DNA from: a virus
Lineage: Duplodnaviria; Caudoviricetes
IMG/VR virus record: IMGVR_UViG_3300027533_000013
Span: 1-64,000 of that record
Length of the DNA: 64,000 nt
Direction: 5' to 3' (one strand)
In this document: positions 1 to 64,000 of the stretch, piece by piece
How the letters are laid out: each line of letters starts with the position of its first letter
How positions within the stretch are numbered: position 1 is the stretch's first letter
The notes under the pieces: model-generated
Seen by the model: the letters and a program-made list of their open reading frames with translations, nothing else
Database searches by the model: none
What the model was told of the DNA's origin: nothing
Position numbers and translations under genes: made by a program

Positions 1-2
1 TG

Positions 3-437
3 GGCTATGAGGGTCTGATGATTCGGAGTCCGAAGGGACCATACAAGCAAGGCCGATCCACCAGCAACGAAGGCTTCCTGATGAAGATGAAGCGGTTCGT
101 GGATGGTGAGGGCGAAGTGTTGGACCTTATCGAGCAAGAGTCGAATCAGAACACGGCGTTCGTGAACGAACTGGGCCGCACAGCACGTAGCTCGGCCAAG
201 GATGGTAAGGTCGCCAAGGGCACGTTGGGGGCCTACCTCGTGAAGAATTTGGAGACGGGTGTCGTTCACAAGGTAAGTCCGACCGGCACGCTGTCCGACC
301 GTCAGGCCATCTGGAACGACAGCGAGAAGTATCTCGGGAAGATTGTGAAGTTCAAGTTCTTCCCCACGGGTGGCAAGGATAAACCGCGCTTCCCGCAGTT
401 CGTCGGGTTCAGGGATGCGTCGGATATGGGGGCGTGA
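3..437 (+). CDS. ATP-dependent DNA ligase, C-terminal part (5' truncated by window edge)
   Basis: GYEGLMIR (motif IV), YKQGRS..LMKMKRF (motif V), OB-fold end GKIVKFKFF..KPRFPQFVGFRD. Confidence 0.9.
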   Translation, partial: GYEGLMIRSPKGPYKQGRSTSNEGFLMKMKRFVDGEGEVLDLIEQESNQNTAFVNELGRTARSSAKDGKVAKGTLGAYLVKNLETGVVHKVSPTGTLSDRQAIWNDSEKYLGKIVKFKFFPTGGKDKPRFPQFVGFRDASDMGA

Positions 438-679
438 TGAAGTTCAGTCGGGTGCAGGTATACATGGCCACGTTCGACTTGGTGGTGAATGGTGTCATCA
501 AGGTCGAGACGGAGCCGTGCGAGGAACAGTTGCTGGTGGCGAAGGATTTCCCAGCGGCATACGCCATGGCTGATGCCATGAGGAACGAATTGCGCGGCAC
601 ATCCGTGCATAAAGAGACGGTGATTCGTGACATTTCGGTGGTGAACATCGATGTCTTTCAGAAGGAGAGTGAGAAGTGA
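434..679 (+). CDS. hypothetical protein
   Basis: 81-aa ORF overlapping ligase stop and next start. Confidence 0.6.
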   Translation: MMKFSRVQVYMATFDLVVNGVIKVETEPCEEQLLVAKDFPAAYAMADAMRNELRGTSVHKETVIRDISVVNIDVFQKESEK

Positions 680-1191
680 GACGGCAGATTGTTATGGGGT
701 TGATCGCCTGTATGTTGTCCAGCGGGACAACGGTGTGGGCGCAAGACGTGTATGTGTTTGATGAAGCGAAGTTTAACGCCGAAAGCTATGCTCTGATGCG
801 TGAGCATTGTTTGAAGAACAAAGACGCACCGGGCGTTGAGGGGTGGTGTGTACGAAATGGCTACTTGCCAGCACCGACCACGAAGTGGCTGTCACCGGGG
901 TTGGCGGTGGCTGGCCTGCTCACCACGATAGCAGGCATGGGCGTGGCGATGCACTGGGGTGAAGACACGAAGAACGTGTTGGGTAATCAATACTGCGTGT
1001 CGGACTACGGCGACGTAGAGTATGGCTCGTGTGGTGGCCCGACACAGACGCAGATCGGTTTGATCATGATCGGGAGTGGCGTGTTGATGGGGTTCATCGG
1101 AAGTAGGCACGTAGCCATCAATCCACAGATATCGAAGGACAAGAAAGCCGTAACGGCAACGGTGGAGTGGGGAAGCGACCGTCGTCGGTAA
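676..1191 (+). CDS. hypothetical secreted/membrane protein
   Basis: signal-peptide-like N-terminus, two further hydrophobic segments. Confidence 0.6.
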   Translation: MRRQIVMGLIACMLSSGTTVWAQDVYVFDEAKFNAESYALMREHCLKNKDAPGVEGWCVRNGYLPAPTTKWLSPGLAVAGLLTTIAGMGVAMHWGEDTKNVLGNQYCVSDYGDVEYGSCGGPTQTQIGLIMIGSGVLMGFIGSRHVAINPQISKDKKAVTATVEWGSDRRR

Positions 1192-1192
1192 T

Positions 1193-1206
1193 TGCAATCA
1201 ATTGCA
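1193..1206. promoter_or_regulatory. 14-bp palindromic site TGCAATCAATTGCA (intergenic copy of genome-wide motif)
   Basis: exact match to consensus TGCAATYRATTGCA, ~21 copies in window. Confidence 0.7.
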
Positions 1207-1216
1207 GGGAGATGTG

Positions 1217-1609
1217 ATGGAGTATACGGTCAGGTGGACGACACAGGTGGATGCGGAGTCGCCACAAGAAGCGGCCAAGCTGGCGGCGGCGATGCAGCGA
1301 GACCCCAGCACGCTAGCCATCGTGTTTGAAGTGGTGGCCGGGGAGTATTCGGACGACCCTAACGTGCAGTACAAGACCATCGAAGTGCCGTGGCCGGAGA
1401 CTCCGGTGGACATGTCGCTGCGGGAGAATCTGCTCCACGGACAGCGGCAAGCCCTGGTCCAGGCGCGGATGATTGACGGTGATAGCCCGGAACCGACAAC
1501 CGCTGGTACGCAGTACCGTGGATGGGCGTCACTGATGGGGCAAGCGGCTGCGGCGTTGGAGCAGTCATTCAATGAATGGCTTCAACGTAGGCGGAAGGAG
1601 AGAACGTGA
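1217..1609 (+). CDS. hypothetical protein
   Basis: GGAGA RBS before ATG 1217; coupled to next gene. Confidence 0.6.
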   Translation: MEYTVRWTTQVDAESPQEAAKLAAAMQRDPSTLAIVFEVVAGEYSDDPNVQYKTIEVPWPETPVDMSLRENLLHGQRQALVQARMIDGDSPEPTTAGTQYRGWASLMGQAAAALEQSFNEWLQRRRKERT

Positions 1610-1950
1610 CGCTGAGGAAGATTGTCTCGTTTGGGTTCAAGTACGACGGAGAACCGCCGTCTCCGGCTGGGGTGTTGGTGGTGGATATCCGCCAGATGTT
1701 CCGGAACCCGTATCATGACCGGAAGCTGCGTTACAAGCGGGGGACGGACCCCGAAGTGCAGGCCGACGTCATGAAGACCCCGAACTTCCAAGCCAAGTAC
1801 GACTACCTGAAGGAAGAAGTCACGACACCGGGGGTGGAGGAAGCATGGATCGGATGCACAGGGGGTCGGCATAGATCGGTTTTCCTTGCAGAACGATTGG
1901 GGAAAGAGCTTGGTGTTCTCGTTGAACATCGTGACATCGACAGGTCATGA
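1606..1950 (+). CDS. stand-alone RapZ/YvcJ C-terminal domain protein
   Basis: SFGFKY, VDIR..FRNP, IGCTGGRHRSV..AE.L, EHRDI match RapZ CTD; no P-loop N-domain. Confidence 0.85.
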   Translation: MTLRKIVSFGFKYDGEPPSPAGVLVVDIRQMFRNPYHDRKLRYKRGTDPEVQADVMKTPNFQAKYDYLKEEVTTPGVEEAWIGCTGGRHRSVFLAERLGKELGVLVEHRDIDRS

Positions 1951-2108
1951 AGCTGTTGCTTTTGACCCAAGGCAAGGCCGCACTGGTTGATGATGCTGAT
2001 TGGGACAGGAAAACGAACGGCATCAGCGCCGACGCCACGAACACCACCACCAGTATTTTACCCCGGAATAGGCTCTTGACAAATATCCCGGCCTTTGGTA
2101 GTATATAG
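1947..2108 (+). pseudogene. remnant N-terminus of HNH(-AP2)-type homing endonuclease
   Basis: MKLLLLTQGKAALVDDADWD resembles the LTQGKxAxVDDxD start of HNH-AP2 endonucleases, then stops after 53 aa with no HNH motif. Confidence 0.5.
2076..2104 (+). promoter_or_regulatory. sigma70-type promoter
   Basis: TTGACA-17-TAGTAT with extended TG. Confidence 0.75.
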
Positions 2109-2139
2109 GGAGTCGTTTAACCCAAAGGAGTTGGGACAT

Positions 2140-2955
2140 ATGAACATCGCAGAACAAGTCGCTCAGTTGCAAAACGCCCTGCCGAAGCTGAAGGCTAACG
2201 ATCAAGATTTCGCCATCAGCCTCATCGCGTCATTCAAGAAGTACAAGAAGCTGTCCCCCAAGCAAGAGCCGTGGATCGGCAAGTTGCTGGAACGTGCGAC
2301 CACCCCGGCCTTTCAGGTGGTGGCGTCATCGCCTGTGGCGGTGGAAGTTGGTTCGTTTGAAGGGGTCATCGCGCTCTTCGCCAAGGCGAAGGCGCATCTC
2401 AAGTTCCCGAAGATCACGCTGCTCTGTCTCGGCAAGCCGGTCACGCTAGCGGTCGCTGGACCCAATAGCAAGGCCGCTGGGAGCATCAACGTCATGGGTG
2501 AGGGTCAATACCCCAACCGTGCCTTCTACGGTCGTGTGAGCCCCGAGGGCGTCTGGTGGCCATCGTTCAAGACCAGCCCCGAGATGGTGGAGGCCCTGAC
2601 GGCGCTCCTGACCAAGTTCTCGGCGCAACCCGCACGGGTGGCTCGGGAGCACGGTAAGTTGACGGGTCATTGCTGCTTCTGCAACAAGGGCCTGACCGAC
2701 GAGAAGTCGTTGGCGGCAGGCTTTGGCCCTGTGTGCGCGAATCATTACGGTTTGTCGGTGGAGTGGAAGCTGGCGGGGGCGAAGGCTTCGTTGGAAGCTG
2801 GGGTGGTGGCCAGTGAAGTGGTCACCATCGAGGGTGAGCCGGTGCAAGCGGCATCAGCCATCAAGTGTTTTTTCTGTGAGGTGCCTTCGGTTGAGACGCA
2901 AGTGATTCAAGGTTACACTGTCTGCCCGAAGTGCGCGGCACAATTGATGAAGTAA
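2140..2955 (+). CDS. DUF6011-like zinc-binding domain protein
   Basis: CCFCNKGLTDEKSLAAGFGPVC motif plus C-terminal CxxC..CxxC; AAGGAG RBS before ATG 2140. Confidence 0.7.
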   Translation: MNIAEQVAQLQNALPKLKANDQDFAISLIASFKKYKKLSPKQEPWIGKLLERATTPAFQVVASSPVAVEVGSFEGVIALFAKAKAHLKFPKITLLCLGKPVTLAVAGPNSKAAGSINVMGEGQYPNRAFYGRVSPEGVWWPSFKTSPEMVEALTALLTKFSAQPARVAREHGKLTGHCCFCNKGLTDEKSLAAGFGPVCANHYGLSVEWKLAGAKASLEAGVVASEVVTIEGEPVQAASAIKCFFCEVPSVETQVIQGYTVCPKCAAQLMK

Positions 2956-2960
2956 GTTGC

Positions 2961-3025
2961 GGCGAGGTCAGGCTAGCCGGGGTCTGGCAAGGTATGGTGA
3001 GGTTGGGCAAGGCACGGTTCGGTGT
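2961..3025 (+). repeat. pentameric (GGNNN)n tract
   Basis: ggcga ggtca ggcta gccgg ggtct ggcaa ggtat ggtga ggttg ggcaa ggcac ggttc ggtgt: 12 of 13 pentamers start with GG. Confidence 0.75.
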
Positions 3026-3109
3026 TGACAAAGTAAGACGTAGTGACGAGAATAGGGACGGGTGGGAGGTCGAGTTTTCCTCCTGCCCGTGAGTCTTTTG
3101 GGAGAGTCG

Positions 3110-3352
3110 ATGGACGGATGCGAGATCGTCGCCGTAAACAGTGCGTGGTATTGCAAGACGCACGAGTGCCGGATGAGTGGCACACAGGTGCCACCCGTGT
3201 TGTGCTTGAAGGTCCGACCGATGACCAGCAAGGAGCGGAAGTGGCTCCAGAAGGAACAGCGGTTGTTGACCTATCGGTTCTATGCGGGTACATTGACGCG
3301 AGAGGACCGGCAGCGTATGGCTGAGGTCAAGGAGCTACTGAACCCATCATGA
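3110..3352 (+). CDS. hypothetical protein
   Basis: GGAGA RBS before ATG 3110. Confidence 0.5.
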   Translation: MDGCEIVAVNSAWYCKTHECRMSGTQVPPVLCLKVRPMTSKERKWLQKEQRLLTYRFYAGTLTREDRQRMAEVKELLNPS

Positions 3353-3509
3353 CCATGTGGTGGCGACGGGTGAGACGGTGGCTGAAAGACCGGTGGTGGG
3401 CAGAGCCATTGCTCGATTCGCATGACTACATGTCCGATACGTGGATGAACGATCATATCTACCGGGCGGGTGTGGGTAGGGGTAAAGATACGTGAACTGA
3501 ACTAATACC

Positions 3510-3725
3510 ATGGAGGGTGAGATGAAGCTCGGAGAGATTGCTCGGTTGGATGGGTTGACGCTTCCTAAATGTTGGCGGAAGCAGAAGTATAAGTCTGAGG
3601 GAGCCGCAAATGCACACTTACGTTCATTGGGTAGGTCGGCTGGCGTGCAAAGAGAAAATGAATTGAATGCGTTTGTCTGCCCATGGTGTAAGTATTGGCA
3701 TGTGGGCCGAAGCAGACAAGATTGA
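3510..3725 (+). CDS. small Cys/His zinc-finger-like phage protein
   Basis: CWRKQKYKS..AFVCPWCKYWHVG. Confidence 0.6.
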   Translation: MEGEMKLGEIARLDGLTLPKCWRKQKYKSEGAANAHLRSLGRSAGVQRENELNAFVCPWCKYWHVGRSRQD

Positions 3726-3789
3726 GAAATCAATTGATTACGGGTCGTCCGGCAATTGATTGCAAAAAGTAAAATTATAATTGGTGGGT

Positions 3790-3960
3790 AAGAAGGCCCT
3801 GTCTGGGGATGGTCAACAATCAATTTATTGATGTTGTGATCAGTTGAACCGGGCAGGTTGGGTACGGCCCCGTGTGGGAGTCCTTAATGCGGAAGGGACT
3901 GTGAACCTACGGGAAGAACGTCAGTCGCATCGCTGGCCGCTGTAGGCGATGCGCGGTTAA
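3790..3960 (+). ncRNA. candidate structured non-coding RNA or leader
   Basis: three consecutive stems (3798-3857, 3869-3913, 3926-3953) in a ~300-bp intergenic gap, downstream of TATAAT at 3776. Confidence 0.35.
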
Positions 3961-4033
3961 AAAATTTGGCGTGATTATCGGATGCGAGTATACTTGTGGG
4001 CGTCTGTCGGTCCTTTTTAGGAGTCCCACGACG

Positions 4034-4351
4034 ATGCCCAACAGTAATCCGCAAGCGATCCTCATTGCGAACTCAAAAATTCGACCGATGGCTGATGTGT
4101 TGGCTGGCATGTTCAACATGCTCAAGTCAGCCCAGATCGAATATGTGGCCGAAGGCTGGGGTGCGCTCTTTCCCGCCGACAACGAAATCCTCGTAGATGG
4201 TTCGGCTGAGGATGGCCGCACACCGATCACCAACAACGACGTACGGAATCTCATTCTCGTCCATGCAGCGGCCATTCTGTCGGCTCTAGAGGCCAACGGT
4301 AATGCAGGCCGCGACCTCGCCTTCAAGATTGCCCCGAATCCCAGAGTCTGA
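4034..4351 (+). CDS. hypothetical (probable virion) protein
   Basis: AGGAG RBS; first gene of tightly coupled cluster. Confidence 0.6.
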   Translation: MPNSNPQAILIANSKIRPMADVLAGMFNMLKSAQIEYVAEGWGALFPADNEILVDGSAEDGRTPITNNDVRNLILVHAAAILSALEANGNAGRDLAFKIAPNPRV

Positions 4352-4353
4352 CC

Positions 4354-5808
4354 GTGTCCATCAATGCAGCGATGAACTGGTGGGTCCGCGCAGGCGGCGA
4401 CCAGTTGAATGGCGGCGGCTATGATGAGACGGTGAGTGGCGCAGGCACGAACTTCTGCGACCAAGATTCACCGCAACTCTCGCTGTCTGATTTTGCCACG
4501 TCGGGCGCAGCATCGACCACGCTCACCAGTGCCACAGGCGGGTTCACTGCCGCCATGATTGGTAATGTCATTCGCATCGCGTCAGGAACGAACTTCCAGA
4601 CTGGTTACTACGTCATCACCGCCTACACGAACACGAACACCGTAACCCTCGACCGGACGCCCACGTCTGGTGGTGCGGGGTCTGGAGGCGTGGGAAGGGT
4701 AGGAGGAGCCCATCCCGGTTTCATCAACTACGGAATCGGCGGGACGGCTACACAGCCGACGATTACTTCGCCGTTGGCGGCGGGTCACAGGATTAACGTC
4801 CGTGGTTCTGGATCGAGTGATCCGGGGTCGCCCGACTATACTCAAAGCGGATACTACACTTTAACAAGTGGTGATGAAACCTCTGGCCATATTCATATTA
4901 AGGGTTACAACGGGCGTCCACGATTCAATGTTGCTAACCTCCTGATATATGACGCTGGTTTTTTGCGCGTGTCAGGGATCGTGTGCCATGCCACCGGAGC
5001 CGACTTCGCGGTTAATGGATTTTTTGGCGTCAACTCAGGCAATCATCGGTCGTTCGCAGATTGTATTTTCGATATCAATGGGATCGACATGGCGGTGGCT
5101 CAGGCGGTTGAAGCGTTCCTGAACTGTACCATCAGGAATAGTGGATCAACGTCGGCTGGATCGTATCCTGCTCTTCTACTGGATTCCTACAATGCGGTGG
5201 TGAGTGGTGTCTATTGTCGTAATTTTCGTGGGTACTTCGCCACCGTCGTGAATATGGCGACCATCAACAACTCAGTCATTGCTGGGTGTCGTCATGGGTC
5301 GAATGCGGCGTTTGTCGTAAATTTAGCTGCCAATAGCTATAAGGCGAATTTTAATCGCGTCACGATTTATGGCTCCACAGGTTCTGGGATATCGCTGACC
5401 GCTGCCCAAGATATCTTCAATACGTCCATCAATAATTGCGTGTTTGATAGTAATGGTGGGTATGGGATCACGTGTGCCACGGGTACGCAAGCTCGTAACG
5501 ACCGGATGAAACCGCACTGGGACTACAATGCCTTCCGAAATAACTCCTCGGGTGCAAGAAATGCGGTGGGTGCCGGGGACCACGATGTGACGCTTTCAGC
5601 CGATCCCTTTACCAATGCGGGAAGTGGAGATTTTTCTCTCAACAACACGGCTGGTGGCGGTGCGGCATTGCGTGCGGCTGGTTTCCCCGGCGCATATCTC
5701 GGGGGTCTCACGACGGGGTATCTTGATATTGGCGCGGTGCAGCATCAAAGTGTTGCTGGGGGCGGTGGACTTTCACGGCCTGTTGGAATGGGTGGGGGGC
5801 TTGTCTGA
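4354..5808 (+). CDS. tail-fibre/spike-like protein with right-handed beta-helix (pectin-lyase-like) region
   Basis: G/T/S/N-rich; NCxF/NxxI beta-helix repeats; ADPFTNAGSGDFSL..DIGAVQ cap motif. Confidence 0.65.
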   Translation: MSINAAMNWWVRAGGDQLNGGGYDETVSGAGTNFCDQDSPQLSLSDFATSGAASTTLTSATGGFTAAMIGNVIRIASGTNFQTGYYVITAYTNTNTVTLDRTPTSGGAGSGGVGRVGGAHPGFINYGIGGTATQPTITSPLAAGHRINVRGSGSSDPGSPDYTQSGYYTLTSGDETSGHIHIKGYNGRPRFNVANLLIYDAGFLRVSGIVCHATGADFAVNGFFGVNSGNHRSFADCIFDINGIDMAVAQAVEAFLNCTIRNSGSTSAGSYPALLLDSYNAVVSGVYCRNFRGYFATVVNMATINNSVIAGCRHGSNAAFVVNLAANSYKANFNRVTIYGSTGSGISLTAAQDIFNTSINNCVFDSNGGYGITCATGTQARNDRMKPHWDYNAFRNNSSGARNAVGAGDHDVTLSADPFTNAGSGDFSLNNTAGGGAALRAAGFPGAYLGGLTTGYLDIGAVQHQSVAGGGGLSRPVGMGGGLV

Positions 5809-6401
5809 TGGAAGAAATCCTAATCGGCACGACCGACCGCTCCATCTTGGTGTTCGTGCCAGACCCAGCCGCCACAGATGGTACTGGGAAGACCGGGCTG
5901 GCACATACCGCCATGACCGTCAGCGTGACCCGTGTGGAGACGGACAATGACGTGGTCATCACCGATGCCACGTCCAGTCTGAACGCCCTCAGCACCCTCA
6001 CAGACGCCCACAACGACTGGGGCTGGAAGGAAGTGAGTAGCACGCTAGCCCCCGGCCTCTATCGCCTTGACGTGGCGGATGCCGCTTTTGCAGCCGGTGC
6101 TCTGTACGCAGTCATCTACGTCATGATCACCACGGGTGAAGCCGCAGCCGTCCCGAAGGCATTCCGTTTGATGACGTATACCGAAGTCATTGATGCGTTG
6201 TTGTGTCGTGACTGGACCGCGATCACGCTCACGCCTGCCGACAGATCCGTGCTGCAAGCCTTGAGGCTTCTGCGTAACAAGTGGGATATAGCGTTGGGCG
6301 TTCTTACCGTCAAGAAGGAAGACGACACCACCACGGCATGGACCTCGGTGTTGACGGGCGCTCCGGGGGCTGACCCCGTATCAGGGAGTGACCCCACGTG
6401 A
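5808..6401 (+). CDS. putative virion structural protein
   Basis: PGLYRLDVADAAFA; C-terminus RDWTAI..RLLRN.W..LTV.KEDD.TTAW..GSDPT shared with 7118-8485. Confidence 0.65.
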   Translation: MEEILIGTTDRSILVFVPDPAATDGTGKTGLAHTAMTVSVTRVETDNDVVITDATSSLNALSTLTDAHNDWGWKEVSSTLAPGLYRLDVADAAFAAGALYAVIYVMITTGEAAAVPKAFRLMTYTEVIDALLCRDWTAITLTPADRSVLQALRLLRNKWDIALGVLTVKKEDDTTTAWTSVLTGAPGADPVSGSDPT

Positions 6402-7114
6402 GTTTTTCTGCGATCACCCAGAGAGCATCCGCTTCTCGCGGCTCCTCTGATTTTATTGCGGTCACATTTTCATCTGGAAGTGTGGTAGTTGGGAAAGCGG
6501 CGTTTGTTGTTGTTCTTTCGAGAAACAGAGCCACAACGAATGGCGCGTCAAATACTCATACTGGACTTACGAGTATTACCGCCACGAATACGTGGGTCAA
6601 GCTCGGGGAATATACCCAAACGTCGGGAACCATAAGTGATGGATCGTGTCTTTCGATTTGGTCCAGTATCATCACGTCTCAAATTACCGCTGGTGCAGAC
6701 AATCTACGGATGTCGTTCAGCGGCATCGTTTCACGTTCGATAATGTATGTGTTTGACGCGAGTGTTGGTGCTGGCATTCTTGGTCTTTCATTGGCTGAAC
6801 TTGGTGTGGGACAAAATGCGTATGAAGCGAGTGTCTCTGGACTGCCCAGCCGTGAGTATTTGTTGATTGGTGCGATGGGGGGTAACAGTTCAGATACCAC
6901 CAAAACTCCGGATGCTGATTATGTGGAACGCCACGATGTAACGGACCAAACGGACTTAACCTTTGCGGCTCACATCCAAACGCGCATCGCCACGTTGACC
7001 GATGATACGTGTTCGTCCACGGATTGGACGGCAACCAATCCCTTGTCGTTGTTAGCAGCAGTGTATGAGCAATCCAATTCGTGGAATTATTACGCGCAGC
7101 ATCGCGGAGCATAA
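6398..7114 (+). CDS. putative virion structural protein (beta-rich)
   Basis: Ser/Thr-rich ORF coupled on both sides. Confidence 0.55.
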   Translation: MSFSAITQRASASRGSSDFIAVTFSSGSVVVGKAAFVVVLSRNRATTNGASNTHTGLTSITATNTWVKLGEYTQTSGTISDGSCLSIWSSIITSQITAGADNLRMSFSGIVSRSIMYVFDASVGAGILGLSLAELGVGQNAYEASVSGLPSREYLLIGAMGGNSSDTTKTPDADYVERHDVTDQTDLTFAAHIQTRIATLTDDTCSSTDWTATNPLSLLAAVYEQSNSWNYYAQHRGA

Positions 7115-7117
7115 TCG

Positions 7118-8485
7118 ATGAACAGTTACCTTCGGCAATCAACTGCATCGCAGTCACGGGCCTTGGGTCCGTTTGTAGACTCATCGAATGTTCCGGCAAC
7201 CGGTCTGTCCATCGCCAACACCGATATCAAAATCGTCGTGAACGGCGCAGCCAGTGTCAACAAGAATTCAGGTGGCGGCACGCATCGCGTGAACGGTGTC
7301 TATGGGGTGACGTGGGATGCGACCGATACCGCCACCGTTGGTGAGATGGAAGTCTCGGTGTATGTAGCTGGGGCCTTAGTGGTGTTTGCAACGTATACCG
7401 TGTTGGAAGAAGCGCAGTACGATTCACTATTCGGCGCAGCTTTGCTTAGTCTTGATGGATCGGGCAACGTGTTGATGGCACTGGGCAAGCTATCGATTAC
7501 TCCGGCCTCTGGAGTGGCGGTGGAAATATTGGGGCAAGGCTCTGGCGCAGGCGTCAGAATTGTCGGAGGAGCAACGGGGAAGGGCCTTGAGATCATTGGT
7601 GGAGCCACGAGCGGAAACGGTGTGCATATCTCCACAACGAATGGTGTCGGCCTTAATGTTGTGGCGGCTGGCACTGTCGCGGTTCAGTTGACGACATCGG
7701 CAGCAGCATCGGCGCTATCTATTGTTGGGGGCGCGAGTGCGACAGCAGCCGTTTACATCCTCGGTGGGGCGGGTAGTGAAGGACTCCGCATTGTGGGTGG
7801 CACGGACTCTGATGGCGTACGGATTCATGGTGGTGGCGCGGATGGTGTGGGTCTCCAAGTGCGTGGGGGAACGGCGGCGATTGGCGTGGATGTGCGCGGC
7901 GGGTCCACGAGTGGCGATGGCATCAAGATTTCTGCCACGAGTGGGCAAGCGGTGTGGCTGGAAAGCGCGAGTGGCCTTGGCCTCTACGTGAAGGGCGGTG
8001 GCGGCAACGAAGGCGGATACTTTGTAGGCGACGACGCGCCGGGTGTGCGTCTTGTTGGCGGTGATACTGCCGCAGGATTGCATTGTCAGAGTGGTGTTGG
8101 TAACGGGGCTGGTATTTTTGCCGTTGGTGGGACAACAGGACCGGGAATCGAAGTCCGAGGTGGCGGGTCCGATAGTATCGGTCTTTGGGTGAAGGGATCT
8201 GGCACAGGCGCAGGAATGACGGCTGTTGGCGGTGGGTCTGGGGTTCCGCTAAACATCGAGACGGTTCGTCAAATCACGGATGAATTACTGAAGCGTGATT
8301 GGACGGCCATCACCGGAGAGTCCGCACGGTCATTGTTGAATGCGGCCCGACTGCTCCGCAACCACTGGGAAATTGTGGCGGGTATCTTGACGGTCACGAA
8401 AGAAGACGATTCCACCACTGCGTGGCAAGCGGCGATTGCCACGACACCGGGTGCGGTGCCGATCACGGGGAGTGACCCCACGTAA
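7118..8485 (+). CDS. glycine-rich fibre-like protein
   Basis: LRQSTA..LGPFVD N-domain, ~13-aa GxGxxIxGG repeats, shared GSDPT C-terminus. Confidence 0.7.
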   Translation: MNSYLRQSTASQSRALGPFVDSSNVPATGLSIANTDIKIVVNGAASVNKNSGGGTHRVNGVYGVTWDATDTATVGEMEVSVYVAGALVVFATYTVLEEAQYDSLFGAALLSLDGSGNVLMALGKLSITPASGVAVEILGQGSGAGVRIVGGATGKGLEIIGGATSGNGVHISTTNGVGLNVVAAGTVAVQLTTSAAASALSIVGGASATAAVYILGGAGSEGLRIVGGTDSDGVRIHGGGADGVGLQVRGGTAAIGVDVRGGSTSGDGIKISATSGQAVWLESASGLGLYVKGGGGNEGGYFVGDDAPGVRLVGGDTAAGLHCQSGVGNGAGIFAVGGTTGPGIEVRGGGSDSIGLWVKGSGTGAGMTAVGGGSGVPLNIETVRQITDELLKRDWTAITGESARSLLNAARLLRNHWEIVAGILTVTKEDDSTTAWQAAIATTPGAVPITGSDPT

Positions 8486-9606
8486 TGGCTCTTGTTCGTC
8501 TCCCTACACCGTTGCCCTTTGGCGTTGTCACGCAACCTTTTAATCAGGTGGGTGGCATTGCAGGGGTGGGCCACAGTCAAAGCACGGTGGGTCAGATTTT
8601 TTTTGAGGATGGACTCGGCCCGAAAACATTGTCTGCGGCTGGCGGCGGGGCGATACTTTGGTTGTCACAGAGTCCGATTACGTGGGCCAACGCGGGAACC
8701 ACCTTGCGCGTGAGCGTGATGGATACTGAAGCCAGTGGGTATGAGGATGGCACGCCTGACGTGTATGGAACTCTCGTACCCGGAGTGAATACCCTCACCA
8801 CCCTTGCGTGGCAGACGACCCTGATGACCTCCGGGTCAAAGACGATGAACGATGGTGACCTGATTGCTGTGCAATTGGAGATGACGAGTCTGGGCGGGTC
8901 GGATAGTGTGTTGGTACAACGAACACAGGGGACGTTCCCCTTTAGTGGATGGCCCTATTCGTCGTTGCCACATGGGGTGAGCGATACCGGCTCGGGATTT
9001 ACTAAATCAACACTGATGGTCCCTGTCGTCCTGCGATTCGATGATGGGACGTATGGATGGATGACCGGTCATCCTCTTATTGGAAATGCTCCGGTTCCAA
9101 ACGATATAACGAAGCTGAGTTTTGGAAGCTCGTCATCGCCTGATGAATGTGGAGCGGCGTTCAGTTTGTCGTTCCGTGCCACTGTCTCTGGAGTGCTTTT
9201 GCAGGCTGCGGAGACGTATAGCACCAGTGCGTGTGAAGTCAGTGTCCTCTCTGACCCGTGGGGAACGCCAACCGCGATTCCGGGGATGCCGATTGCCTAT
9301 AACGCGGAGGCTATTTCGAGCATTGGTGGTGTCTTTGGTGGGTGGATATTGACCCAGTTACCCACACCACTCACGGTGGAGCCGAACGTGGAATATGCGG
9401 TGCCGTTGCGACCAACGACTACCAATGTGCAAAGTTTGGGGGTGATGGATCTAGGGAGTGGGTATGGTTTTCTGAAGCGTATGTATCCCTATGCTACGCT
9501 CAAGACGGTGGGACGTACGAATCAAACAGGAGCGTTCACTGAGATACAACCGCATTACATGCCGGTGTTTGGCCTGATGCTGTCGCATCTTGAGGATGGA
9601 CTCTGA
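8485..9606 (+). CDS. putative virion protein (paralogue A)
   Basis: MALVRLPTP..KTLSAAGGGAI..RFDDGTYGW shared with next gene. Confidence 0.65.
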   Translation: MALVRLPTPLPFGVVTQPFNQVGGIAGVGHSQSTVGQIFFEDGLGPKTLSAAGGGAILWLSQSPITWANAGTTLRVSVMDTEASGYEDGTPDVYGTLVPGVNTLTTLAWQTTLMTSGSKTMNDGDLIAVQLEMTSLGGSDSVLVQRTQGTFPFSGWPYSSLPHGVSDTGSGFTKSTLMVPVVLRFDDGTYGWMTGHPLIGNAPVPNDITKLSFGSSSSPDECGAAFSLSFRATVSGVLLQAAETYSTSACEVSVLSDPWGTPTAIPGMPIAYNAEAISSIGGVFGGWILTQLPTPLTVEPNVEYAVPLRPTTTNVQSLGVMDLGSGYGFLKRMYPYATLKTVGRTNQTGAFTEIQPHYMPVFGLMLSHLEDGL

Positions 9607-10775
9607 TGGCACTCGTGCGTCTTCCAACACCGCAACTCATCTCTACCATACCCGCACAACCGTTGGCTGGGCAGATGAATGCGCTCAATGAATCCGTGGC
9701 GGGGATTGGCCATCTCCATCTTGAAGGTGGACCGGGGACTAAGACACTGTCGGCGGCTGGCGGTGGGGCCATTGTGTGGGCCAACTCTGGCACGCCAGTC
9801 TTTGCGAACGCTGGAACCACTCTACGTCTCGGGTTACAGGACGCTTCTCTCGTGAACTTCATGGAATCCGGCACGTTCGACGTGTATGCGGATTTGGTGG
9901 GCGGCTCGGCCACGATCCCCACGAACGGGTGGCTGACGACCGTCATGACTTCGGGGTCCAAGACGCTGAGCCATGGCGATGTGTTTGCGACCGCGTGGAA
10001 GATGCTGTCGCGTGCAGGCACTGATACCGTGTCGGCGCAGCGCACGTACGCATTTCCGTGGTCATCTGGTCTTGGGTATAACTTTTCAGTGGCTGTGTGG
10101 CCGCATGGCGCACACAATACGGGGACTGGTAATTCACGGCAGGAAGAAATTCCTGTTGCGTTTATACGGTTCGATGATGGCACGTATGGGTGGATTTCAG
10201 GCACGGCTCCGTGCATGCAGCCTAGTGGATCAAACTCGGCGTTTTCTGGTATTTCCACAGCAACAACGCCTGATGAATACGCGGCGGTGGTCGCCCTGTC
10301 GTTTCGAGCGACGATTTCACACTTTGCTTTTCTCCCCAATAACTTATCAGGCACAACGAATTTTTCGGTGAGCATTCTGAGTGATCCATGGGGCACTCCC
10401 ACGGATATCCCCGGTATGCCCGTCGCGTGGTCGGCTCAAAAACTTTACCAAGTACAAAATGCAGCGGTGTTGATTTCACATTTGCCGACACCGTTGACGG
10501 TCGAAGCAGGTGTACCGTTTGCCGTGTCGTGGTGGCCGACTGCATCGTCTTCGAATTTCAGTTACTTCGCCGTGACGAGTGGCTACGGTGCGATTCTGAA
10601 GAAAGCTCTGCCATTTTCGGTGGCGAAGGTGGCGGCTCGGACAGATCACACGGGGCCATTCGTAGAAACATCTGTGGATCATTTCCCATTGTTGGGGCTG
10701 TATCTGTCGCATCTTGAAGCTGGGGGTAGCATACAACCCAAGCTCCATGAATATCGACGGAGGCGCGTGTCATGA
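9606..10775 (+). CDS. putative virion protein (paralogue B)
   Basis: tandem paralogue of 8485-9606. Confidence 0.65.
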   Translation: MALVRLPTPQLISTIPAQPLAGQMNALNESVAGIGHLHLEGGPGTKTLSAAGGGAIVWANSGTPVFANAGTTLRLGLQDASLVNFMESGTFDVYADLVGGSATIPTNGWLTTVMTSGSKTLSHGDVFATAWKMLSRAGTDTVSAQRTYAFPWSSGLGYNFSVAVWPHGAHNTGTGNSRQEEIPVAFIRFDDGTYGWISGTAPCMQPSGSNSAFSGISTATTPDEYAAVVALSFRATISHFAFLPNNLSGTTNFSVSILSDPWGTPTDIPGMPVAWSAQKLYQVQNAAVLISHLPTPLTVEAGVPFAVSWWPTASSSNFSYFAVTSGYGAILKKALPFSVAKVAARTDHTGPFVETSVDHFPLLGLYLSHLEAGGSIQPKLHEYRRRRVS

Positions 10776-11248
10776 GATTACTTCGACAAAGCACGGCTGT
10801 TGATCTTCCACTTGGTCCGTTTGTGGATGGCACTGATGGTGTGACGCCTGAAACGGCTTTGTCCATCGTGCAGGCCAGCGTGCGTCTGAAGAAGAACAAC
10901 GGGGCATGGGCACAGATCAACGATGCGACCACAGCCACTCATGAGGAGTTCGGGTGGTATGAGAAGGAGTTTGATGCAACTGATTGCAATACGCTGGGGA
11001 CGTTGGTGGTGTCCGTTCAGATGGCGGGAGCGGTGCCTGTCTGGCATGAATTCATGGTGATTCCTGCTATTGTCTACGATGCGTTCATTTTGGGTATCGA
11101 GTTCATGCCCGTCGATCCGCACAAACAGAAATTCGCGGTGGCGGCGGGAAATCTCACGACCAAGAAACCAGACGGCACGACGGATACCGACTATTCACCC
11201 AAGCCTGTCACGTCAGATGCGGCGGCTCTTCCGATTATTGGTGCGTAA
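10772..11248 (+). CDS. putative virion protein
   Basis: LRQSTA..LGPFVD domain paralogous to N-terminus of 7118-8485. Confidence 0.65.
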   Translation: MRLLRQSTAVDLPLGPFVDGTDGVTPETALSIVQASVRLKKNNGAWAQINDATTATHEEFGWYEKEFDATDCNTLGTLVVSVQMAGAVPVWHEFMVIPAIVYDAFILGIEFMPVDPHKQKFAVAAGNLTTKKPDGTTDTDYSPKPVTSDAAALPIIGA

Positions 11249-11653
11249 ATGAATCCTAATTCGACCCATCAACTCTGGAGTCGCTGGACGGTGGATGTGC
11301 AGGTACCGTTCCACCCGACGCATCTCCACCCATTATTTTTTGCGGAGATGAAACGGGCGACAGCTTCATATTTTCGAAAGCTGTTTGGGTCAGCGTCAGA
11401 GATGCGGTTACTCATCAAACCCGATCTCAAAATATTTCGTCTTCGCGTGGAAGTTCGGACAGAAGGGCCTCCCGCGAATGAGTCCGACTATCGTAAAATA
11501 GCCATGAACGACATTGGCAATTTCTTCGGCAAGAATTTGCGGAAGTATGGCCGAGTGAACGTGCATGTAGATATCGTGATTGAGGCTGGTGATCCGGGGA
11601 ATGGAAATCCACCCTCGCAGTTGATCATTGCTCCACCGATTTCGATTCACTGA
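11249..11653 (+). CDS. hypothetical protein
   Basis: coupled 134-aa ORF. Confidence 0.55.
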   Translation: MNPNSTHQLWSRWTVDVQVPFHPTHLHPLFFAEMKRATASYFRKLFGSASEMRLLIKPDLKIFRLRVEVRTEGPPANESDYRKIAMNDIGNFFGKNLRKYGRVNVHVDIVIEAGDPGNGNPPSQLIIAPPISIH

Positions 11654-11665
11654 AGGAGACTCAAC

Positions 11666-11917
11666 ATGGAACGCTGTGCAGGGTGTGATGATGAGGGCCA
11701 GATGCCCGTCGTCGGTATCGCGTTAGCGAACGATGCCTTGAAGGATTTCGAAATTTCCAAGGCCAGTGATCGAGGCTTCGTCGCGTTTGGGGTCTGTGCT
11801 GCCTGTCACAAAGATCCCGAGCATCGGAAGCGTCCGCTGAAGATGCACTTCTTCGAACGTGGGCAGATGAAGCACGCACTCCGGAACGCAGGCTCCAACG
11901 TGATTGGTGGGAGGTAG
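11666..11917 (+). CDS. small CxxC/CxxC protein
   Basis: AAGGAG RBS; two CxxC pairs. Confidence 0.55.
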   Translation: MERCAGCDDEGQMPVVGIALANDALKDFEISKASDRGFVAFGVCAACHKDPEHRKRPLKMHFFERGQMKHALRNAGSNVIGGR

Positions 11918-11920
11918 AAA

Positions 11921-12331
11921 GTGGCGAACGCACTCTATAACACCTTTAAGGAAGGTATTCTCGGCAACACCGCGTTCGACCTCGACACCGATATCATCAA
12001 GGCGTCACTGGTCGATGCAGCGGATTATACGTACTCTGCCGCTCACGATGAATACTCGGGTGGTGCCAGAGACGTTCCATTGGTGGCTATTGTTGCAGAA
12101 TCTCCTACGCTGACTGGTCCCACGGTGGCGCTCGGGGTGTTCGATACGAACAACTTCACGTGGACCGCTGTGACCGGTGACGTGAGCGAAGATGTGATCG
12201 TGTGGGACGACACGCTGACCAACGACCGACTGATGATCTTCTACGACACGGGTATGACCGGGATGCCGGTGACGCCCAACGGTGGGGACATCAACTTCAC
12301 GGTCCACGCATCGGGCTGGTTCGCCATCTAA
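11921..12331 (+). CDS. phage minor structural/tail protein
   Basis: MANALY..FDLDTDIIKASLVD..PVTPNGGDI pattern typical of phage structural proteins; GGAGG RBS. Confidence 0.65.
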   Translation: MANALYNTFKEGILGNTAFDLDTDIIKASLVDAADYTYSAAHDEYSGGARDVPLVAIVAESPTLTGPTVALGVFDTNNFTWTAVTGDVSEDVIVWDDTLTNDRLMIFYDTGMTGMPVTPNGGDINFTVHASGWFAI

Positions 12332-12354
12332 CTCCGCGCTGAGCGCGGTGGACC

Positions 12355-13101
12355 ATGTCGCAGCTTCCGATCTGGTTGTTGCCAGCACTCACCACGCCTG
12401 AGTTGGCGGATCTGCTCAGCGTGGTGTCGGGAGGGGTCAACAAGAAACTCGCCCTGACGCATTTCGCTACGCTGACTGTTAGTAATGTCGTTGTACAGGT
12501 GAAGACGGTCGGCTCGGGGACGTATACGCCAACACCCGGCATGAAGAAGGTACTCACTATTGCCGTGGGTGGCGGCGGCGGTGGTCACGGTGGACTGAAC
12601 ACCGACTCAGCCGGAGGCGGTGGAGGTGGAGGGGGCACGGTCATCAAACTGATGTCTGCTGCCGACATCGGTGCCAGTAAAGCCTACGTCGTAGGGGCTG
12701 GTGGAGCCGCAGCCGGTGCAGGCACAGCGACCACGGTTGATGGGGGTACGCTTCTCAGTGCTGGCGGGGGCCAACCGGGCACGCAGGGAGCCACGTTCTC
12801 GGTGATTGGGGTCAGTGTCGCTGGTGGAGCCGGTGGAGCCGCGACAGGAGGTAATTTGAATGTTCCCGGAGCCGCTGGAGAGCGTGGTGTCATCCTTGAT
12901 GGTAGCGTCGGATTGGGTGGTATCGGGGGCTATAGTCGTTTCGGATTCGGTGGTGTGCCCGGTGGGACAAACGCAGCCGGTGGTAATGGTGGAGCCTACG
13001 GTGGCGGTGGTGCCGGGGGTCATGCAAGTGCGACACAGGACCGTGCGGGTGGAACAGGTGGCAATGGCATCCTGTATCTGATTGAATTCCTCGGTGGGTG
13101 A
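12355..13101 (+). CDS. glycine-rich tail-fibre-like protein
   Basis: SGTYTPT..AVGGGGGG..GGGGGG..GGNG..LIEF glycine-rich domain. Confidence 0.7.
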   Translation: MSQLPIWLLPALTTPELADLLSVVSGGVNKKLALTHFATLTVSNVVVQVKTVGSGTYTPTPGMKKVLTIAVGGGGGGHGGLNTDSAGGGGGGGGTVIKLMSAADIGASKAYVVGAGGAAAGAGTATTVDGGTLLSAGGGQPGTQGATFSVIGVSVAGGAGGAATGGNLNVPGAAGERGVILDGSVGLGGIGGYSRFGFGGVPGGTNAAGGNGGAYGGGGAGGHASATQDRAGGTGGNGILYLIEFLGG

Positions 13102-13844
13102 CAACATTGGCTGATCAAAAAACCACCGAACTGACAGCACTGACGACACCCGTTGAAGCGGACCTGTTGCAGATTATTGATGATGTGGCAGGTTCGCCCA
13201 TCACGAAGAAAATCACGATACAGGATTTGCTCTCGCTGTTCACGAGCAACGTGACAGTGCAAGTCTTGTCCGCAGCCAGTGGCACGTATACGCCCACGGC
13301 TCGGATGAAGAAAGTCCTGCTGATTGCGGTTGGACCCGGTGGTAATGGTGCGAATATCACAGGTGCAGATGACGCAGCCGGTGGTGGCGGTGGTGGAGGA
13401 TGTGCCATCAAGCTGCTCGATGCTGCCACGGTAGGAGCCAGCAAGGCATACACGGTTGGTCAGACTTCTGGCAACAACACCACGTTTAATACGTCCACAC
13501 TGGTGGCAAATAGTGGATCGAATGGTTCAGCTACAGGTAATACGACGACGCTCGGAGCGAACGCAGCCGGTGGTGCAGGCGGTGCGGCATCCGGTGGTGA
13601 TCTGAACATTCCCGGTGAAGCCGGTCAGAGAGCCATCATCTTCAGCACGACGCATGGCAGCGGTGGACGTGGTGGAAGTTCTGCCTTCGGCAATGGTGGT
13701 GCGGCGTCAGGGACGGAAGCTGTGGGAGCCGCTGGGGGTGCGTATGGTGGTGGAGGTGCAGGAGGACATACAGCGTCAGACGTAGACCGCACTGGAGGTG
13801 CGGGTGCGGCGGGTGTCATCTTCGCTATTGAATTTCTCGCGTAA
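13098..13844 (+). CDS. glycine-rich tail-fibre-like protein (paralogue of preceding gene)
   Basis: same 248-aa length and motif order as 12355-13101. Confidence 0.7.
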   Translation: MTTLADQKTTELTALTTPVEADLLQIIDDVAGSPITKKITIQDLLSLFTSNVTVQVLSAASGTYTPTARMKKVLLIAVGPGGNGANITGADDAAGGGGGGGCAIKLLDAATVGASKAYTVGQTSGNNTTFNTSTLVANSGSNGSATGNTTTLGANAAGGAGGAASGGDLNIPGEAGQRAIIFSTTHGSGGRGGSSAFGNGGAASGTEAVGAAGGAYGGGGAGGHTASDVDRTGGAGAAGVIFAIEFLA

Positions 13845-13850
13845 TGAGCT

Positions 13851-16421
13851 GTGAGCGACTATCTCCTCAAAGAAGATGGTGACCGTCTCCTTCAGGAGAA
13901 TAACGATCCACTCCTGACGGCTTCGTCCGTTTCAAATCTTACGGGCGATTTTCTCGCATCTACCCTACAAGTTTTTGCCAGTGTTGTTGCCGCTGGTGCG
14001 GTGACTGTTGCGGGGGCATTCATCCCGACCGGCAGTCAGGTTTTCGAAGGCACCATCATACCGGGTGCCACGATTATCCTTGGTGCCCCGGTCGTTCCTA
14101 CCTCCGTTGCCTATTCAGGACATGTCGTCACGGTTGGTGGTCCACGAGCACCACAGTCGATGCTCGGGTTCTGGATGGGGGGCATTTCAAAACCCGCCAG
14201 CGGTGGTAGCCAAGCTGTTACCGGTGAACACGTTGCTTCGACCGTCCAGACTTTTAGTGGCACCGTTGCAGTTGGTGCCGTCAGTGTTTCAGGCGCACAT
14301 CTCGCGTCCACTGCACAGTTATTTGCAGGTACGGCATCGCCACAGCCAGTTGGAATTACTGGTGCCACGATTTCAGAGGGTAATCAGGTATTCGCTGGCA
14401 GTGTGTTACATGTAAGTGTTGGAGGTCTGACGTCGTACTTCGCGTTCTGGTTAGGTGGTGCATCAGCCGAAACAGGATTGGGAGTAGTTGGAGCCTACCT
14501 ACCGAGTGGTGTCCAACTCTTTGCAGGCACCGTCACGACCGGTGCTGTAACGGTTGATGGGGCACACATTGCCTCAACGTCTCAAGTCTTTGCAGGCACA
14601 GTTGCCCCAGCCCCTGTCGCAGTCAATGGCGCACATATCGCTTCTACCGCACAAGTATTTGCGGGTCAAGCGTGGTATCCCGCAGGGTATCGTTCGTTTG
14701 CAGCCCGATGGATGGGTGGTGCATCGGCTCCTGCGGCGTTCTCACAAGCGGTTACCGGGGCACATCTCGCATCCACGGCGCAGATATTCGAAGGTTCCGT
14801 TACGACAGGTGCCGTCACTGTTACGGGTGCCCATGTCGCATCAACCGTACAGGTATTTGCTGGATCAGTAACGACAGGTGCCGTGACGGTTGTTGGTGTT
14901 CACATCCCAACGACCAGTCAAATATTCCCCGGTTCAGTGGCTGTAGGAGCAGTCACGGCGGTTGGCGCACACATCCCCTCTACGGTTCAGCTATTCGCTG
15001 GTTCAGTTACGACTGGAGCCATCGGCGTTACGGGGGCGCATGTCGGCTCGACCGTTCAGGTATTTGATGGACTTGTCACGCAAGGTGCGGTGGCGATTGA
15101 TGGAGCGCATATTCCATCAACCGTGCAACTGTTTGCAGGCACGGCATCACCCCAGCCGGTTCCAGTTTCGGGCGCACATGTCGCGTCTACGGTTCAGCTA
15201 TTTGCAGGTTCTGTCCGACTGATCGGTGGGGCACACGTTCCCTCGACGCTCCAGATATTTGCAGGCACTGTTGCACCGGGTGCCGTCACCATCAGTGGTG
15301 CTCATCGAGCATCGACGCTGCAACTGTTTGCTGGCTCGGTCACAACTGGGGCCATCACGGTTGTCGGAGCACATGTCCCATCTACGGTTCAGGTCTTCGC
15401 AGGGTCTGTAGCACCCGGAGCCATCACATGTGTTGGAGCGCACATCTCCAGCACGCTCCAAATCTTTGCTGGGTCTGTTACGACAGGCGCGGTTACGGTC
15501 GTTGGCGCACACGTCCCCAGCACGGTGCAAGTCTTTGCGGGGTCAGTCACGGTTGGCGCGGCCACGGTGGTCGGGGCGCACATCCCGTCTACCCTGCAAC
15601 TGTTTGAGCCGACCATCCTGCAAGGTGGTCAGCTAGCAGGCGCGGAGTGGGTCACCAGCACGCAAGTATTTCCCGGTTCCGTGGCGGCAGGAGCCGTCAG
15701 CGTCACCGGGGCGCATTGTCCATCAACGCTCCAGATATTTGCTGGTCTAGTGACACGTGGAGTCATTGGGGCGTTCCTGCCGAGTGGGTCGCAAGTCTTT
15801 GCAGGCAGTGCGAATTACAACGTCACCGGAGCGCACGTCTCATCGACGGTTCAGACGTTCCCCGGCACGGTGCTCAGGGCGTTGGTTGGGGCGACCATCC
15901 CGGCTGGGTCACAGGTATTCCCCGGTAGCATTGGTGTTGGTGGCGCAGAAATATCTGGGGCGACCATCCCGAGTGGCAGTCAGGTGTTCCCCGGCAGCGT
16001 GCTTGTCGGAGCCATCACGGTTGGTGGAGCGCATCTACCATCAGGCAGTGCCACGTTCCCCGGCAGCATCACGGCAGGACCGGCATCAGTGGCTGGGGCG
16101 TTCGTGCCCAGCACGCTGCAAATCTTCCCCGGTTCGGTGGTGGCTGCATCCACGCAGGAAGTTGGTGGAGCGTTCATCGACTCAACCGCACAGGTATTCC
16201 CCGGTTTGGTGCAGCCCAAGGCCGGAACCTGCGTCAAGAGTGACGTAACCGTGCGGTGTCGGGTGACAGGTGCTACACTAGGGCCGACATTCACGGTCTG
16301 TTCAGACGGGGTCAAAGTGAAATATCTTGGGGTAGGTGCAATTGATTGCACAAATGACGGGGTGGTTGCTGAGGTGTCGGTGCGGACGAGAGTCACCGCT
16401 GATATCGAATTCTGTTGTTAG
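13851..16421 (+). CDS. long repeat protein (23-aa beta-rich repeats), probable fibre/appendage
   Basis: about 30 degenerate copies of GAHxxSTxQxFAGSVxxGAVTVx. Confidence 0.75.
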   Translation: MSDYLLKEDGDRLLQENNDPLLTASSVSNLTGDFLASTLQVFASVVAAGAVTVAGAFIPTGSQVFEGTIIPGATIILGAPVVPTSVAYSGHVVTVGGPRAPQSMLGFWMGGISKPASGGSQAVTGEHVASTVQTFSGTVAVGAVSVSGAHLASTAQLFAGTASPQPVGITGATISEGNQVFAGSVLHVSVGGLTSYFAFWLGGASAETGLGVVGAYLPSGVQLFAGTVTTGAVTVDGAHIASTSQVFAGTVAPAPVAVNGAHIASTAQVFAGQAWYPAGYRSFAARWMGGASAPAAFSQAVTGAHLASTAQIFEGSVTTGAVTVTGAHVASTVQVFAGSVTTGAVTVVGVHIPTTSQIFPGSVAVGAVTAVGAHIPSTVQLFAGSVTTGAIGVTGAHVGSTVQVFDGLVTQGAVAIDGAHIPSTVQLFAGTASPQPVPVSGAHVASTVQLFAGSVRLIGGAHVPSTLQIFAGTVAPGAVTISGAHRASTLQLFAGSVTTGAITVVGAHVPSTVQVFAGSVAPGAITCVGAHISSTLQIFAGSVTTGAVTVVGAHVPSTVQVFAGSVTVGAATVVGAHIPSTLQLFEPTILQGGQLAGAEWVTSTQVFPGSVAAGAVSVTGAHCPSTLQIFAGLVTRGVIGAFLPSGSQVFAGSANYNVTGAHVSSTVQTFPGTVLRALVGATIPAGSQVFPGSIGVGGAEISGATIPSGSQVFPGSVLVGAITVGGAHLPSGSATFPGSITAGPASVAGAFVPSTLQIFPGSVVAASTQEVGGAFIDSTAQVFPGLVQPKAGTCVKSDVTVRCRVTGATLGPTFTVCSDGVKVKYLGVGAIDCTNDGVVAEVSVRTRVTADIEFCC

Positions 16422-16430
16422 AGGCCAACC

Positions 16431-16748
16431 ATGAGTAGAGTTGTGATCAAACGGGGTAACGATCAAGTTGTCACGCTCGTGGGCCTGCGGACGACTGATC
16501 CCGTTACGGTGTATCTGAATTCCGCCGAAGTAAAGGCCACGCTGTTCGATAGCAAGGGCACGGTGGTGCAGCCATTCCAAGAGGTGTCCATGCCCTACGT
16601 GCAGGGGAGCGAGGGCAATTACGAATGGTCTATCGCGGCGGCTAACTCGATGCTTTCGATGGGTGTAGAGTATTCGCTGGAAATCAAGGCCGTACAGGAT
16701 GCTCTGAACTATCGAGCCGTGCATGCGGTGTCGGTAGTGGATGCGTGA
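16431..16748 (+). CDS. small Ig-like/baseplate-type structural protein
   Basis: IKRGND..YLNSAEVKATL..GNYEW. Confidence 0.5.
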   Translation: MSRVVIKRGNDQVVTLVGLRTTDPVTVYLNSAEVKATLFDSKGTVVQPFQEVSMPYVQGSEGNYEWSIAAANSMLSMGVEYSLEIKAVQDALNYRAVHAVSVVDA

Positions 16749-16757
16749 GGTAGAATA

Positions 16758-16931
16758 ATGGCGTTGACATGGAAGACGGAACCCACGAAGAAAAAGAAGA
16801 AGCCGAAGTATTCCTACGTGCTCAAGTTCCCGGCCAACAAACAGACGGGGTGGCAGGAAACGGTCATGGATATCAATAGCATCAGTGACCGGTTGGAAGC
16901 GGCGAGAGGGGCCATTACCCAGAAACTGTAG
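16758..16931 (+). CDS. small basic protein
   Basis: GAGG RBS; MALTWKTEPTKKKKKPKYSYVLKFP..; not in ORF track (57 aa). Confidence 0.45.
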   Translation: MALTWKTEPTKKKKKPKYSYVLKFPANKQTGWQETVMDINSISDRLEAARGAITQKL

Positions 16932-16934
16932 CTC

Positions 16935-16963
16935 TTGACAAACTATTTCACCCGTGGTATCTT
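16935..16963 (+). promoter_or_regulatory. sigma70-type promoter
   Basis: TTGACA-17-TATCTT, extended TG. Confidence 0.65.
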
Positions 16964-17008
16964 GTAAGTCGCGTTCACGGTCTGGGTTCAACTTCCAACG
17001 ATGGGCGC

Positions 17009-17037
17009 TTGACAAACATGGAGCCATTTGCTACCAT
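17009..17037 (+). promoter_or_regulatory. sigma70-type promoter
   Basis: TTGACA-17-TACCAT, extended TG. Confidence 0.65.
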
Positions 17038-17075
17038 AGTTGAAGTTCGTAGTGACCAATGGAGTGGTGAAAAGC

Positions 17076-19043
17076 ATGGATTTCTATACATTTGGACTAG
17101 AAAAAGAAACGCTGGCAAAGGGTTCGACCGAGTTGCTCGGGGGCAAGGGTGCAGGACTTTTGTGGCTGGTCAATGAGGGTGTCCCGGTTCCACCGGGGTT
17201 CGTGATTCCGACCACGGTGTGGGCCGATTACGACCAAAAGCCCAAGACCACCATGAAGGCCATCGCCAAGGCTCTGCCGGAGTATCTGGCGAAGCTGGAA
17301 AAGCACTTCGGCTACATGCCGCTGCTGTCCGTCCGGTCTGGTGCGCGTGTCTCGTGCCCCGGCATGATGGACACCATCCTGAACGTCGGAATTGACAGTG
17401 ACAACGTCTCGCAGTGGATTGAACGTCTCGGGCCGAAATGCTTTGGCAATAGTTTTGAACGGCTGGTGACCATGTATGGTTCCGTCGTGGCGGGTATCCG
17501 TAAGGAATCGTTGGAAGGCAGTCTGAAGTCTCGGTTGGATGCGTATCAGTCGCACACTGGATCGGAGTTTCCGGACGCGAAGGCGCAGCTACTGGGCGCT
17601 ATTGAAGCGGTCTTCAAGTCGTGGGATAACGAACGAGCGAACATCTACCGCAAGGATCATGGCTACGACCGGGCATGGGGAACGGCGGTCACCGTGCAAG
17701 CGATGGTTTTCGGCAACCTGAACGAACAATCAGGAGCCGGGGTGCTGTTTTCGCGGAACCCGATGACGGGAGCCATGGCCGTGACTGGTGAGTGGGTGCC
17801 GAACGCTCAGGGTGAGGATATCGTGGACGGCAGCAAGACGCCGCTGTCACTGGACAAAATGAAGGGATGGAACGCATCGGTTCATGAGGAATTGGTGAGC
17901 CATGCCATCAATCTGGAGAACCTGAAGCGCGAGATGCTCGACATTGAATTCACGATTCAGGACGGCAAGCTGTATCTGCTGCAAGTGAGAACCGGCAAGC
18001 GGTCACCGCTGGCGGCGATCAAGATTGCGGTGGACATGGCCAAGCAACAGTTGATTACGCCGAAGGTTGCCATCAAGCGTGTGTCGCCCAAGGAATTTGA
18101 CTTGGCGCAAACGGTGACGGTGGACCCGAAGTTCACGAAGTCAGCGGCGTTCAGTGGCCTTGGAGCCAGCAACGGTGTCGCCATCGGCAAGCCGGTGTTT
18201 AGCAAGGAAGATGCAATCGCTTGCACAGAGCCGTGCATCCTCGTGACGCAAGAGACCACCCCGGAAGATATCGCTGGCATGAAGGCGGCGAAGGGGGTCA
18301 TCACCATGGTCGGTGGCGTGACATGCCACGCAGCGGTTGTGATGCGTCCGATGGGCAAGGCGTGCATCGTGGGCGTCGGTCAGAGCATCGAGTCGTTCAA
18401 GGACGTGGAAGTCATCAGCATGGACGGGCTGACGGGCCGGATCTGGACTGAGGTCGTTCCGACTGTCGGTGGCAAGGTCAACGGTGAGGTTCGTGAGTTT
18501 AACGAATTGGTGCGGCAAACACTTGGGATCATCCCGGTCATCTTCGATGTGCCGACTGTAGAGATGGACGAAGTTCTGCTGTATCTTGGCGACAAGGTTC
18601 TCAGCGATGATGCCATGGGTATCGTGACCAAGACGCTGGACAAGGTCAACAAGCTGTATTTGGACCTGACGCCATCGGCGGCTGAAGAACGGTTCCTGAA
18701 TATCGTGGGTGCCTACGGGCATACGCAACGACTGTTGGACTGGTTGGGGGGTCTGCCTGAGTCGCAGGTTGCCAAGTTGGTGGTGATTGCGAAACCTGAA
18801 CTGACTACGTCGCTTCCACGGCTGTCGTCCAGTTCTGACCTGCGGTCGCTGGTGCTCTCAGGGACTGACATCGTGATGGACGGGGGGCTGAATATCGCGG
18901 ACCCGGCAGTGAAGCGTGTGCTGGACTGGAAGAAGGCTGAGGGTGGAGCCATCGTGTCCATCGGTCAGTATCTGGAAGGCAGCAAGTCGATGATCAGTGT
19001 GTCGCAGGCACTGCACCTGATCGGGAATGGAGTGGTGCAATAA
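17076..19043 (+). CDS. PPDK-like dikinase (ATP-grasp + phospho-His domain) with non-canonical C-terminal domain
   Basis: LLGGKGAGL, PVPPGF, PLLSVRSGA..PGMMDTILNVG, VQAMVFGN, QGEDIV, DIEFTIQ..LLQVR, ETTPEDIAGM, GGVTCHAAVV; pyruvate-binding barrel absent. Confidence 0.9.
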   Translation: MDFYTFGLEKETLAKGSTELLGGKGAGLLWLVNEGVPVPPGFVIPTTVWADYDQKPKTTMKAIAKALPEYLAKLEKHFGYMPLLSVRSGARVSCPGMMDTILNVGIDSDNVSQWIERLGPKCFGNSFERLVTMYGSVVAGIRKESLEGSLKSRLDAYQSHTGSEFPDAKAQLLGAIEAVFKSWDNERANIYRKDHGYDRAWGTAVTVQAMVFGNLNEQSGAGVLFSRNPMTGAMAVTGEWVPNAQGEDIVDGSKTPLSLDKMKGWNASVHEELVSHAINLENLKREMLDIEFTIQDGKLYLLQVRTGKRSPLAAIKIAVDMAKQQLITPKVAIKRVSPKEFDLAQTVTVDPKFTKSAAFSGLGASNGVAIGKPVFSKEDAIACTEPCILVTQETTPEDIAGMKAAKGVITMVGGVTCHAAVVMRPMGKACIVGVGQSIESFKDVEVISMDGLTGRIWTEVVPTVGGKVNGEVREFNELVRQTLGIIPVIFDVPTVEMDEVLLYLGDKVLSDDAMGIVTKTLDKVNKLYLDLTPSAAEERFLNIVGAYGHTQRLLDWLGGLPESQVAKLVVIAKPELTTSLPRLSSSSDLRSLVLSGTDIVMDGGLNIADPAVKRVLDWKKAEGGAIVSIGQYLEGSKSMISVSQALHLIGNGVVQ

Positions 19044-19393
19044 TGGCCACTCCTACCTATGAACGTGTGCGGGAGATGTTGCACTACGAACACATTGTGG
19101 GAACTTCCGAAGGGAGTGGTAGCTATATCGCATTAAGTATCGGAGTCTCGGTCGGTAGTAAAATTGACGTTGGGGGACACATGGTGCAAGTAAAAGCACT
19201 GGTGTATCCCAACGTCGTGGTGGTGACCGTGGATCGCGGCGATGAGATTGTCATCAGTGAGGGCAAGACGGTGGAGATTCTGCCGGGTGTCCGAGTCCAG
19301 TCTGGGATGGGTGGCAATCGTCTGGCGTTCCATGCGGCAAAGTCGATTCGAATTTCACGGGTAGAGGAAGCAACGAAAGGTGAACGGCGATGA
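19043..19393 (+). CDS. hypothetical protein, weak CsrA-like signature
   Basis: LSIGVSVGSKIDVG..RLAFHAAKSIRISR loosely parallels CsrA termini. Confidence 0.5.
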   Translation: MATPTYERVREMLHYEHIVGTSEGSGSYIALSIGVSVGSKIDVGGHMVQVKALVYPNVVVVTVDRGDEIVISEGKTVEILPGVRVQSGMGGNRLAFHAAKSIRISRVEEATKGERR

Positions 19394-19713
19394 GAATCAG
19401 TGGCAAGGTTCTGAAGGTTTTACAGGCCGAGAAGATTTCGCCTGACGAGCTAATGACCATGCTGACCGAAGCGGCGTTCACGTCGCTTCGTGGTTGCAAC
19501 CTGCGGTATTTCCAGTGGCTGTTCGTCCGGAAGGCTGACGTGCTGCTGGACATGCAGCGTGCGGACCTGATGGAGATTGGCCGAGGTCAGAATCGCATGT
19601 TGGAAGAGCACGACCAGTGCGATGGTGAAGGGTGCAGAGACTGCGGCTGGGCCGGGGAGATTTCACGGGCGGTGAACGATGCCACTTTGACAAATGTCGG
19701 TGGTAGGGTGTAA
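19390..19713 (+). CDS. hypothetical protein with C-terminal Cys cluster
   Basis: coupled ORF; HDQCDGEGCRDC. Confidence 0.55.
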   Translation: MRISGKVLKVLQAEKISPDELMTMLTEAAFTSLRGCNLRYFQWLFVRKADVLLDMQRADLMEIGRGQNRMLEEHDQCDGEGCRDCGWAGEISRAVNDATLTNVGGRV

Positions 19714-19716
19714 GAT
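19687..19716 (+). promoter_or_regulatory. sigma70-type promoter
   Basis: TTGACA-18-TAAGAT. Confidence 0.55.
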
Positions 19717-19739
19717 GTAGAGGCTAGTTTTCTCAAGGA

Positions 19740-20264
19740 GTGAGACAAGTGTTAGGGCAAATACAGATACCGATAGGCAAGCGACAGTTCTACGTGGTGA
19801 CCGGGGGTCCATTCATGGAGTGCCCGTCCACCATGAAGGGCGTCAAAATGGCCAAGGAGATACGGAAGGATTGCGCCGTGGATATCCCGACGCAAGACTT
19901 TCATGTGCCTGACCGCCTGACCCTCTACCGGGGGCTGGACAAGGCTCTGGACCTGATGCTGGCGGGTGAACCCCTCTACGTCGGTTGCATGGGCGGGAAG
20001 GGGCGCACAGGGCTGTTCTTGGCCGTCCTAGCGAAAGCCTTCGGCGTCAAGAAGCCCGTGGAGTTTGTCCGAGCCAATTACTACGCGCATGCCGTGGAGA
20101 CTCAGGAGCAGTATCAGTTCGTGAAGCAGTTCCTGATCACGCCCCGGCAACGCCGGAAGATCAAGCTGGTGCGGCGGTGGGCATGGCTGAAGTTCTGGAG
20201 AACGAACCTGACCCGGCTACCAGCGGAGTTTCAACCAGAATACAGGCTGTCCGAGACAATTTGA
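19740..20264 (+). CDS. CX5R (PTP/dual-specificity) phosphatase
   Basis: IPTQDF acid loop, YVGCMGGKGRTG P-loop, AVETQEQ Q-loop. Confidence 0.85.
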   Translation: MRQVLGQIQIPIGKRQFYVVTGGPFMECPSTMKGVKMAKEIRKDCAVDIPTQDFHVPDRLTLYRGLDKALDLMLAGEPLYVGCMGGKGRTGLFLAVLAKAFGVKKPVEFVRANYYAHAVETQEQYQFVKQFLITPRQRRKIKLVRRWAWLKFWRTNLTRLPAEFQPEYRLSETI

Positions 20265-20289
20265 CAAACGGATGAGGTTGTGCCAGAAT
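20261..20289 (+). promoter_or_regulatory. sigma70-type promoter
   Basis: TTGACA-17-CAGAAT, extended TG. Confidence 0.55.
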
Positions 20290-20330
20290 AGTCAGGTCGG
20301 TCAAATCTCAAGGAGTGAGGGCAAAGGACC

Positions 20331-21422
20331 ATGAAATTTTTAGAACCAAACACACTGGCGCACTGGAACGCAGCCCCGCAGACCCATCTGCATAACTTTG
20401 CAGATTTGCCGGTCTCGGTGTTCGCCGCTTCGACGCTGAAATATCGGGACCATTGCAAGACGACTCATGACACGGTCAATCCTGAGAATGAGGCCGTGTC
20501 GTTTTACGCGCTCAACCATGCGGCGTCGATTGTTCGCAGGAAGTTCACTGAGAATGAACCGCTACCGGCATGGGCGCAAGAAATCATGGCGACCTACACC
20601 GAAGTGTGCGGGTTGCAAGGTGAGCGGATACTGCACTACCTGTTGCTGATCACGACGCGAGAAATGCGTCACCTGTATCCCGGCACGGAGACGTTCTGGA
20701 AGAAGGTGCAGAAGGAATTTGGCGACAAGGGTGTGGCTAATCTCAAGAACATCTCGTCGGACGGTAACGAAGATACCGCGATGAACAAGTATCTGATCAC
20801 GCCACCCGCGATGACCATCGGGGAATACACCAAGACGTTGTCGCTGGGGTTTCACAAGGGTTCGTGGGGCGGATCGTATGGCGGGAAGCCATGGGGCGAC
20901 ACGACCGATGCGCTCGTCTCCATGCTGACTGGTAACACGTCGATGGAAATACTGGTCGATACCGGCTACACGCTGGCGCACAACGGTGGACCCATCTTCG
21001 ACAAGGCCGCTGCCCACATGTATTCGCACTACGGGAGCCATCTGCTGACGGTGCTCGACGTGCAACGTGCGGGGCAGATGTTGGAACTGATGCTGGCCTC
21101 TGACACGTTTGGGATCACGAAGACGCCACACGCGATACGGGCCATGGAGTTGATCAAGGAATTTTGCCCGGTGGACGCTGAAGACAAGCCAACCATCAAG
21201 GGCTATGTGGACTGGAAGCTGGTGGATTCAGAACGTCCAGACAAGCATAAGAGTCCGAACAAGTATGCGAAATACATCGGGGCGCAAAAGCAGCCGAAGG
21301 CAAAGGCTGCACCCGTGAAGCCAGTAATCACGACGCTGGGGGGCAAGAAGATCAAGGTGACGGGCACGTTCCAAGTGTTCCCGAACCAAACGGTCAATAT
21401 CGTGGAGAGGGTAGGCAGCTAA
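20331..21422 (+). CDS. hypothetical protein, possibly enzymatic
   Basis: 363 aa; REMRH, WGGSYGGKPW, VD..YTLAHNGGPIFDK motifs; family not recognised. Confidence 0.7.
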   Translation: MKFLEPNTLAHWNAAPQTHLHNFADLPVSVFAASTLKYRDHCKTTHDTVNPENEAVSFYALNHAASIVRRKFTENEPLPAWAQEIMATYTEVCGLQGERILHYLLLITTREMRHLYPGTETFWKKVQKEFGDKGVANLKNISSDGNEDTAMNKYLITPPAMTIGEYTKTLSLGFHKGSWGGSYGGKPWGDTTDALVSMLTGNTSMEILVDTGYTLAHNGGPIFDKAAAHMYSHYGSHLLTVLDVQRAGQMLELMLASDTFGITKTPHAIRAMELIKEFCPVDAEDKPTIKGYVDWKLVDSERPDKHKSPNKYAKYIGAQKQPKAKAAPVKPVITTLGGKKIKVTGTFQVFPNQTVNIVERVGS

Positions 21423-22162
21423 TGGCACTGTGGGACACGTTCAAAAAGAATAGTGCGAAGGATGACTTCGCAGATACCGAGATGCCATTGCACTGCTATG
21501 AGTCGCATCCTGCGATGAAGTTGGGCAAGGGTGTGCTGGTCGGCGGAAGCGCCAGCCACCCTGCCGTGAAGGATGCCGACGTGTATGTGTCGTTGCAGAA
21601 CGGCAGCACGAGTGGCCGGTCGTCGGACCCATGGGAGCCGAAGGGGCACGTGGTCGAGGTTCACTACAGCATTCAGGACATGAACGCTCCGGTGAACCTG
21701 CCACGGTTCAAGAAGATGGTCACGTGGCTTTGCACTCAATTGCAGGAAGGCAAGAAGGTGCATGTCGGGTGTGTGGGTGGCCATGGTCGGACAGGGCTGG
21801 TGGTGTCTGCCATCGTGGCCGAGATGACCGAGAAGAAAGACGTCATTCAGTGGGTGCGGAAGCACTACTGCAAGAAGGCCGTTGAGTCGAAGTCGCAGAT
21901 CCAGTTCCTGATGAAGCACTACGGCGTGACCGAGGTCGAGGGGACCAAGACCTACAGTGGTAATGGTGGCAGCGGCAAGTATTTCAGTGGCGGCGGGACC
22001 AGTGCCATCGGTCAGTCGTATGAGACGTTCTCATCAAAGCTGGTGAAGTCGTCTGACATGCCCAAGGTGAAGCAGATTGTGCCAGCCGGGGTGACGTCGA
22101 AGACCAAGCAGTTCAGTCCGATGCCATCGGCTCGGAGTCTGTGGAAGGGCAAAAAGCTGTAA
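21422..22162 (+). CDS. CX5R (PTP/dual-specificity) phosphatase
   Basis: IQDMNAP, HVGCVGGHGRTG, KAVESKSQ. Confidence 0.85.
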   Translation: MALWDTFKKNSAKDDFADTEMPLHCYESHPAMKLGKGVLVGGSASHPAVKDADVYVSLQNGSTSGRSSDPWEPKGHVVEVHYSIQDMNAPVNLPRFKKMVTWLCTQLQEGKKVHVGCVGGHGRTGLVVSAIVAEMTEKKDVIQWVRKHYCKKAVESKSQIQFLMKHYGVTEVEGTKTYSGNGGSGKYFSGGGTSAIGQSYETFSSKLVKSSDMPKVKQIVPAGVTSKTKQFSPMPSARSLWKGKKL

Positions 22163-22191
22163 TTGACAAATGGCTGGTGGTTTGGTAGACT
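22163..22191 (+). promoter_or_regulatory. sigma70-type promoter
   Basis: TTGACA-17-TAGACT, extended TG. Confidence 0.7.
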
Positions 22192-22230
22192 GTAGACCGT
22201 GACATTTACCCAAGGGAGTGGGAGAAAAAT

Positions 22231-23238
22231 ATGGCATTTATCATGAAAGAATCTCAGACGGCCTTTTTCAATAGCGTGTTTGGCCCCGGTAGTGTGGTGG
22301 CCGACAAGGTGAAGAAACTGATTGCCGCTGGTGTCTCGTTCGATGTGTCGTTGTATAGCCTGACGGCCACGTATCAGAACCAGACACATCTGGTCAGTGT
22401 GACCAAGTCCACCACGGCTTTGATGAAGGCCGAGGGTTTGGACGCTGCTGTGTTGGAGCAGAACAAGGTCGTGGTGGCTGACTGGGTGGAGAAGCTGTAT
22501 TCGCTGATTGTGGACGTTCCGGTAGGCGCGATGAACCCGACGTTGGCTCAGGCTCTTGCCAGTGGCGAGACGACGGTCATCTTGACTGGTGGTGAGCACT
22601 CCAGCCTGTTGGTCCTGATCAAGGCAATTCAGTCGGTGACCGGGCTCAGTCTGCTTGCCTCCAAGAATGCCGCCCAAGGTGCGATTGCAGGGACGGCACA
22701 GCAACTGAAGACGTTCCCGACCTACAACGAAGCGTTCGAAGCGGCGACCATCCTGAAGGATGCGAAGGGCAACGTGGAGTTGTCGTCCAAGGGGCAGAAG
22801 GTGTCCATGGCGTCAGCTATCATCGGGGCCACGGCAGCGGTGAAGAATTTGGGGCAGGCGTTTGCGGTGGCTGCAAAGCCAGTGGATGCGGTCCTGAGTC
22901 TGAGGGACGCCAAAGCACTGGGTCAGAAGGTCAAGGGCACAAGTTCAGGCAGCGTGTATCACTGCATCGCACTCGGTGAGCATGTGCGACTGGCTGCGAA
23001 GCTCTACCAGAGCGGGATGATTTCGGTGCGTGTGGAGTGGACCGACAACCCGAAGGACGACCTGAAGAAGCTGGAAGCGGCTGGCGTGCAGATGAAGCAG
23101 AACTACGGCAGCATCCACTTCGATTCACAAGGGGTGCCTATCGAGCGGTGCGTTGGTGCGTTCCTGATGGGCACGGGCATCAACTGGAAATCCGTTGTCA
23201 CTAATGCGGGGGAACTGGTGATCGGGGGCAAGTCGTGA
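22231..23238 (+). CDS. multidomain protein with ribosomal bL12 (L7/L12) CTD-like segment
   Basis: VIL..LIKAIQSVTGLSL..K..LK..EA..LKDAKGNVEL parallels the bL12 CTD. Confidence 0.6.
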   Translation: MAFIMKESQTAFFNSVFGPGSVVADKVKKLIAAGVSFDVSLYSLTATYQNQTHLVSVTKSTTALMKAEGLDAAVLEQNKVVVADWVEKLYSLIVDVPVGAMNPTLAQALASGETTVILTGGEHSSLLVLIKAIQSVTGLSLLASKNAAQGAIAGTAQQLKTFPTYNEAFEAATILKDAKGNVELSSKGQKVSMASAIIGATAAVKNLGQAFAVAAKPVDAVLSLRDAKALGQKVKGTSSGSVYHCIALGEHVRLAAKLYQSGMISVRVEWTDNPKDDLKKLEAAGVQMKQNYGSIHFDSQGVPIERCVGAFLMGTGINWKSVVTNAGELVIGGKS

Positions 23239-23492
23239 TCGCCCGAGACATGATGCGACTCGATGCGCCAGCCGCCAAGGCGGAACTGGGGCTGCTGAAG
23301 CTGGTCAAGGTCGGGGACGTACGGTGCAGTCCGTTGTTCCCGGCCATTGACATGGACATTGACTGGGTCTGTGTGTCGGTGGCCGAGTCCGAGTGGGTGT
23401 TCGATGCCACGTTCCTCGGTCAACCTATGTTCCGCATGAAGATTGTGGAGCTACCAGAGACCATCACGTTGGAAGTGAAGGATGTCATATGA
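23235..23492 (+). CDS. hypothetical protein
   Basis: coupled ORF. Confidence 0.5.
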   Translation: MIARDMMRLDAPAAKAELGLLKLVKVGDVRCSPLFPAIDMDIDWVCVSVAESEWVFDATFLGQPMFRMKIVELPETITLEVKDVI

Positions 23493-23884
23493 ACTTAGGA
23501 TACTTTGCGTCAGACACGCTCGGAGTCACCCTGTATGGAGTGGATGGTGGGCTGAAGGCCAGTGAGGTTCACCAACTCAAGATGGGGCCATGGCGGGTGG
23601 ATCTACCCATCGAGGTCCAGTCAGATATTCTGGGCAGCACGGAGCTAGGGTTTTGGGTGACCATCGCCAATCGCCTGCGGCTCTACTCCATCATCAAGGA
23701 GAAAGAGAACTGGCTGTTCGTTCTGAACGAAGATAAGCTGAAGGAGTGTGGGAAGAAAACAGGTTTCGCTGCACTCAGCGTGAAGGAGCGGGTGCAGGAA
23801 TTCAAGCCAGCCATCGTGGCCATGTATCGGTGGAAGGACGATGAGTGGAGGCGCGTGCAGTATGGTAACGACAAGGAGGCATAA
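23489..23884 (+). CDS. hypothetical protein
   Basis: ATG overlaps upstream stop. Confidence 0.55.
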   Translation: MNLGYFASDTLGVTLYGVDGGLKASEVHQLKMGPWRVDLPIEVQSDILGSTELGFWVTIANRLRLYSIIKEKENWLFVLNEDKLKECGKKTGFAALSVKERVQEFKPAIVAMYRWKDDEWRRVQYGNDKEA

Positions 23885-23886
23885 CC

Positions 23887-24207
23887 ATGCCTGATGACGT
23901 GACAGTTGAGAGCCCGATTCAAGATCGACTGCTCAAGGCGGCTGAACTGTTGCGGCGGGAAGCGACTCAGGAACACAGTGTCACGTTCCTACCAGAAGCC
24001 ATGTTCGCATTGGCTACGATGTATGAAATTACCGCTGGTACTATCGAGCACTTGTCCGAGAACAATCGAGAGTTCCGGCGCGTCCATGTGCAGGATGTGG
24101 AAATCATCGAGCGGCTGATCCTAGAGCGGAACGAAGCCATCCGTGGTCTGCCAAAGTGGTTGCGGGAAGAGATGGCTCTCATGATCAAATCAGGAAGCAA
24201 GCTCTAA
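23887..24207 (+). CDS. hypothetical protein
   Basis: AGGAGG RBS. Confidence 0.55.
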   Translation: MPDDVTVESPIQDRLLKAAELLRREATQEHSVTFLPEAMFALATMYEITAGTIEHLSENNREFRRVHVQDVEIIERLILERNEAIRGLPKWLREEMALMIKSGSKL

Positions 24208-24234
24208 AAACGCATCTCATCGTCAGGACCATTC

Positions 24235-26607
24235 ATGCTGTTGACCATCTGGACGAAGACCTCATCGGCCAAGACACTCGCGGTTCTGTCCCCGGTGCTC
24301 CGAGCCGTGCAAGACCTCCCCATCACCGTCGTGTCCGATTTCACCATCCCGGCAGACACCACCATGGTGTTGGCGTTAGGGTCCGACCCTCTCAAGAAGC
24401 TCCAAGAAAACAAGGTCGTTCCCAAGAACCGGACCACCACGTCTCTCCGCACGGTGCCCCACATGTTGGGGAGTGTGCCGGTCCTGATTTCCTACAGCCC
24501 TGACATTGGGGACATTGACCATGGATATTACGTAGACCTGCTGACCGATGTGACCCTGAGCCTGCGCTACTGCCTCTCAGGGAAGTGGCACCCAGTCTAT
24601 GGGGAGTACACCTACGTCCATGACTTCAGTGGGCTCTGTGAGGCGATAGAGACGCGCTATAAGGCGTCTGGCCAGCCTGTAGACGTGGCGAAGGACTTGG
24701 AGACGCTAGGACTGGACCCCTACGCCCTCCCCACCCTGACCTACCCCGGTGCCTACATCGTGACCCTACAGGCGACCTGTGAGGCTGGCAGAGCCTACGT
24801 GGTGAGGTTCACATCCCGGCAGCATGAGACGGAGCGGCTGCAAGACCCGGCCCTGCGGGAGCAGCTAGAGTTTATTCTTCGGAGTCCCAAGGTGAGTCTC
24901 CGAGGGGCCAACTTCAAGTATGACCTGCATTGGCTGCACAAACGGGCTGCAATCAGTTGCACCAATTTCAAGTTCGACACCACCATCGTGGGCAGCTTGC
25001 TCGATGAGAACCGGAGCAACGCCCTCGACGTGCATACCAAGATTTATGTCCCATCGCTGGCAGGTTACTCGGACCAGTTCGACCGGGCCATCGACAAAGG
25101 CCGGATGGACCAAGTCCCACCAGACCAGCTACTCCCGTATGCGGGTGGGGATGTGGATGCCGATCTCCAAGTGGCGGCGGCGATGAAGCAGGAGTTGTTG
25201 AAGGACCAACGACTCACCAGCTTCTATGTGAACATCCTCCATCCAGCGGCGAGAGCGTTCGAAGCGGTGGAGCAGGGTGGCATCATCGTAGACAAGGACG
25301 CCTATCAGGAGTTGAAGTCAGACCTAGAGACTGAGCACGCACGACTCGTCAAGGAAGCGGTCAAGATCATGGGTGGCCGCATCTATGTGAAGCATGGTGA
25401 TCCATCGAAACCCGGTGGGATGAACCTGACCAAAGCGGCCATGCTCACGGACTTCATGTTCTCACCGATGGGTCTGGGCCTGAAACCCAAGATGTATACC
25501 GAGAAGCCCGACAAGGATGGGATCAAGAGGCCATCGACGGCGATGGAGCATCTGGAGATGTTCGCGGATGAACCCAAGGCCAAGGACTTCATTGCCATCA
25601 TTCGTGAAGACAGCGGCGTGATGAAGACCTACAACACCTACGTGGTGGGCTTCCTAGAGCATCTCCGATCTGATGGTCGATACCATCCCACGTACTATCT
25701 GTTCGTAGGTAATCAGGATGAAGGTGAAGGTGGGGCGAGGACGGGGAGACTCTCGTGTAAATCTCCCGCCTTTCAAACTGTCCCGAAGCACACGAAGTGG
25801 TCAGCACGCATTAGACGCTGTTTTCCAGCCCCACCGGGCTATGTGGTGGTGGAGCGGGATTATGGACAGGGTGAACTCCGTGTGGTGGCCTGTATCGCCC
25901 ATGAGCAGAACATGATCAACGTGTTCAAGTCTGGCAAGGATATCCATGCCGACACAGCGGCACCATTCGCAGGATTCACATACGACGCTCTGATGGCGTT
26001 AGAGCAGACCGACATCCACACGTTCGAAGAGACCCGGCAGTTAGGCAAGGCCGGTAACTTCGGCTTGGTCTTTGGGATGAAGGAAGAAGGCTTCGTCAAC
26101 TATGCCCGTAGTAACTATGGGGTTACCTTGACCTATGGAGAGGCTGAAACCTTCCGCAATACCTTCTTTACGAAGTATCCGAATCTGTTGGTGTACCATC
26201 GTGTGGCGGTGGAGCAGGCGAGACTCCAGAAACACGTCAGAACACCACTCGGCAGAATCCGTCATCTCCCATTGATCAAGAGTCCCAATCGTGAGGTGGC
26301 GGCAAAGGCGGAAAGACAAGCGATCAATAGCCCCGTCCAAGGATGTCTAACAGACATGGTGCTCTGGACGATTGCCTTAGAGCACCAGTCAGGATTATCA
26401 CATACTGCACCATGCTTTGGTGCCTGCCATGACAGCATCTTGAATTACGTCCCCGAGAACAACGTGGACAATATCGTGTCCCTCCAACTCGGCACCATGG
26501 AGAATCTTCCGTTCGAAAAAGTCGGGTGGAATCCACAGTTAAAATTCGTGGCTGATGCTAAAGTAGGCAAGAACTGGGGTGAGGTGAAGAAGTTCAAGAG
26601 GTCATAA
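24235..26607 (+). CDS. DNA polymerase family A with 3'-5' exonuclease
   Basis: DLETLG (ExoI), NFKYD (ExoII), YAGGD (ExoIII), TGRLS, DYGQGELR (motif A), RQLGKAGNFGLVFG (motif B), HDS (motif C). Confidence 0.95.
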   Translation: MLLTIWTKTSSAKTLAVLSPVLRAVQDLPITVVSDFTIPADTTMVLALGSDPLKKLQENKVVPKNRTTTSLRTVPHMLGSVPVLISYSPDIGDIDHGYYVDLLTDVTLSLRYCLSGKWHPVYGEYTYVHDFSGLCEAIETRYKASGQPVDVAKDLETLGLDPYALPTLTYPGAYIVTLQATCEAGRAYVVRFTSRQHETERLQDPALREQLEFILRSPKVSLRGANFKYDLHWLHKRAAISCTNFKFDTTIVGSLLDENRSNALDVHTKIYVPSLAGYSDQFDRAIDKGRMDQVPPDQLLPYAGGDVDADLQVAAAMKQELLKDQRLTSFYVNILHPAARAFEAVEQGGIIVDKDAYQELKSDLETEHARLVKEAVKIMGGRIYVKHGDPSKPGGMNLTKAAMLTDFMFSPMGLGLKPKMYTEKPDKDGIKRPSTAMEHLEMFADEPKAKDFIAIIREDSGVMKTYNTYVVGFLEHLRSDGRYHPTYYLFVGNQDEGEGGARTGRLSCKSPAFQTVPKHTKWSARIRRCFPAPPGYVVVERDYGQGELRVVACIAHEQNMINVFKSGKDIHADTAAPFAGFTYDALMALEQTDIHTFEETRQLGKAGNFGLVFGMKEEGFVNYARSNYGVTLTYGEAETFRNTFFTKYPNLLVYHRVAVEQARLQKHVRTPLGRIRHLPLIKSPNREVAAKAERQAINSPVQGCLTDMVLWTIALEHQSGLSHTAPCFGACHDSILNYVPENNVDNIVSLQLGTMENLPFEKVGWNPQLKFVADAKVGKNWGEVKKFKRS

Positions 26608-26610
26608 GCC

Positions 26611-26901
26611 ATGACTGATGATGCGGTCTGGGTGGGCAAAGCCCGAATGATGGAGCACCGATGCCACGTCTGCTATCGCGTCATCGATGCCGTCACCTCC
26701 GTTAGTAATATGGAACCCCAGCCCGGTGAATCCATCCTCCCACAGCCCGGTGACCTGACAGCCTGCGTATATTGCTGGTCAATTGGCGTGTGGGAGGCTG
26801 ATGGCTCAATCCGTACCGCCACCCCAGAGGAGTGTGAAGACGTGCCCGACTGGGTGCGCTTACAGATTGCGAGGGTGCAGTCGCCCAGTAAGCCTTCTTG
26901 A
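26611..26901 (+). CDS. small zinc-ribbon-like protein
   Basis: CHVC..PQPGDLTACVYC. Confidence 0.55.
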   Translation: MTDDAVWVGKARMMEHRCHVCYRVIDAVTSVSNMEPQPGESILPQPGDLTACVYCWSIGVWEADGSIRTATPEECEDVPDWVRLQIARVQSPSKPS

Positions 26902-26926
26902 CAAATAGCCAGACTGGTGGTAAGAT
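26898..26926 (+). promoter_or_regulatory. sigma70-type promoter
   Basis: TTGACA-17-TAAGAT, extended TG. Confidence 0.65.
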
Positions 26927-27090
26927 CGTTATCATGGAAGACACCCAGAAATTGATGGAGGATATTGCGCGTGCAGTGTCACCACTCCTGAAAAAGCATT
27001 GGGCCACCACGGGAAAGTTCCCGGTTCAGGTCACCATTCAGGTTGACAGTAAAGACCCGGAGAAGGTGCGATTCATGGTGAAAGCCATAT

Positions 27091-27119
27091 TTGACAAATA
27101 GATTGGTGTAGGCTAGACT
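27091..27119 (+). promoter_or_regulatory. sigma70-type promoter
   Basis: TTGACA-17-TAGACT. Confidence 0.65.
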
Positions 27120-27144
27120 CGTGGCAGTCCATGGAGGGAGTCAG

Positions 27145-27447
27145 ATGGCAGCAGCAATTCCCCGTCGTATCGAAAGTTATTGGTGCAATAGTCCCTATAA
27201 GCACGACAAGGTGTATCGTCTGGAGATTCAGGAGTTCAAGGGTCTTTTTGACGTGATCGGGGCGTATGCGCGGCGGAAGCAGCCGTTGAAGGTGCATATC
27301 TTGTCAGAAGGCACCGAATTCTACGAGGCCAAGCAGGCGTTCGAAAAGAAAGTAGCCGAACTGGAAAAGAAGGGCTACGTCCGAGTCAATGAGGACGTGT
27401 CCAAAACCTCAGAGTTGACCTTCCAGAAGGTGTTCACATGGGCCTGA
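27145..27447 (+). CDS. WGR-domain-like protein
   Basis: HDKVYRLEI..FDV..YARR..A..FEKKVAE..KKGY. Confidence 0.6.
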   Translation: MAAAIPRRIESYWCNSPYKHDKVYRLEIQEFKGLFDVIGAYARRKQPLKVHILSEGTEFYEAKQAFEKKVAELEKKGYVRVNEDVSKTSELTFQKVFTWA

Positions 27448-28769
27448 TGCGACTACCCATGGGCTATAAGCCTATTTCGTTGAGCTTGATGCTGCAAAAG
27501 TATGCGAACATCGCTCCCACGCTGGGTCGATTGCTGTTCAGGCATCTGGGGATGCCCGAGGAAAAAGCGGCAGAGCGTATCGTGGAGTTGGAAGCACTGA
27601 GTCTGGTGCAGTTCGCCATCGCGCCGAACGGGGAACCATCCTGTTTCATTGCCCCGAGCAGTGAAGACTTCAATCCCTATCCGAGCCCTGACCATGTGGC
27701 GTTGGCTGAGAAGCTGATCACGTTCTGGGACATTCAGGGGAAGCACAACGACGGGCAAATCATTTCAGCCGAAGTGCCACTGAGTGCATTCCAGCATAAT
27801 GCGTTTGGCAAGATGCCCCACTGGCAGATCGCACTCGACCAAAAAATCGAAGCGATGAAGTCGTTGCAGGATATCAAGCAGCTAACGCCCACTGAATTGG
27901 CGGCACGTCGAGTGGACTACATGGACTTGCAGGAAGATTTGAACGCCCTGAAAGTTTCCGAGGTCTTCTCGTTCAATGCGGACACCATGCACGCCATCAT
28001 GGAAGGGGCGAAGTCCATTCCGCCTGACTCGCCACTTTCTTCCGTTGAGATACCTACAGCCCGAGCCGGGTGGTTCTGGTTCGCGGAGCCGTATCCCGTG
28101 GCATCGAGTCCGGTGTCCGCAGGGACTACCGCCGCACTGTTATGGTCATGGCACACGAATCAGAAGGAACCGGCGCTCCAGTTCTCCGCGTATGTCGTAG
28201 ATCAACAAGTGATGAAGGGTCGCATTCTGCCATCCACGAAGTGGTCGTGGCCGGTGAGGTTTACGCTCGATGAGATGCTGGCCATGAGCACGCAGCTATA
28301 TCGTGAGACCTATACAGGGAAGGGCAAGTATGCCAACAACCCATGGGCGGTGGGTGAGCATGCCACCATGGAGGTCGTGCAGAAGCTCAGTCGGTTCTTC
28401 ATGATGTCTTGCCTATGGTTTCGTCAGACGGTCCCCGGCACGAAGAAGAAAATCGAGCCGAAGCTGACACAGGAGCAGGGTCATATCGAGCGCCATGCGC
28501 GGAAGCGGTTTGAGAAGGAATTCAACCTCAAGCCCACTGTGCGTGTCATTGCACTCAGGAAGACGCAGGCGACCGCTGTAGAGCCGTTAGAGGCTGGCAC
28601 AGGACGGAAGCTGAAGGTGCGGTTCATTGTGAAGGGCCATGCGAAGCTCCAGCCCTGTGGGCCGGGACGGAGTGATCGGAAGCTCATCTGGGTGGATGCG
28701 TATCCGAAGGGTCCAGACGATGCACCGTTCAAGGAGAGCGGCCCGAAGGTATTCGCGGTGATTAGGTAA
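27438..28769 (+). CDS. hypothetical phage protein
   Basis: C-terminal VKGH..QPCGPGR..RKLIWV..Y.KG motif common in phage proteins. Confidence 0.7.
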   Translation: MGLMRLPMGYKPISLSLMLQKYANIAPTLGRLLFRHLGMPEEKAAERIVELEALSLVQFAIAPNGEPSCFIAPSSEDFNPYPSPDHVALAEKLITFWDIQGKHNDGQIISAEVPLSAFQHNAFGKMPHWQIALDQKIEAMKSLQDIKQLTPTELAARRVDYMDLQEDLNALKVSEVFSFNADTMHAIMEGAKSIPPDSPLSSVEIPTARAGWFWFAEPYPVASSPVSAGTTAALLWSWHTNQKEPALQFSAYVVDQQVMKGRILPSTKWSWPVRFTLDEMLAMSTQLYRETYTGKGKYANNPWAVGEHATMEVVQKLSRFFMMSCLWFRQTVPGTKKKIEPKLTQEQGHIERHARKRFEKEFNLKPTVRVIALRKTQATAVEPLEAGTGRKLKVRFIVKGHAKLQPCGPGRSDRKLIWVDAYPKGPDDAPFKESGPKVFAVIR

Positions 28770-28781
28770 GGTGGGGTAGTT

Positions 28782-29102
28782 ATGACAGATAAGGATCAAC
28801 AGTACGCAGAAGGGGTTGCCGTCAATCGTGGCCTGATTGAACGCATGATTCAGGATTTGGGAAATGGGGTCAGACCACCTGAACTTGGTCCAGAGAGGAC
28901 CAAACGGCAGATGCTGAGTGAGCATGATCAGCAAGAGCTTCGCAAGTGGATGGTGACGCATGCGATTCTCTATCATAAAAAAGTGGAAGGAGAGTACGGT
29001 TGTCCCGGTGAAACATGTCCCGGCGTTCAACGGTTGGTGAAGTTGTTGGAGGATTGGACAGCAACGGTGTTTCTGCTTGTCAGATGGAAAGAAGGAGTCT
29101 GA
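28782..29102 (+). CDS. hypothetical protein (paralogue of 30780-31103)
   Basis: LSEHDQQE.RK..YHK.VEGEYGCPGE.CPGVQRLV. Confidence 0.65.
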   Translation: MTDKDQQYAEGVAVNRGLIERMIQDLGNGVRPPELGPERTKRQMLSEHDQQELRKWMVTHAILYHKKVEGEYGCPGETCPGVQRLVKLLEDWTATVFLLVRWKEGV

Positions 29103-29442
29103 TGATTCGGTGGCGGCGGTGGGTGGTGGAAATCAATCCCATGGGTCTGGGCCTGTGGATACCGGTGTTTGAGCACTGGTTCAGGTGGACGGCTGTGCGC
29201 CGAGCCAATAGAATGCGGAAGAATTACGAATGTGAGACGAGGGTCACATGTCGCTGACCAGAGCCGAGTGGGAAGAAATGTGGAAGACCATCGAGAAGCT
29301 GGAAGATTGCGTGTTGGAAGGCATCCCACCGCACTCAGGCTATCGGAAGATGGCGAAGCTCCAGATCAGGAAGCTCAAGGGTCAGGTCCAACAAGTCATT
29401 GGGCAGATGGAGTCTGGCAATCGATTGCAAAGGGGATGATTC

Positions 29443-29907
29443 ATGATTGAGATTCGAAAGAGTGAGACTGCCGACACACGCACTTGCGATTTCGCCAACG
29501 TCTCTCGTGAGACACTTCTGGCTAGTAGTCTCCAGCACATTGGAGACGTGCATGCTGCGCTGGGTTTCATGGCGGCTGAATTGCTGAAGGCCGCAGGTCG
29601 TCATGACTTCGACAAGCTCACAGACATTGATAGCTTCCATGCGGACTTCATCACGGGCTTCAAGCAGACCGGGTGGTGGGACCGGCATCGTCAGTTGAAC
29701 CGTCACCATCTTCTAAATCCTGATGGTGTGCGGGACGACGTGAACCTCATCGACGTGATCGACATGGTGTGCGATTGCGTGATGGCAGGCATGGCCCGAA
29801 GCGGTGAGGTGTATGCCGTGAGCATCGACCCGGCTGTGTTGATGAAGGCGTTCCAGAACACGGTGGAACTGCTCAAGTCTCAGGTGGTGGTAAGGTCTGA
29901 TGAGTGA
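29443..29907 (+). CDS. DUF5662-like HD-type hydrolase
   Basis: HI..V, HDFDKL, H..NRHH, NLIDV..M.CD. Confidence 0.7.
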   Translation: MIEIRKSETADTRTCDFANVSRETLLASSLQHIGDVHAALGFMAAELLKAAGRHDFDKLTDIDSFHADFITGFKQTGWWDRHRQLNRHHLLNPDGVRDDVNLIDVIDMVCDCVMAGMARSGEVYAVSIDPAVLMKAFQNTVELLKSQVVVRSDE

Positions 29908-30292
29908 CCAAACGTTGTTCACCGAGTGTTGTAACGTCCCTATCGCTGGTGATTGGCGTTGGTGCCCGAAGTGTGGGCAAGAATGCCGAGTGCATATTGC
30001 TCCTGTCCAATTGCCGACGTTGCGAGAGGCGTTTCGTGCTGGTTTCCTTGCGACGGTTCCAAATGACTCTAAAACGCGAGGATGGTCATTCGATGGACCA
30101 GCCGCTGCCGACCGAGAGTCTGACGCATGGGACGCATGGCAAGCGTTGTTGATCGTCACGGCGGTGCAAGCTACTGATCATTCGCATAATTGGCGTCGTC
30201 AGTGGGAAATCATTGATGGTCGTCGCGTGTATTTTCGTGTGTGTGTCTGTGGGGCGCGAGAGCTACAGGTGCAGAATGCCGATATTCTGTAA
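29900..30292 (+). CDS. hypothetical Cys-rich protein
   Basis: TECC..CPKCG; coupled. Confidence 0.45.
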   Translation: MSDQTLFTECCNVPIAGDWRWCPKCGQECRVHIAPVQLPTLREAFRAGFLATVPNDSKTRGWSFDGPAAADRESDAWDAWQALLIVTAVQATDHSHNWRRQWEIIDGRRVYFRVCVCGARELQVQNADIL

Positions 30293-30570
30293 GTGGTGTG
30301 GGGTGAAGTGGGAGGATCTGAGTGTCCAACCACCCTGCGTCTGCCGTTTTGAAAAGTGTCGTAACTGTGGCCTTCTGCGGAGAGAGCACATCGAGATTTT
30401 TGGTGACAGTGAGAACATGCTCTGTCCGACCGGGGTGTTCAAGAAGGAAGTCTATGAAGCGGTCACGGAGACACACGAACACGACAGGGTATCGTCAAAT
30501 CAGAAACGGACAGACCCGGAAGCAGGTAGCGAGGATAGCTAAGCGTTTGGGCATACCGTTGGGAGGCACG

Positions 30571-30783
30571 ATGGAGAAGCAGTGGATTGTGTATGACGAG
30601 AGAGCCACCCCACTGGAGGGCACAGACGACGCTAACGTCATTGTCTGTGAAGGGACCGAGAAGAAGGCCATGTCATGGCCGGGGCGGGGCTACGTCTGGA
30701 AGTATGACGTAGACTCGGATGGCAAGACGTTGATCAACGAGGAATACGTCGGGCCGACGAAGATGCTGGAGCGCAACCCGTGA
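30571..30783 (+). CDS. hypothetical protein
   Basis: GGAGG RBS before ATG 30571. Confidence 0.5.
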   Translation: MEKQWIVYDERATPLEGTDDANVIVCEGTEKKAMSWPGRGYVWKYDVDSDGKTLINEEYVGPTKMLERNP

Positions 30784-31103
30784 ATGAACCGATAGCTAAA
30801 GTGTGGGATAAGTGGCTGAGTGAACACGACCAGCAAGAGATTCGTAAGTTGATGGTGATCAAAGCCAAAATTTACCACAAAACGGTGGAAGGCGAATATG
30901 GATGTCCCGGCGAAGACTGCCCCGGTGTGCAGCGACTGGTGACGTTGCTGGGGAATTGGACGTCAATGCTGTTCCTGTTGATTGAATTGCCCGAGCTAAC
31001 AGAGAAGTGGCAGGGGTCCGATGATGGTCACGAGTGGGTGGACTGCGAGGACGATCCCACGGGGTCGTATGGCCATGTGCGGAAGGTGTGGATAGAGCGA
31101 TGA
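30780..31103 (+). CDS. hypothetical protein (paralogue of 28782-29102)
   Basis: shared ~55-aa core. Confidence 0.65.
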   Translation: MNEPIAKVWDKWLSEHDQQEIRKLMVIKAKIYHKTVEGEYGCPGEDCPGVQRLVTLLGNWTSMLFLLIELPELTEKWQGSDDGHEWVDCEDDPTGSYGHVRKVWIER

Positions 31104-31278
31104 CGTGGCAAGAACGCGCAAAGATCAGAGAAGCCATGCGGTTGTTTGGCACCGATGATGGCTACGACCGCGCCATGCGGATATTGCGCGTGCTGGCTGG
31201 AGGTCCGAAGGAAACGGTTTTCGAAAAACAGGTGCGTGAAGCAGGGTCGATAAAGGTGACGGACTTGTGGAGGAAGCC

Positions 31279-31626
31279 ATGAAGTGTCCCGAGCATGGGC
31301 TAGAAGCCGTGCTCGTGAATGACGCCGTGATTTACCATGGGCATTCGTATGGCTTTGTCTGGATGTGCCCACAGAAAGGTTGCACGCGCCGTGTGGGAGC
31401 ACATAAGGAGTCATTGGCACCGAAGGGGTCATTGGCCACGGAGAGCATGCGGAAGGCTCGTATCAAAGCCCATGCCGCCTTTGATGGGTGGTGGAAGAGT
31501 GCAGGGATGACCCGGAGCCAAGCCTATAAGCAATTGGCAGTGCTCATGGGGAAGAAGGCCCATATCGGCCACATGGACGAAGCTGAGTGTGAGCGGGTCA
31601 TTGAAGAATTTGGAGAGAAGCCATGA
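31279..31626 (+). CDS. DUF3268-like zinc-finger protein
   Basis: CP..IY.G..W.C..VGAH..P.GSLA..R.AR..AH..FD.WWK..AY..LA..HIG.MD..C. Confidence 0.75.
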   Translation: MKCPEHGLEAVLVNDAVIYHGHSYGFVWMCPQKGCTRRVGAHKESLAPKGSLATESMRKARIKAHAAFDGWWKSAGMTRSQAYKQLAVLMGKKAHIGHMDEAECERVIEEFGEKP

Positions 31627-31714
31627 AGTGGGCGCGTGTCATCTTTTGGTGCGTCGAATCGGTCGTGCTGTTCGTGGGCTACGTGACCGTGTGGCGTTGG
31701 ATAGGAGTGGGGTC

Positions 31715-31924
31715 ATGAAGTGGGTAGTGTATGAGGTGTGGACGACAGCCCGAGTCATCGAGGCGGCGACGGAGCAGGAAGCTCATGACAAGGGAGAGCC
31801 GCCAGCCAGAGAAGGGTTGAACCTCAGCAACTGGCATGTGATTCCCTTGTCAGCCGACGAACCGAAGAAAGACCCGAATGCCTACAAGCCATGGGGCACT
31901 CGGTATCAGAACCCCGGAGGATAG
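31715..31924 (+). CDS. hypothetical protein (paralogue of 32184-32411)
   Basis: MKWVVYEVWT..REGL..NW..PL. Confidence 0.6.
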   Translation: MKWVVYEVWTTARVIEAATEQEAHDKGEPPAREGLNLSNWHVIPLSADEPKKDPNAYKPWGTRYQNPGG

Positions 31925-32183
31925 ATGGCGCTCGATCCGATTCTTGTGACAGAGTGGGCGGTATGCGTCGTAATTGGTGGCGTGGCACTGTGGCGAAAGC
32001 TGAGGTAACCATGTGGGTCATCCGAAGCGAGAGAAAACCTAAGCGTGTGCGACCGGGGCGGAAGGAAGGATGGTATTGGGCGAATGAATTTGGATGGACG
32101 TCCAAGGATCAAGCTGATCGATTCACCGAGGAACAAAAGGAAACATTCCTGCTACCCCGTGGTGGTGTCTGGGAGGAACTGCA

Positions 32184-32411
32184 ATGAAATTTGTGGTGTA
32201 TGAAATCTGGACGAGAGCTTCTATGGTGGATGCCGATGATACGACGGATGCCTTGAAGAAGTCACAACCGTCGCCGCGTGATGGATTGACCATGTGTAAT
32301 TGGTATGCCGTGCCGTTGATGGAACCAATGAAATTGGAGCCATCACCATCGAAGACGTCGTATCTGTCGAAGGTGCAGTCAGAAGTGCCGAAGGAGCCGA
32401 ACCCATCATGA
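32184..32411 (+). CDS. hypothetical protein (paralogue of 31715-31924)
   Basis: MKFVVYEIWT..RDGL..NW..PL. Confidence 0.6.
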   Translation: MKFVVYEIWTRASMVDADDTTDALKKSQPSPRDGLTMCNWYAVPLMEPMKLEPSPSKTSYLSKVQSEVPKEPNPS

Positions 32412-32620
32412 ACCTTTTACTGACCGATGAAGAACGCCAACGGTTTGCGGATTGGTTGGAGATGAGTGCCGACTCCAATGAGCAAATCGCGGCCCAGATG
32501 GAAAGGGTCGGAAGTCCACCGATGATGGCGGTGGCGAAGCTGAATCGTACGGAAGCAGCGGCCATGCGTGTGGTCTTGAGAAAACTCAGGACTACAGAGT
32601 CCATGTCCATCAAGCCATAG
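32408..32620 (+). CDS. hypothetical protein
   Basis: coupled ORF MNLLLTDEERQRF. Confidence 0.5.
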   Translation: MNLLLTDEERQRFADWLEMSADSNEQIAAQMERVGSPPMMAVAKLNRTEAAAMRVVLRKLRTTESMSIKP

Positions 32621-32670
32621 TTTGTCAAAACAGCCTTACTATCTTTTGGTGGGAAGGTCGCACAATCGAA

Positions 32671-32699
32671 TTGCAATTGAGTGCAAAAATCCGTAGACT
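32671..32699 (+). promoter_or_regulatory. putative morphogenesis-operon promoter overlapped by the 14-bp palindrome
   Basis: TTGCAA-17-TAGACT; TGCAATTGAGTGCA at 32672-32685 covers the -35 and spacer. Confidence 0.55.
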
Positions 32700-32746
32700 G
32701 GGTCATCCTTGTGTACGACAGAATACCGCTTTGTCAAGGGTGATTC

Positions 32747-34612
32747 ATGCTCAAGTTGATTGGCGACCCGGTCCAGAAATCTGAACACCCCGAGCACAAG
32801 ATAACCTTCATCCAGAAGGTGATTAAGGGTGAGACGTGGCTGGTGATGGCACACAGTGCCGTCGAGCTAGAGGACGAATGGTCCAGCCTCTACTTCACGT
32901 CAGGCAGTCAGAACAACCTGTTCCTGATGCCGCCTTTCGAGCCGAATGTCTTGCTCAACCTTGTCCAGACCAACAATGTCCTGAACCAGTGCATCGAAGC
33001 GATGGAGGTGAACATCGATGGCACAGGGCATGAATTTGTCCCGGTGGATGAAGGGAAGGACATCGATAAGAAGGAAGAGAAGATCGCCAAGGCGTTCTTT
33101 GATGAGCCGTACCCGAACATCTCCATGGTCACCATCCGGCGCAAGTTGCGGCGGCAGATGGAGTCTGTAGGGTATGGGTTTATTGAAGTGCTTCGGAACA
33201 TGGCCGAGGACGTGGTGGGTCTTCGCAGTGTGGAGACGGCCCACATCCGGATGGTGAAACTAGACAAGCCCATCCAAGTCAAGAAGAAGGTGCAGCGGGA
33301 TGGCACAGAAGTCGAGCTACTGATCTGGGAACGTGAGCGTCGTTTTGCACAGACCGTCGCCCTGAAACAGCAAGTGTACTATCGGGAATTCGGAACCACC
33401 CGTCATATTAACCGTGACACTGGGGATTGGGAAGAAGAAGGCAAGAAGATCCCGCCTGAAAAGCGTGGGTCGGAGTTGCTCTGTCTGGGTATTAACCCCG
33501 ACGTGACCACTCCGTACTGGTTGCCACGATGGATTAACCAGTTACCATCAGTCATTGGCTCCAGAGCCGCCGAGGAACAGAACCTCCAGTTCTTGGATGC
33601 TGGTGGCCTGCCCCCAGCCATTGTGTTCATTCAGGGTGGCACACTCATCAAGGACACGTCCGACCAACTTCGCATGTATTTGTCGGGCCTCAACAAGAAC
33701 AAGAACCGGGCGGTGGTGGTCGAGGTCCAGTCATCGTCAGGTTCACTTGATGCGGCTGGCAAGGTCGATGTGAAGGTGGAGCGTTTCGGTTCTGCCCAGT
33801 CTCAGGATGCGATGTATACCCAGTATGATGAGTCCACTAAGGAGCACATCCGTATTGGCTTCAGACTCCCACCCCTGTTTCTGGGTTATGCGTCAGACTA
33901 CAACTTCGCCACCGCACAAGTGAGCTACATGGTGGCCGAGGCGCAGGTCTTTCTGCCAGAGCGTGCTGAGTTTGACGAGATGATCAACAAGACCATCATG
34001 AAGGAGCTAAAACTCAAGACGCTCCTGTTCAAGTCGAAGCCCATCACGCTGAAGGATGTGGAGACGCAGTTGAAAGCTCTTGAATTGTCGGCGGCACTGG
34101 CCACACGCGAGAGCTACCTGAAGGAAATCAACACAGTCAGTAGCATGGCACTGGAACTGGCTGAAGTGCCTGCTCAGGGTGTTGGTCCCGACAACGTGCC
34201 ACTCAAGAATACGCCTACGGCTGATGAACTGGATTCGGGTAAGTTGCCTGCATCCATGACGGAAGTGAAGCCGGGTGTGAAGCCAGAACCCAAGGAAACC
34301 ATCGAAGAAATGGGGAAGAAGGAAGAAGTCAAGTCCATGGCCCGAGCAAAGGCCAAGGCCATGTATACCTTCAAGGAGCGGAAGGCGGCAGGCGATCTAC
34401 TTGCGTTGACGCAGGACTATGCCATGTATCAGGGTCTGATGCCCACACTGGCACAGAAGCAGGAATTGACCGCTGAGCGTGCTGAGGAAATCAATGCTGA
34501 GGTCGAGTCGTTGCACCCCGAAGACCTGAGAGCGTTTAATAGCTTACTGGCTATGGTGGTGTTTGGGTCCGATGATGCGGACCTGTCGTCCATCGTTGCG
34601 GCGTCGAGGTAA
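32747..34612 (+). CDS. portal protein (PBSX/XkdE-like)
   Basis: PPFEP..L, CIEAM..NIDG.G, GYGFIEVLRN, YWLPRW, FRLPPLFLG..DYNFATA; first gene of head module. Confidence 0.88.
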   Translation: MLKLIGDPVQKSEHPEHKITFIQKVIKGETWLVMAHSAVELEDEWSSLYFTSGSQNNLFLMPPFEPNVLLNLVQTNNVLNQCIEAMEVNIDGTGHEFVPVDEGKDIDKKEEKIAKAFFDEPYPNISMVTIRRKLRRQMESVGYGFIEVLRNMAEDVVGLRSVETAHIRMVKLDKPIQVKKKVQRDGTEVELLIWERERRFAQTVALKQQVYYREFGTTRHINRDTGDWEEEGKKIPPEKRGSELLCLGINPDVTTPYWLPRWINQLPSVIGSRAAEEQNLQFLDAGGLPPAIVFIQGGTLIKDTSDQLRMYLSGLNKNKNRAVVVEVQSSSGSLDAAGKVDVKVERFGSAQSQDAMYTQYDESTKEHIRIGFRLPPLFLGYASDYNFATAQVSYMVAEAQVFLPERAEFDEMINKTIMKELKLKTLLFKSKPITLKDVETQLKALELSAALATRESYLKEINTVSSMALELAEVPAQGVGPDNVPLKNTPTADELDSGKLPASMTEVKPGVKPEPKETIEEMGKKEEVKSMARAKAKAMYTFKERKAAGDLLALTQDYAMYQGLMPTLAQKQELTAERAEEINAEVESLHPEDLRAFNSLLAMVVFGSDDADLSSIVAASR

Positions 34613-34614
34613 CC

Positions 34615-35715
34615 ATGGACTACGCCCGTATTCTCAAGTGGAGTCCTAACCAGTTGCGAAACCCCGCAGGGTCACCCGAGGGAGGACGATGGGCGAAGGG
34701 TCTTACCCCACAGGGGGAACGAGATCGATGGCATGGGAAGGATCAGGCGAAGGGTCGGAGACTTGGTACAACTGAGGCTGCTAGGACCATAGAATTTCAG
34801 AGGAATGAAGCTCCCACGTTTCCCAAGGGTACGAGCACTCAGCAACGTGAGTACATTGCAGGGCTGTCTCCGAAGGCGCAGCGACGTATTCGGGACGCTG
34901 AAAATAAAGTCATACAGGATGCAGCACTGGCCGAGATGAAAGCCAATATGGCGGTGTCAAAGTCCCCGCCACTGGATCGGACTCCGTCTGGTGAACACAG
35001 GAATACGCTCAGGACGCCCATCGTAGAACACTCAGAACACACACGGGAGTTGGGCGGCGGCATCAATGAATCCTTGGTGGTGGAAATTGATGGCAAAGAG
35101 TTTGTGTTCAAGCCGGTTGAGGGAGAAAAACATGGCGGGAGTGGTGAGGCGTCACTCGCAGAACGTGAAGTGATCGCATCTCGCATGGATGACGAACTGG
35201 GGTTCGACTTGGTGCCCATGACGGTGATGGGTGAAGTCGAAATCTCGGCCCCTAAATATCCAGAATATGACGAGACGCCTGTGAAAAGGATAGGCTCACT
35301 CCAAGAGTTTCAGGCAGGCGCAAGGAATTATGGCGTGGCGGATGTGAGTGGTCTGTCACGAAAAGATATCGGGAACATGGCGGTGCTCGATGCCCTTCTG
35401 GGAAATACTGACCGGCATACCGGTAATGCCATGGTGAAAGGTAATCAGTTAATTGCCATTGACCATGGTTACACGATGAGTGAAGTACGCGGCACCAACA
35501 GTTTAGCGGTCGATAATCTCAGACGAGATGATTTACCCACGAAATATCAGGGCGAATTAGCGGAGCGCATTGAGAAGATGGATGTAGCCCGTGTGCTTGA
35601 TGGGTCACATATTGGGAAGGCGGAACGAGCGTCCTTTGAGCGCCGGAGAAAAATCGTCATCAACCAGTTGCGTAAGGGAGAAATCCACCTGATTGGTGGA
35701 GCGTTATATGCGTGA
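34615..35715 (+). CDS. HipA/PI3-PI4-kinase-like kinase 1, putative head cargo
   Basis: VFKP, AERE, LVPMTV, GSLQ, NTDRHTGN, AIDHG; leader YARILKWSPNQLRNPAGSPEGGRW. Confidence 0.8.
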   Translation: MDYARILKWSPNQLRNPAGSPEGGRWAKGLTPQGERDRWHGKDQAKGRRLGTTEAARTIEFQRNEAPTFPKGTSTQQREYIAGLSPKAQRRIRDAENKVIQDAALAEMKANMAVSKSPPLDRTPSGEHRNTLRTPIVEHSEHTRELGGGINESLVVEIDGKEFVFKPVEGEKHGGSGEASLAEREVIASRMDDELGFDLVPMTVMGEVEISAPKYPEYDETPVKRIGSLQEFQAGARNYGVADVSGLSRKDIGNMAVLDALLGNTDRHTGNAMVKGNQLIAIDHGYTMSEVRGTNSLAVDNLRRDDLPTKYQGELAERIEKMDVARVLDGSHIGKAERASFERRRKIVINQLRKGEIHLIGGALYA

Positions 35716-35977
35716 ACTCACCATCTATAACTACAGCATGAAGCCCGAAGAAGTCTTGGGTAAGGTACGGCTGGTGGAGGGTGAAGTCACCATCACTGGA
35801 TTCCCACCACGGATGATGGCCGAGCTACAGGCAGGCATGCCTGATGCGAACACCGGCACCCGCATCATGCCGGATCAGGGCGTGGTGTTTTTCGAAGCGG
35901 TGCTGAATCGGTATACCGGAGCGTATGTCCGAGCCGTGGAGCGGAGCATGGCGGATGTATTGAAGTCCCATGGCTAA
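35708..35977 (+). CDS. small protein, putative immunity/antitoxin for kinase 1
   Basis: overlaps kinase stop; homologous to 40151 and 41623 ORFs. Confidence 0.6.
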   Translation: MRELTIYNYSMKPEEVLGKVRLVEGEVTITGFPPRMMAELQAGMPDANTGTRIMPDQGVVFFEAVLNRYTGAYVRAVERSMADVLKSHG

Positions 35978-36452
35978 ATCCTTCACCGACGTGCTCAAGT
36001 GGGATGAGCATAAGCATCCCAGAGATAAACATGGGTTGTTCACGATGGGGACAGGCCCATTTGGGCACACGCCTGATGACCCCAAAAAAATCGTGCAGGT
36101 CTATGGGCTATCAGACTTTCCAGAGGATGCCCCGCCAGATCCCTTGGAGCCCAAGTATCAGACCGAGGAGAGAGCCGAGCAGGCTGAGCGGCGAAGCCAG
36201 CGAATTCATCTGACCCAAGAAAGTGATCCCAAGCTCCCACCTATGGGGTCGTTGACCACGAATACCGCCGCCAAGCAGCGGGGTATTGAGCGGCGGAAGA
36301 AGCGGAAGGAAAAAGCCGCACGGATGGCCGAAGCCAGACGAAAAGAAGGTGGCGTCGTCGGAGCGAAGCAGAGAGCCCTAGATTTCCGCATGGCGCAAGG
36401 CCGCGCACAGCAGAAAATTATCCGAGCTATCCGAGAGCGTAAAGACGACTAG
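35970..36452 (+). CDS. basic putative head-cargo protein
   Basis: FTDVLKWDEHKHPRDKHGLFT leader. Confidence 0.6.
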   Translation: MAKSFTDVLKWDEHKHPRDKHGLFTMGTGPFGHTPDDPKKIVQVYGLSDFPEDAPPDPLEPKYQTEERAEQAERRSQRIHLTQESDPKLPPMGSLTTNTAAKQRGIERRKKRKEKAARMAEARRKEGGVVGAKQRALDFRMAQGRAQQKIIRAIRERKDD

Positions 36453-36454
36453 CC

Positions 36455-38092
36455 GTGGCGAAGACTGTAGACCTGAGAACGTATATCGCACTGGAGAGGG
36501 CGTTTCTTAGGCGTCTTCTGCGGACGTGGCGTATTCAGTCGGCTCCCATTTACCAGAAAATCACGCAAGCCTGTCTCGACCATAAATGGGATGAAGCCCG
36601 TCGATTGGTGCCCGATCTGGATATGGCTGAAGTCGGCACGGAAAACAAAGAGTGGATTACCTACATGCTCCTGTCGTGTGGCGTGTTCGGGGCCAACATG
36701 GTGGCGAGAGGTAAACCCTCCTTTGTGGGCGTGGGCACTTTCGATACCTTCCTGAAGCAGACCACCAACAACATGCTCCAGTATCTGGAGCACAACGCCA
36801 CCGCACAGATTCAGAAGGATGCTCTGCAATTGATTGCAGAGGATGAGGCCAAGACCAAAGCCATCAAGTTCGATGAGAGTAAACACCCACGAGATGGTAA
36901 AGGTAGGTTCGCTTACCATGGCACGTCCAATGAGTTGGCCGAGAAGATTCTGAAGGAAGGACTCAAGCCTCTCAGCGAGATGGATCGGAGTTCTCCCATA
37001 GGGAAAGGGTTTGCATCCACGAGTGAGAAAGTGGCGCTGAGTTATGCGGCGATGGCGTCGGATGATTCGGTGGACACTATTACAGTGTTTGTGTTCAAGC
37101 CAGAAGCCAGTCGTTACTTCCAGCCTGCCAACAAGCATGCTTTTGGGCCATCGGGTTCGTGGGCACAAGCGCGTAGCACAGAGATGTCGAGCACAGAGAC
37201 TGTGCCACCGGAATTGATTCACGAGGTGCGTCAGTATCGACTGGCTGATGTGGTCGAGGCACTAGGGCCGCAAGGTGGGAAACAGTATGCAGATTGGGAG
37301 TCTCCACTGGAGGATGTAGATCCAGTGAAGGTGGTCCGAAAAGAAGATCAGGTCATTTATGTGGCCTTTTTGACCACGTCTGGGCCTGTGTTAAAATGGG
37401 ATGCGTCGAAACACCCACGGGAACCCAAGGGAAGCGCCATAGGAGGGCAGTTCACCGAGGGAACCGTGCAGGAGGGTCCGGACTTTACCCGAGTGGCCAT
37501 CACGAGTCAGCGGCCAGAGGGTGATCCGGGGCACCAAGCGAACAAAGAGGTCTTCCAGCACATGCACGAGTTCCAGAGCCGTCTGGAGGCCCTACCGGGG
37601 GTTACCAGAGTCTCTGTGAAGCCGGGAGTCGGTGGGTGGGATGGTGGGTCGGAGTCCATGTGGCAAGTGTTCTACCGGGGCAACGGAGCCGCCAGACGGT
37701 TGGTGGCGCAGACGGCTAAGACGTTCAATCAGGATGCGGTGCTGGTCCTGAAGAAGTGTACGGGCAGTAATTGCCAGCCTGCGGTAGAATTGTCGTTCGC
37801 GGGTGGGGTGTCTCCGGTCGTCAGGGAAAAGGTCCATGCGGTGCTGGTGAAGAACGGCATCCAAGGGTGGACGTGGATGAAGCGGGGCGGAAAGACCCTA
37901 CTCCGGATGGTGTCGGTGCCCCAGTGGGGTGGCGTGGCTGAGAAGCACCAGAAGGCGACAGCCGCCGTCAGTCAGAAGTTACGAGAGGATGGGCTAGAGA
38001 ACCATCGTAGCGTGCATAAAGTGGCCGTATCGGTCATGGAGCGCGAGGGAGACAACAGCTATGACCGAATCATCGGACGAACAGGCACGTAA
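36455..38092 (+). CDS. polyprotein: helical N-domain (possible MuF N-half) + ADP-ribosyltransferase-like domain + unknown domain
   Basis: AYHGTS..ILKEGLKP..FASTS..ALSYA (H-type ART); two internal K|[FW]D.SKHPR..G..F leaders. Confidence 0.65.
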   Translation: MAKTVDLRTYIALERAFLRRLLRTWRIQSAPIYQKITQACLDHKWDEARRLVPDLDMAEVGTENKEWITYMLLSCGVFGANMVARGKPSFVGVGTFDTFLKQTTNNMLQYLEHNATAQIQKDALQLIAEDEAKTKAIKFDESKHPRDGKGRFAYHGTSNELAEKILKEGLKPLSEMDRSSPIGKGFASTSEKVALSYAAMASDDSVDTITVFVFKPEASRYFQPANKHAFGPSGSWAQARSTEMSSTETVPPELIHEVRQYRLADVVEALGPQGGKQYADWESPLEDVDPVKVVRKEDQVIYVAFLTTSGPVLKWDASKHPREPKGSAIGGQFTEGTVQEGPDFTRVAITSQRPEGDPGHQANKEVFQHMHEFQSRLEALPGVTRVSVKPGVGGWDGGSESMWQVFYRGNGAARRLVAQTAKTFNQDAVLVLKKCTGSNCQPAVELSFAGGVSPVVREKVHAVLVKNGIQGWTWMKRGGKTLLRMVSVPQWGGVAEKHQKATAAVSQKLREDGLENHRSVHKVAVSVMEREGDNSYDRIIGRTGT

Positions 38093-38231
38093 GGAGTTGC
38101 GGGAAGCGTTGGCTCAGGAGCAGGCCACAGGTGAACCAGTGGATGACTCGTGGACCAATGACCTACCCAGTGATCCACTCCCCGAGGATGACGAGGACGT
38201 GTCGGCCACGTTCGTGAAGAAGCATACGTAG
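38061..38231 (+). CDS. small acidic protein
   Basis: GAGGGA RBS; MTESSDEQARKELREALAQE..PEDDED (56 aa, not in ORF track). Confidence 0.45.
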   Translation: MTESSDEQARKELREALAQEQATGEPVDDSWTNDLPSDPLPEDDEDVSATFVKKHT

Positions 38232-38237
38232 GACACC

Positions 38238-40094
38238 ATGCCACCACTTACCCGGCAATTGATTGCAACTATCAAGTCTATGGTGCAGGGCTATGCCCAC
38301 GTCTTGAAGTGGAATCGCAACCAGCCGCGTGGCCCGAAGGGGTCAGCCACGGGTGGGCAGTGGATCAGTCAAGGGAGTCATGGGACCGGAGCGGCCAGCG
38401 CAATCGATGATAAATACGGCACGGCACCGGGGATGGAACGCTACGCCACCCATGGGGATCGTGGCGCAGGCTTTTCCACCATGGATCGAGCACGGGCTAT
38501 CGCAGGCCACACGCGGACACCCGACCCATCCTTCAAGCCTGTTCTGTTGAACGTCAAAGAAGGTGGCCGAGGATTTGTGAATCGTCCTCGTGGAGTGGGT
38601 GTTCCCGAACCACCACCGCCTGATCCACATCAGGAAGTCATTCAGGCCCTGAAGACCGACCGAGCGACAGACAGCCGCCCACTGGGGAATGCAGGCAATG
38701 CGAATGCCTCATGTGTGGTGACGTTGGTGGATGACAAGGGGGAGACCATCGAAGCCGTCTATAAACCCGAACGTGGTGAATCGTGGAGTTTGCGTTTTGC
38801 GAACCATGACATCAAGAAGATGGTCACCAACAAGGACTTTTCGTTGGCGGCTCGTGAAACCTTTGCGTATGAGGTGGATTCGGCACTGAAGCTGGAAATC
38901 GTGCCTGAAACCGTGCTCCGTGAGGTCGTAGACGAAACTAACATCGATATCAACACCAAGGCCAAAGGCGGAATGAACAGTGGTGATGGGCAGGGATACG
39001 ATTCAGACCAAGCCCGAGAGGATTATCGAGACTATCAGGAAAATGCCGAAGAAGACGCCAGAGAAAATGCCTATGAGGAAGCTGGCGACCAGATGGCTGA
39101 CCTATACCATGAGGCACAAAAAGAGCATGTTTCTGATATCCAAGAACGTGCCAAAGAGGTACAGGAAATCTGGGATGAGGAATATGAGGCGTTCAGAGAT
39201 CAGGATGCCCATGGAACACGTTCCGCCATGTTGGAACATCCCACGTTGCCCATGGGGTCTAAGGAACCCTTTGAGCGCAAGCCGGATGAAGGCAAACTGA
39301 ATCCCATCGAGTTTCTGGATGAAGCAAACGTCGATGTCACGGACTCTATGAACGAGGCCGAGGAAAACAAGGTCCGAGAACTTATCCGAGCGAAATTGAA
39401 GGACGGCTACAGCGGGTTCGATGAAGTCGATGAAGATGACGCGGAAGAACATCTGGACCGGGATAAATTCATCGAAGACCATGCGGACACCGAGGCCAGA
39501 ATCATTGACAGTATCGTAGCGAAAAACGTCCAGTCCTATACCGAGTGGCGTCACGACCATGGGTATAACACGTCAGGCACTGCTCCGAGCGGCAGTGGGA
39601 GTGGCAGTGGCCCTGATATGAATCCTGATGCGCCCCATCCTCAAGGGGGGTCGTTTCAGCACTACCGCAGTGATGCACGGAAAGACGGATACCTCAGTGC
39701 CAGTGGTGGAGCCAAGTTGGCGGTGCTGGACTACATGATCGGCACCATGGATCGTCACCCGAACAATTTGATGTACGACGGAACGGAACCTGTGGCTATC
39801 GACAACGGCTACAGTATGCCTGCGGTGCCTGACGGTGATCCGCCCGATGCTTTCACCTTCCGGTCGCATGGCGCGAGGGATTGGGCTAGTTCCGGCACAA
39901 TACCAGACGCCACCCGAACTGAGATACTCGATTCCATGTCGAAGACGAATTGGCAGGCCGTGATGGACCGCCACCCGAACATGAATGCACTGGAGCGGAA
40001 GGCATTTCTGGGCCGTGTCGAGAAGATGAAGACGGCGTTGGGCACTCCGGATGGCCTGAAAAACCTGTGGAGCGGTTTGAACAATATGTGGTAA
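38238..40094 (+). CDS. HipA/PI3-PI4-kinase-like kinase 2 with large acidic insertion
   Basis: VYKP, ARE, IVPETV, MDRHPNN, AIDNG; leader YAHVLKWNRNQPRGPKGSATGGQW. Confidence 0.8.
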   Translation: MPPLTRQLIATIKSMVQGYAHVLKWNRNQPRGPKGSATGGQWISQGSHGTGAASAIDDKYGTAPGMERYATHGDRGAGFSTMDRARAIAGHTRTPDPSFKPVLLNVKEGGRGFVNRPRGVGVPEPPPPDPHQEVIQALKTDRATDSRPLGNAGNANASCVVTLVDDKGETIEAVYKPERGESWSLRFANHDIKKMVTNKDFSLAARETFAYEVDSALKLEIVPETVLREVVDETNIDINTKAKGGMNSGDGQGYDSDQAREDYRDYQENAEEDARENAYEEAGDQMADLYHEAQKEHVSDIQERAKEVQEIWDEEYEAFRDQDAHGTRSAMLEHPTLPMGSKEPFERKPDEGKLNPIEFLDEANVDVTDSMNEAEENKVRELIRAKLKDGYSGFDEVDEDDAEEHLDRDKFIEDHADTEARIIDSIVAKNVQSYTEWRHDHGYNTSGTAPSGSGSGSGPDMNPDAPHPQGGSFQHYRSDARKDGYLSASGGAKLAVLDYMIGTMDRHPNNLMYDGTEPVAIDNGYSMPAVPDGDPPDAFTFRSHGARDWASSGTIPDATRTEILDSMSKTNWQAVMDRHPNMNALERKAFLGRVEKMKTALGTPDGLKNLWSGLNNMW

Positions 40095-40100
40095 CAGTAA

Positions 40101-40129
40101 TTGACAAATTGTTCAAATTGTGATACAGT
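40101..40129 (+). promoter_or_regulatory. sigma70 promoter for putative immunity gene
   Basis: TTGACA-17-TACAGT, extended TG; GGAGG RBS follows. Confidence 0.7.
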
Positions 40130-40150
40130 AATGGGTGGAGGATTCTAGTT

Positions 40151-40378
40151 ATGCACACCGAGATTTGGGATCATACGGGGGGAAGGTCGAGGGTGATGGC
40201 CATCGTCCGAGTGGATGGTGGAAAGCTCTCGATTGAAGAAAAAGAACCCATGCCGCCATCCTATCACAAGATGATCGAGATGACGCAGGCACGGATGCAC
40301 GGAGAACGAGCGTTTCTACGGCAGTTGGAAGTGGAATTTTCGGGGTCATACATCACGGCGACGTTCAAGAAAGACTGA
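40151..40378 (+). CDS. small protein, putative immunity/antitoxin for kinase 2
   Basis: VRVDGGKL..FLRQLEVEFSGSY, homologous to 35708 and 41623. Confidence 0.6.
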   Translation: MHTEIWDHTGGRSRVMAIVRVDGGKLSIEEKEPMPPSYHKMIEMTQARMHGERAFLRQLEVEFSGSYITATFKKD

Positions 40379-40380
40379 CC

Positions 40381-41583
40381 ATGCTGATCTTCCAGCGGAA
40401 GCCTGTGCAATCAATTGCATACGTCTCCATCCTGAAGTGGGATCGGAACCAGCCCCGTGTCCCGAAAGGGTCACCAGAGAGTGGACGATGGACGCAGGGT
40501 GGTGTCAGTCAGGGTCTCGCCGCCACCACCATGGCCGGTCGAACGCCCAGAACGTCTACGTTCAAGCCGCCTGAGTATGGCTTTGGCAGTACGGAAGATC
40601 GTCGGATGGAAGCAGATAGGGCAAAAGCCGCAGGGTTTGCCACGATCATGAACGCCCCCATGGGCACGGGGTTTGCGAACCCACCACGTATCACCGGGCA
40701 ATCTTCGATGGTGAGGCGGTTGACGACGCCATCGAAAGCCCCGGTAGTATCGGCGGCACCAACTGGTTCGTCATTGAATTCGATGAGGACTGGCAACATC
40801 GCAGATTCTGAGGAAATCAATCCGGGGACACACGCCAATGAAACGTACAAAGTGACGTTGGAGGATGGGACCGTTGCCGCATTGAAGGCTGAATCAGGTG
40901 AACGCTGGGCCGCAGCCTTTTGGAATGACGATATTTCAAACTACGTCATCAACCGGGATCTGTCGCTGGGTGAGAGAGAAGCCATTGCCTTTGAAGTCTC
41001 AGAGGCGTTAGGACTGGATCTGGTGCCGGAGACGGTCCTCCGAGAACACATTGATGTTGTTAGTACCGGGCAACCTTTTGAGGGAGTGAACATCATGAAT
41101 GATGAGGCACCCCATCCACATGGAGGTAGTCTCACGAAGTGGGTGCCGGGTATTGATTCCGATGGTCAGAAAGCGACTCCACAAGAAATCCGAAGACTGG
41201 CAGTATTGGATTACGCTATGGGGCAGATGGATCGGCATCCCAACAATGTGTCCTTCGACGCTAATGGCAAGCTCCTCGCCATGGACAATGGTTACAGTCT
41301 TCCGGCTCCCATCTATGGTCATGATGAATTCACTTTCCGGTCGGCCACCACAAGAACGTGGAGGGAGTCAGCTAGTGACGACTTTCCAGAGGATGAACGG
41401 AAGCAAATGGCCGATGCGTTAGATAGGACGGACTGGACAGCGTTTGCTGATCGTCATTCGGGCATGAGCAGTCGAGAACGTGAAGCGTTTTTGGGTCGCA
41501 TTGAGAATCTGAAAGAAGCCATGAAGACCACCACGGGCTTGAAGGAACTGTGGAAGAACCAGACCCTGTATATGGACAATTGA
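40381..41583 (+). CDS. HipA/PI3-PI4-kinase-like kinase 3
   Basis: ALKA, GERE, LVPETV, MDRHPNN, AMDNG; leader YVSILKWDRNQPRVPKGSPESGRW. Confidence 0.8.
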   Translation: MLIFQRKPVQSIAYVSILKWDRNQPRVPKGSPESGRWTQGGVSQGLAATTMAGRTPRTSTFKPPEYGFGSTEDRRMEADRAKAAGFATIMNAPMGTGFANPPRITGQSSMVRRLTTPSKAPVVSAAPTGSSLNSMRTGNIADSEEINPGTHANETYKVTLEDGTVAALKAESGERWAAAFWNDDISNYVINRDLSLGEREAIAFEVSEALGLDLVPETVLREHIDVVSTGQPFEGVNIMNDEAPHPHGGSLTKWVPGIDSDGQKATPQEIRRLAVLDYAMGQMDRHPNNVSFDANGKLLAMDNGYSLPAPIYGHDEFTFRSATTRTWRESASDDFPEDERKQMADALDRTDWTAFADRHSGMSSREREAFLGRIENLKEAMKTTTGLKELWKNQTLYMDN

Positions 41584-41601
41584 CAAATTATCTGATAGAC
41601 T
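41573..41601 (+). promoter_or_regulatory. sigma70 promoter for putative immunity gene
   Basis: TGGACA-17-TAGACT, extended TG; GGAGG RBS follows. Confidence 0.55.
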
Positions 41602-41622
41602 ACAGGGGCATGGAGGTGCTAG

Positions 41623-41868
41623 TTGTACGCAGAACTTATCAATTATTCGATGGACCCGCCTAAAGTGATCCGGACCATCCGGATCGTGGATGGGAAGCTC
41701 GTCCAGACGGGTGACATGTCTCCGGAGAAGAGACGGCATCTGGAGCAGGAATATCATCTGTTCAAGACCAAGCTGAACGGCAGCGATAAGGATTTCTTGG
41801 AGAATCGGTTGGACGTGGTATTTGCGAGTAACACGTATTACAAGCCGAAGTTTCACCCCGAGGAGTAA
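41623..41868 (+). CDS. small protein, putative immunity/antitoxin for kinase 3
   Basis: INYSMDPPKV..IRIVDGKL; NYSM.P shared with 35708. Confidence 0.6.
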   Translation: MYAELINYSMDPPKVIRTIRIVDGKLVQTGDMSPEKRRHLEQEYHLFKTKLNGSDKDFLENRLDVVFASNTYYKPKFHPEE

Positions 41869-41873
41869 TACCC

Positions 41874-43649
41874 GTGCTGCAATCGATTGCAGGATATGCG
41901 GCGGTGCTGAAGGGTGGCACCTATAGCTATGGGAATACCCAGATCCCTATTGCTCCTACCAGTGCAGCCGCGCTTAGTCTGAACATGGCCCGAGACGCCA
42001 TTCAGGATGACCATCTGGAGGGCGCAGGAAAGGACGTGGACCCCAACCACGTCACGGTGCGGTATGGCCTGTTGAACGAGAACCTCGACGCCCTGAGAGC
42101 CTTTCTTGCCAGTCAGAAGCCTTTTGAGGCGCGAGTCGAGGGGGTGGAGTTATTCCCTGCCTCAGAACACTCGGATGGAGCCGTGCCCGTGGTGGCGAGG
42201 ATCGTGTCACCCGAGTTGCACGCTATCGAGGCTGAGATTGGAAATTACGCAGATTTCAAGGAAAAGAGCTTCCCGGTTTACAAACCGCACTGCACATTGG
42301 CGTATTGTAAACCGGAGATTGCCGAGCGGTATCAAGAACTATTTGTCTATGGTTCGTTTGTGGTGCAGAGCATCACCATCAGCCATGCGTCAGGTGTGCA
42401 GGAAACCATCCCGTTCGGTATAACGAATAAGTTCGATGTAACGAAGAAAGATCCGGTCAGCGGACGTTATGTCACGCCGTTTGTGTCGTTCGATAAGCAA
42501 GGCGATGAGCAGCTACGTATGATTACCAGTCTCAACGCCAGCCGCTTGGCGACGTGGGGATTTACGGCTGAGGCCGAAGTGCTGGGGATGGCCCGGTATC
42601 GTCTGACCGCCGTGCTCGATGGTCGGACCAGTAAGTTCTGCCGCATGATTGATGGCCATATTTTTGATGTGGCTGATGCGCGTGAGAAGGTGATTGAAGC
42701 CCTGAACGTGCAAGACCCCAACGACCTTCGCGTCGTCCAACCATGGCCCAAGCAGGACAAAGCATCGATGGCCATGTACAGCGAGATGAATGCCCAAGAA
42801 CTGACTGACCGAGGGCTACACATCCCACCCTACCACCCGCACTGCCGCACGTTGTGCCGGTCGGTGGAGTCGAGCAAGGGGAAGACCACCGAGGTCACGG
42901 CCACGGTGCCTGATGGGACTGAGGTCTTTCAGCCTGTCACAGCGGCTGACCTAGCGGAGATCGGTGTGACAGCGACTCCTGAACAGGTGGCCGAGTGGAA
43001 CGCCAACATCGGCATGTCTCCGGTCGAGTTGATGACCAAGCTCACTGGAGGGCGTCCCCAAGAGGTGATGACACGAGGCGTTGGTTCGAAGCCGGTGGAG
43101 TTTCATCCCTCTGGGGATATCGGACTGAACGCCCGAGGGGTCACGGATGGGGTGGAATTCAAGCTGGGGGCGATACTGGACCCATTCACGGGTATCTTCT
43201 ACTTGACCCGTGCGGAGTTGGCTGAGGGCACGCCAAAGGCCGAGGCCGCGTTCCTGAAGCGTATGTTCAGTGCCATGCTGGACATGGGGAAGAAGTCCAC
43301 GGCATCCTCGATTGCGCTCAGCGTGGCCGGTAATGCGGCATACTACGCCAAGCTGGGATTTCTGCCTGACGAGTTGGAATGGGATGCTCTGCGGACGTAT
43401 TCACTGGGAGAGTTGGAAGCAGGAGTGTTGCAGCCGATGATGGCATCGCTGGCCCCGGCTGATGCGTTGCTGGTGAAGCAGCTACTACAAGATGGGTCAC
43501 CATCGGCCTTAGTTGCTCTGACCGAGCTACCGTTCACCTACGCAGGCAAGACCATCGGTGAGTGGATTCTCAGTGAGTCGTCAGGTATTTGGGCACTGGA
43601 TCTGGCCGATGATTTGATGGTAGCGCAGGCGAAAGCGTACCTCTCATGA
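41874..43649 (+). CDS. Acb1/gp57B-like 2H phosphodiesterase + MuF (SPP1 gp7-type head morphogenesis) domain + GNAT-like C-terminal domain
   Basis: HVTVRYG and YKPHCTLAY (two HxT); AVLDGRTS.FC..DG..PPYHPHCR (MuF); AAYYAKLGF (GNAT-like). Confidence 0.8.
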   Translation: MLQSIAGYAAVLKGGTYSYGNTQIPIAPTSAAALSLNMARDAIQDDHLEGAGKDVDPNHVTVRYGLLNENLDALRAFLASQKPFEARVEGVELFPASEHSDGAVPVVARIVSPELHAIEAEIGNYADFKEKSFPVYKPHCTLAYCKPEIAERYQELFVYGSFVVQSITISHASGVQETIPFGITNKFDVTKKDPVSGRYVTPFVSFDKQGDEQLRMITSLNASRLATWGFTAEAEVLGMARYRLTAVLDGRTSKFCRMIDGHIFDVADAREKVIEALNVQDPNDLRVVQPWPKQDKASMAMYSEMNAQELTDRGLHIPPYHPHCRTLCRSVESSKGKTTEVTATVPDGTEVFQPVTAADLAEIGVTATPEQVAEWNANIGMSPVELMTKLTGGRPQEVMTRGVGSKPVEFHPSGDIGLNARGVTDGVEFKLGAILDPFTGIFYLTRAELAEGTPKAEAAFLKRMFSAMLDMGKKSTASSIALSVAGNAAYYAKLGFLPDELEWDALRTYSLGELEAGVLQPMMASLAPADALLVKQLLQDGSPSALVALTELPFTYAGKTIGEWILSESSGIWALDLADDLMVAQAKAYLS

Positions 43650-43871
43650 AGATGACCTTGAAACCGCTCAAGACAGACCATGCCACGCTAAAAATGGTGG
43701 TGTCGAAGCCTGTACCGAAGGCCAAGGCCCATCTCCAGTTGGTGACCAGACAGGGTGTGTCATCGGAACGAGCGAAGCAGTTACTGAGCTAGGAAAATAG
43801 TTGTTGCGTTCTTGCGTTGTCCTGTAAAATAAGACCCCGTGCAACTGATTGCAATTGTGAGTCAGTAACCC

Positions 43872-44978
43872 ATGCCCCTGCATACGAGTCGATTCGTGTC
43901 CCGGTATGGACTCACACATGCCGCAGAGCCATCCAAACCCAAACTCCCCTTTGAATTAGTCCTGAAGTTCAACAAGTGCCACGCAGACAATTCCGGCCAA
44001 TTCTGTGACACGAGTGGTGGCACAGGTGGTAAAGAAAGTGGCGGCATAGGCGGTAAAGAAAAAGAGACTGCGAACTTCAAGAAAACTGTCCCGAAGGACG
44101 GTGAATATCCGGTAGGCACAGAACAAGACCCCATCATCAGGGCGTCAGTGAAACGTCGGTACATGGCGGGGGAAATTGAACTGGCCGACGAGCAAAAAGA
44201 ATTCTTTGGGATCGGGCCGGAAGTGAAGTTCAATTCCAAAGCGGCCAAGGTGACGAAACCCTCCGCGAAGCCATCCGACGTGAAGTCTGAGGACGGGCCG
44301 ACGCAAGTGTTCTTGGATGCCAGTACGCCGGAAGGTATCACCACGGCGCTGAAGGCCATGGGATGGAAAGATAAGAGCAAGGTTACGAACCGTGACGAAC
44401 TTTTCAAAATCGCGGAAAACAATGGGAAGATTGCGGAGAAAGGGCGTAAGCTCATTCTTGAGGCGTTGGAAAGTAGCCCCCGTGGGAAGGGAAAGGTCAA
44501 GGTAACGAAGGCGAGTGGGATTGATCAGAAGACGGCGGATAAGCTACAAGCCAACGTCAATCTCTTGCTGCACCCGACCATCCTGAAGCAGTTGAAGTCC
44601 AAGAGTACGAATCTGACGAGGGGCAGGTCGAGTGGAGATGCCCATTACTCACATTCTATTGAGGGTCAGATTACGTTTGGGCATGGGATGAATAAAAACG
44701 ATCAAGAAGCAATCTATGTTCATGAATTCGGGCATAGAATTGAAGTGTCAGTCAAAGGGTTGTTGGCGAAGGCAACCAAGGCCCGAGACAAAGCCGTCAG
44801 TGAGAACGAACCGTTGGTCAATGAATACTCCGAGAAAGTGTACGAGCATATTAAGGGCACAGAATATGTGTCGTCTGGATACGAGCACTACTTCCGCGAT
44901 CCCATTTCCTTTGCCGCCAAAGCCCCGAAACATTTTACGTTCATTCATCGGCTGGTGACGCGAGGGGAGTTGGTATAA
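43872..44978 (+). CDS. putative head cargo with zincin metallopeptidase domain
   Basis: YVHEFGHRIE plus downstream EYVS; leader FELVLKFNKCHADNSGQFC. Confidence 0.65.
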   Translation: MPLHTSRFVSRYGLTHAAEPSKPKLPFELVLKFNKCHADNSGQFCDTSGGTGGKESGGIGGKEKETANFKKTVPKDGEYPVGTEQDPIIRASVKRRYMAGEIELADEQKEFFGIGPEVKFNSKAAKVTKPSAKPSDVKSEDGPTQVFLDASTPEGITTALKAMGWKDKSKVTNRDELFKIAENNGKIAEKGRKLILEALESSPRGKGKVKVTKASGIDQKTADKLQANVNLLLHPTILKQLKSKSTNLTRGRSSGDAHYSHSIEGQITFGHGMNKNDQEAIYVHEFGHRIEVSVKGLLAKATKARDKAVSENEPLVNEYSEKVYEHIKGTEYVSSGYEHYFRDPISFAAKAPKHFTFIHRLVTRGELV

Positions 44979-45244
44979 TGCAGGCGGTTATTAAGGTCGA
45001 GGGTGTCGAGGCGACATTCGATGGAGAGCGATGGGAGTGTCCCGATGCGACGTTAGCGGCGTTCCTGAATGCGTTTCGGTGGATGGGTTCTCGCCATAGC
45101 CAGTATGGTAGTGCTGGAAGCCATGCGGTGGCGGTGGCTGAAGAAATAGGAGCCGAAGTCGTTTCGGTGGAAGATACACCCACGGATAATGTCGATATCG
45201 TGAAGGGGTTGGGGGAGTCCGACGATGAGTCGGATGAGGAGTAG
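44978..45244 (+). CDS. small acidic protein, possible peptidase immunity
   Basis: coupled (TAATG) to peptidase gene; acidic tail. Confidence 0.5.
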   Translation: MQAVIKVEGVEATFDGERWECPDATLAAFLNAFRWMGSRHSQYGSAGSHAVAVAEEIGAEVVSVEDTPTDNVDIVKGLGESDDESDEE

Positions 45245-45248
45245 TTTG

Positions 45249-46064
45249 ATGGCCATTGACACTCGCAAATCGCTGGTCAAGAAATACAATCCCAACCACG
45301 GAGTTGATGGGCGGTTTACATCAGGGTCCAGTGGGCTAGGAAACCGTCGTATTGGAGAGCGTGGCGGTGGCACCGCAGGGGCACCTGTGAAGGATGCGTT
45401 TGGCAGGTCGATGGGTTACCAAAGCCCCCATCCTCCAACGAAACAGACAGTAGCCGCCCACAGTCCACAGGCACAGCAAACCGCAGCCCACCTTCATGGC
45501 GCGTCAGACGGTGGTTCGGGTATCGTCAAAGATCGCGTCTTCATTCCCGGTGTGACGGATGAATTTGGGAGAACGGCTGAGGAACAAGCGGCAGCAAAGG
45601 TACCCAAGTTTCAGATTGAGAATCCGGCTGGACCGGGTTTTCAGTTCAGTAGCGCACAGCGACAGGCGAACGCTAGAGAGATGTTCGGAGCATCACCGTT
45701 GAAGCCAGATCCTTATGGTGAGACCGCCAGAAAACCAAACATTTTGGTGAGACCAGAACCGGCTGCGTTTGCGACCACGATGCGAACACCTAAGACGCCT
45801 GTGATGGCTGAGACGGCTCGCACACCAGCGACCACCAGACATGCCCCCAAAGAGGCCACGTTTCATGCGCCGTCCAAGGACATCAACGAGTATGTGAATA
45901 CTCAGCACATGAGGCGACTGGAAGGTGAATCATTGAGTGCGTATGTGGAGCGCCGAAACTCGTTGTTGAAAACTCAACGTGATCGTGAGGCGAAAGTAGC
46001 GAAGGCGAGAGCGAACGCCAGTGCTCCATTTCTCAGGGGACGGCCACCAGCATTCGTGAGGTAA
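45249..46064 (+). CDS. low-complexity putative head-cargo protein
   Basis: SLVKKYNPNHGVDGRFTSG leader. Confidence 0.6.
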   Translation: MAIDTRKSLVKKYNPNHGVDGRFTSGSSGLGNRRIGERGGGTAGAPVKDAFGRSMGYQSPHPPTKQTVAAHSPQAQQTAAHLHGASDGGSGIVKDRVFIPGVTDEFGRTAEEQAAAKVPKFQIENPAGPGFQFSSAQRQANAREMFGASPLKPDPYGETARKPNILVRPEPAAFATTMRTPKTPVMAETARTPATTRHAPKEATFHAPSKDINEYVNTQHMRRLEGESLSAYVERRNSLLKTQRDREAKVAKARANASAPFLRGRPPAFVR

Positions 46065-46068
46065 CCTT

Positions 46069-46344
46069 ATGCCGCTCACGAACGGGTTGTTGACGAGTCG
46101 TGCGGCTGCTCTGAAGGGTGAGGGCCATATTCACTCGGAGAAGTGGCATCGCTGTGTGGAGCACGTCAAGGCCAAGGGTGGTGGATACGATCCGTACGCC
46201 GTCTGCACCTTCAGCATTGGGTACAATGAGTCGGTCAACAAGGAACATCAGACGCCGGGGCCACATTCTTCACGAGACACCCGCAGATTCAAGCGGCGGA
46301 AAGAGCGTGCTGAAAAGTATGCCGACGTATTGAAATTCAAATAA
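46069..46344 (+). CDS. small head-associated protein
   Basis: KWHRCVEHVK..PYAVCT; ends YADVLKFK. Confidence 0.55.
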   Translation: MPLTNGLLTSRAAALKGEGHIHSEKWHRCVEHVKAKGGGYDPYAVCTFSIGYNESVNKEHQTPGPHSSRDTRRFKRRKERAEKYADVLKFK

Positions 46345-46364
46345 CCCAGCAATAGGAGCACACC

Positions 46365-46604
46365 GTGACTGATAAACCGACACAGCTACCCACCGATCCC
46401 GACGACGAATCCGCTTCGCCACCGGAAGAAGGTGGTGAACGTCCTGATCAGGGACTTCCCGGCAAACCCGGTGGCATTGGTGGTCCCGGTAGACCCGATC
46501 AGGGGTTGCCCGGTCGTGGCCCCGGTGGACCGGGAAGCATCGGTGGTCCGAAGCCGACGCATCCGATTGCGCCGACACCCGAACCGAAGAAAGACAAGCG
46601 GTAG
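46365..46604 (+). CDS. Pro/Gly-rich small protein
   Basis: AGGAG RBS; two RPDQGLPG repeats, PTHPIAP. Confidence 0.55.
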   Translation: MTDKPTQLPTDPDDESASPPEEGGERPDQGLPGKPGGIGGPGRPDQGLPGRGPGGPGSIGGPKPTHPIAPTPEPKKDKR

Positions 46605-46673
46605 GGAAATTCTCCTGACGGTTGGCAATTGATTGCACGAATGGATCAGTTGCCAACCTGATTGGGGTGTAGA

Positions 46674-47207
46674 ATGTCCTTGGTACTGAAGTCCGAAGAA
46701 CAGCACATTGTCATGGGCGTTGCTCCGGGCTATTGGGTGTCGAATGATGGCCGAGTGTGGTCCACACGTCCATTGAACGGGCAGGGGCCATTATTGCCGT
46801 GGGAACAGCGCCGAGAGATGAAACCGATTGTTCAGCACAATCAATATCGAACGGTGGTGATTGATAGAAAGACCGTGGCAGTTCATGCACTTGTACTAAC
46901 GGCGTTTGTAGGCCCACGACCAGCCGGGAAGCAATGTCGCCATTTGGATGGTGACAAGTCGAATAACCGGCGAGACAATTTGATCTGGGGTACTTGTGTT
47001 GAGCAGTCAGAAGATCGGGCCAAACACGGCACTAAGTTAGTAGGGTCGAAGATAGGCACGGCGAAGTTGACTGAAGCGCAAGTGAAAGAAGCGCGGAGTA
47101 TGCGACCCACTTTTCCGCTTGATTACATTGCCAAGAAATTTGGAGTGACTAAGACCTGTATTTGGCATGCTGTTTCTGGTTCCGGCTCCAATTGGAGACA
47201 CGTATGA
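46674..47207 (+). mobile_element. free-standing NUMOD4/HNH homing endonuclease
   Basis: YWVSNDGRVWS, VHALV..AFVGP.P..CRHLDGDKSNNRRDNL.WGT, C-terminal HTH. Confidence 0.85.
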
Positions 47208-47794
47208 ACCGAAAACTCGTAATCAAACAGGACGGTGAACTTCAGATAGCGATGGGCGAAGTTTACGCCCCCAACCGTCCTGATGCACAGGGTGAGTACA
47301 TGACGGTGGTGGAAATTCGGAAAATGGCCCATGAGTTTATCCGCTCTGGTAAGATGAAGCAGATCGACTTGATGCACGGTAATAAGATTGTTGAGGGCGC
47401 GAGTGTTGTAGAGTCGTTCGTCTCGGACGCATCCGACACACGGTTCCTACCTGATTCATGGGTGATTGGTGTTCATATCCCCGACCCAACTTTGTGGTCG
47501 TCCATCAAGAAGGGCGAAATCAACGGTTTCAGCATGGAAGCTCTCGTGTCCCGACACGATACGGATGTGGAGATTGAAATTCCTCCGGTCGTGTCAGGGT
47601 TGACCAGTAAGGGTGATGACGGTCATGAGCATAAATTCTTCGTCACCTATGACGAAAAGGGACAGTTCAAGGGTGGATTGACGGATGTGGTCAATGGCCA
47701 TTCGCATACCATCGTGGCGGGGACGCATACCCAAGACAGTCAAGGTCATCGCCATCGATTTAGTTCTGTTGATAACGTCCGAATCTTGAGGTAG
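47204..47794 (+). CDS. XkdF-like prohead serine protease
   Basis: GEVYAP..DAQGE, IDLMH, VVESF, W..IKKGEINGFS; GHxH repeats at C-terminus. Confidence 0.85.
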   Translation: MNRKLVIKQDGELQIAMGEVYAPNRPDAQGEYMTVVEIRKMAHEFIRSGKMKQIDLMHGNKIVEGASVVESFVSDASDTRFLPDSWVIGVHIPDPTLWSSIKKGEINGFSMEALVSRHDTDVEIEIPPVVSGLTSKGDDGHEHKFFVTYDEKGQFKGGLTDVVNGHSHTIVAGTHTQDSQGHRHRFSSVDNVRILR

Positions 47795-47798
47795 GATC

Positions 47799-48965
47799 AT
47801 GCCGATTTTTCGGACCAAGTTGAAACAGTTGCGTGATGCGGATGTGCGGTTTATTTCGTTGGTAGATCGAGCCGCCACACGTATTCCGTTCCGAGTGTTG
47901 AAGCGTGAGAAGGAGAACGAGATGGGTATTGATCTGACGCGAGTATTCAAGTCGGACGGAAAAGAGGTGGCGAAGCCTTTTGTGTCGGCAATCGTGGTCT
48001 TCGCCCAGAAAAACGAGGACGCCGCGAAACAAGTGCGGGACGCCATCGAGAAGCACGGGTTCCGCATTGATCGCGTTCAGAAAGCCGATGGCGACGAGAC
48101 GCTGGTCTTCGCCCAGACGGATGCTCCGAAAGAAGTCCAGCTTGTGCGACTGAGCGATCAGTCGTTGGTATCCGTCGCCAACTTTCAGATTCCCTCGGGA
48201 TGGATGGGTGACCAGATCGAGGAGCACGGGTTCTTCCCCGATCTGAAGCTGGCCACTCAGAATCTGTACGACGAGATGCTGAAGGTTGCCAAGTCGGACA
48301 CACCACAGGACCATGCTCAGGCCGCGTTGACCAGCTACGCCCAGTACATGGAGCAGATGATCACGCTCCCGGTGGAAGCGTTCCAGTTGGACGAGGCCAT
48401 TGCTGAAATCGTCAAGAAGTGCTCCTGCGAAGACAAGAAAGAGGACGAGGAGCCGGTGAAGGAAGACGTGAAGACGGAAGACGTGGTCAAGGCCGACAAA
48501 AAGAGTCCCAAGTTGCCGCCGAAACTGGCCGGTGAGTCGGAGGCCGAGAGGAAGAAGCGTCTCAAGTCCCATCCGCCGTCTGAGATGGCTCCGGCTGATG
48601 AGGAAGATGACCAGAAGGGTCCACCGGAAGAAGCCAGCCCCGAAGAGGATGAAACCAAGAAGGCTGACACCGGCATTCAGGACATTCTCGGCGCGTTGAA
48701 GGCACTGAACGATAGCACCACGGCGCAGTTCACCACGCTGACGACCAAGTTGGAAGGTGTCGTCACCGAACAGGCCAGCCAGAAGAAAGTGCTTGACGAC
48801 GTGGTACAGAAAGCTGACACTTTGGGAGCGACGTTGAAGGGTACGGTGGTTGCCCCCGTTGTCTCCGAAGATCGCCCCGCAGGACCAGCCCGTATGCGGG
48901 TGCAGAAGGACGATGATCCTCGGACGGGCAATTTCGACACCGCGTTTCTGCGTCGTCGTCGGTAA
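47799..48965 (+). CDS. capsid scaffolding protein
   Basis: FISLVDRAA N-terminus, acidic/coiled-coil body, many xxKA/KS sites; lies between protease and capsid. Confidence 0.7.
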   Translation: MPIFRTKLKQLRDADVRFISLVDRAATRIPFRVLKREKENEMGIDLTRVFKSDGKEVAKPFVSAIVVFAQKNEDAAKQVRDAIEKHGFRIDRVQKADGDETLVFAQTDAPKEVQLVRLSDQSLVSVANFQIPSGWMGDQIEEHGFFPDLKLATQNLYDEMLKVAKSDTPQDHAQAALTSYAQYMEQMITLPVEAFQLDEAIAEIVKKCSCEDKKEDEEPVKEDVKTEDVVKADKKSPKLPPKLAGESEAERKKRLKSHPPSEMAPADEEDDQKGPPEEASPEEDETKKADTGIQDILGALKALNDSTTAQFTTLTTKLEGVVTEQASQKKVLDDVVQKADTLGATLKGTVVAPVVSEDRPAGPARMRVQKDDDPRTGNFDTAFLRRRR

Positions 48966-49006
48966 CGACCAGATCCACCATTCACCGTTTTGTAGTAGGA
49001 GATGAC

Positions 49007-49948
49007 ATGACGAATCAGGAAGTTATCCAAAAAGCGGATATGGCGCTTGCGGATCTGGCGACGGCTGGCAAGCTGAATCCGGAGCAGACCGACCGCTTCA
49101 TCCGTACGCTCATTGACCAGCCCACCCTGTTGGCTTCCATCCGGACGGTCGCCATGGGCGCACCGGAGATGAAGATCAACAAGATCGGCTTCGGCTCCCG
49201 AGTGCTGCGACCTGCGATCAGCGCCACCGCCATGGCTGATTCGGATCGCGTGAAGCCGGATCTTGGACAGGTGAACTTGGCGACGAAAGAAGTCATCGCT
49301 GAAGTCCATCTGCCCTACGACGTGATCGAGGACAACATCGAGAAGGGCAACATCAACGTGCCGTTGCAGACCGGCGCGGGTGGTCTGCACCAGACCATCG
49401 TGGACCTGTTGGCCGAGCGTGCCGCGCTCGACTTGGAAGAGCTTGGCATTCAGGGTGACACCGCAAACCTTGCGGACGCCTATCTGGCTCTTCAGGACGG
49501 CTATCTGAAGCTGGCCACCGCGAACGTGACCAACGTGGGTGGCGTGTTCGACAAGGCGGCGGTCAAAGCCGCACTGAAGACCATGCCGACCCGGTATCTC
49601 CGGAACCGCAGTGCCATGTCGCACTTCGTGTCCGTGGACAACGAGACGGAAATCCGTGACCAGTACGGTGCTCGTCAGACCGCACTCGGTGACGCACAGG
49701 TGCAGGGTCTGCTCCCGGTCTACATCTACGGTTCCAAGGTGACCCCGGTCGCCCTGATGCCGGGACCGCAGGGCCTGTTCACCGATCCGATGAATCTCAT
49801 CTTCGGGATTCAGCGGAACATCATGATCGAGTACGACAAGGACATTCGTGCCCGTGTGTTCATCATCGTGCTGACCTGCCGCATCGACTTCGCCATCGAG
49901 GAAGTCAACGCGGTGGTCAAGTACACGGGCATTACCGGAAGCCGGTAG
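49007..49948 (+). CDS. major capsid protein (XkdG-like, HK97 fold)
   Basis: GKLNPEQ..FI, KIGFGSR, EDNIE, DLEEL.IQGD..DGYLK; strong codon bias. Confidence 0.92.
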   Translation: MTNQEVIQKADMALADLATAGKLNPEQTDRFIRTLIDQPTLLASIRTVAMGAPEMKINKIGFGSRVLRPAISATAMADSDRVKPDLGQVNLATKEVIAEVHLPYDVIEDNIEKGNINVPLQTGAGGLHQTIVDLLAERAALDLEELGIQGDTANLADAYLALQDGYLKLATANVTNVGGVFDKAAVKAALKTMPTRYLRNRSAMSHFVSVDNETEIRDQYGARQTALGDAQVQGLLPVYIYGSKVTPVALMPGPQGLFTDPMNLIFGIQRNIMIEYDKDIRARVFIIVLTCRIDFAIEEVNAVVKYTGITGSR

Positions 49949-49967
49949 TCACCAGTCGTGAGGTTGC

Positions 49968-49999
49968 AAGGGACTCTTCCGCAAGGGGGAGTCCCTTTT
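49968..49999 (+). terminator. rho-independent terminator
   Basis: AAGGGACTCTTCC-GCAA-GGGGGAGTCCCTT then T-run. Confidence 0.75.
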
Positions 50000-50012
50000 G
50001 CACTTGATTGCA

Positions 50013-50303
50013 ATGACTGACGTACCGCTCAAACCAGACAAACCACCAAGGCCACCAAACCCTTCCCAGTACACCCAACTGGAGTTGGCCATCTATGATG
50101 TGTATACTGTCGGTCTGCTGTCGCCACCAGTGACGGGAGTCAAGGGGGTGCAGTATGTGAAGGGTGTGCGATATATCTTTTCCCCGGAAGAAGCGTTGGT
50201 GAAACTGGAAGAAATGGATCATGGACGTCCGGTGTGGAAGGTTCATGGAAAGCCACCGAAGCCGGAACCGACGCCTGTACGACTTCCCGCGTTCCTCACG
50301 TAA
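50013..50303 (+). CDS. hypothetical virion-associated protein (paralogue of next gene)
   Basis: LELA.Y..YT..Y.KG..Y.F..A..L.E.D.GRP.WK. Confidence 0.6.
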   Translation: MTDVPLKPDKPPRPPNPSQYTQLELAIYDVYTVGLLSPPVTGVKGVQYVKGVRYIFSPEEALVKLEEMDHGRPVWKVHGKPPKPEPTPVRLPAFLT

Positions 50304-50318
50304 TCAAGGAGTGATGTA

Positions 50319-50702
50319 ATGGCATTAAAGACAGAGAAGATTGAGAAATCACCAGAACCTGCGGTAAAGCCGGATACAACCGTGTTGGAATTGGCTTTGT
50401 ATACCCAGTACACGTGGCAGGGTGAGACGTACGAGAAGGGTAAACCCTACCGCTTCAGGACCGTGGACGCCATGCAGTTGCTGGCCGAGACAGACACCGG
50501 TCGTCCCATCTGGAAACTGTATCAGGCACCCAAGCCCAGAGTAGCACCCAAGAACGAGGTCGTGGATGCGACGGGTGTGCAGGCCGGGATTCCTGATGAA
50601 CCTGTCCATTTCTCTCCACCGAGAAAGCGCATTGAGGTGGGAGACGACAGCGAGATTCAAGACATTTTGGGGAAGACTGAGGGTGGAGATATCACGGTCT
50701 AG
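50319..50702 (+). CDS. hypothetical virion-associated protein
   Basis: paralogue of 50013-50303; AAGGAG RBS. Confidence 0.65.
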   Translation: MALKTEKIEKSPEPAVKPDTTVLELALYTQYTWQGETYEKGKPYRFRTVDAMQLLAETDTGRPIWKLYQAPKPRVAPKNEVVDATGVQAGIPDEPVHFSPPRKRIEVGDDSEIQDILGKTEGGDITV

Positions 50703-50705
50703 CCG

Positions 50706-51491
50706 ATGAGACGCCCACAGACGCCGCTGTTCGTGGATGTGCAGGATGTGATCCTGCGAATGGGTCTCAGTGCGGATCTGGCTGGGATTGAGGACGTAGT
50801 GTCGTCGGGCATCGTCTCGGCCCAGTTGCACGTTGAACGTGTGATTGATGGGAAGCTGTCTCGTCAGTCACAGGACTGTCGGTTTTTTATCGACTCCCAA
50901 GCCTTCTCAGGCATCGCTCCGGGTGGCCTGTATCGGTTGGAAGTGCCCAGTGGCTTGGTCCGACAAGACGTGCCGCAGACGGTGACGTTTTCGAACGACT
51001 ACGGCCCGTTCACCGCGCATTCAACTATCGATTCGACATTGATGAAGTTCGACTACAAGAAGGGGTATCTGTACGTCGATGCGGAGACGTACGGAGATAA
51101 CTACATCCGGATTCAGTGTGATACGGGGTTCGAAGATGGCACCCGACCCTACCCTGTTGATGACCTCACCGTATGGGCCGCTGACCAGCAGTACGCCATC
51201 GATGATGTGGTGGCCTATACCGGGATTGCCTACCGGTGTATCGGCGTCCCCCCAGTCGGTACGTTCCCCACGAATGCGGCATACTGGAAAGCCGAATTGG
51301 TTCCACAGGAGCCAATCCCCGATCCGATCTACGAAGCTATTATGTCGCTCGTTCCGATGGTGTTTAACGCGCAGCAGACCACGAAGCGCAGTAATGAGGC
51401 CAAGTCGCAGTACCAGACGTTGACTGACCATGCGAATCTGCTGTTGCAGCCGTACATGCGGACACAGGGATTCACCTTCAGGTCCATCTGA
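50706..51491 (+). CDS. head-tail adaptor/neck protein with inserted CBM5/12-like module
   Basis: position after capsid; W..DQQYAIDDVVAY.G..YRC..P..AYW. Confidence 0.6.
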   Translation: MRRPQTPLFVDVQDVILRMGLSADLAGIEDVVSSGIVSAQLHVERVIDGKLSRQSQDCRFFIDSQAFSGIAPGGLYRLEVPSGLVRQDVPQTVTFSNDYGPFTAHSTIDSTLMKFDYKKGYLYVDAETYGDNYIRIQCDTGFEDGTRPYPVDDLTVWAADQQYAIDDVVAYTGIAYRCIGVPPVGTFPTNAAYWKAELVPQEPIPDPIYEAIMSLVPMVFNAQQTTKRSNEAKSQYQTLTDHANLLLQPYMRTQGFTFRSI

Positions 51492-51655
51492 TGCAGCCCA
51501 AGAACCAGAATCTCAGCAAAACGTCGGAGTCGGAGTCGAAAAACTCTGAGAAGCCAATTCCCGGAGATAAACCGGAGTCTATCGTGGAACCTCCTGCCGA
51601 GGTGACGAAGCAGAAGGCCGCGAAGCAGATCAAGAAGCAGAAGCTCAAGAAATGA
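51491..51655 (+). CDS. small basic protein
   Basis: 54-aa ORF coupled at both ends (TGATG/ATGA). Confidence 0.4.
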   Translation: MQPKNQNLSKTSESESKNSEKPIPGDKPESIVEPPAEVTKQKAAKQIKKQKLKK

Positions 51656-52155
51656 GACTGCTCACGGTGTCCGTCGTGGGTCAGCAGGGGTTGGAGAAAT
51701 CCATCCGTGGGCTGGGCGAAGCACTGGACACGGTGAAGATACTGGATGAGGGTGCTGCCGTCATCTACAACCGGCTACGGTCTCGATTCCTGATTGAACA
51801 AGCACCAGACGGAACGAAGTGGCCACCCTCGCAGGCCGCGCTTCGCAGGGCACGTAGTGGCCGAGGGGGTGGGACGCTGTTCGATACGGGCAAGTTGTTT
51901 CGTAGCATCCAGTTGTATGCCGAGAGCCAGCACACCCGAGCGATTGGCACGAACGTCACGTCGCCCCAAGGGTTCCCCTATGCGGAGAAGCATCAGTTTG
52001 GTATTGGCTTCCCGCAGCGTCAGTTCTTAGGGTTTGCGGCTGAGGATATGGACCTGATGGCCCAAGTCATCATTCGACGCATCGCACAGGGATTACAGCA
52101 AGGAGCCAATCAAGGGAGTATTGGTCGTGCTTCTCCCACGTCAGGATTGCTGTAA
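51652..52155 (+). CDS. virion morphogenesis/tail completion protein (Mu gpG/P2 gpS-like)
   Basis: RF..EQAPDG.KW, LFDTGKL..SI, YA..HQFG..PQRQFLG. Confidence 0.85.
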   Translation: MRLLTVSVVGQQGLEKSIRGLGEALDTVKILDEGAAVIYNRLRSRFLIEQAPDGTKWPPSQAALRRARSGRGGGTLFDTGKLFRSIQLYAESQHTRAIGTNVTSPQGFPYAEKHQFGIGFPQRQFLGFAAEDMDLMAQVIIRRIAQGLQQGANQGSIGRASPTSGLL

Positions 52156-52661
52156 TGTCCAAACTCACTGAAGTGTTGGAGGAAGCTAGCACCCGACTCC
52201 TGACGTTGAACGCCCCACCGGTCAACCTGACGGGTAAGGTGGTGGTCGCCTACGATGAGAACGACTTGCTCGATGTGCTGAAGGGTGTCCGAGCGTATCC
52301 CGCTGTAGGCATCGTCTACGAAGGCATGCGGTCCATGTCTGAGGGTGGACCCACCGCGAAAGTGGGACTGTCTTGCGAGATTGTGCTGGCTTTTGTGTTG
52401 GTGGAGCGTGGAGACGAGATTCACGCCACGAACCAGAAGAAGGTCCGAGCGATTGAGTATCTGGACGCGATGCGGCTGATGTTCATGGGGAAGCGTAGCA
52501 CGGTGACTCAGCACTTCTGGCACTTTATGGTAGAAGCGCCAGCCGCGCTGAGGTCGGGTGCAGTGTGTTGGGTGCAGCGGTGGAGTCTGCCGACGCAGTT
52601 ACCCCATGAAGGCACAGCGACCAGTCCATCCCATCCATTTTTTCCCGCCAACTGTAAGTAG
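52155..52661 (+). CDS. putative tail terminator
   Basis: position; YPAVGIVYEG. Confidence 0.55.
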   Translation: MSKLTEVLEEASTRLLTLNAPPVNLTGKVVVAYDENDLLDVLKGVRAYPAVGIVYEGMRSMSEGGPTAKVGLSCEIVLAFVLVERGDEIHATNQKKVRAIEYLDAMRLMFMGKRSTVTQHFWHFMVEAPAALRSGAVCWVQRWSLPTQLPHEGTATSPSHPFFPANCK

Positions 52662-52668
52662 CCCTCGT

Positions 52669-53346
52669 ATGCTCGTCTCCTGCATATTGCCGACGAAGAA
52701 TCGTGCGGCGTTCATCCCGCAGGCTATTCGTTGTTATCAGTCGCAGACGTACCCACATAAAGAGTTAGTCATCATCGACAACGGGAACGATGGGACCGAG
52801 GCACTGATTCCCCCAGATGATCCGTCGATCCGGTACGGTCGGGTGGCAGGGAAGCGGACCACGGGGGACATGCGGAATTTGTGTGCCAGATACGCCAAGG
52901 GAGAAATCATCTGCCATTTCGACTCGGATGATTGGTCAGCCCCGGAGCGTGTGACAGATCAGGTCACACGGCTTGGTGAGTTTGGGGTGTTGACGGGCTA
53001 TCACGACATGTTGTTCTATGACGTGCGGGATGGCAGGCTCTACCACTGGCATATGCGGTCGCCCAATTGGTTCGCACTGGGTACGTCGTTGTGCTACCGC
53101 AGGGACTGGTGGCGTGGTCATCCGTTTGTGTCGTTGCAGATTGGTGAGGATATTCGATTTTTCCGTCAGGCCGCACGTGAAGCCAAACGGTTTGTATCGT
53201 CGGTGTCTGGTGGCCATATGATGGTGGCGCGAGTGCATGACTATCAGACCAGTAAGAAGTCACTCACGAAGATGAGCTACACGCCTATGCCCCCAACCGA
53301 GTTACCATCGGCTTTCCCATGCGGTTCAACATTGTCAGCAATCTAG
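52669..53346 (+). CDS. glycosyltransferase family 2
   Basis: VSCILPT.NR, QTY..ELVIID, RN..AKGE..HFDSDD, GED. Confidence 0.9.
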   Translation: MLVSCILPTKNRAAFIPQAIRCYQSQTYPHKELVIIDNGNDGTEALIPPDDPSIRYGRVAGKRTTGDMRNLCARYAKGEIICHFDSDDWSAPERVTDQVTRLGEFGVLTGYHDMLFYDVRDGRLYHWHMRSPNWFALGTSLCYRRDWWRGHPFVSLQIGEDIRFFRQAAREAKRFVSSVSGGHMMVARVHDYQTSKKSLTKMSYTPMPPTELPSAFPCGSTLSAI

Positions 53347-53350
53347 CCAC

Positions 53351-53938
53351 ATGCTGAAAATCTATCGGTCCAGCCGAGCGTTGAAAGGTGACTTGGTAGG
53401 GCGGCAGTTTGGTCGGCTGATTGTCAAAGCCAAGGTCGAAGAAGGTTGGCGATGCCAGTGTGTTTGTGGGGCCATGAAGACTGTGGCTGCAAGTAATTTG
53501 CGATCAGGGAACGTGGCGAGTTGTGGGTGTCTGCGGAAAGAAACGAGTGCTGCAAATGCTAAGGCTACGACTTTCAAACGAAAGGGTCAGAAGCGTCCAG
53601 CGGTTGCAAAGGTGGGATCGGCTTTTCGGATTGTGTTAGGCACCTATCGGCTGTCTGCGAAGACGCGGGGGCATACGTTTGAATTGTCCGAAGATGCTTT
53701 TAAGATACTAACGTCTGCGGTATGTTTCTATTGTGGCGCTTCACCTTCACGCGAGTCAAAGTCTTATGCAGGAGAGGTGTACCTGTTCAACGGCATTGAT
53801 CGCATGGACAATGCCTTGGGGTATACCGTCAGTAACAGTGTGCCGTGTTGCTGGACGTGTAATGAACTGAAGGGATCTGAAAATTCAAAGGAGTTTATCG
53901 CTCATATTCTCAAAATTGCGGGGCATTGTGCGATTTAA
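53351..53938 (+). mobile_element. free-standing HNH endonuclease
   Basis: FGRL.V..W.CQC.CG..LRSG..SCGC; CFYCG..GIDR.DN..GY..N.VPCC..CN..KG. Confidence 0.85.
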
Positions 53939-54791
53939 TTACATATCCAACCTCAGCAATGGCGCGGGACTTCAGCGGAACTATGAACTGCTGAAGCAGG
54001 CATTGCAGGCCCGTGGGCACTCGGTGCATGGTGTGCAGTTCAACGCCAAGCCGTTGGTGGTGCCACCGGCTGACATCAATATCTTCGATGAGGTGGTGAC
54101 ACCTCTCGCTTTCCGAGCCGCCAAGGTCCAGTGGGCGATGCCACATCCCGAGTGGTGGTTTGGGATGTGGGATCAGTATCGCTGGGACAAGATTCTGGCA
54201 AAAACACACGACTGTGAGCGTATTTTCCAAGCGAAAGTGGGCAACCGATGCCAGTACCTTGGATGGGTGGCCAAAGACTTGGCCCGACCGGGCATCCCGA
54301 AGGAACGCAAATTCCTCCATGTATCTGGGAAATCCTCGTTCAAGAACACACAGGCCGTGATTTTCGGGTGTCATCAGGCCGGTGTCCCGTTGACCGTGGT
54401 TGGCGAAAAATCGGGTGGTGTTGCCCGAGTCTCCGAGCAAGAATTGATTCACTTGATGAATTCGCACTTTTGCCATGTCATGCCGTCCGCGTATGAGGGG
54501 TACGGTCATGTGCTGCATGAATCGCAGAGCACCGGGCAGATTCTGATCACGACTAATGCCCCACCGATGAATGAGATATGCCCCGCATTTTACGTGCCCA
54601 GTGTGGGGGTCAGACCGCACCACGCAGGAGTGTTGCATCAGGTATTACCGGGAGATGTGGCAAAAGCCGTGAAGTATGTCATGGCGATGGAACAGACCGA
54701 GATAGATCGGTTGAGTGCCGACGCCCGAACGTCATACGATGAAGATGTCAAACAGTTCAATGTGGCGTTGGATAAGTTGGTAAATCAGTGA
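53916..54791 (+). CDS. GT-B fold glycosyltransferase (GT4-like)
   Basis: FLHVSGKS..KNT, PS.YEGYGHVLHE, TTNAPPMNE; start uncertain (GTG 53928 possible). Confidence 0.8.
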   Translation: MRGIVRFNYISNLSNGAGLQRNYELLKQALQARGHSVHGVQFNAKPLVVPPADINIFDEVVTPLAFRAAKVQWAMPHPEWWFGMWDQYRWDKILAKTHDCERIFQAKVGNRCQYLGWVAKDLARPGIPKERKFLHVSGKSSFKNTQAVIFGCHQAGVPLTVVGEKSGGVARVSEQELIHLMNSHFCHVMPSAYEGYGHVLHESQSTGQILITTNAPPMNEICPAFYVPSVGVRPHHAGVLHQVLPGDVAKAVKYVMAMEQTEIDRLSADARTSYDEDVKQFNVALDKLVNQ

Positions 54792-55327
54792 CCTTCACAA
54801 ATTACGGACATGAAGTAGCCCTGTGGAATGTGTTGCAATCAATTGCATCGCAGCGGAAGGTGGCTGCTTATCTGGAGGTGGGGGTCCGCTACGGCAATTC
54901 ATTGGCGGTGGTGCTGTCTCAGCACTTCCCGTATCGGTTGGCGCTTTGTGATACGTGGGGTGGTGAGTATGGGGGCGAGTCGTTTGGTGGTCCGACGCAC
55001 ATCGAGCGTCTGTTGCGGGACTTGAAATACACCAATCCGACTACGTATCTCAGCGGTAATTCGCATGATCTGTTGAAGAAGGCTATCGGCCAGTTCGATT
55101 TGATTCTGGTGGATGGTGACCACAGTGCGGCGGGGGCCAGAGAGGATCTGGACGACTGTTGGCGACTGCTGATGCCGGATGGGCTGTTGGTGTTCGATGA
55201 CCTTAATCACCCGTCGCATCCCTATTTACTGACGGTATACCAAGATTTCGTAAAGACCGTCAATGCTACCGTGGTGCATGAAGATATGACCCCGATGGGT
55301 GTGGGCGTTCTGTGCAAGACCGCGTAA
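54788..55327 (+). CDS. class I SAM-dependent methyltransferase (Methyltransf_24-like)
   Basis: YLEVGVRYGNS, FDLILVDGDHS, GLLVFDD. Confidence 0.88.
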   Translation: MTFTNYGHEVALWNVLQSIASQRKVAAYLEVGVRYGNSLAVVLSQHFPYRLALCDTWGGEYGGESFGGPTHIERLLRDLKYTNPTTYLSGNSHDLLKKAIGQFDLILVDGDHSAAGAREDLDDCWRLLMPDGLLVFDDLNHPSHPYLLTVYQDFVKTVNATVVHEDMTPMGVGVLCKTA

Positions 55328-56112
55328 TCGTCCCAACGTATGACCGACCCGAGATGTTGTGGCTGTGTTTGGAGCATATTGCGCGTAGCCCAGATAGTAA
55401 ACACCTGTCGGTGATGGTGTATGCGGATGCACACGTTGGGCATACGACACCTCGGGAGGAAATTGAACAAGTCGTAGACAAGTTTCCTCACCTAAACATT
55501 CAAGTGGGCTTTCGTAATCCCCATCCGTTCCACGGGAACAGTTTCAACGTCTTGATGGCGTTCAAGGACGCTTTTTATGAGCCACAGGTGCGGTATGTCT
55601 TCATGATTGAAGACGACGTGATGGTTCATCCGCAGTTCTTTCAGTGGCATTGGACGGCACATGCGGCGAAGACGCTGGGATGCAGCATCGGCGTCATTAA
55701 AGAGCCACAATACGGCCCGTATGCGTCTCTCGGTGTGTGTTTTCGGCGGGAGATGCTGGGGTTGATTGTGCCGCACTGTCAGGTGGCGTACTTTCACAAT
55801 CTTCGGATGTATTGCAAGACACGGTTTGCCCCGTCAAAGTTTGATTGCGAGCAGGATGGGCTGTTCTGTCGTGTCTTGATCGGGCATTCGATTGCGTGGC
55901 CACCGATTCCCTATGCACAACATGTGGGGTGGTATGGTTACCACCGGAAGAAGAGTATTCGACCGGTTGGCACGTTAGCAGAACGCTATTATCAGGTAAA
56001 GCACGTATTGACCAGTGCCACGGCTTTGCGCCAGTGGGTGAAAGATTTTGGGGATATTAAGGTCTTGCAATTGAGTGCAACGAGTGGCACAGTATCTGGT
56101 GCAGCCGAGTAG
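55312..56112 (+). CDS. GT-A fold glycosyltransferase
   Basis: VPTYDRPE.L, IEDDV, EQDGL, HVGWYG. Confidence 0.75.
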   Translation: MQDRVIVPTYDRPEMLWLCLEHIARSPDSKHLSVMVYADAHVGHTTPREEIEQVVDKFPHLNIQVGFRNPHPFHGNSFNVLMAFKDAFYEPQVRYVFMIEDDVMVHPQFFQWHWTAHAAKTLGCSIGVIKEPQYGPYASLGVCFRREMLGLIVPHCQVAYFHNLRMYCKTRFAPSKFDCEQDGLFCRVLIGHSIAWPPIPYAQHVGWYGYHRKKSIRPVGTLAERYYQVKHVLTSATALRQWVKDFGDIKVLQLSATSGTVSGAAE

Positions 56113-56138
56113 GTTGTCAGGTTCAAAGGAGAACGCTG

Positions 56139-56993
56139 ATGAGTATGGTAAATGCACGTAACTTGGGGTTTGGTGGTTCGGGCATTCCCGACACTTTGCC
56201 TCAAGCGATTGCCGAACTCCAAGGCATGAGACAGTCCGTCGTGGATGGAGCAGCGGCGGGTACGGTAATGGTCGTGCCGGGTATGGACCCTGAAGACCAT
56301 ATCGGTGCGGCTGTGGATCTGACGACCCCGGCATCGATTGACCCTTCAACACTGAGCGTGAAGGGGCGCAACGCTGAAGCCGTGATCACGTGTCTCACCA
56401 CCGCCGTGGACGGGAACACCGTGACGGTCAATGGTCGTGTATACACGTTCAAAGACGTCTACGTGCATCCCAGCTACAACACACCTCCCGGTGTGGTGCC
56501 CATCGACATTACGCCCAGCGGCAACGACGCCGAAGAGATGGCTGACAGGCTGGCCAAGGCCATCATGTCGGGTGATAGCAGCCTGACGGCCACCGTGGAA
56601 GCCGACACAGCCTCACCGCCAGCGATGACGAAGGTGCGCCTCAAGGTGCGTCAGCCCGGTACCGCAGGCAACGCCTACACGCTGACCGAGGTAGGCACCG
56701 CCGTGACGGTGTCGGGTGCCGTGTTCTCAGGCGGCACGGCAGAAGCTAGTGCAGGATTCGTCTGCACCGAGTCGCTGGCAGGCAAGAAAGTCCTTGTGAC
56801 GTGGTATGACCGTCATCCGGGAGTCGCCACTGCACCGCTGATGATGGAGTCGCAAGAAGTGGACGAAGAGGAAAGCCGTGTCTTGGGGAAAGTCGTATTC
56901 CGTGGCAAGCGTGAAGACGCCAAGGAAGACGAAGGTCGTGGTGACGACCGGAACGACAAACCCGGTCCCGGCAAGCCCAAAGTTGGCCGCTAG
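56139..56993 (+). CDS. virion structural protein (tail-associated)
   Basis: DGNTVTVNG.VYTF..A..LA.AI..GTAGN..FSGG, a module seen in tail/sheath-like proteins; AAGGAG RBS. Confidence 0.6.
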   Translation: MSMVNARNLGFGGSGIPDTLPQAIAELQGMRQSVVDGAAAGTVMVVPGMDPEDHIGAAVDLTTPASIDPSTLSVKGRNAEAVITCLTTAVDGNTVTVNGRVYTFKDVYVHPSYNTPPGVVPIDITPSGNDAEEMADRLAKAIMSGDSSLTATVEADTASPPAMTKVRLKVRQPGTAGNAYTLTEVGTAVTVSGAVFSGGTAEASAGFVCTESLAGKKVLVTWYDRHPGVATAPLMMESQEVDEEESRVLGKVVFRGKREDAKEDEGRGDDRNDKPGPGKPKVGR

Positions 56994-57020
56994 CTTCAAA
57001 AGGCATAGAGGAGACACAGT

Positions 57021-57854
57021 ATGAGCACCTTTGATGCGGCCAACTGGTACTTCAGTGGCCAAGGCGTAATCATGGTGGGGCGTCGTGACCCCATCACGGG
57101 CAATCCGATTGGGTTGCGTCCCATCGGCAACTGTCCTGAGATGCGACTGGGCATCGCCACGACAGTCGTGAACCACAAGGGGTCACAGGACGGCCAGAGG
57201 GCCACTGACGCTCGACTCCAGACCGAAGTCAACGTGACGTGCTCCATCACCGTGGAGAACTGGAACGCGAAGAACCTTGCAGAGGCCACTCGCGGCGACG
57301 ACATTCTGATTCCGGCAGGGACGGCCACTGATGAAGACATCATGGGCTTCCCCGGTCGTGTCACGTCGCTCCGCTACATCGACGTGAGTGCGGTGGTGGT
57401 TGAGCAGTACGGCACGCCACTGACGATGTACACCGATGGCACCGTGCCGTGGGACTACAAGTTGAATCCGGCAGCGGGTTCCATCATGTTGAACGACGGT
57501 GTGGCGATGGACTTTGCTGAATTCCAACAGGCATCGCCCATCGACCCTGCCGGTGACCCACTTACGGTGACCTATCAGTACGCCGAGCAGTATCTCGTAT
57601 CGGCTATGACCCGTCCGATCACCGACAATTGGCTGCGGTTCGAAGGTCTGAACACCATCGAGTCGAACAGTCCAGTCATTGTGGACGTGTTCCGCTTCAG
57701 CAACGATCCGCTGAAGGAACTCGCCCTGTTGTCCGACACGTTCGGTCAGTTCGTGATCGAGGGTTCGGTTCTGAAGGACGATACGCGGCTGGCGGGTTCG
57801 AATTACTTCAGCATCAAGAAGTTGAAGTTCGCTCCTGACAACGCGGTCAACTAG
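57021..57854 (+). CDS. major tail tube protein
   Basis: YFSGQG..IGNCPE, LRFEGLN..V.V..F..EG.VLKD; precedes chaperones and TMP. Confidence 0.8.
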   Translation: MSTFDAANWYFSGQGVIMVGRRDPITGNPIGLRPIGNCPEMRLGIATTVVNHKGSQDGQRATDARLQTEVNVTCSITVENWNAKNLAEATRGDDILIPAGTATDEDIMGFPGRVTSLRYIDVSAVVVEQYGTPLTMYTDGTVPWDYKLNPAAGSIMLNDGVAMDFAEFQQASPIDPAGDPLTVTYQYAEQYLVSAMTRPITDNWLRFEGLNTIESNSPVIVDVFRFSNDPLKELALLSDTFGQFVIEGSVLKDDTRLAGSNYFSIKKLKFAPDNAVN

Positions 57855-57874
57855 GAACGATTCGTGCTCACACG

Positions 57875-57907
57875 GGGTGGGTGGCAGGTGCCACCTACCC
57901 CATTTTT
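57875..57907 (+). terminator. rho-independent terminator
   Basis: GGGTGGGTGGC-AGGT-GCCACCTACCC then CATTTTT. Confidence 0.65.
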
Positions 57908-57934
57908 ATACTCGTCGGCCAACAAAGGAGTTGT

Positions 57935-58396
57935 ATGGCCAAGCAAACCGTTAAGATAGCGGACCTAGCTCAACTCGCACGACCCGTCGATATTTCTGAA
58001 GACCAGCAGATCATGGTGAGAGCTTTGAGTCTCCGTGAGATGGTGGGCTTGTTTATCGATTCTAGAGAAGTGTTTCTACCGTTGTATGCGGCAGGACTTG
58101 AAGGCAAGATGAGTACGGAAGAACTTGGTCCATTCTTGCTCACCGCGCCTGAAGTTGTCGCTAAGATTATTGCATTGGCTTCTGATGAACCGGATTCCGC
58201 CCCGGTTGTAGAGAAGCGTATGCCTGCGACCGTGCAATTGATTGCATTGTCCGAAATCTGGAAGGCGTCGGTACCCGACCCAAAAAAAGCGAGAGAGTTG
58301 TTATCCGAGGTGACAACTCTGTTGCAAAAGCTCAACGAAAAAGGCGAACAGTTGACCCAACCGATGCCTTCTCCGATGGCCTTGCAACCTCAGTAG
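57935..58396 (+). CDS. tail assembly chaperone (lambda gpG analogue)
   Basis: between tail tube and TMP; AAGGAG RBS; slippery A AAA AAA at 58282-58288. Confidence 0.75.
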   Translation: MAKQTVKIADLAQLARPVDISEDQQIMVRALSLREMVGLFIDSREVFLPLYAAGLEGKMSTEELGPFLLTAPEVVAKIIALASDEPDSAPVVEKRMPATVQLIALSEIWKASVPDPKKARELLSEVTTLLQKLNEKGEQLTQPMPSPMALQPQ

Positions 58397-58593
58397 AAAT
58401 GCTGATCGCTCATGGGCATCGTCTTGCGGACATCTGGGGCTACTCGATGAGAGCGGTACAGGTGTACGCGGATCTGATTGTTGCTCGTCAGCAGAGTGAG
58501 TTGCATGCGTTGACGGTAGCGATTCGTCATTCGCAGGGGACTGACCAGAAGATATTTAAGCAGTTTCTGGAAAGTTTACAGGGAGACGACTAG
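58282..58593 (+). CDS. -1 frameshift extension of tail chaperone (gpGT analogue)
   Basis: -1 frame is open from the slippery site into ORF 58399-58593 (LIAHGH..IWGYS). Confidence 0.75.
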   Translation, partial: KKSERVVIRGDNSVAKAQRKRRTVDPTDAFSDGLATSVEMLIAHGHRLADIWGYSMRAVQVYADLIVARQQSELHALTVAIRHSQGTDQKIFKQFLESLQGDD

Positions 58594-61500
58594 ATGAGTA
58601 ACGGCTCGTCCTCCGCGATGGAACTGAAAGTTCTGATCAGTGTGTTGCAGAATGGCACGGCTCTGCAAACGATGCTGGGTCAGGTCAATCAACTTTCTCA
58701 AGCTCTTTCGGCACTCCAACTCAAAGCAGCCACGGCAGGCGTAGCAGCGGGGGGTATTGGTGGGGGCACTGGGAACACCGCAGCGGCAATAGCCGCAGCC
58801 AATGCCTTAGCGGCAGCGTCAGGTAATGCAGCGGCTGGAATTACTGGGGCAGGGGCGGCGGCAGCGGCTGCGGCTCCTAAGATGTTGACACTTGAACAAG
58901 CCGTCAATAAAACGTGGAGAGCTATACAGTTTTTAGCTGGAGGGTTTTTAGCTTACCAGAGTGTTCGGTTTATAAAAAACATTGCAGATGTTGCTGCAAG
59001 AACAGAAGTTCTGAATACCGTATTGCACGTGGTGGCCCTCAATGCCGGGTATACGGAACAACAGATCGATAAAGTGTCCCGAGGTGTCCAGCGTTTGGGC
59101 ATCACTGCACAGTCAGCCAATCAATCGCTGACGCAGTTCCTGCAAGCCGGGTTGAAAATCGAATTCGCAGAACAATTGGCCCGAGCGTCACAGGATTTGG
59201 CCGTTGTTTCTGGGATGGACTCGTCGCAGACCTTCCAACGGTTGCTGGTCAACATTCAGCAGTTGGATACGTTGGGCCTGCGGCATATGGGCATCATTGT
59301 TTCCCGCACAGAAGCCGAAGCGAAGTTCGCAAATTCGTTGAAGACGTCAGTCAATGCTCTGTCACAGCGGCAAAAACAGGAATCCTTGATGATCGCTGTC
59401 ATCGAGAAGGCCCGTGGGCTGGAAGGAGCCTACGAAGCCGCGATGGGGAACGTCGGCAAGCAGTTGACGTCGTTGACTCGGTATACACAAGACTTGCGGA
59501 GTGAAATTGGTAAGCATCTGTTGCCAGCGTATTCCGCCATCATCTCGGAACTGTCGTTGTTTTTGTCCAAGATGCAGGATCTGGCGATTGCTAGTAGTAC
59601 CAATATGGATTGGGCTGAAAGGCTAGCCACGGTTACACGAACACTGGCGCATTGGTTTTTTCAGGTTGTCGAAGTCATCATCAAGTACCGTCAAGCTATT
59701 TACACCTTGGTTGCCGCGTACGGAGCGTACTGGGCTATTGTGACGGGTCGAGCGATCTGGGCACATCTCATTACGGTCGTTACAACGCTGACGACGAGCG
59801 TGCTCAGTTCGGCTGAAGCTATTGTGAAAGCGACACGAGCGACCTACGCTTGGATTGCCGCGTTGCAATTGTTACGAGGTGCTCAAGCGACTAATGCTGT
59901 CACACAGACTGGGCAATTTCTGTTGTTTCCCATTGAAAAAGAAACTCGGTTGGTTACCGGTATTAAGTCGGTAGTGGGGTGGCTGAAGACACTCGGTCTG
60001 TGGTTACTTGAAGCCAGTCGAATTTCGTTGGTGCTACGTGCGGCATGGGCGGGTCTTGTTCCAATTGTTGCAGGATTGGGACTCCCATTGATTGGATGGA
60101 TCGCTGGCATAGTTGCGGCAGTAACAGCATTTGGAGCGTTTACCGTTGCTCTGGTGAAGTTCACATCGGTCGGAACGATGGTGTCTTCGGTCATCGATAA
60201 GCTCAGGAATGCTTTTAGTGCGCTGACGAGGATTGGTATTGGTGACAAGACATGGGAGGTGTTGACGAACGCGGCAAACACTTTTAGTGATTCCATCACG
60301 CAACTGAAGATCAATATGGAAGCTCTGTTCAGGGTAATGGAGCAACTGCCCGGTAATCCTGTCAATAAGGTGAAACTTGGGCTGTCCATTATTGATCTGG
60401 CGATAGACGTAGAAATCGCCAAAATCAAGAAATTGATCGAGTGGCTTGAAAAGCTCGGCATTATTAAGGTCAAGGCTCCAGCCCCCGGAGAACGTAGTGA
60501 GGAATCTCTACGGCTGGAGCAGCAACTGAATGATAAAACGGCTGAATTGGCAGAAGCCAAAGAAGCTGAGGAACTTGCCAAAACGGCATTCGGAGCGGCT
60601 AATAAAGCCGGTAAATATTCAGAAATCAAGCGCACCGAAGAAGAACTAAAGAAGTTGTCCGAGGAAGTGAAGAGGTTGCTCAAGCAACGGGACGACCTCG
60701 TTGAAAAAAGTAGACAAACCGATCCTGAAGCCTTAGCAGCATCGGAAGCCCATGCCAGACGGTCGAAGTTTGAACAAGATTTGAACACTCTTGTTTCAGC
60801 GTCGAATGACGCCAAGACGAAGTTGTTGAAGGTCAATATTCTAGATGGCCTTATCACGACGAAAGAATTTGACGAGAAGCGTGGGCAATTGAAAGTGATA
60901 CTTGATGCCCTCGATAAGCTCCGAACTAGCGCGGCTCGTGCGGCAGGTATGGGGCGTACTGGGGCAGATGGAAGATTTGTCGCGCCACCGGGACAACCCG
61001 GCCTTACAACTCTCTCTGATGATTTACGAGGATTACGTGATCAGGCTTTGGCTAGTATTGAAGGAGCCAAAGTCATGTCGGGTGCTCCAGGCCTCATTTC
61101 AGATTTGAAGGGTTTTGATGAGGAGATGGCGAGGATACGACGCACCGTTACGTTGACGCCCAAAGATGAACAGTTGTTGCAGAATTTGGAACAGGTAGCA
61201 CGTCTGAGGGCAGAAGAAGGTGAACGCTCCGTATTGGCTCCGCTGACTGCGATTCGTAAAGCACGTTTTGAGGCTGTTGAGAAACAGTTGAGGAGCAGTC
61301 TGGAAGAACAGTTAGATATCCAAAAGAATGCGAATGAACAAGCGGAGACGATCAATAAAGAGTCACTAGAGCGTGGGTTGCTGTCCGTTCAGGAGTACTA
61401 CAACCGACGACGTCGAGCAGCCAGCGATGCGTATGGCATCGAATTGATGTTGGCGACTCAGAACGTCGAGGCGATGAAACGGAGAGTCGTTCAAGTTCGT

Positions 61501-62901
61501 GGTCAGGATGAACCAACACGAATTGCGGCACGGGAAGCTCTTGCAGAAGCTGAGCAACAACGTCGTCAGGTAGTAAACCAAAGAGCCACGTCAGTTACTG
61601 CGTTTGACGCGGAAGAACGTAACGCGATTTTGGCGTTTGATCGTAAGCGAACCGATGCAGCATTGGCGTCTGCTTCTGCCTATGGGAGTGAAACAGAAGC
61701 TCTGAATGCGTTGAATAATCAGTATCTGTTGCGGGTAGAGGCACTTGGTGGAGACATAGAAGCTGAGAGGATCGCTAAGGCCGAGTTGGTGTTGAACACG
61801 TTGAAGACGCAAATAGAGTTTGAAGAGCGAAGAACACAAGCTGAAATTGAGGCTACGAAAGCCAAATCGGCGTATTTGGACGTGTCACAGGCTGAAGTGG
61901 ATCTTGCCAAGCAAAGAATTGCCATTGGAGAAAAACTCGGTGCTCTCACCACGTATGAAGCGATGCAGGCGAGGAATGCACTGACTAACAGACAGATAGA
62001 GATTGATACGGCAAAAAAGGCTGGCAAAGAAGACGAATTAGCGCAGAAACGCCTGCAAGTGAAACAGGCGCAAGCGAATATCGACAAATTGATAACTGCT
62101 GGGTTTGCCGCTGACAACGAATTTATGCTGAAAGCGAACGCTGCATTGCGGCAGGCGCAGGCAGAAGTGTTGGGCTTGGAAACCGCTGTGCTCGGGCTGC
62201 AAGGGACCATTGAAGAAGGTCGAGCGGGTATTGAGAGCTATGGTCAGACACTCAAAGAAGATTTTGTAAAGGGGTTCTCTGACGCATTGACGCAGACCAT
62301 TACTGATTTCAAGAAGGCCGGGGACGCATGGATCAATTTGGGTAGGAGTATTTCGAACCAGATTGTCGATGTCTTTATGACCGCGTTCACTCAACGCTTG
62401 TTCGCCAAGATAGGTCTGTTTAAGTTTGTCGATGCGTTAATGAATCGTATTTTCGGAGGTGGTGGGGGTGGGGGTAAGTCGGGTGGACTTGGACTTCCGG
62501 GTGTCGTACCTACACCCTTCCTTGCTGGAGGTGGTCCAGTCAATGGCCCCGGCACAGGCACGAGCGATTCGATCCCGGCCATGGTGTCAGCCGGTGAGCA
62601 CATCATGCCTGCGTCGAAAGCCGCCAAGTGGATGCCCGTGTTGGAAGGTATCCGACTGGGCAGGATCACACCGGCCTTTGCACTGGGTGGCGTGGTGGCG
62701 TTGCAATCAATTGCCGCAGGACCAGTCATCCCAAGACGGTATGCCGGTGGTGGGATGGTTATGACCGATGCTGGCGCGTCAGCCGTGGTACCGGGTGCGA
62801 CCAACGGCAACATGACCATTGCGCTTCATCCTGACGCCCTGAACATGACGATGCGAGACTGGTTGGAGCATGAAGTCGTGCGTCAGCACGGGAGACGGTG
62901 A
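58594..62901 (+). CDS. tape measure protein
   Basis: 1435 aa, Ala-rich/coiled coil, hydrophobic middle, C-terminal GGPVNGPGTGTSDSIPAMVSAGE. Confidence 0.92.
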   Translation: MSNGSSSAMELKVLISVLQNGTALQTMLGQVNQLSQALSALQLKAATAGVAAGGIGGGTGNTAAAIAAANALAAASGNAAAGITGAGAAAAAAAPKMLTLEQAVNKTWRAIQFLAGGFLAYQSVRFIKNIADVAARTEVLNTVLHVVALNAGYTEQQIDKVSRGVQRLGITAQSANQSLTQFLQAGLKIEFAEQLARASQDLAVVSGMDSSQTFQRLLVNIQQLDTLGLRHMGIIVSRTEAEAKFANSLKTSVNALSQRQKQESLMIAVIEKARGLEGAYEAAMGNVGKQLTSLTRYTQDLRSEIGKHLLPAYSAIISELSLFLSKMQDLAIASSTNMDWAERLATVTRTLAHWFFQVVEVIIKYRQAIYTLVAAYGAYWAIVTGRAIWAHLITVVTTLTTSVLSSAEAIVKATRATYAWIAALQLLRGAQATNAVTQTGQFLLFPIEKETRLVTGIKSVVGWLKTLGLWLLEASRISLVLRAAWAGLVPIVAGLGLPLIGWIAGIVAAVTAFGAFTVALVKFTSVGTMVSSVIDKLRNAFSALTRIGIGDKTWEVLTNAANTFSDSITQLKINMEALFRVMEQLPGNPVNKVKLGLSIIDLAIDVEIAKIKKLIEWLEKLGIIKVKAPAPGERSEESLRLEQQLNDKTAELAEAKEAEELAKTAFGAANKAGKYSEIKRTEEELKKLSEEVKRLLKQRDDLVEKSRQTDPEALAASEAHARRSKFEQDLNTLVSASNDAKTKLLKVNILDGLITTKEFDEKRGQLKVILDALDKLRTSAARAAGMGRTGADGRFVAPPGQPGLTTLSDDLRGLRDQALASIEGAKVMSGAPGLISDLKGFDEEMARIRRTVTLTPKDEQLLQNLEQVARLRAEEGERSVLAPLTAIRKARFEAVEKQLRSSLEEQLDIQKNANEQAETINKESLERGLLSVQEYYNRRRRAASDAYGIELMLATQNVEAMKRRVVQVRGQDEPTRIAAREALAEAEQQRRQVVNQRATSVTAFDAEERNAILAFDRKRTDAALASASAYGSETEALNALNNQYLLRVEALGGDIEAERIAKAELVLNTLKTQIEFEERRTQAEIEATKAKSAYLDVSQAEVDLAKQRIAIGEKLGALTTYEAMQARNALTNRQIEIDTAKKAGKEDELAQKRLQVKQAQANIDKLITAGFAADNEFMLKANAALRQAQAEVLGLETAVLGLQGTIEEGRAGIESYGQTLKEDFVKGFSDALTQTITDFKKAGDAWINLGRSISNQIVDVFMTAFTQRLFAKIGLFKFVDALMNRIFGGGGGGGKSGGLGLPGVVPTPFLAGGGPVNGPGTGTSDSIPAMVSAGEHIMPASKAAKWMPVLEGIRLGRITPAFALGGVVALQSIAAGPVIPRRYAGGGMVMTDAGASAVVPGATNGNMTIALHPDALNMTMRDWLEHEVVRQHGRR

Positions 62902-63302
62902 TGGCGAGACTTCAATTCAGTAACACGCTCCGCAACGCCCGAGTCAATCAGGTAGAAGCCACGCTGGGCACGTCACCCAAGCTCCGTATTCTGGCTGGAG
63001 TGATTCCTGCGAATGTGGCGGCGGCAGAGACAGGTCTGTTGCTCTGTGAGATGACGTTACCGTCGAACTGGTTGACCAGTGGATCGAGTGGAGCCGTCTC
63101 AAAGTCTGGGACGTGGTCTGGAGTGGCAGAGGCCGGAGGCATCGCCACACATTTCCGGCTACTCAAGAGTGACGACACGGTGCATGCTCAGGGTGATGTG
63201 GGCCTGTCAGGCAGTGTTTCGATGGTGCTCAGTCAAGTAGACATAGATGAAGGTACCACTGTCACGGTGACCACTTTCACGTTGACGGACGGCAACGGAT
63301 GA
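62898..63302 (+). CDS. minor tail protein
   Basis: RNAR..LRI..G..P..GTW..G.ATHFRL..QG.V. Confidence 0.6.
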   Translation: MMARLQFSNTLRNARVNQVEATLGTSPKLRILAGVIPANVAAAETGLLLCEMTLPSNWLTSGSSGAVSKSGTWSGVAEAGGIATHFRLLKSDDTVHAQGDVGLSGSVSMVLSQVDIDEGTTVTVTTFTLTDGNG

Positions 63303-63568
63303 ATCTTGACCAGACGATCTGCTCGGCTGTTGCGGTGGTCGTTACCCCGCAAATTTTCAACATTACAGGCCAAATGTTGGACAATGGCGGGTGCATTCTG
63401 TGCTTTATTGGGGAACCTCACAAGACAATTGATTGGCGACTTCTGGAAGGGCATGCGACCCTGACGCCTTTCACCACGTTTACTGACAAGCTCGGTCGGT
63501 GCTCGTGTCGGGTGGATGCTCAGGGTTTTGTAGAAACCCTTGTGATTGGTGCGGCTTACGTACTCTGA
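63299..63568 (+). CDS. hypothetical tail-region protein
   Basis: coupled ORF. Confidence 0.5.
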   Translation: MNLDQTICSAVAVVVTPQIFNITGQMLDNGGCILCFIGEPHKTIDWRLLEGHATLTPFTTFTDKLGRCSCRVDAQGFVETLVIGAAYVL

Positions 63569-64000
63569 TGGCACTTCGACTTCTCGCCACCTTCCCGTTC
63601 ATTGATGCCAGCGGCAACAAAGCCGCTGATATGACGGTGCAGTATTGGTATCCGGGGGTGGGGTTGCTGTGCTCTGGGCATTTTAGTCAGTATGAGTCGT
63701 CGGGTGTGCATTTGGTCACGTTAGATGGCGTCTGTCGCAGACGTATGACCCACAATCGGACGTGGAGTTGGTGGCCGTCGAGACAACGTCTGCTCTGGAT
63801 GAGTGGCGGATACGAGAGGATGTATGAACCCAAGGTCTTTGCCGTTCAGCAGACGCATCCTGATGACCACATGGAAGTGAATGATTCCATCGGGGCACAT
63901 TACATCAAGTTGTTAGATCGTCGGGTGTTTGTTAGCCTCGGAAGGATTCACCACATCGTACTGGGAGGCACGCAAGATGTGGTTGAGTCGGATTTGTTAC
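63568..64000 (+). CDS. tail-region protein, truncated by window end
   Basis: TGATG-coupled start; frame open to end (MALRLLATFPF..). Confidence 0.5.
   Translation, partial: MALRLLATFPFIDASGNKAADMTVQYWYPGVGLLCSGHFSQYESSGVHLVTLDGVCRRRMTHNRTWSWWPSRQRLLWMSGGYERMYEPKVFAVQQTHPDDHMEVNDSIGAHYIKLLDRRVFVSLGRIHHIVLGGTQDVVESDLL

Follow-up and report, generated by a model that had tools for sequence, protein, structure and literature searches.

Predicted host-type promoters of the replication-gene class precede small putative partner genes of PI3/PI4-kinase-like proteins in a phage head operon

Introduction

The morons of lambdoid phages, reportedly described by Juhala and Hendrix in 2000, are autonomous promoter-gene-terminator units located inside late operons. 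In colicin and polymorphic-toxin operons, immunity genes carry a constitutive promoter of their own. Mycobacteriophage L5-type stoperators are tens of short operator copies dispersed over the genome, many of them at gene boundaries and one over a key promoter.

Virion-packaged effectors and polyvalent phage proteins include T4 Alt and P1 Dar (Iyer et al., 2017, PMC5512222). MuF toxin genes, reported in temperate phages only and in work without promoter analysis, are directly followed by a small immunity ORF in 89% of cases (PMC5576092). In the HipBST system, the antitoxin HipS is the split-off N-terminal subdomain of HipA (PDB 7ab3, 7vkb). Virion-delivered effector arrays near the portal are widespread, and how phages shield themselves and their host during assembly has hardly been studied; a conserved, separately promoted kinase-partner gene would be a concrete and testable case of regulated self-protection.

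Here we analyse a window of 64,000 nucleotides, the first part of the complete 119.7-kb record of an uncultured soil phage. Its head operon contains three PI3/PI4-kinase-like genes, each followed by a small ORF, and two predicted promoters, P1 and P2, as follows.

34615-35715, + strand: PI3/PI4-kinase-like protein 1 (366 aa; Pfam PF00454, E 5e-9, and paralogy)
35708-35977, + strand: small ORF 1 (89 aa), putative partner of kinase 1, paralogue of small ORFs 2 and 3
38238-40094, + strand: PI3/PI4-kinase-like protein 2 (618 aa; Pfam PF00454, E 1e-7)
40101-40129, + strand: predicted promoter P1, TTGACA(aa)-17-TGaTACAGT, in the 56-nt gap after kinase 2
40151-40378, + strand: small ORF 2 (75 aa), putative partner of kinase 2 (paralogy), its stop 2 nt before the kinase 3 ATG
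40381-41583, + strand: PI3/PI4-kinase-like protein 3 (400 aa; domain search and paralogy), downstream of P1 with no terminator between
41573-41601, + strand: predicted promoter P2, TGGACA-17-TGaTAGACT, its -35 within the last kinase 3 codons
41623-41868, + strand: small ORF 3 (81 aa, TTG start), putative partner of kinase 3, its stop 5 nt before the 2H/MuF GTG
41874-43649, + strand: 2H-phosphoesterase (2'-5' RNA ligase/Acb1-like) plus MuF/SPP1 gp7-like minor head protein (domain searches), downstream of P2

We class P1 and P2 as akin to moron-like or immunity-gene promoters, the term moron being used as in PMC2629481. Like those of morons, they are of sigma-70 type, lie in a short gap between late structural-module genes and are predicted to express a small accessory gene without recourse to the late promoter. 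Unlike morons, their units have no terminator, are tied to the upstream kinase gene and are followed by a conserved palindrome (TGCAATYRATTGCA) instead of a hairpin with a T run, and the phage looks virulent. Colicin and polymorphic-toxin pairs show the same order, a harmful enzyme gene followed by a small cognate ORF whose own promoter lies at the 3' end of that gene. As in toxin-immunity pairs, the small ORF is directly downstream of the kinase and co-inherited with it (10/10, and none in the kinase-free loci sampled), although kinase toxicity and protection by the small protein are putative here, unlike in the colicin and MuF pairs.

The array of kinase, ART/PARP-like, 2H, peptidase and MuF domains adjoining the portal resembles that of polyvalent proteins, and in one relative (G001) the effector array is fused in a single protein of more than 1235 aa. 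In contrast to our locus, no separately promoted partner genes are described for the systems of PMC5512222, whose kinase domain is of a truncated Ser/Thr-kinase type, whereas the kinases here match PI3/PI4-kinase. As in HipBST, a small alpha+beta protein is encoded beside a kinase, and HipS and HipA N-domains are among its weak structural matches; unlike in HipBST, there is no sequence similarity, and hipS precedes hipT while the small ORF here follows the kinase. Finally, the palindrome TGCAATYRATTGCA is dispersed, enriched at gene boundaries and overlaps the portal promoter, features that it shares with L5 stoperators; in contrast to these, it occurs without signs of lysogeny, its binding and blocking are putative, and, being a perfect palindrome, it has no orientation.

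Results

Kinases, small ORFs and their pairing

A member of the small-ORF family follows every strong kinase match (>280 bits; 10/10), and none was present in any of the three kinase-free loci sampled. This one-to-one occurrence supports a cognate partnership of kinase and small ORF. Kinase 3 retrieved only a marginal match to the PI3K catalytic loop among PDB sequences. The ATG of small ORF 1 overlaps the stop of kinase 1 (ATGCGTGA, an 8-nt overlap), with no promoter ahead of this ORF and no palindrome behind it, and therefore a promoter of its own is not essential to the pairing.

The family of small ORF 2, whose AlphaFold model has a pLDDT of 96, comprises 93 clusters. Searches with the small protein gave no match in Pfam, PHROGs, NCBIfam or the PDB sequences, Foldseek retrieved none at E <= 0.001, and the ESM Atlas yielded nothing informative. 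Five aligned small-ORF sequences share no stretch conserved well enough to serve as a query for related loci. Similarly, structure comparison with VIA-align gave a best Z of 4.6, which amounts to no informative fold match, and the HipS chains 7ab3_B and 7vkb_B (Z 4.1) and the HipA N-domains (Z 3.2) were below the level separating relatives from chance. In four database homologues the small domain is fused in frame to a downstream tag and an unrelated effector domain (ParB-like or other), an architecture more in keeping with a helper at the N-terminus of the next protein than with an antidote to the protein before it. A related-locus search with the fused homologue P0043 found nothing, and the same search with P0053 gave 80 loci matched only in the ParB-like C-terminal domain, none of them with a small-ORF homologue.

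Geometry of P1 and P2

The letters and the 17-nt spacing of both promoters, as originally noted, were confirmed by direct reading of the sequence, and both are located directly ahead of the small ORFs that follow kinases 2 and 3. P1 consists of TTGACA (40101-40106), a 17-nt spacer ending in TGa, and TACAGT (40124-40129), with a predicted start near 40136, followed by GGAGG and the ATG at 40151. P2 consists of TGGACA (41573-41578), a 17-nt spacer ending in TGa, and TAGACT (41596-41601), with a predicted start near 41608, followed by GGAGG and the TTG at 41623. The distance from the end of the -10 to the start codon is 22 nt in both, with the GGAGG between. A generic sigma-70 scan picked up both sites, each with TG ahead of the -10, and such generic look-alikes are not above chance between 31 and 50 kb (9 observed against 10.7 +/- 3.7 in shuffles).

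An additional -35-like element lies close to that of P2.

41580-41589, + strand: perfect but displaced -35-like TTGACAAATT, 7 nt downstream of the P2 TGGACA

In the alignment of the two gaps, this TTGACAAATT is aligned with the P1 -35 but is located 10 nt from TAGACT, which is the wrong spacing, and P2 scored with it as the -35 reaches only 6.8 bits. It looks like the original -35 of P2, put out of register by a spacer deletion of about 5 nt.

A phage-wide promoter family

P1 and P2 are members of a genome-wide family with the form TTGACAAA(T/C)..TGnTAnnnT. With a PWM trained on the 19 other members, leaving out P1 and P2, and a threshold of at least 17 bits, the 119.7-kb genome contains 27 sites on the + strand and one on the - strand, compared with 0.21 sites per genome expected by chance in dinucleotide shuffles. 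The + strand scores leave an empty interval between 12.7 and 17.5 bits. P1 scores 28.3 bits, in the middle of the family range, and presents every family element: the -35 TTGACA(AA), a spacer of 17 +/- 1 nt, the TGn-extended TAnnnT and the position on the coding strand. P2, with one -35 mismatch (TGGACA) and without the AA, scores 18.4 bits, the lowest but three in the family and above the empty interval. Indeed, a simple TTGACA-N16-18-TAnnnT pattern is found eight times in the 64-kb window, always on the + strand, against 0.82 expected, and both approaches agree with the earlier proposal that P1 and P2 share the design of promoters in the early region.

Sites of the family are found ahead of thymidylate-synthase-like, DNA polymerase, helicase, primase, recombinase and ligase genes, and are absent from the tail-fibre block (2.1-16.9 kb) and from 98.8-110 kb. 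A weak terminase match falls within the latter region. Across the 51-kb head/tail block (27.1-78.4 kb), P1 and P2 are the only family members and, between 27091 and 78365, the only sites of at least 12 bits, so the morphogenesis operon holds no other + strand promoter of this type, as had been noted before. The next best site is the following.

37370-37397, + strand: promoter look-alike TTGACC-16-TGtTAAAAT in the PARP-like gene (10/12 matches; 11.5 bits)

The letters of this look-alike encode the peptide tag ..LT..VLKWD... Our results support the assignment of P1 and P2 to a predicted class of host-RNAP promoters that otherwise heads replication and nucleotide-metabolism genes. Neither sigma-70 region 2 or region 4 domains nor HTH_3 were found in the genome, and the phage group has no recognisable sigma factor or RNA polymerase of its own.

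The portal operon has a promoter of a different build.

32671-32699, + strand: predicted portal-operon promoter TTGCAA-17-TAGACT, overlapped by the palindrome variant TGCAATTGAGTGCA (32672-32685)

This promoter, with a predicted start near 32706, and its overlapping palindrome are kept in 10 of the 12 relatives aligned. Its different build, together with the operator-like palindrome over it, makes two promoter classes plausible, the P1/P2 family and the portal type.

Conservation in related phages

No close DNA relative was present in the phage collection searched, and seven related phages keep a promoter in the gap between kinase and small ORF. Four of them (L043, L041, L051 and L028) present TTGACA-17/19-TGnTA(A/C)ACT, and the other three (L026, G002 and G001) present TGnTATAAT. 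For G001 and G002, one a whole record and the other a 59% fragment, the gap holds the only TGnTATAAT of the record, and the TGNTATAAT in the gap is the only copy on either strand. Among the five sites with a 17-nt spacer (10 pairs), the hexamers and TGn are 85% identical against 37% for the spacers, and 18-22 nt separate the -10 from the start codon in every promoter compared across relatives. These phages share ancestry, their portals being 69-89% identical, and therefore the conservation counts are not independent events. The equal position of the promoter in seven relatives makes it probable that synthesis of the small partner proteins does not depend on that of the late head genes.

Read-through and the palindrome

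No intrinsic terminator-like site is found on the + strand from 40130 to 49976, where the first one past P1 and P2 is located.

49976-49991, + strand: first terminator-like hairpin with a T run past P1 and P2 (scan)

The hairpin comes directly after a 313-aa gene (49007-49948) that we take, from its position, to be the major capsid gene. The stop of small ORF 2 and the next start are at 40378 and 40381, those of small ORF 3 and the gene after it at 41868 and 41874, and in relatives the two either overlap or are separated by 2-5 nt; small ORFs 2 and 3 are translationally coupled to the next gene. With no terminator and abutting starts, transcripts from P1 and P2 would also carry kinase 3 and the 2H/MuF gene unless blocked, and such read-through is our default expectation. 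The original prediction that both promoters serve only the putative immunity genes finds no support here.

A 14-bp palindrome, TGCAATYRATTGCA, is located 6-32 nt past all nine promoter-led small ORFs of the window and its relatives. The two copies in question are the following.

40406-40419, no strand: palindrome TGCAATCAATTGCA, 28 nt after the small ORF 2 stop, in kinase 3 codons 9-13
41878-41891, no strand: palindrome TGCAATCGATTGCA, 10 nt after the small ORF 3 stop, in 2H/MuF codons 2-6

At no more than one mismatch, the genome contains 43 copies, against 0-6 in shuffles, and 16 of the 43 are within 50 nt of a gene start. The palindrome may be a regulator site, acting as a control point or a protein-bound roadblock. 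RNA downstream of the small ORFs shows no unusual folding (z-scores -1.2), and a role of the palindromes as RNA hairpins or terminators was rejected on account of this unremarkable folding.

Discussion

We consider it rather probable, on the strength of the sequence comparisons above, that P1 and P2 are working host-RNAP promoters of the replication-gene class that uncouple the synthesis of the small partner from that of its kinase. Unmodified host RNA polymerase would read both, and each unit would consist of the promoter, a short leader starting at the ribosome-binding site, and a 73-89 aa protein that constantly accompanies a PI3/PI4-kinase-like head-module protein on its downstream side. 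The other head-operon genes would depend on the palindrome-overlapped portal promoter, and it is this use of a different promoter that would set the partner apart from its kinase. Synthesis of the partner could thus precede that of the kinase, exceed it, or both, an arrangement that would be expected for the inhibitor or antidote of a harmful enzyme. This supports in part the earlier interpretation, in which antidotes would be made at once on infection against kinases that may be packaged in the virion. Several observations weigh against this explanation: P2 scores low within the family, no promoter precedes small ORF 1, the missing terminator means that kinase 3 and the 2H/MuF gene would be served as well, and the small protein has four fused homologues and no informative fold or family match.

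In a second reading, P1 and P2 mainly provide early host-RNAP expression of the genes past the small ORFs (kinase 3, 2H/MuF and beyond), the small ORF being the first cistron and its product assisting the next effector as chaperone, adaptor or N-terminal module instead of acting as an antidote to the preceding kinase. It would account for the lack of a terminator before 49976, for small ORF stops that touch or run into the following start codon in this phage as in its relatives, and for the order of the fusions (small domain, tag, ParB-like or other effector), and the 2H/Acb1-like enzyme is of a counter-defence kind that would be useful early. We nevertheless regard it as unlikely, as the next gene varies in relatives (kinase, 2H/MuF, 207-301 aa proteins or a giant polyvalent protein) while the preceding gene is a kinase in 10/10, small ORF 1 is coupled to the upstream kinase by its 8-nt overlap, and the palindrome parts the small ORF from the body of the next gene in 9/9.

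A classical moron would be expressed from a silent prophage or pseudolysogen, its lytic genes held by a palindrome-bound repressor, and would shield the carrier from kinases injected by superinfecting kin phages. The host-type promoter inside a late operon agrees with this, as do the resemblance of the genome-wide palindrome to stoperator-type repression sites and its overlap with the portal promoter. However, given that neither integrase nor resolvase was found in the complete 119.7-kb record, that a search of one genome per species across 185,579 species gave no prophage relative, and that the full replication set is typical of virulent phages, a moron of this kind seems very improbable; the prophage-based host search retrieved only a 33%-identical fragment in an Omnitrophota MAG. 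It is likewise hard to believe that P1 and P2 are inactive look-alikes, whether remnants copied with the duplication of kinase and small ORF or chance AT-rich gap sequence, when a site of at least 17 bits is expected 0.21 times per genome, when seven relatives with diverging spacers retain the hexamers, the spacer length and the distance from -10 to start, when P2 has apparently recovered a -35 with a 17-nt spacer following the deletion, and when TGNTATAAT is unique to the kinase-to-small-ORF gap in G001 and G002. This judgement takes into account that the P1 and P2 gaps are paralogous and hence not two independent occurrences, that P2 has a poor -35 and a displaced TTGACA, that generic sigma-70 look-alikes between 31 and 50 kb occur at chance frequency, and that tag-coding DNA elsewhere imitates promoters.

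Returning to the uncoupling of partner and kinase, the conserved layout in which promoter, small ORF and palindrome lead into the next effector offers, along with the portal promoter and its overlapping palindrome, a handle on the temporal programme of this uncultured 120-kb soil phage group, whose contigs come from soil and rhizosphere samples. A more far-reaching version, which we put forward tentatively and think doubtful, is that of a self-contained early unit in a virulent phage, where host polymerase initiates at P1 or P2 and, within a few codons of the next gene, meets a TGCAATYRATTGCA-bound protein that stops it and also shuts the portal promoter. Until the late switch, synthesis would then be limited to the kinase inhibitors, which would neutralise kinases that might enter with the DNA or are soon made and would represent a new family of such inhibitors, possibly HipS-like. 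The only lead for a regulator acting at the palindrome is the product of 91054-91506, with a weak MerR-like match at genome positions 91276-91413.

Promoter family and genome layout

The window covers the initial 64 kb of an IMG/VR virus record that comprises 119,701 bp with 55% G+C, is rated 100% complete and carries essentially all of its genes on the + strand. An array of non-structural enzymes lies directly after the portal gene and includes three paralogous PI3/PI4-kinase-like proteins (kinases 1-3), each with a small ORF downstream, and two promoters, P1 and P2, had been predicted in front of the second and third of these small ORFs.

Features of the record discussed in the text
12-16 kb, tail-fibre genes
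17-27 kb and 78-97 kb, replication and nucleotide-metabolism genes
32747-34612, portal gene
34615-35715, kinase 1, PI3/PI4-kinase-like
35708-35977, small ORF 1
36455-38092, PARP-like protein
38238-40094, kinase 2, PI3/PI4-kinase-like
40101-40129 (+), P1, TTGACA-17-TGaTACAGT
40151-40378, small ORF 2 (75 aa)
40381-41583, kinase 3, PI3/PI4-kinase-like
41573-41601 (+), P2, TGGACA-17-TGaTAGACT
41623-41868, small ORF 3 (81 aa)
41874-43649, 2H-phosphoesterase/Acb1-like domain fused to a MuF/SPP1 gp7-like minor head protein (2H/MuF)
43872-44978, ATLF-like peptidase
49007-49948, 313-aa gene, taken as the capsid gene by position
105.5 kb, terminase (weak match)
118.4 kb, ligase

Reading of the sequence placed both promoters exactly where they had been predicted, and a generic scan also reported them. 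Since the sigma-70 look-alikes of the 31-50 kb region are not in excess (nine against 10.7 ± 3.7 by chance), a consensus match alone proves nothing, and the weight of P1 and P2 comes from their membership in a sharply defined promoter family, the sigma-70-type class of this phage (TTGACA -35, TGn-extended TAnnnT -10). The pattern TTGACA-N16-18-TAnnnT occurs eight times in the window, always on the + strand, against 0.82 expected. Across the whole genome, 20 + strand matches have a perfect -35; almost all of them read TTGACAAA(T/C), and in most the -10 is preceded by TGn. A position weight matrix was trained on 19 family members, leaving out P1 and P2. At 17 bits or more it retrieved 27 sites on the + strand of the genome and one on the - strand, against a chance level of 0.21 sites per genome in 100 dinucleotide shuffles, and the interval from 12.7 to 17.5 bits was empty. 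P1 (28.3 bits) is located in the middle of the family and P2 (18.4 bits) at its low end, yet above the empty interval. Aligned with P1, P2 has lost about 5 nt of spacer, after which its original TTGACAAATT (41580-41589) is out of register, and TGGACA, made by the last codons of kinase 3, now has a spacer of exactly 17 nt to the -10, a history that parallels the selection on promoter elements described below for the relatives. On sequence grounds, the two sites are confirmed far beyond chance.

Family sites precede genes of replication, recombination and nucleotide metabolism, together with numerous small genes at 110-119 kb. The replication and nucleotide set comprises a 'kinase' family protein (phrog_18609), thymidylate-synthase-like proteins, a DNA polymerase, a DnaB-type helicase, a second helicase, a primase, a UvsX-like recombinase, an exonuclease and RuvC. 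The matrix scan found no family site in 2104-16935 (tail fibres) or in 98790-110000 (the region of the weak terminase match), and P1 and P2 are the sole members in 27119-78365, from portal to tail. The original prediction was correct on both counts, that the two promoters have the same design as those of the replication region and that they are the only ones in the morphogenesis block. Back-to-back family promoters at 78345 (- strand, 25.5 bits, the only member on that strand) and 78365 (+ strand) close this structural block.

An N-terminal tag, (I/V)LK(W/F/Y)..(N/H)(Q/K)(P/H)(R)...G..(W/F), is common to unrelated head-module proteins encoded in 34615-46064, including kinases 1-3, a 160-aa protein at 35970, the 2H/MuF and ATLF-like proteins and a protein at 45225. 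As a caveat to the uniqueness of P1 and P2, the PARP-like gene contains a look-alike promoter, TTGACC-16-TGtTAAAAT (37370-37397; 10/12 in the generic scan, 11.5 bits by the family matrix), whose letters encode the shared peptide tag (..LT..V[LV]KWD.xKHPR..). The tag-coding DNA mimics a promoter, TTGAC[CA]-16-TGnTAAAAT, in relatives too (L050 18036, L026 17635, L043 13662, L028 14510), and its equivalent in the related genome G001 reaches 29.4 bits. Such sites may be a coding by-product or further internal promoters at domain junctions of polyvalent proteins. Separately, the only TGNTATAAT of this genome, at 44971-44979 (TGGTATAAT), arises where the stop of the ATLF-like peptidase gene overlaps, as TAATG, the start of an 88-aa ORF (44978-45244), and is too near that ATG to be its promoter.

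A 127-nt exact direct repeat links window positions 1-127 to genome positions 118903-119029, about 800 nt before the record end; over the remaining stretch the ungapped identity is 54%, and the repeat may reflect duplication of part of a gene or an effect of assembly at the record ends.

Conservation of the promoters and of the kinase/small-ORF pairs

The comparison covered 42 related loci from soil-type metagenomes, retrieved by searches first with kinase 3 and later with the portal protein. Seven distinct relatives carry a single small-ORF family member each, as detected by a profile, and this member always lies immediately downstream of a kinase; in all seven the gap between the two genes holds a promoter-like element.

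Promoter-like elements in the kinase/small-ORF gap of relatives
L043, TTGACA-17-TGgTAAACT
L041, TTGACA-17-TGaTACACT
L051, TTGACA-19-TGaTACACT
L028, TTGACA-17-TGgTAAACT
L026, TGgTATAAT
G002, TGcTATAAT
G001, TGgTATAAT

The sites of L043, L041, L051 and L028 score 23.8-27.9 bits by the window's matrix. The records of G001 (117.5 kb, complete) and G002 (68 kb, 59% complete) contain no TGNTATAAT on either strand other than the one in this gap. Among the five sites with 17-nt spacers (10 pairwise comparisons), identity is 85% at the -35, TGn and -10 positions against 37% in the spacers, a pattern that indicates selection for the promoter elements rather than for the entire gap. The -10 is located 18-22 nt from the start codon in all nine sites, which are not independent events because the relatives share ancestry.

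The products of small ORFs 2 and 3 are paralogues, and a third, small ORF 1, follows kinase 1, its ATG overlapping the kinase stop and no promoter preceding it. In a library of 1.84 billion proteins, the family forms 93 representative clusters, nearly all of 70-90 aa. A family member follows strong kinase matches in 10 of 10 cases among the genomes and loci examined and is absent from the three examined loci without the kinase, which supports a cognate partnership. The class, uniqueness, conserved position and cognate pairing of the predicted P1 and P2 units are shown.

The AlphaFold model of the small protein, of very high confidence (pLDDT 96), displays three strands, two helices and one strand. 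Foldseek retrieved no structural relative and the best VIA-align match (Z 4.6) was not convincing; weaker ones include HipS (Z 4.1; 7ab3_B, 7vkb_B) and HipA N-terminal domains (Z 3.2). In the HipBST kinase system, HipS acts as the small antitoxin, and its likeness to the modelled protein is a lead, not evidence, worth testing because the kinases adjoin the small ORFs. In four database homologues the small domain is fused in frame to a tag (GHAGRPG..GGS or WDESQHPRD between the domains) and to an effector domain of unrelated type, ParB-like in one case; these fusions speak against a simple antidote reading.

Transcription units and a putative regulatory palindrome

The proposal that P1 and P2 serve only the small ORFs is not borne out by the sequence. 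No terminator-like site was found on the + strand from P1 to 49976, just past the 313-aa gene, and shuffled sequences fold just as well as the RNA that follows each small ORF. The stop of small ORF 2 is 2 nt from the kinase 3 ATG and that of small ORF 3 is 5 nt from the 2H/MuF GTG, the ribosome-binding site of the 2H/MuF gene lying inside small ORF 3; in relatives, the small ORF and the next gene overlap or are 2-5 nt apart. Therefore, by default, P1 would also serve kinase 3 and P2 the 2H/MuF gene. In G001, the gene after the small ORF (L009 6048-9752; G001 107555 onward) is a single open frame of more than 1235 aa with several tag-separated domains, among them a 2H-phosphoesterase, forming a polyvalent protein in place of the separate genes of the window.

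A 14-bp palindrome, TGCAATYRATTGCA, occurs in 43 copies at up to one mismatch in this genome (22 exact; 0-6 in shuffles), for example at 1193-1206, 16337-16350, 36825-36838, 38254-38267, 40406-40419, 41878-41891, 46624-46637, 54834-54847, 58233-58246 and 62702-62715, and is abundant in relatives (37 in G001, 21 in G002). Sixteen of the 43 copies are within 50 nt of a gene start. Each of the nine promoter-led small ORFs has the palindrome 6-32 nt past its stop codon, irrespective of the next gene, and the promoter-less small ORF 1 has none after it. Since it is found in gaps and in all three frames of unrelated genes, selection acts on it at the DNA level; the peptide of the commonest frame, (L/V)Q(S/L)IA, is harmless.

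The portal promoter, TTGCAA-17-TAGACT (32671-32699), has its -35 and spacer covered by the palindrome, and no other TTGCAA-N16-18-TAnnnT occurs on the genome's + strand. Promoter and palindrome make up a conserved block that the window shares with 10 of 12 aligned relatives, within the 200 nt upstream of the portal (L026, L028, L037, L041, L043, L044, L045, L048, L050 and L051); a conserved TTTGTCAAGG follows it just before the portal ATG, and several relatives have a T-run hairpin in front of it. Some family promoters, in G001 and at 88859 and 117421 of this genome, likewise have the palindrome directly beside their -35. The obvious reading is that a dimeric DNA-binding regulator would bind the palindrome; if this putative regulator repressed the portal promoter and blocked elongation at intragenic copies, P1 and P2 would express the small ORFs alone. 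A candidate binder is the 150-aa replication-module protein encoded at 91054-91506, with a weak match to a MerR-type helix-turn-helix (91276-91413; E 8.6e-5, below cut-off).

Timing and relation to known systems

The phage looks virulent, since searches of the genome detected neither a sigma factor domain nor an integrase or resolvase, and no prophage relative turned up among one genome from each of 185,579 species. Class membership suggests, as the simplest view, that unmodified host polymerase uses these strong consensus promoters from the onset of infection.

The closest precedent in phages is the small ORF that follows MuF toxins (PMC5576092), and the enzyme array matches the virion-delivered 'polyvalent protein' theme (PMC5512222), with several of the array's domains fused in one G001 protein; partner genes with their own promoter are described in neither study. 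The original interpretation is partly supported, with exclusive service, early timing and antidote function being putative. As in morons, a host-type promoter is located inside a late operon, but the terminator, the defining part of a moron, is missing. In colicin-type and polymorphic-toxin operons, immunity genes are separately promoted, and the arrangement here would work alike.
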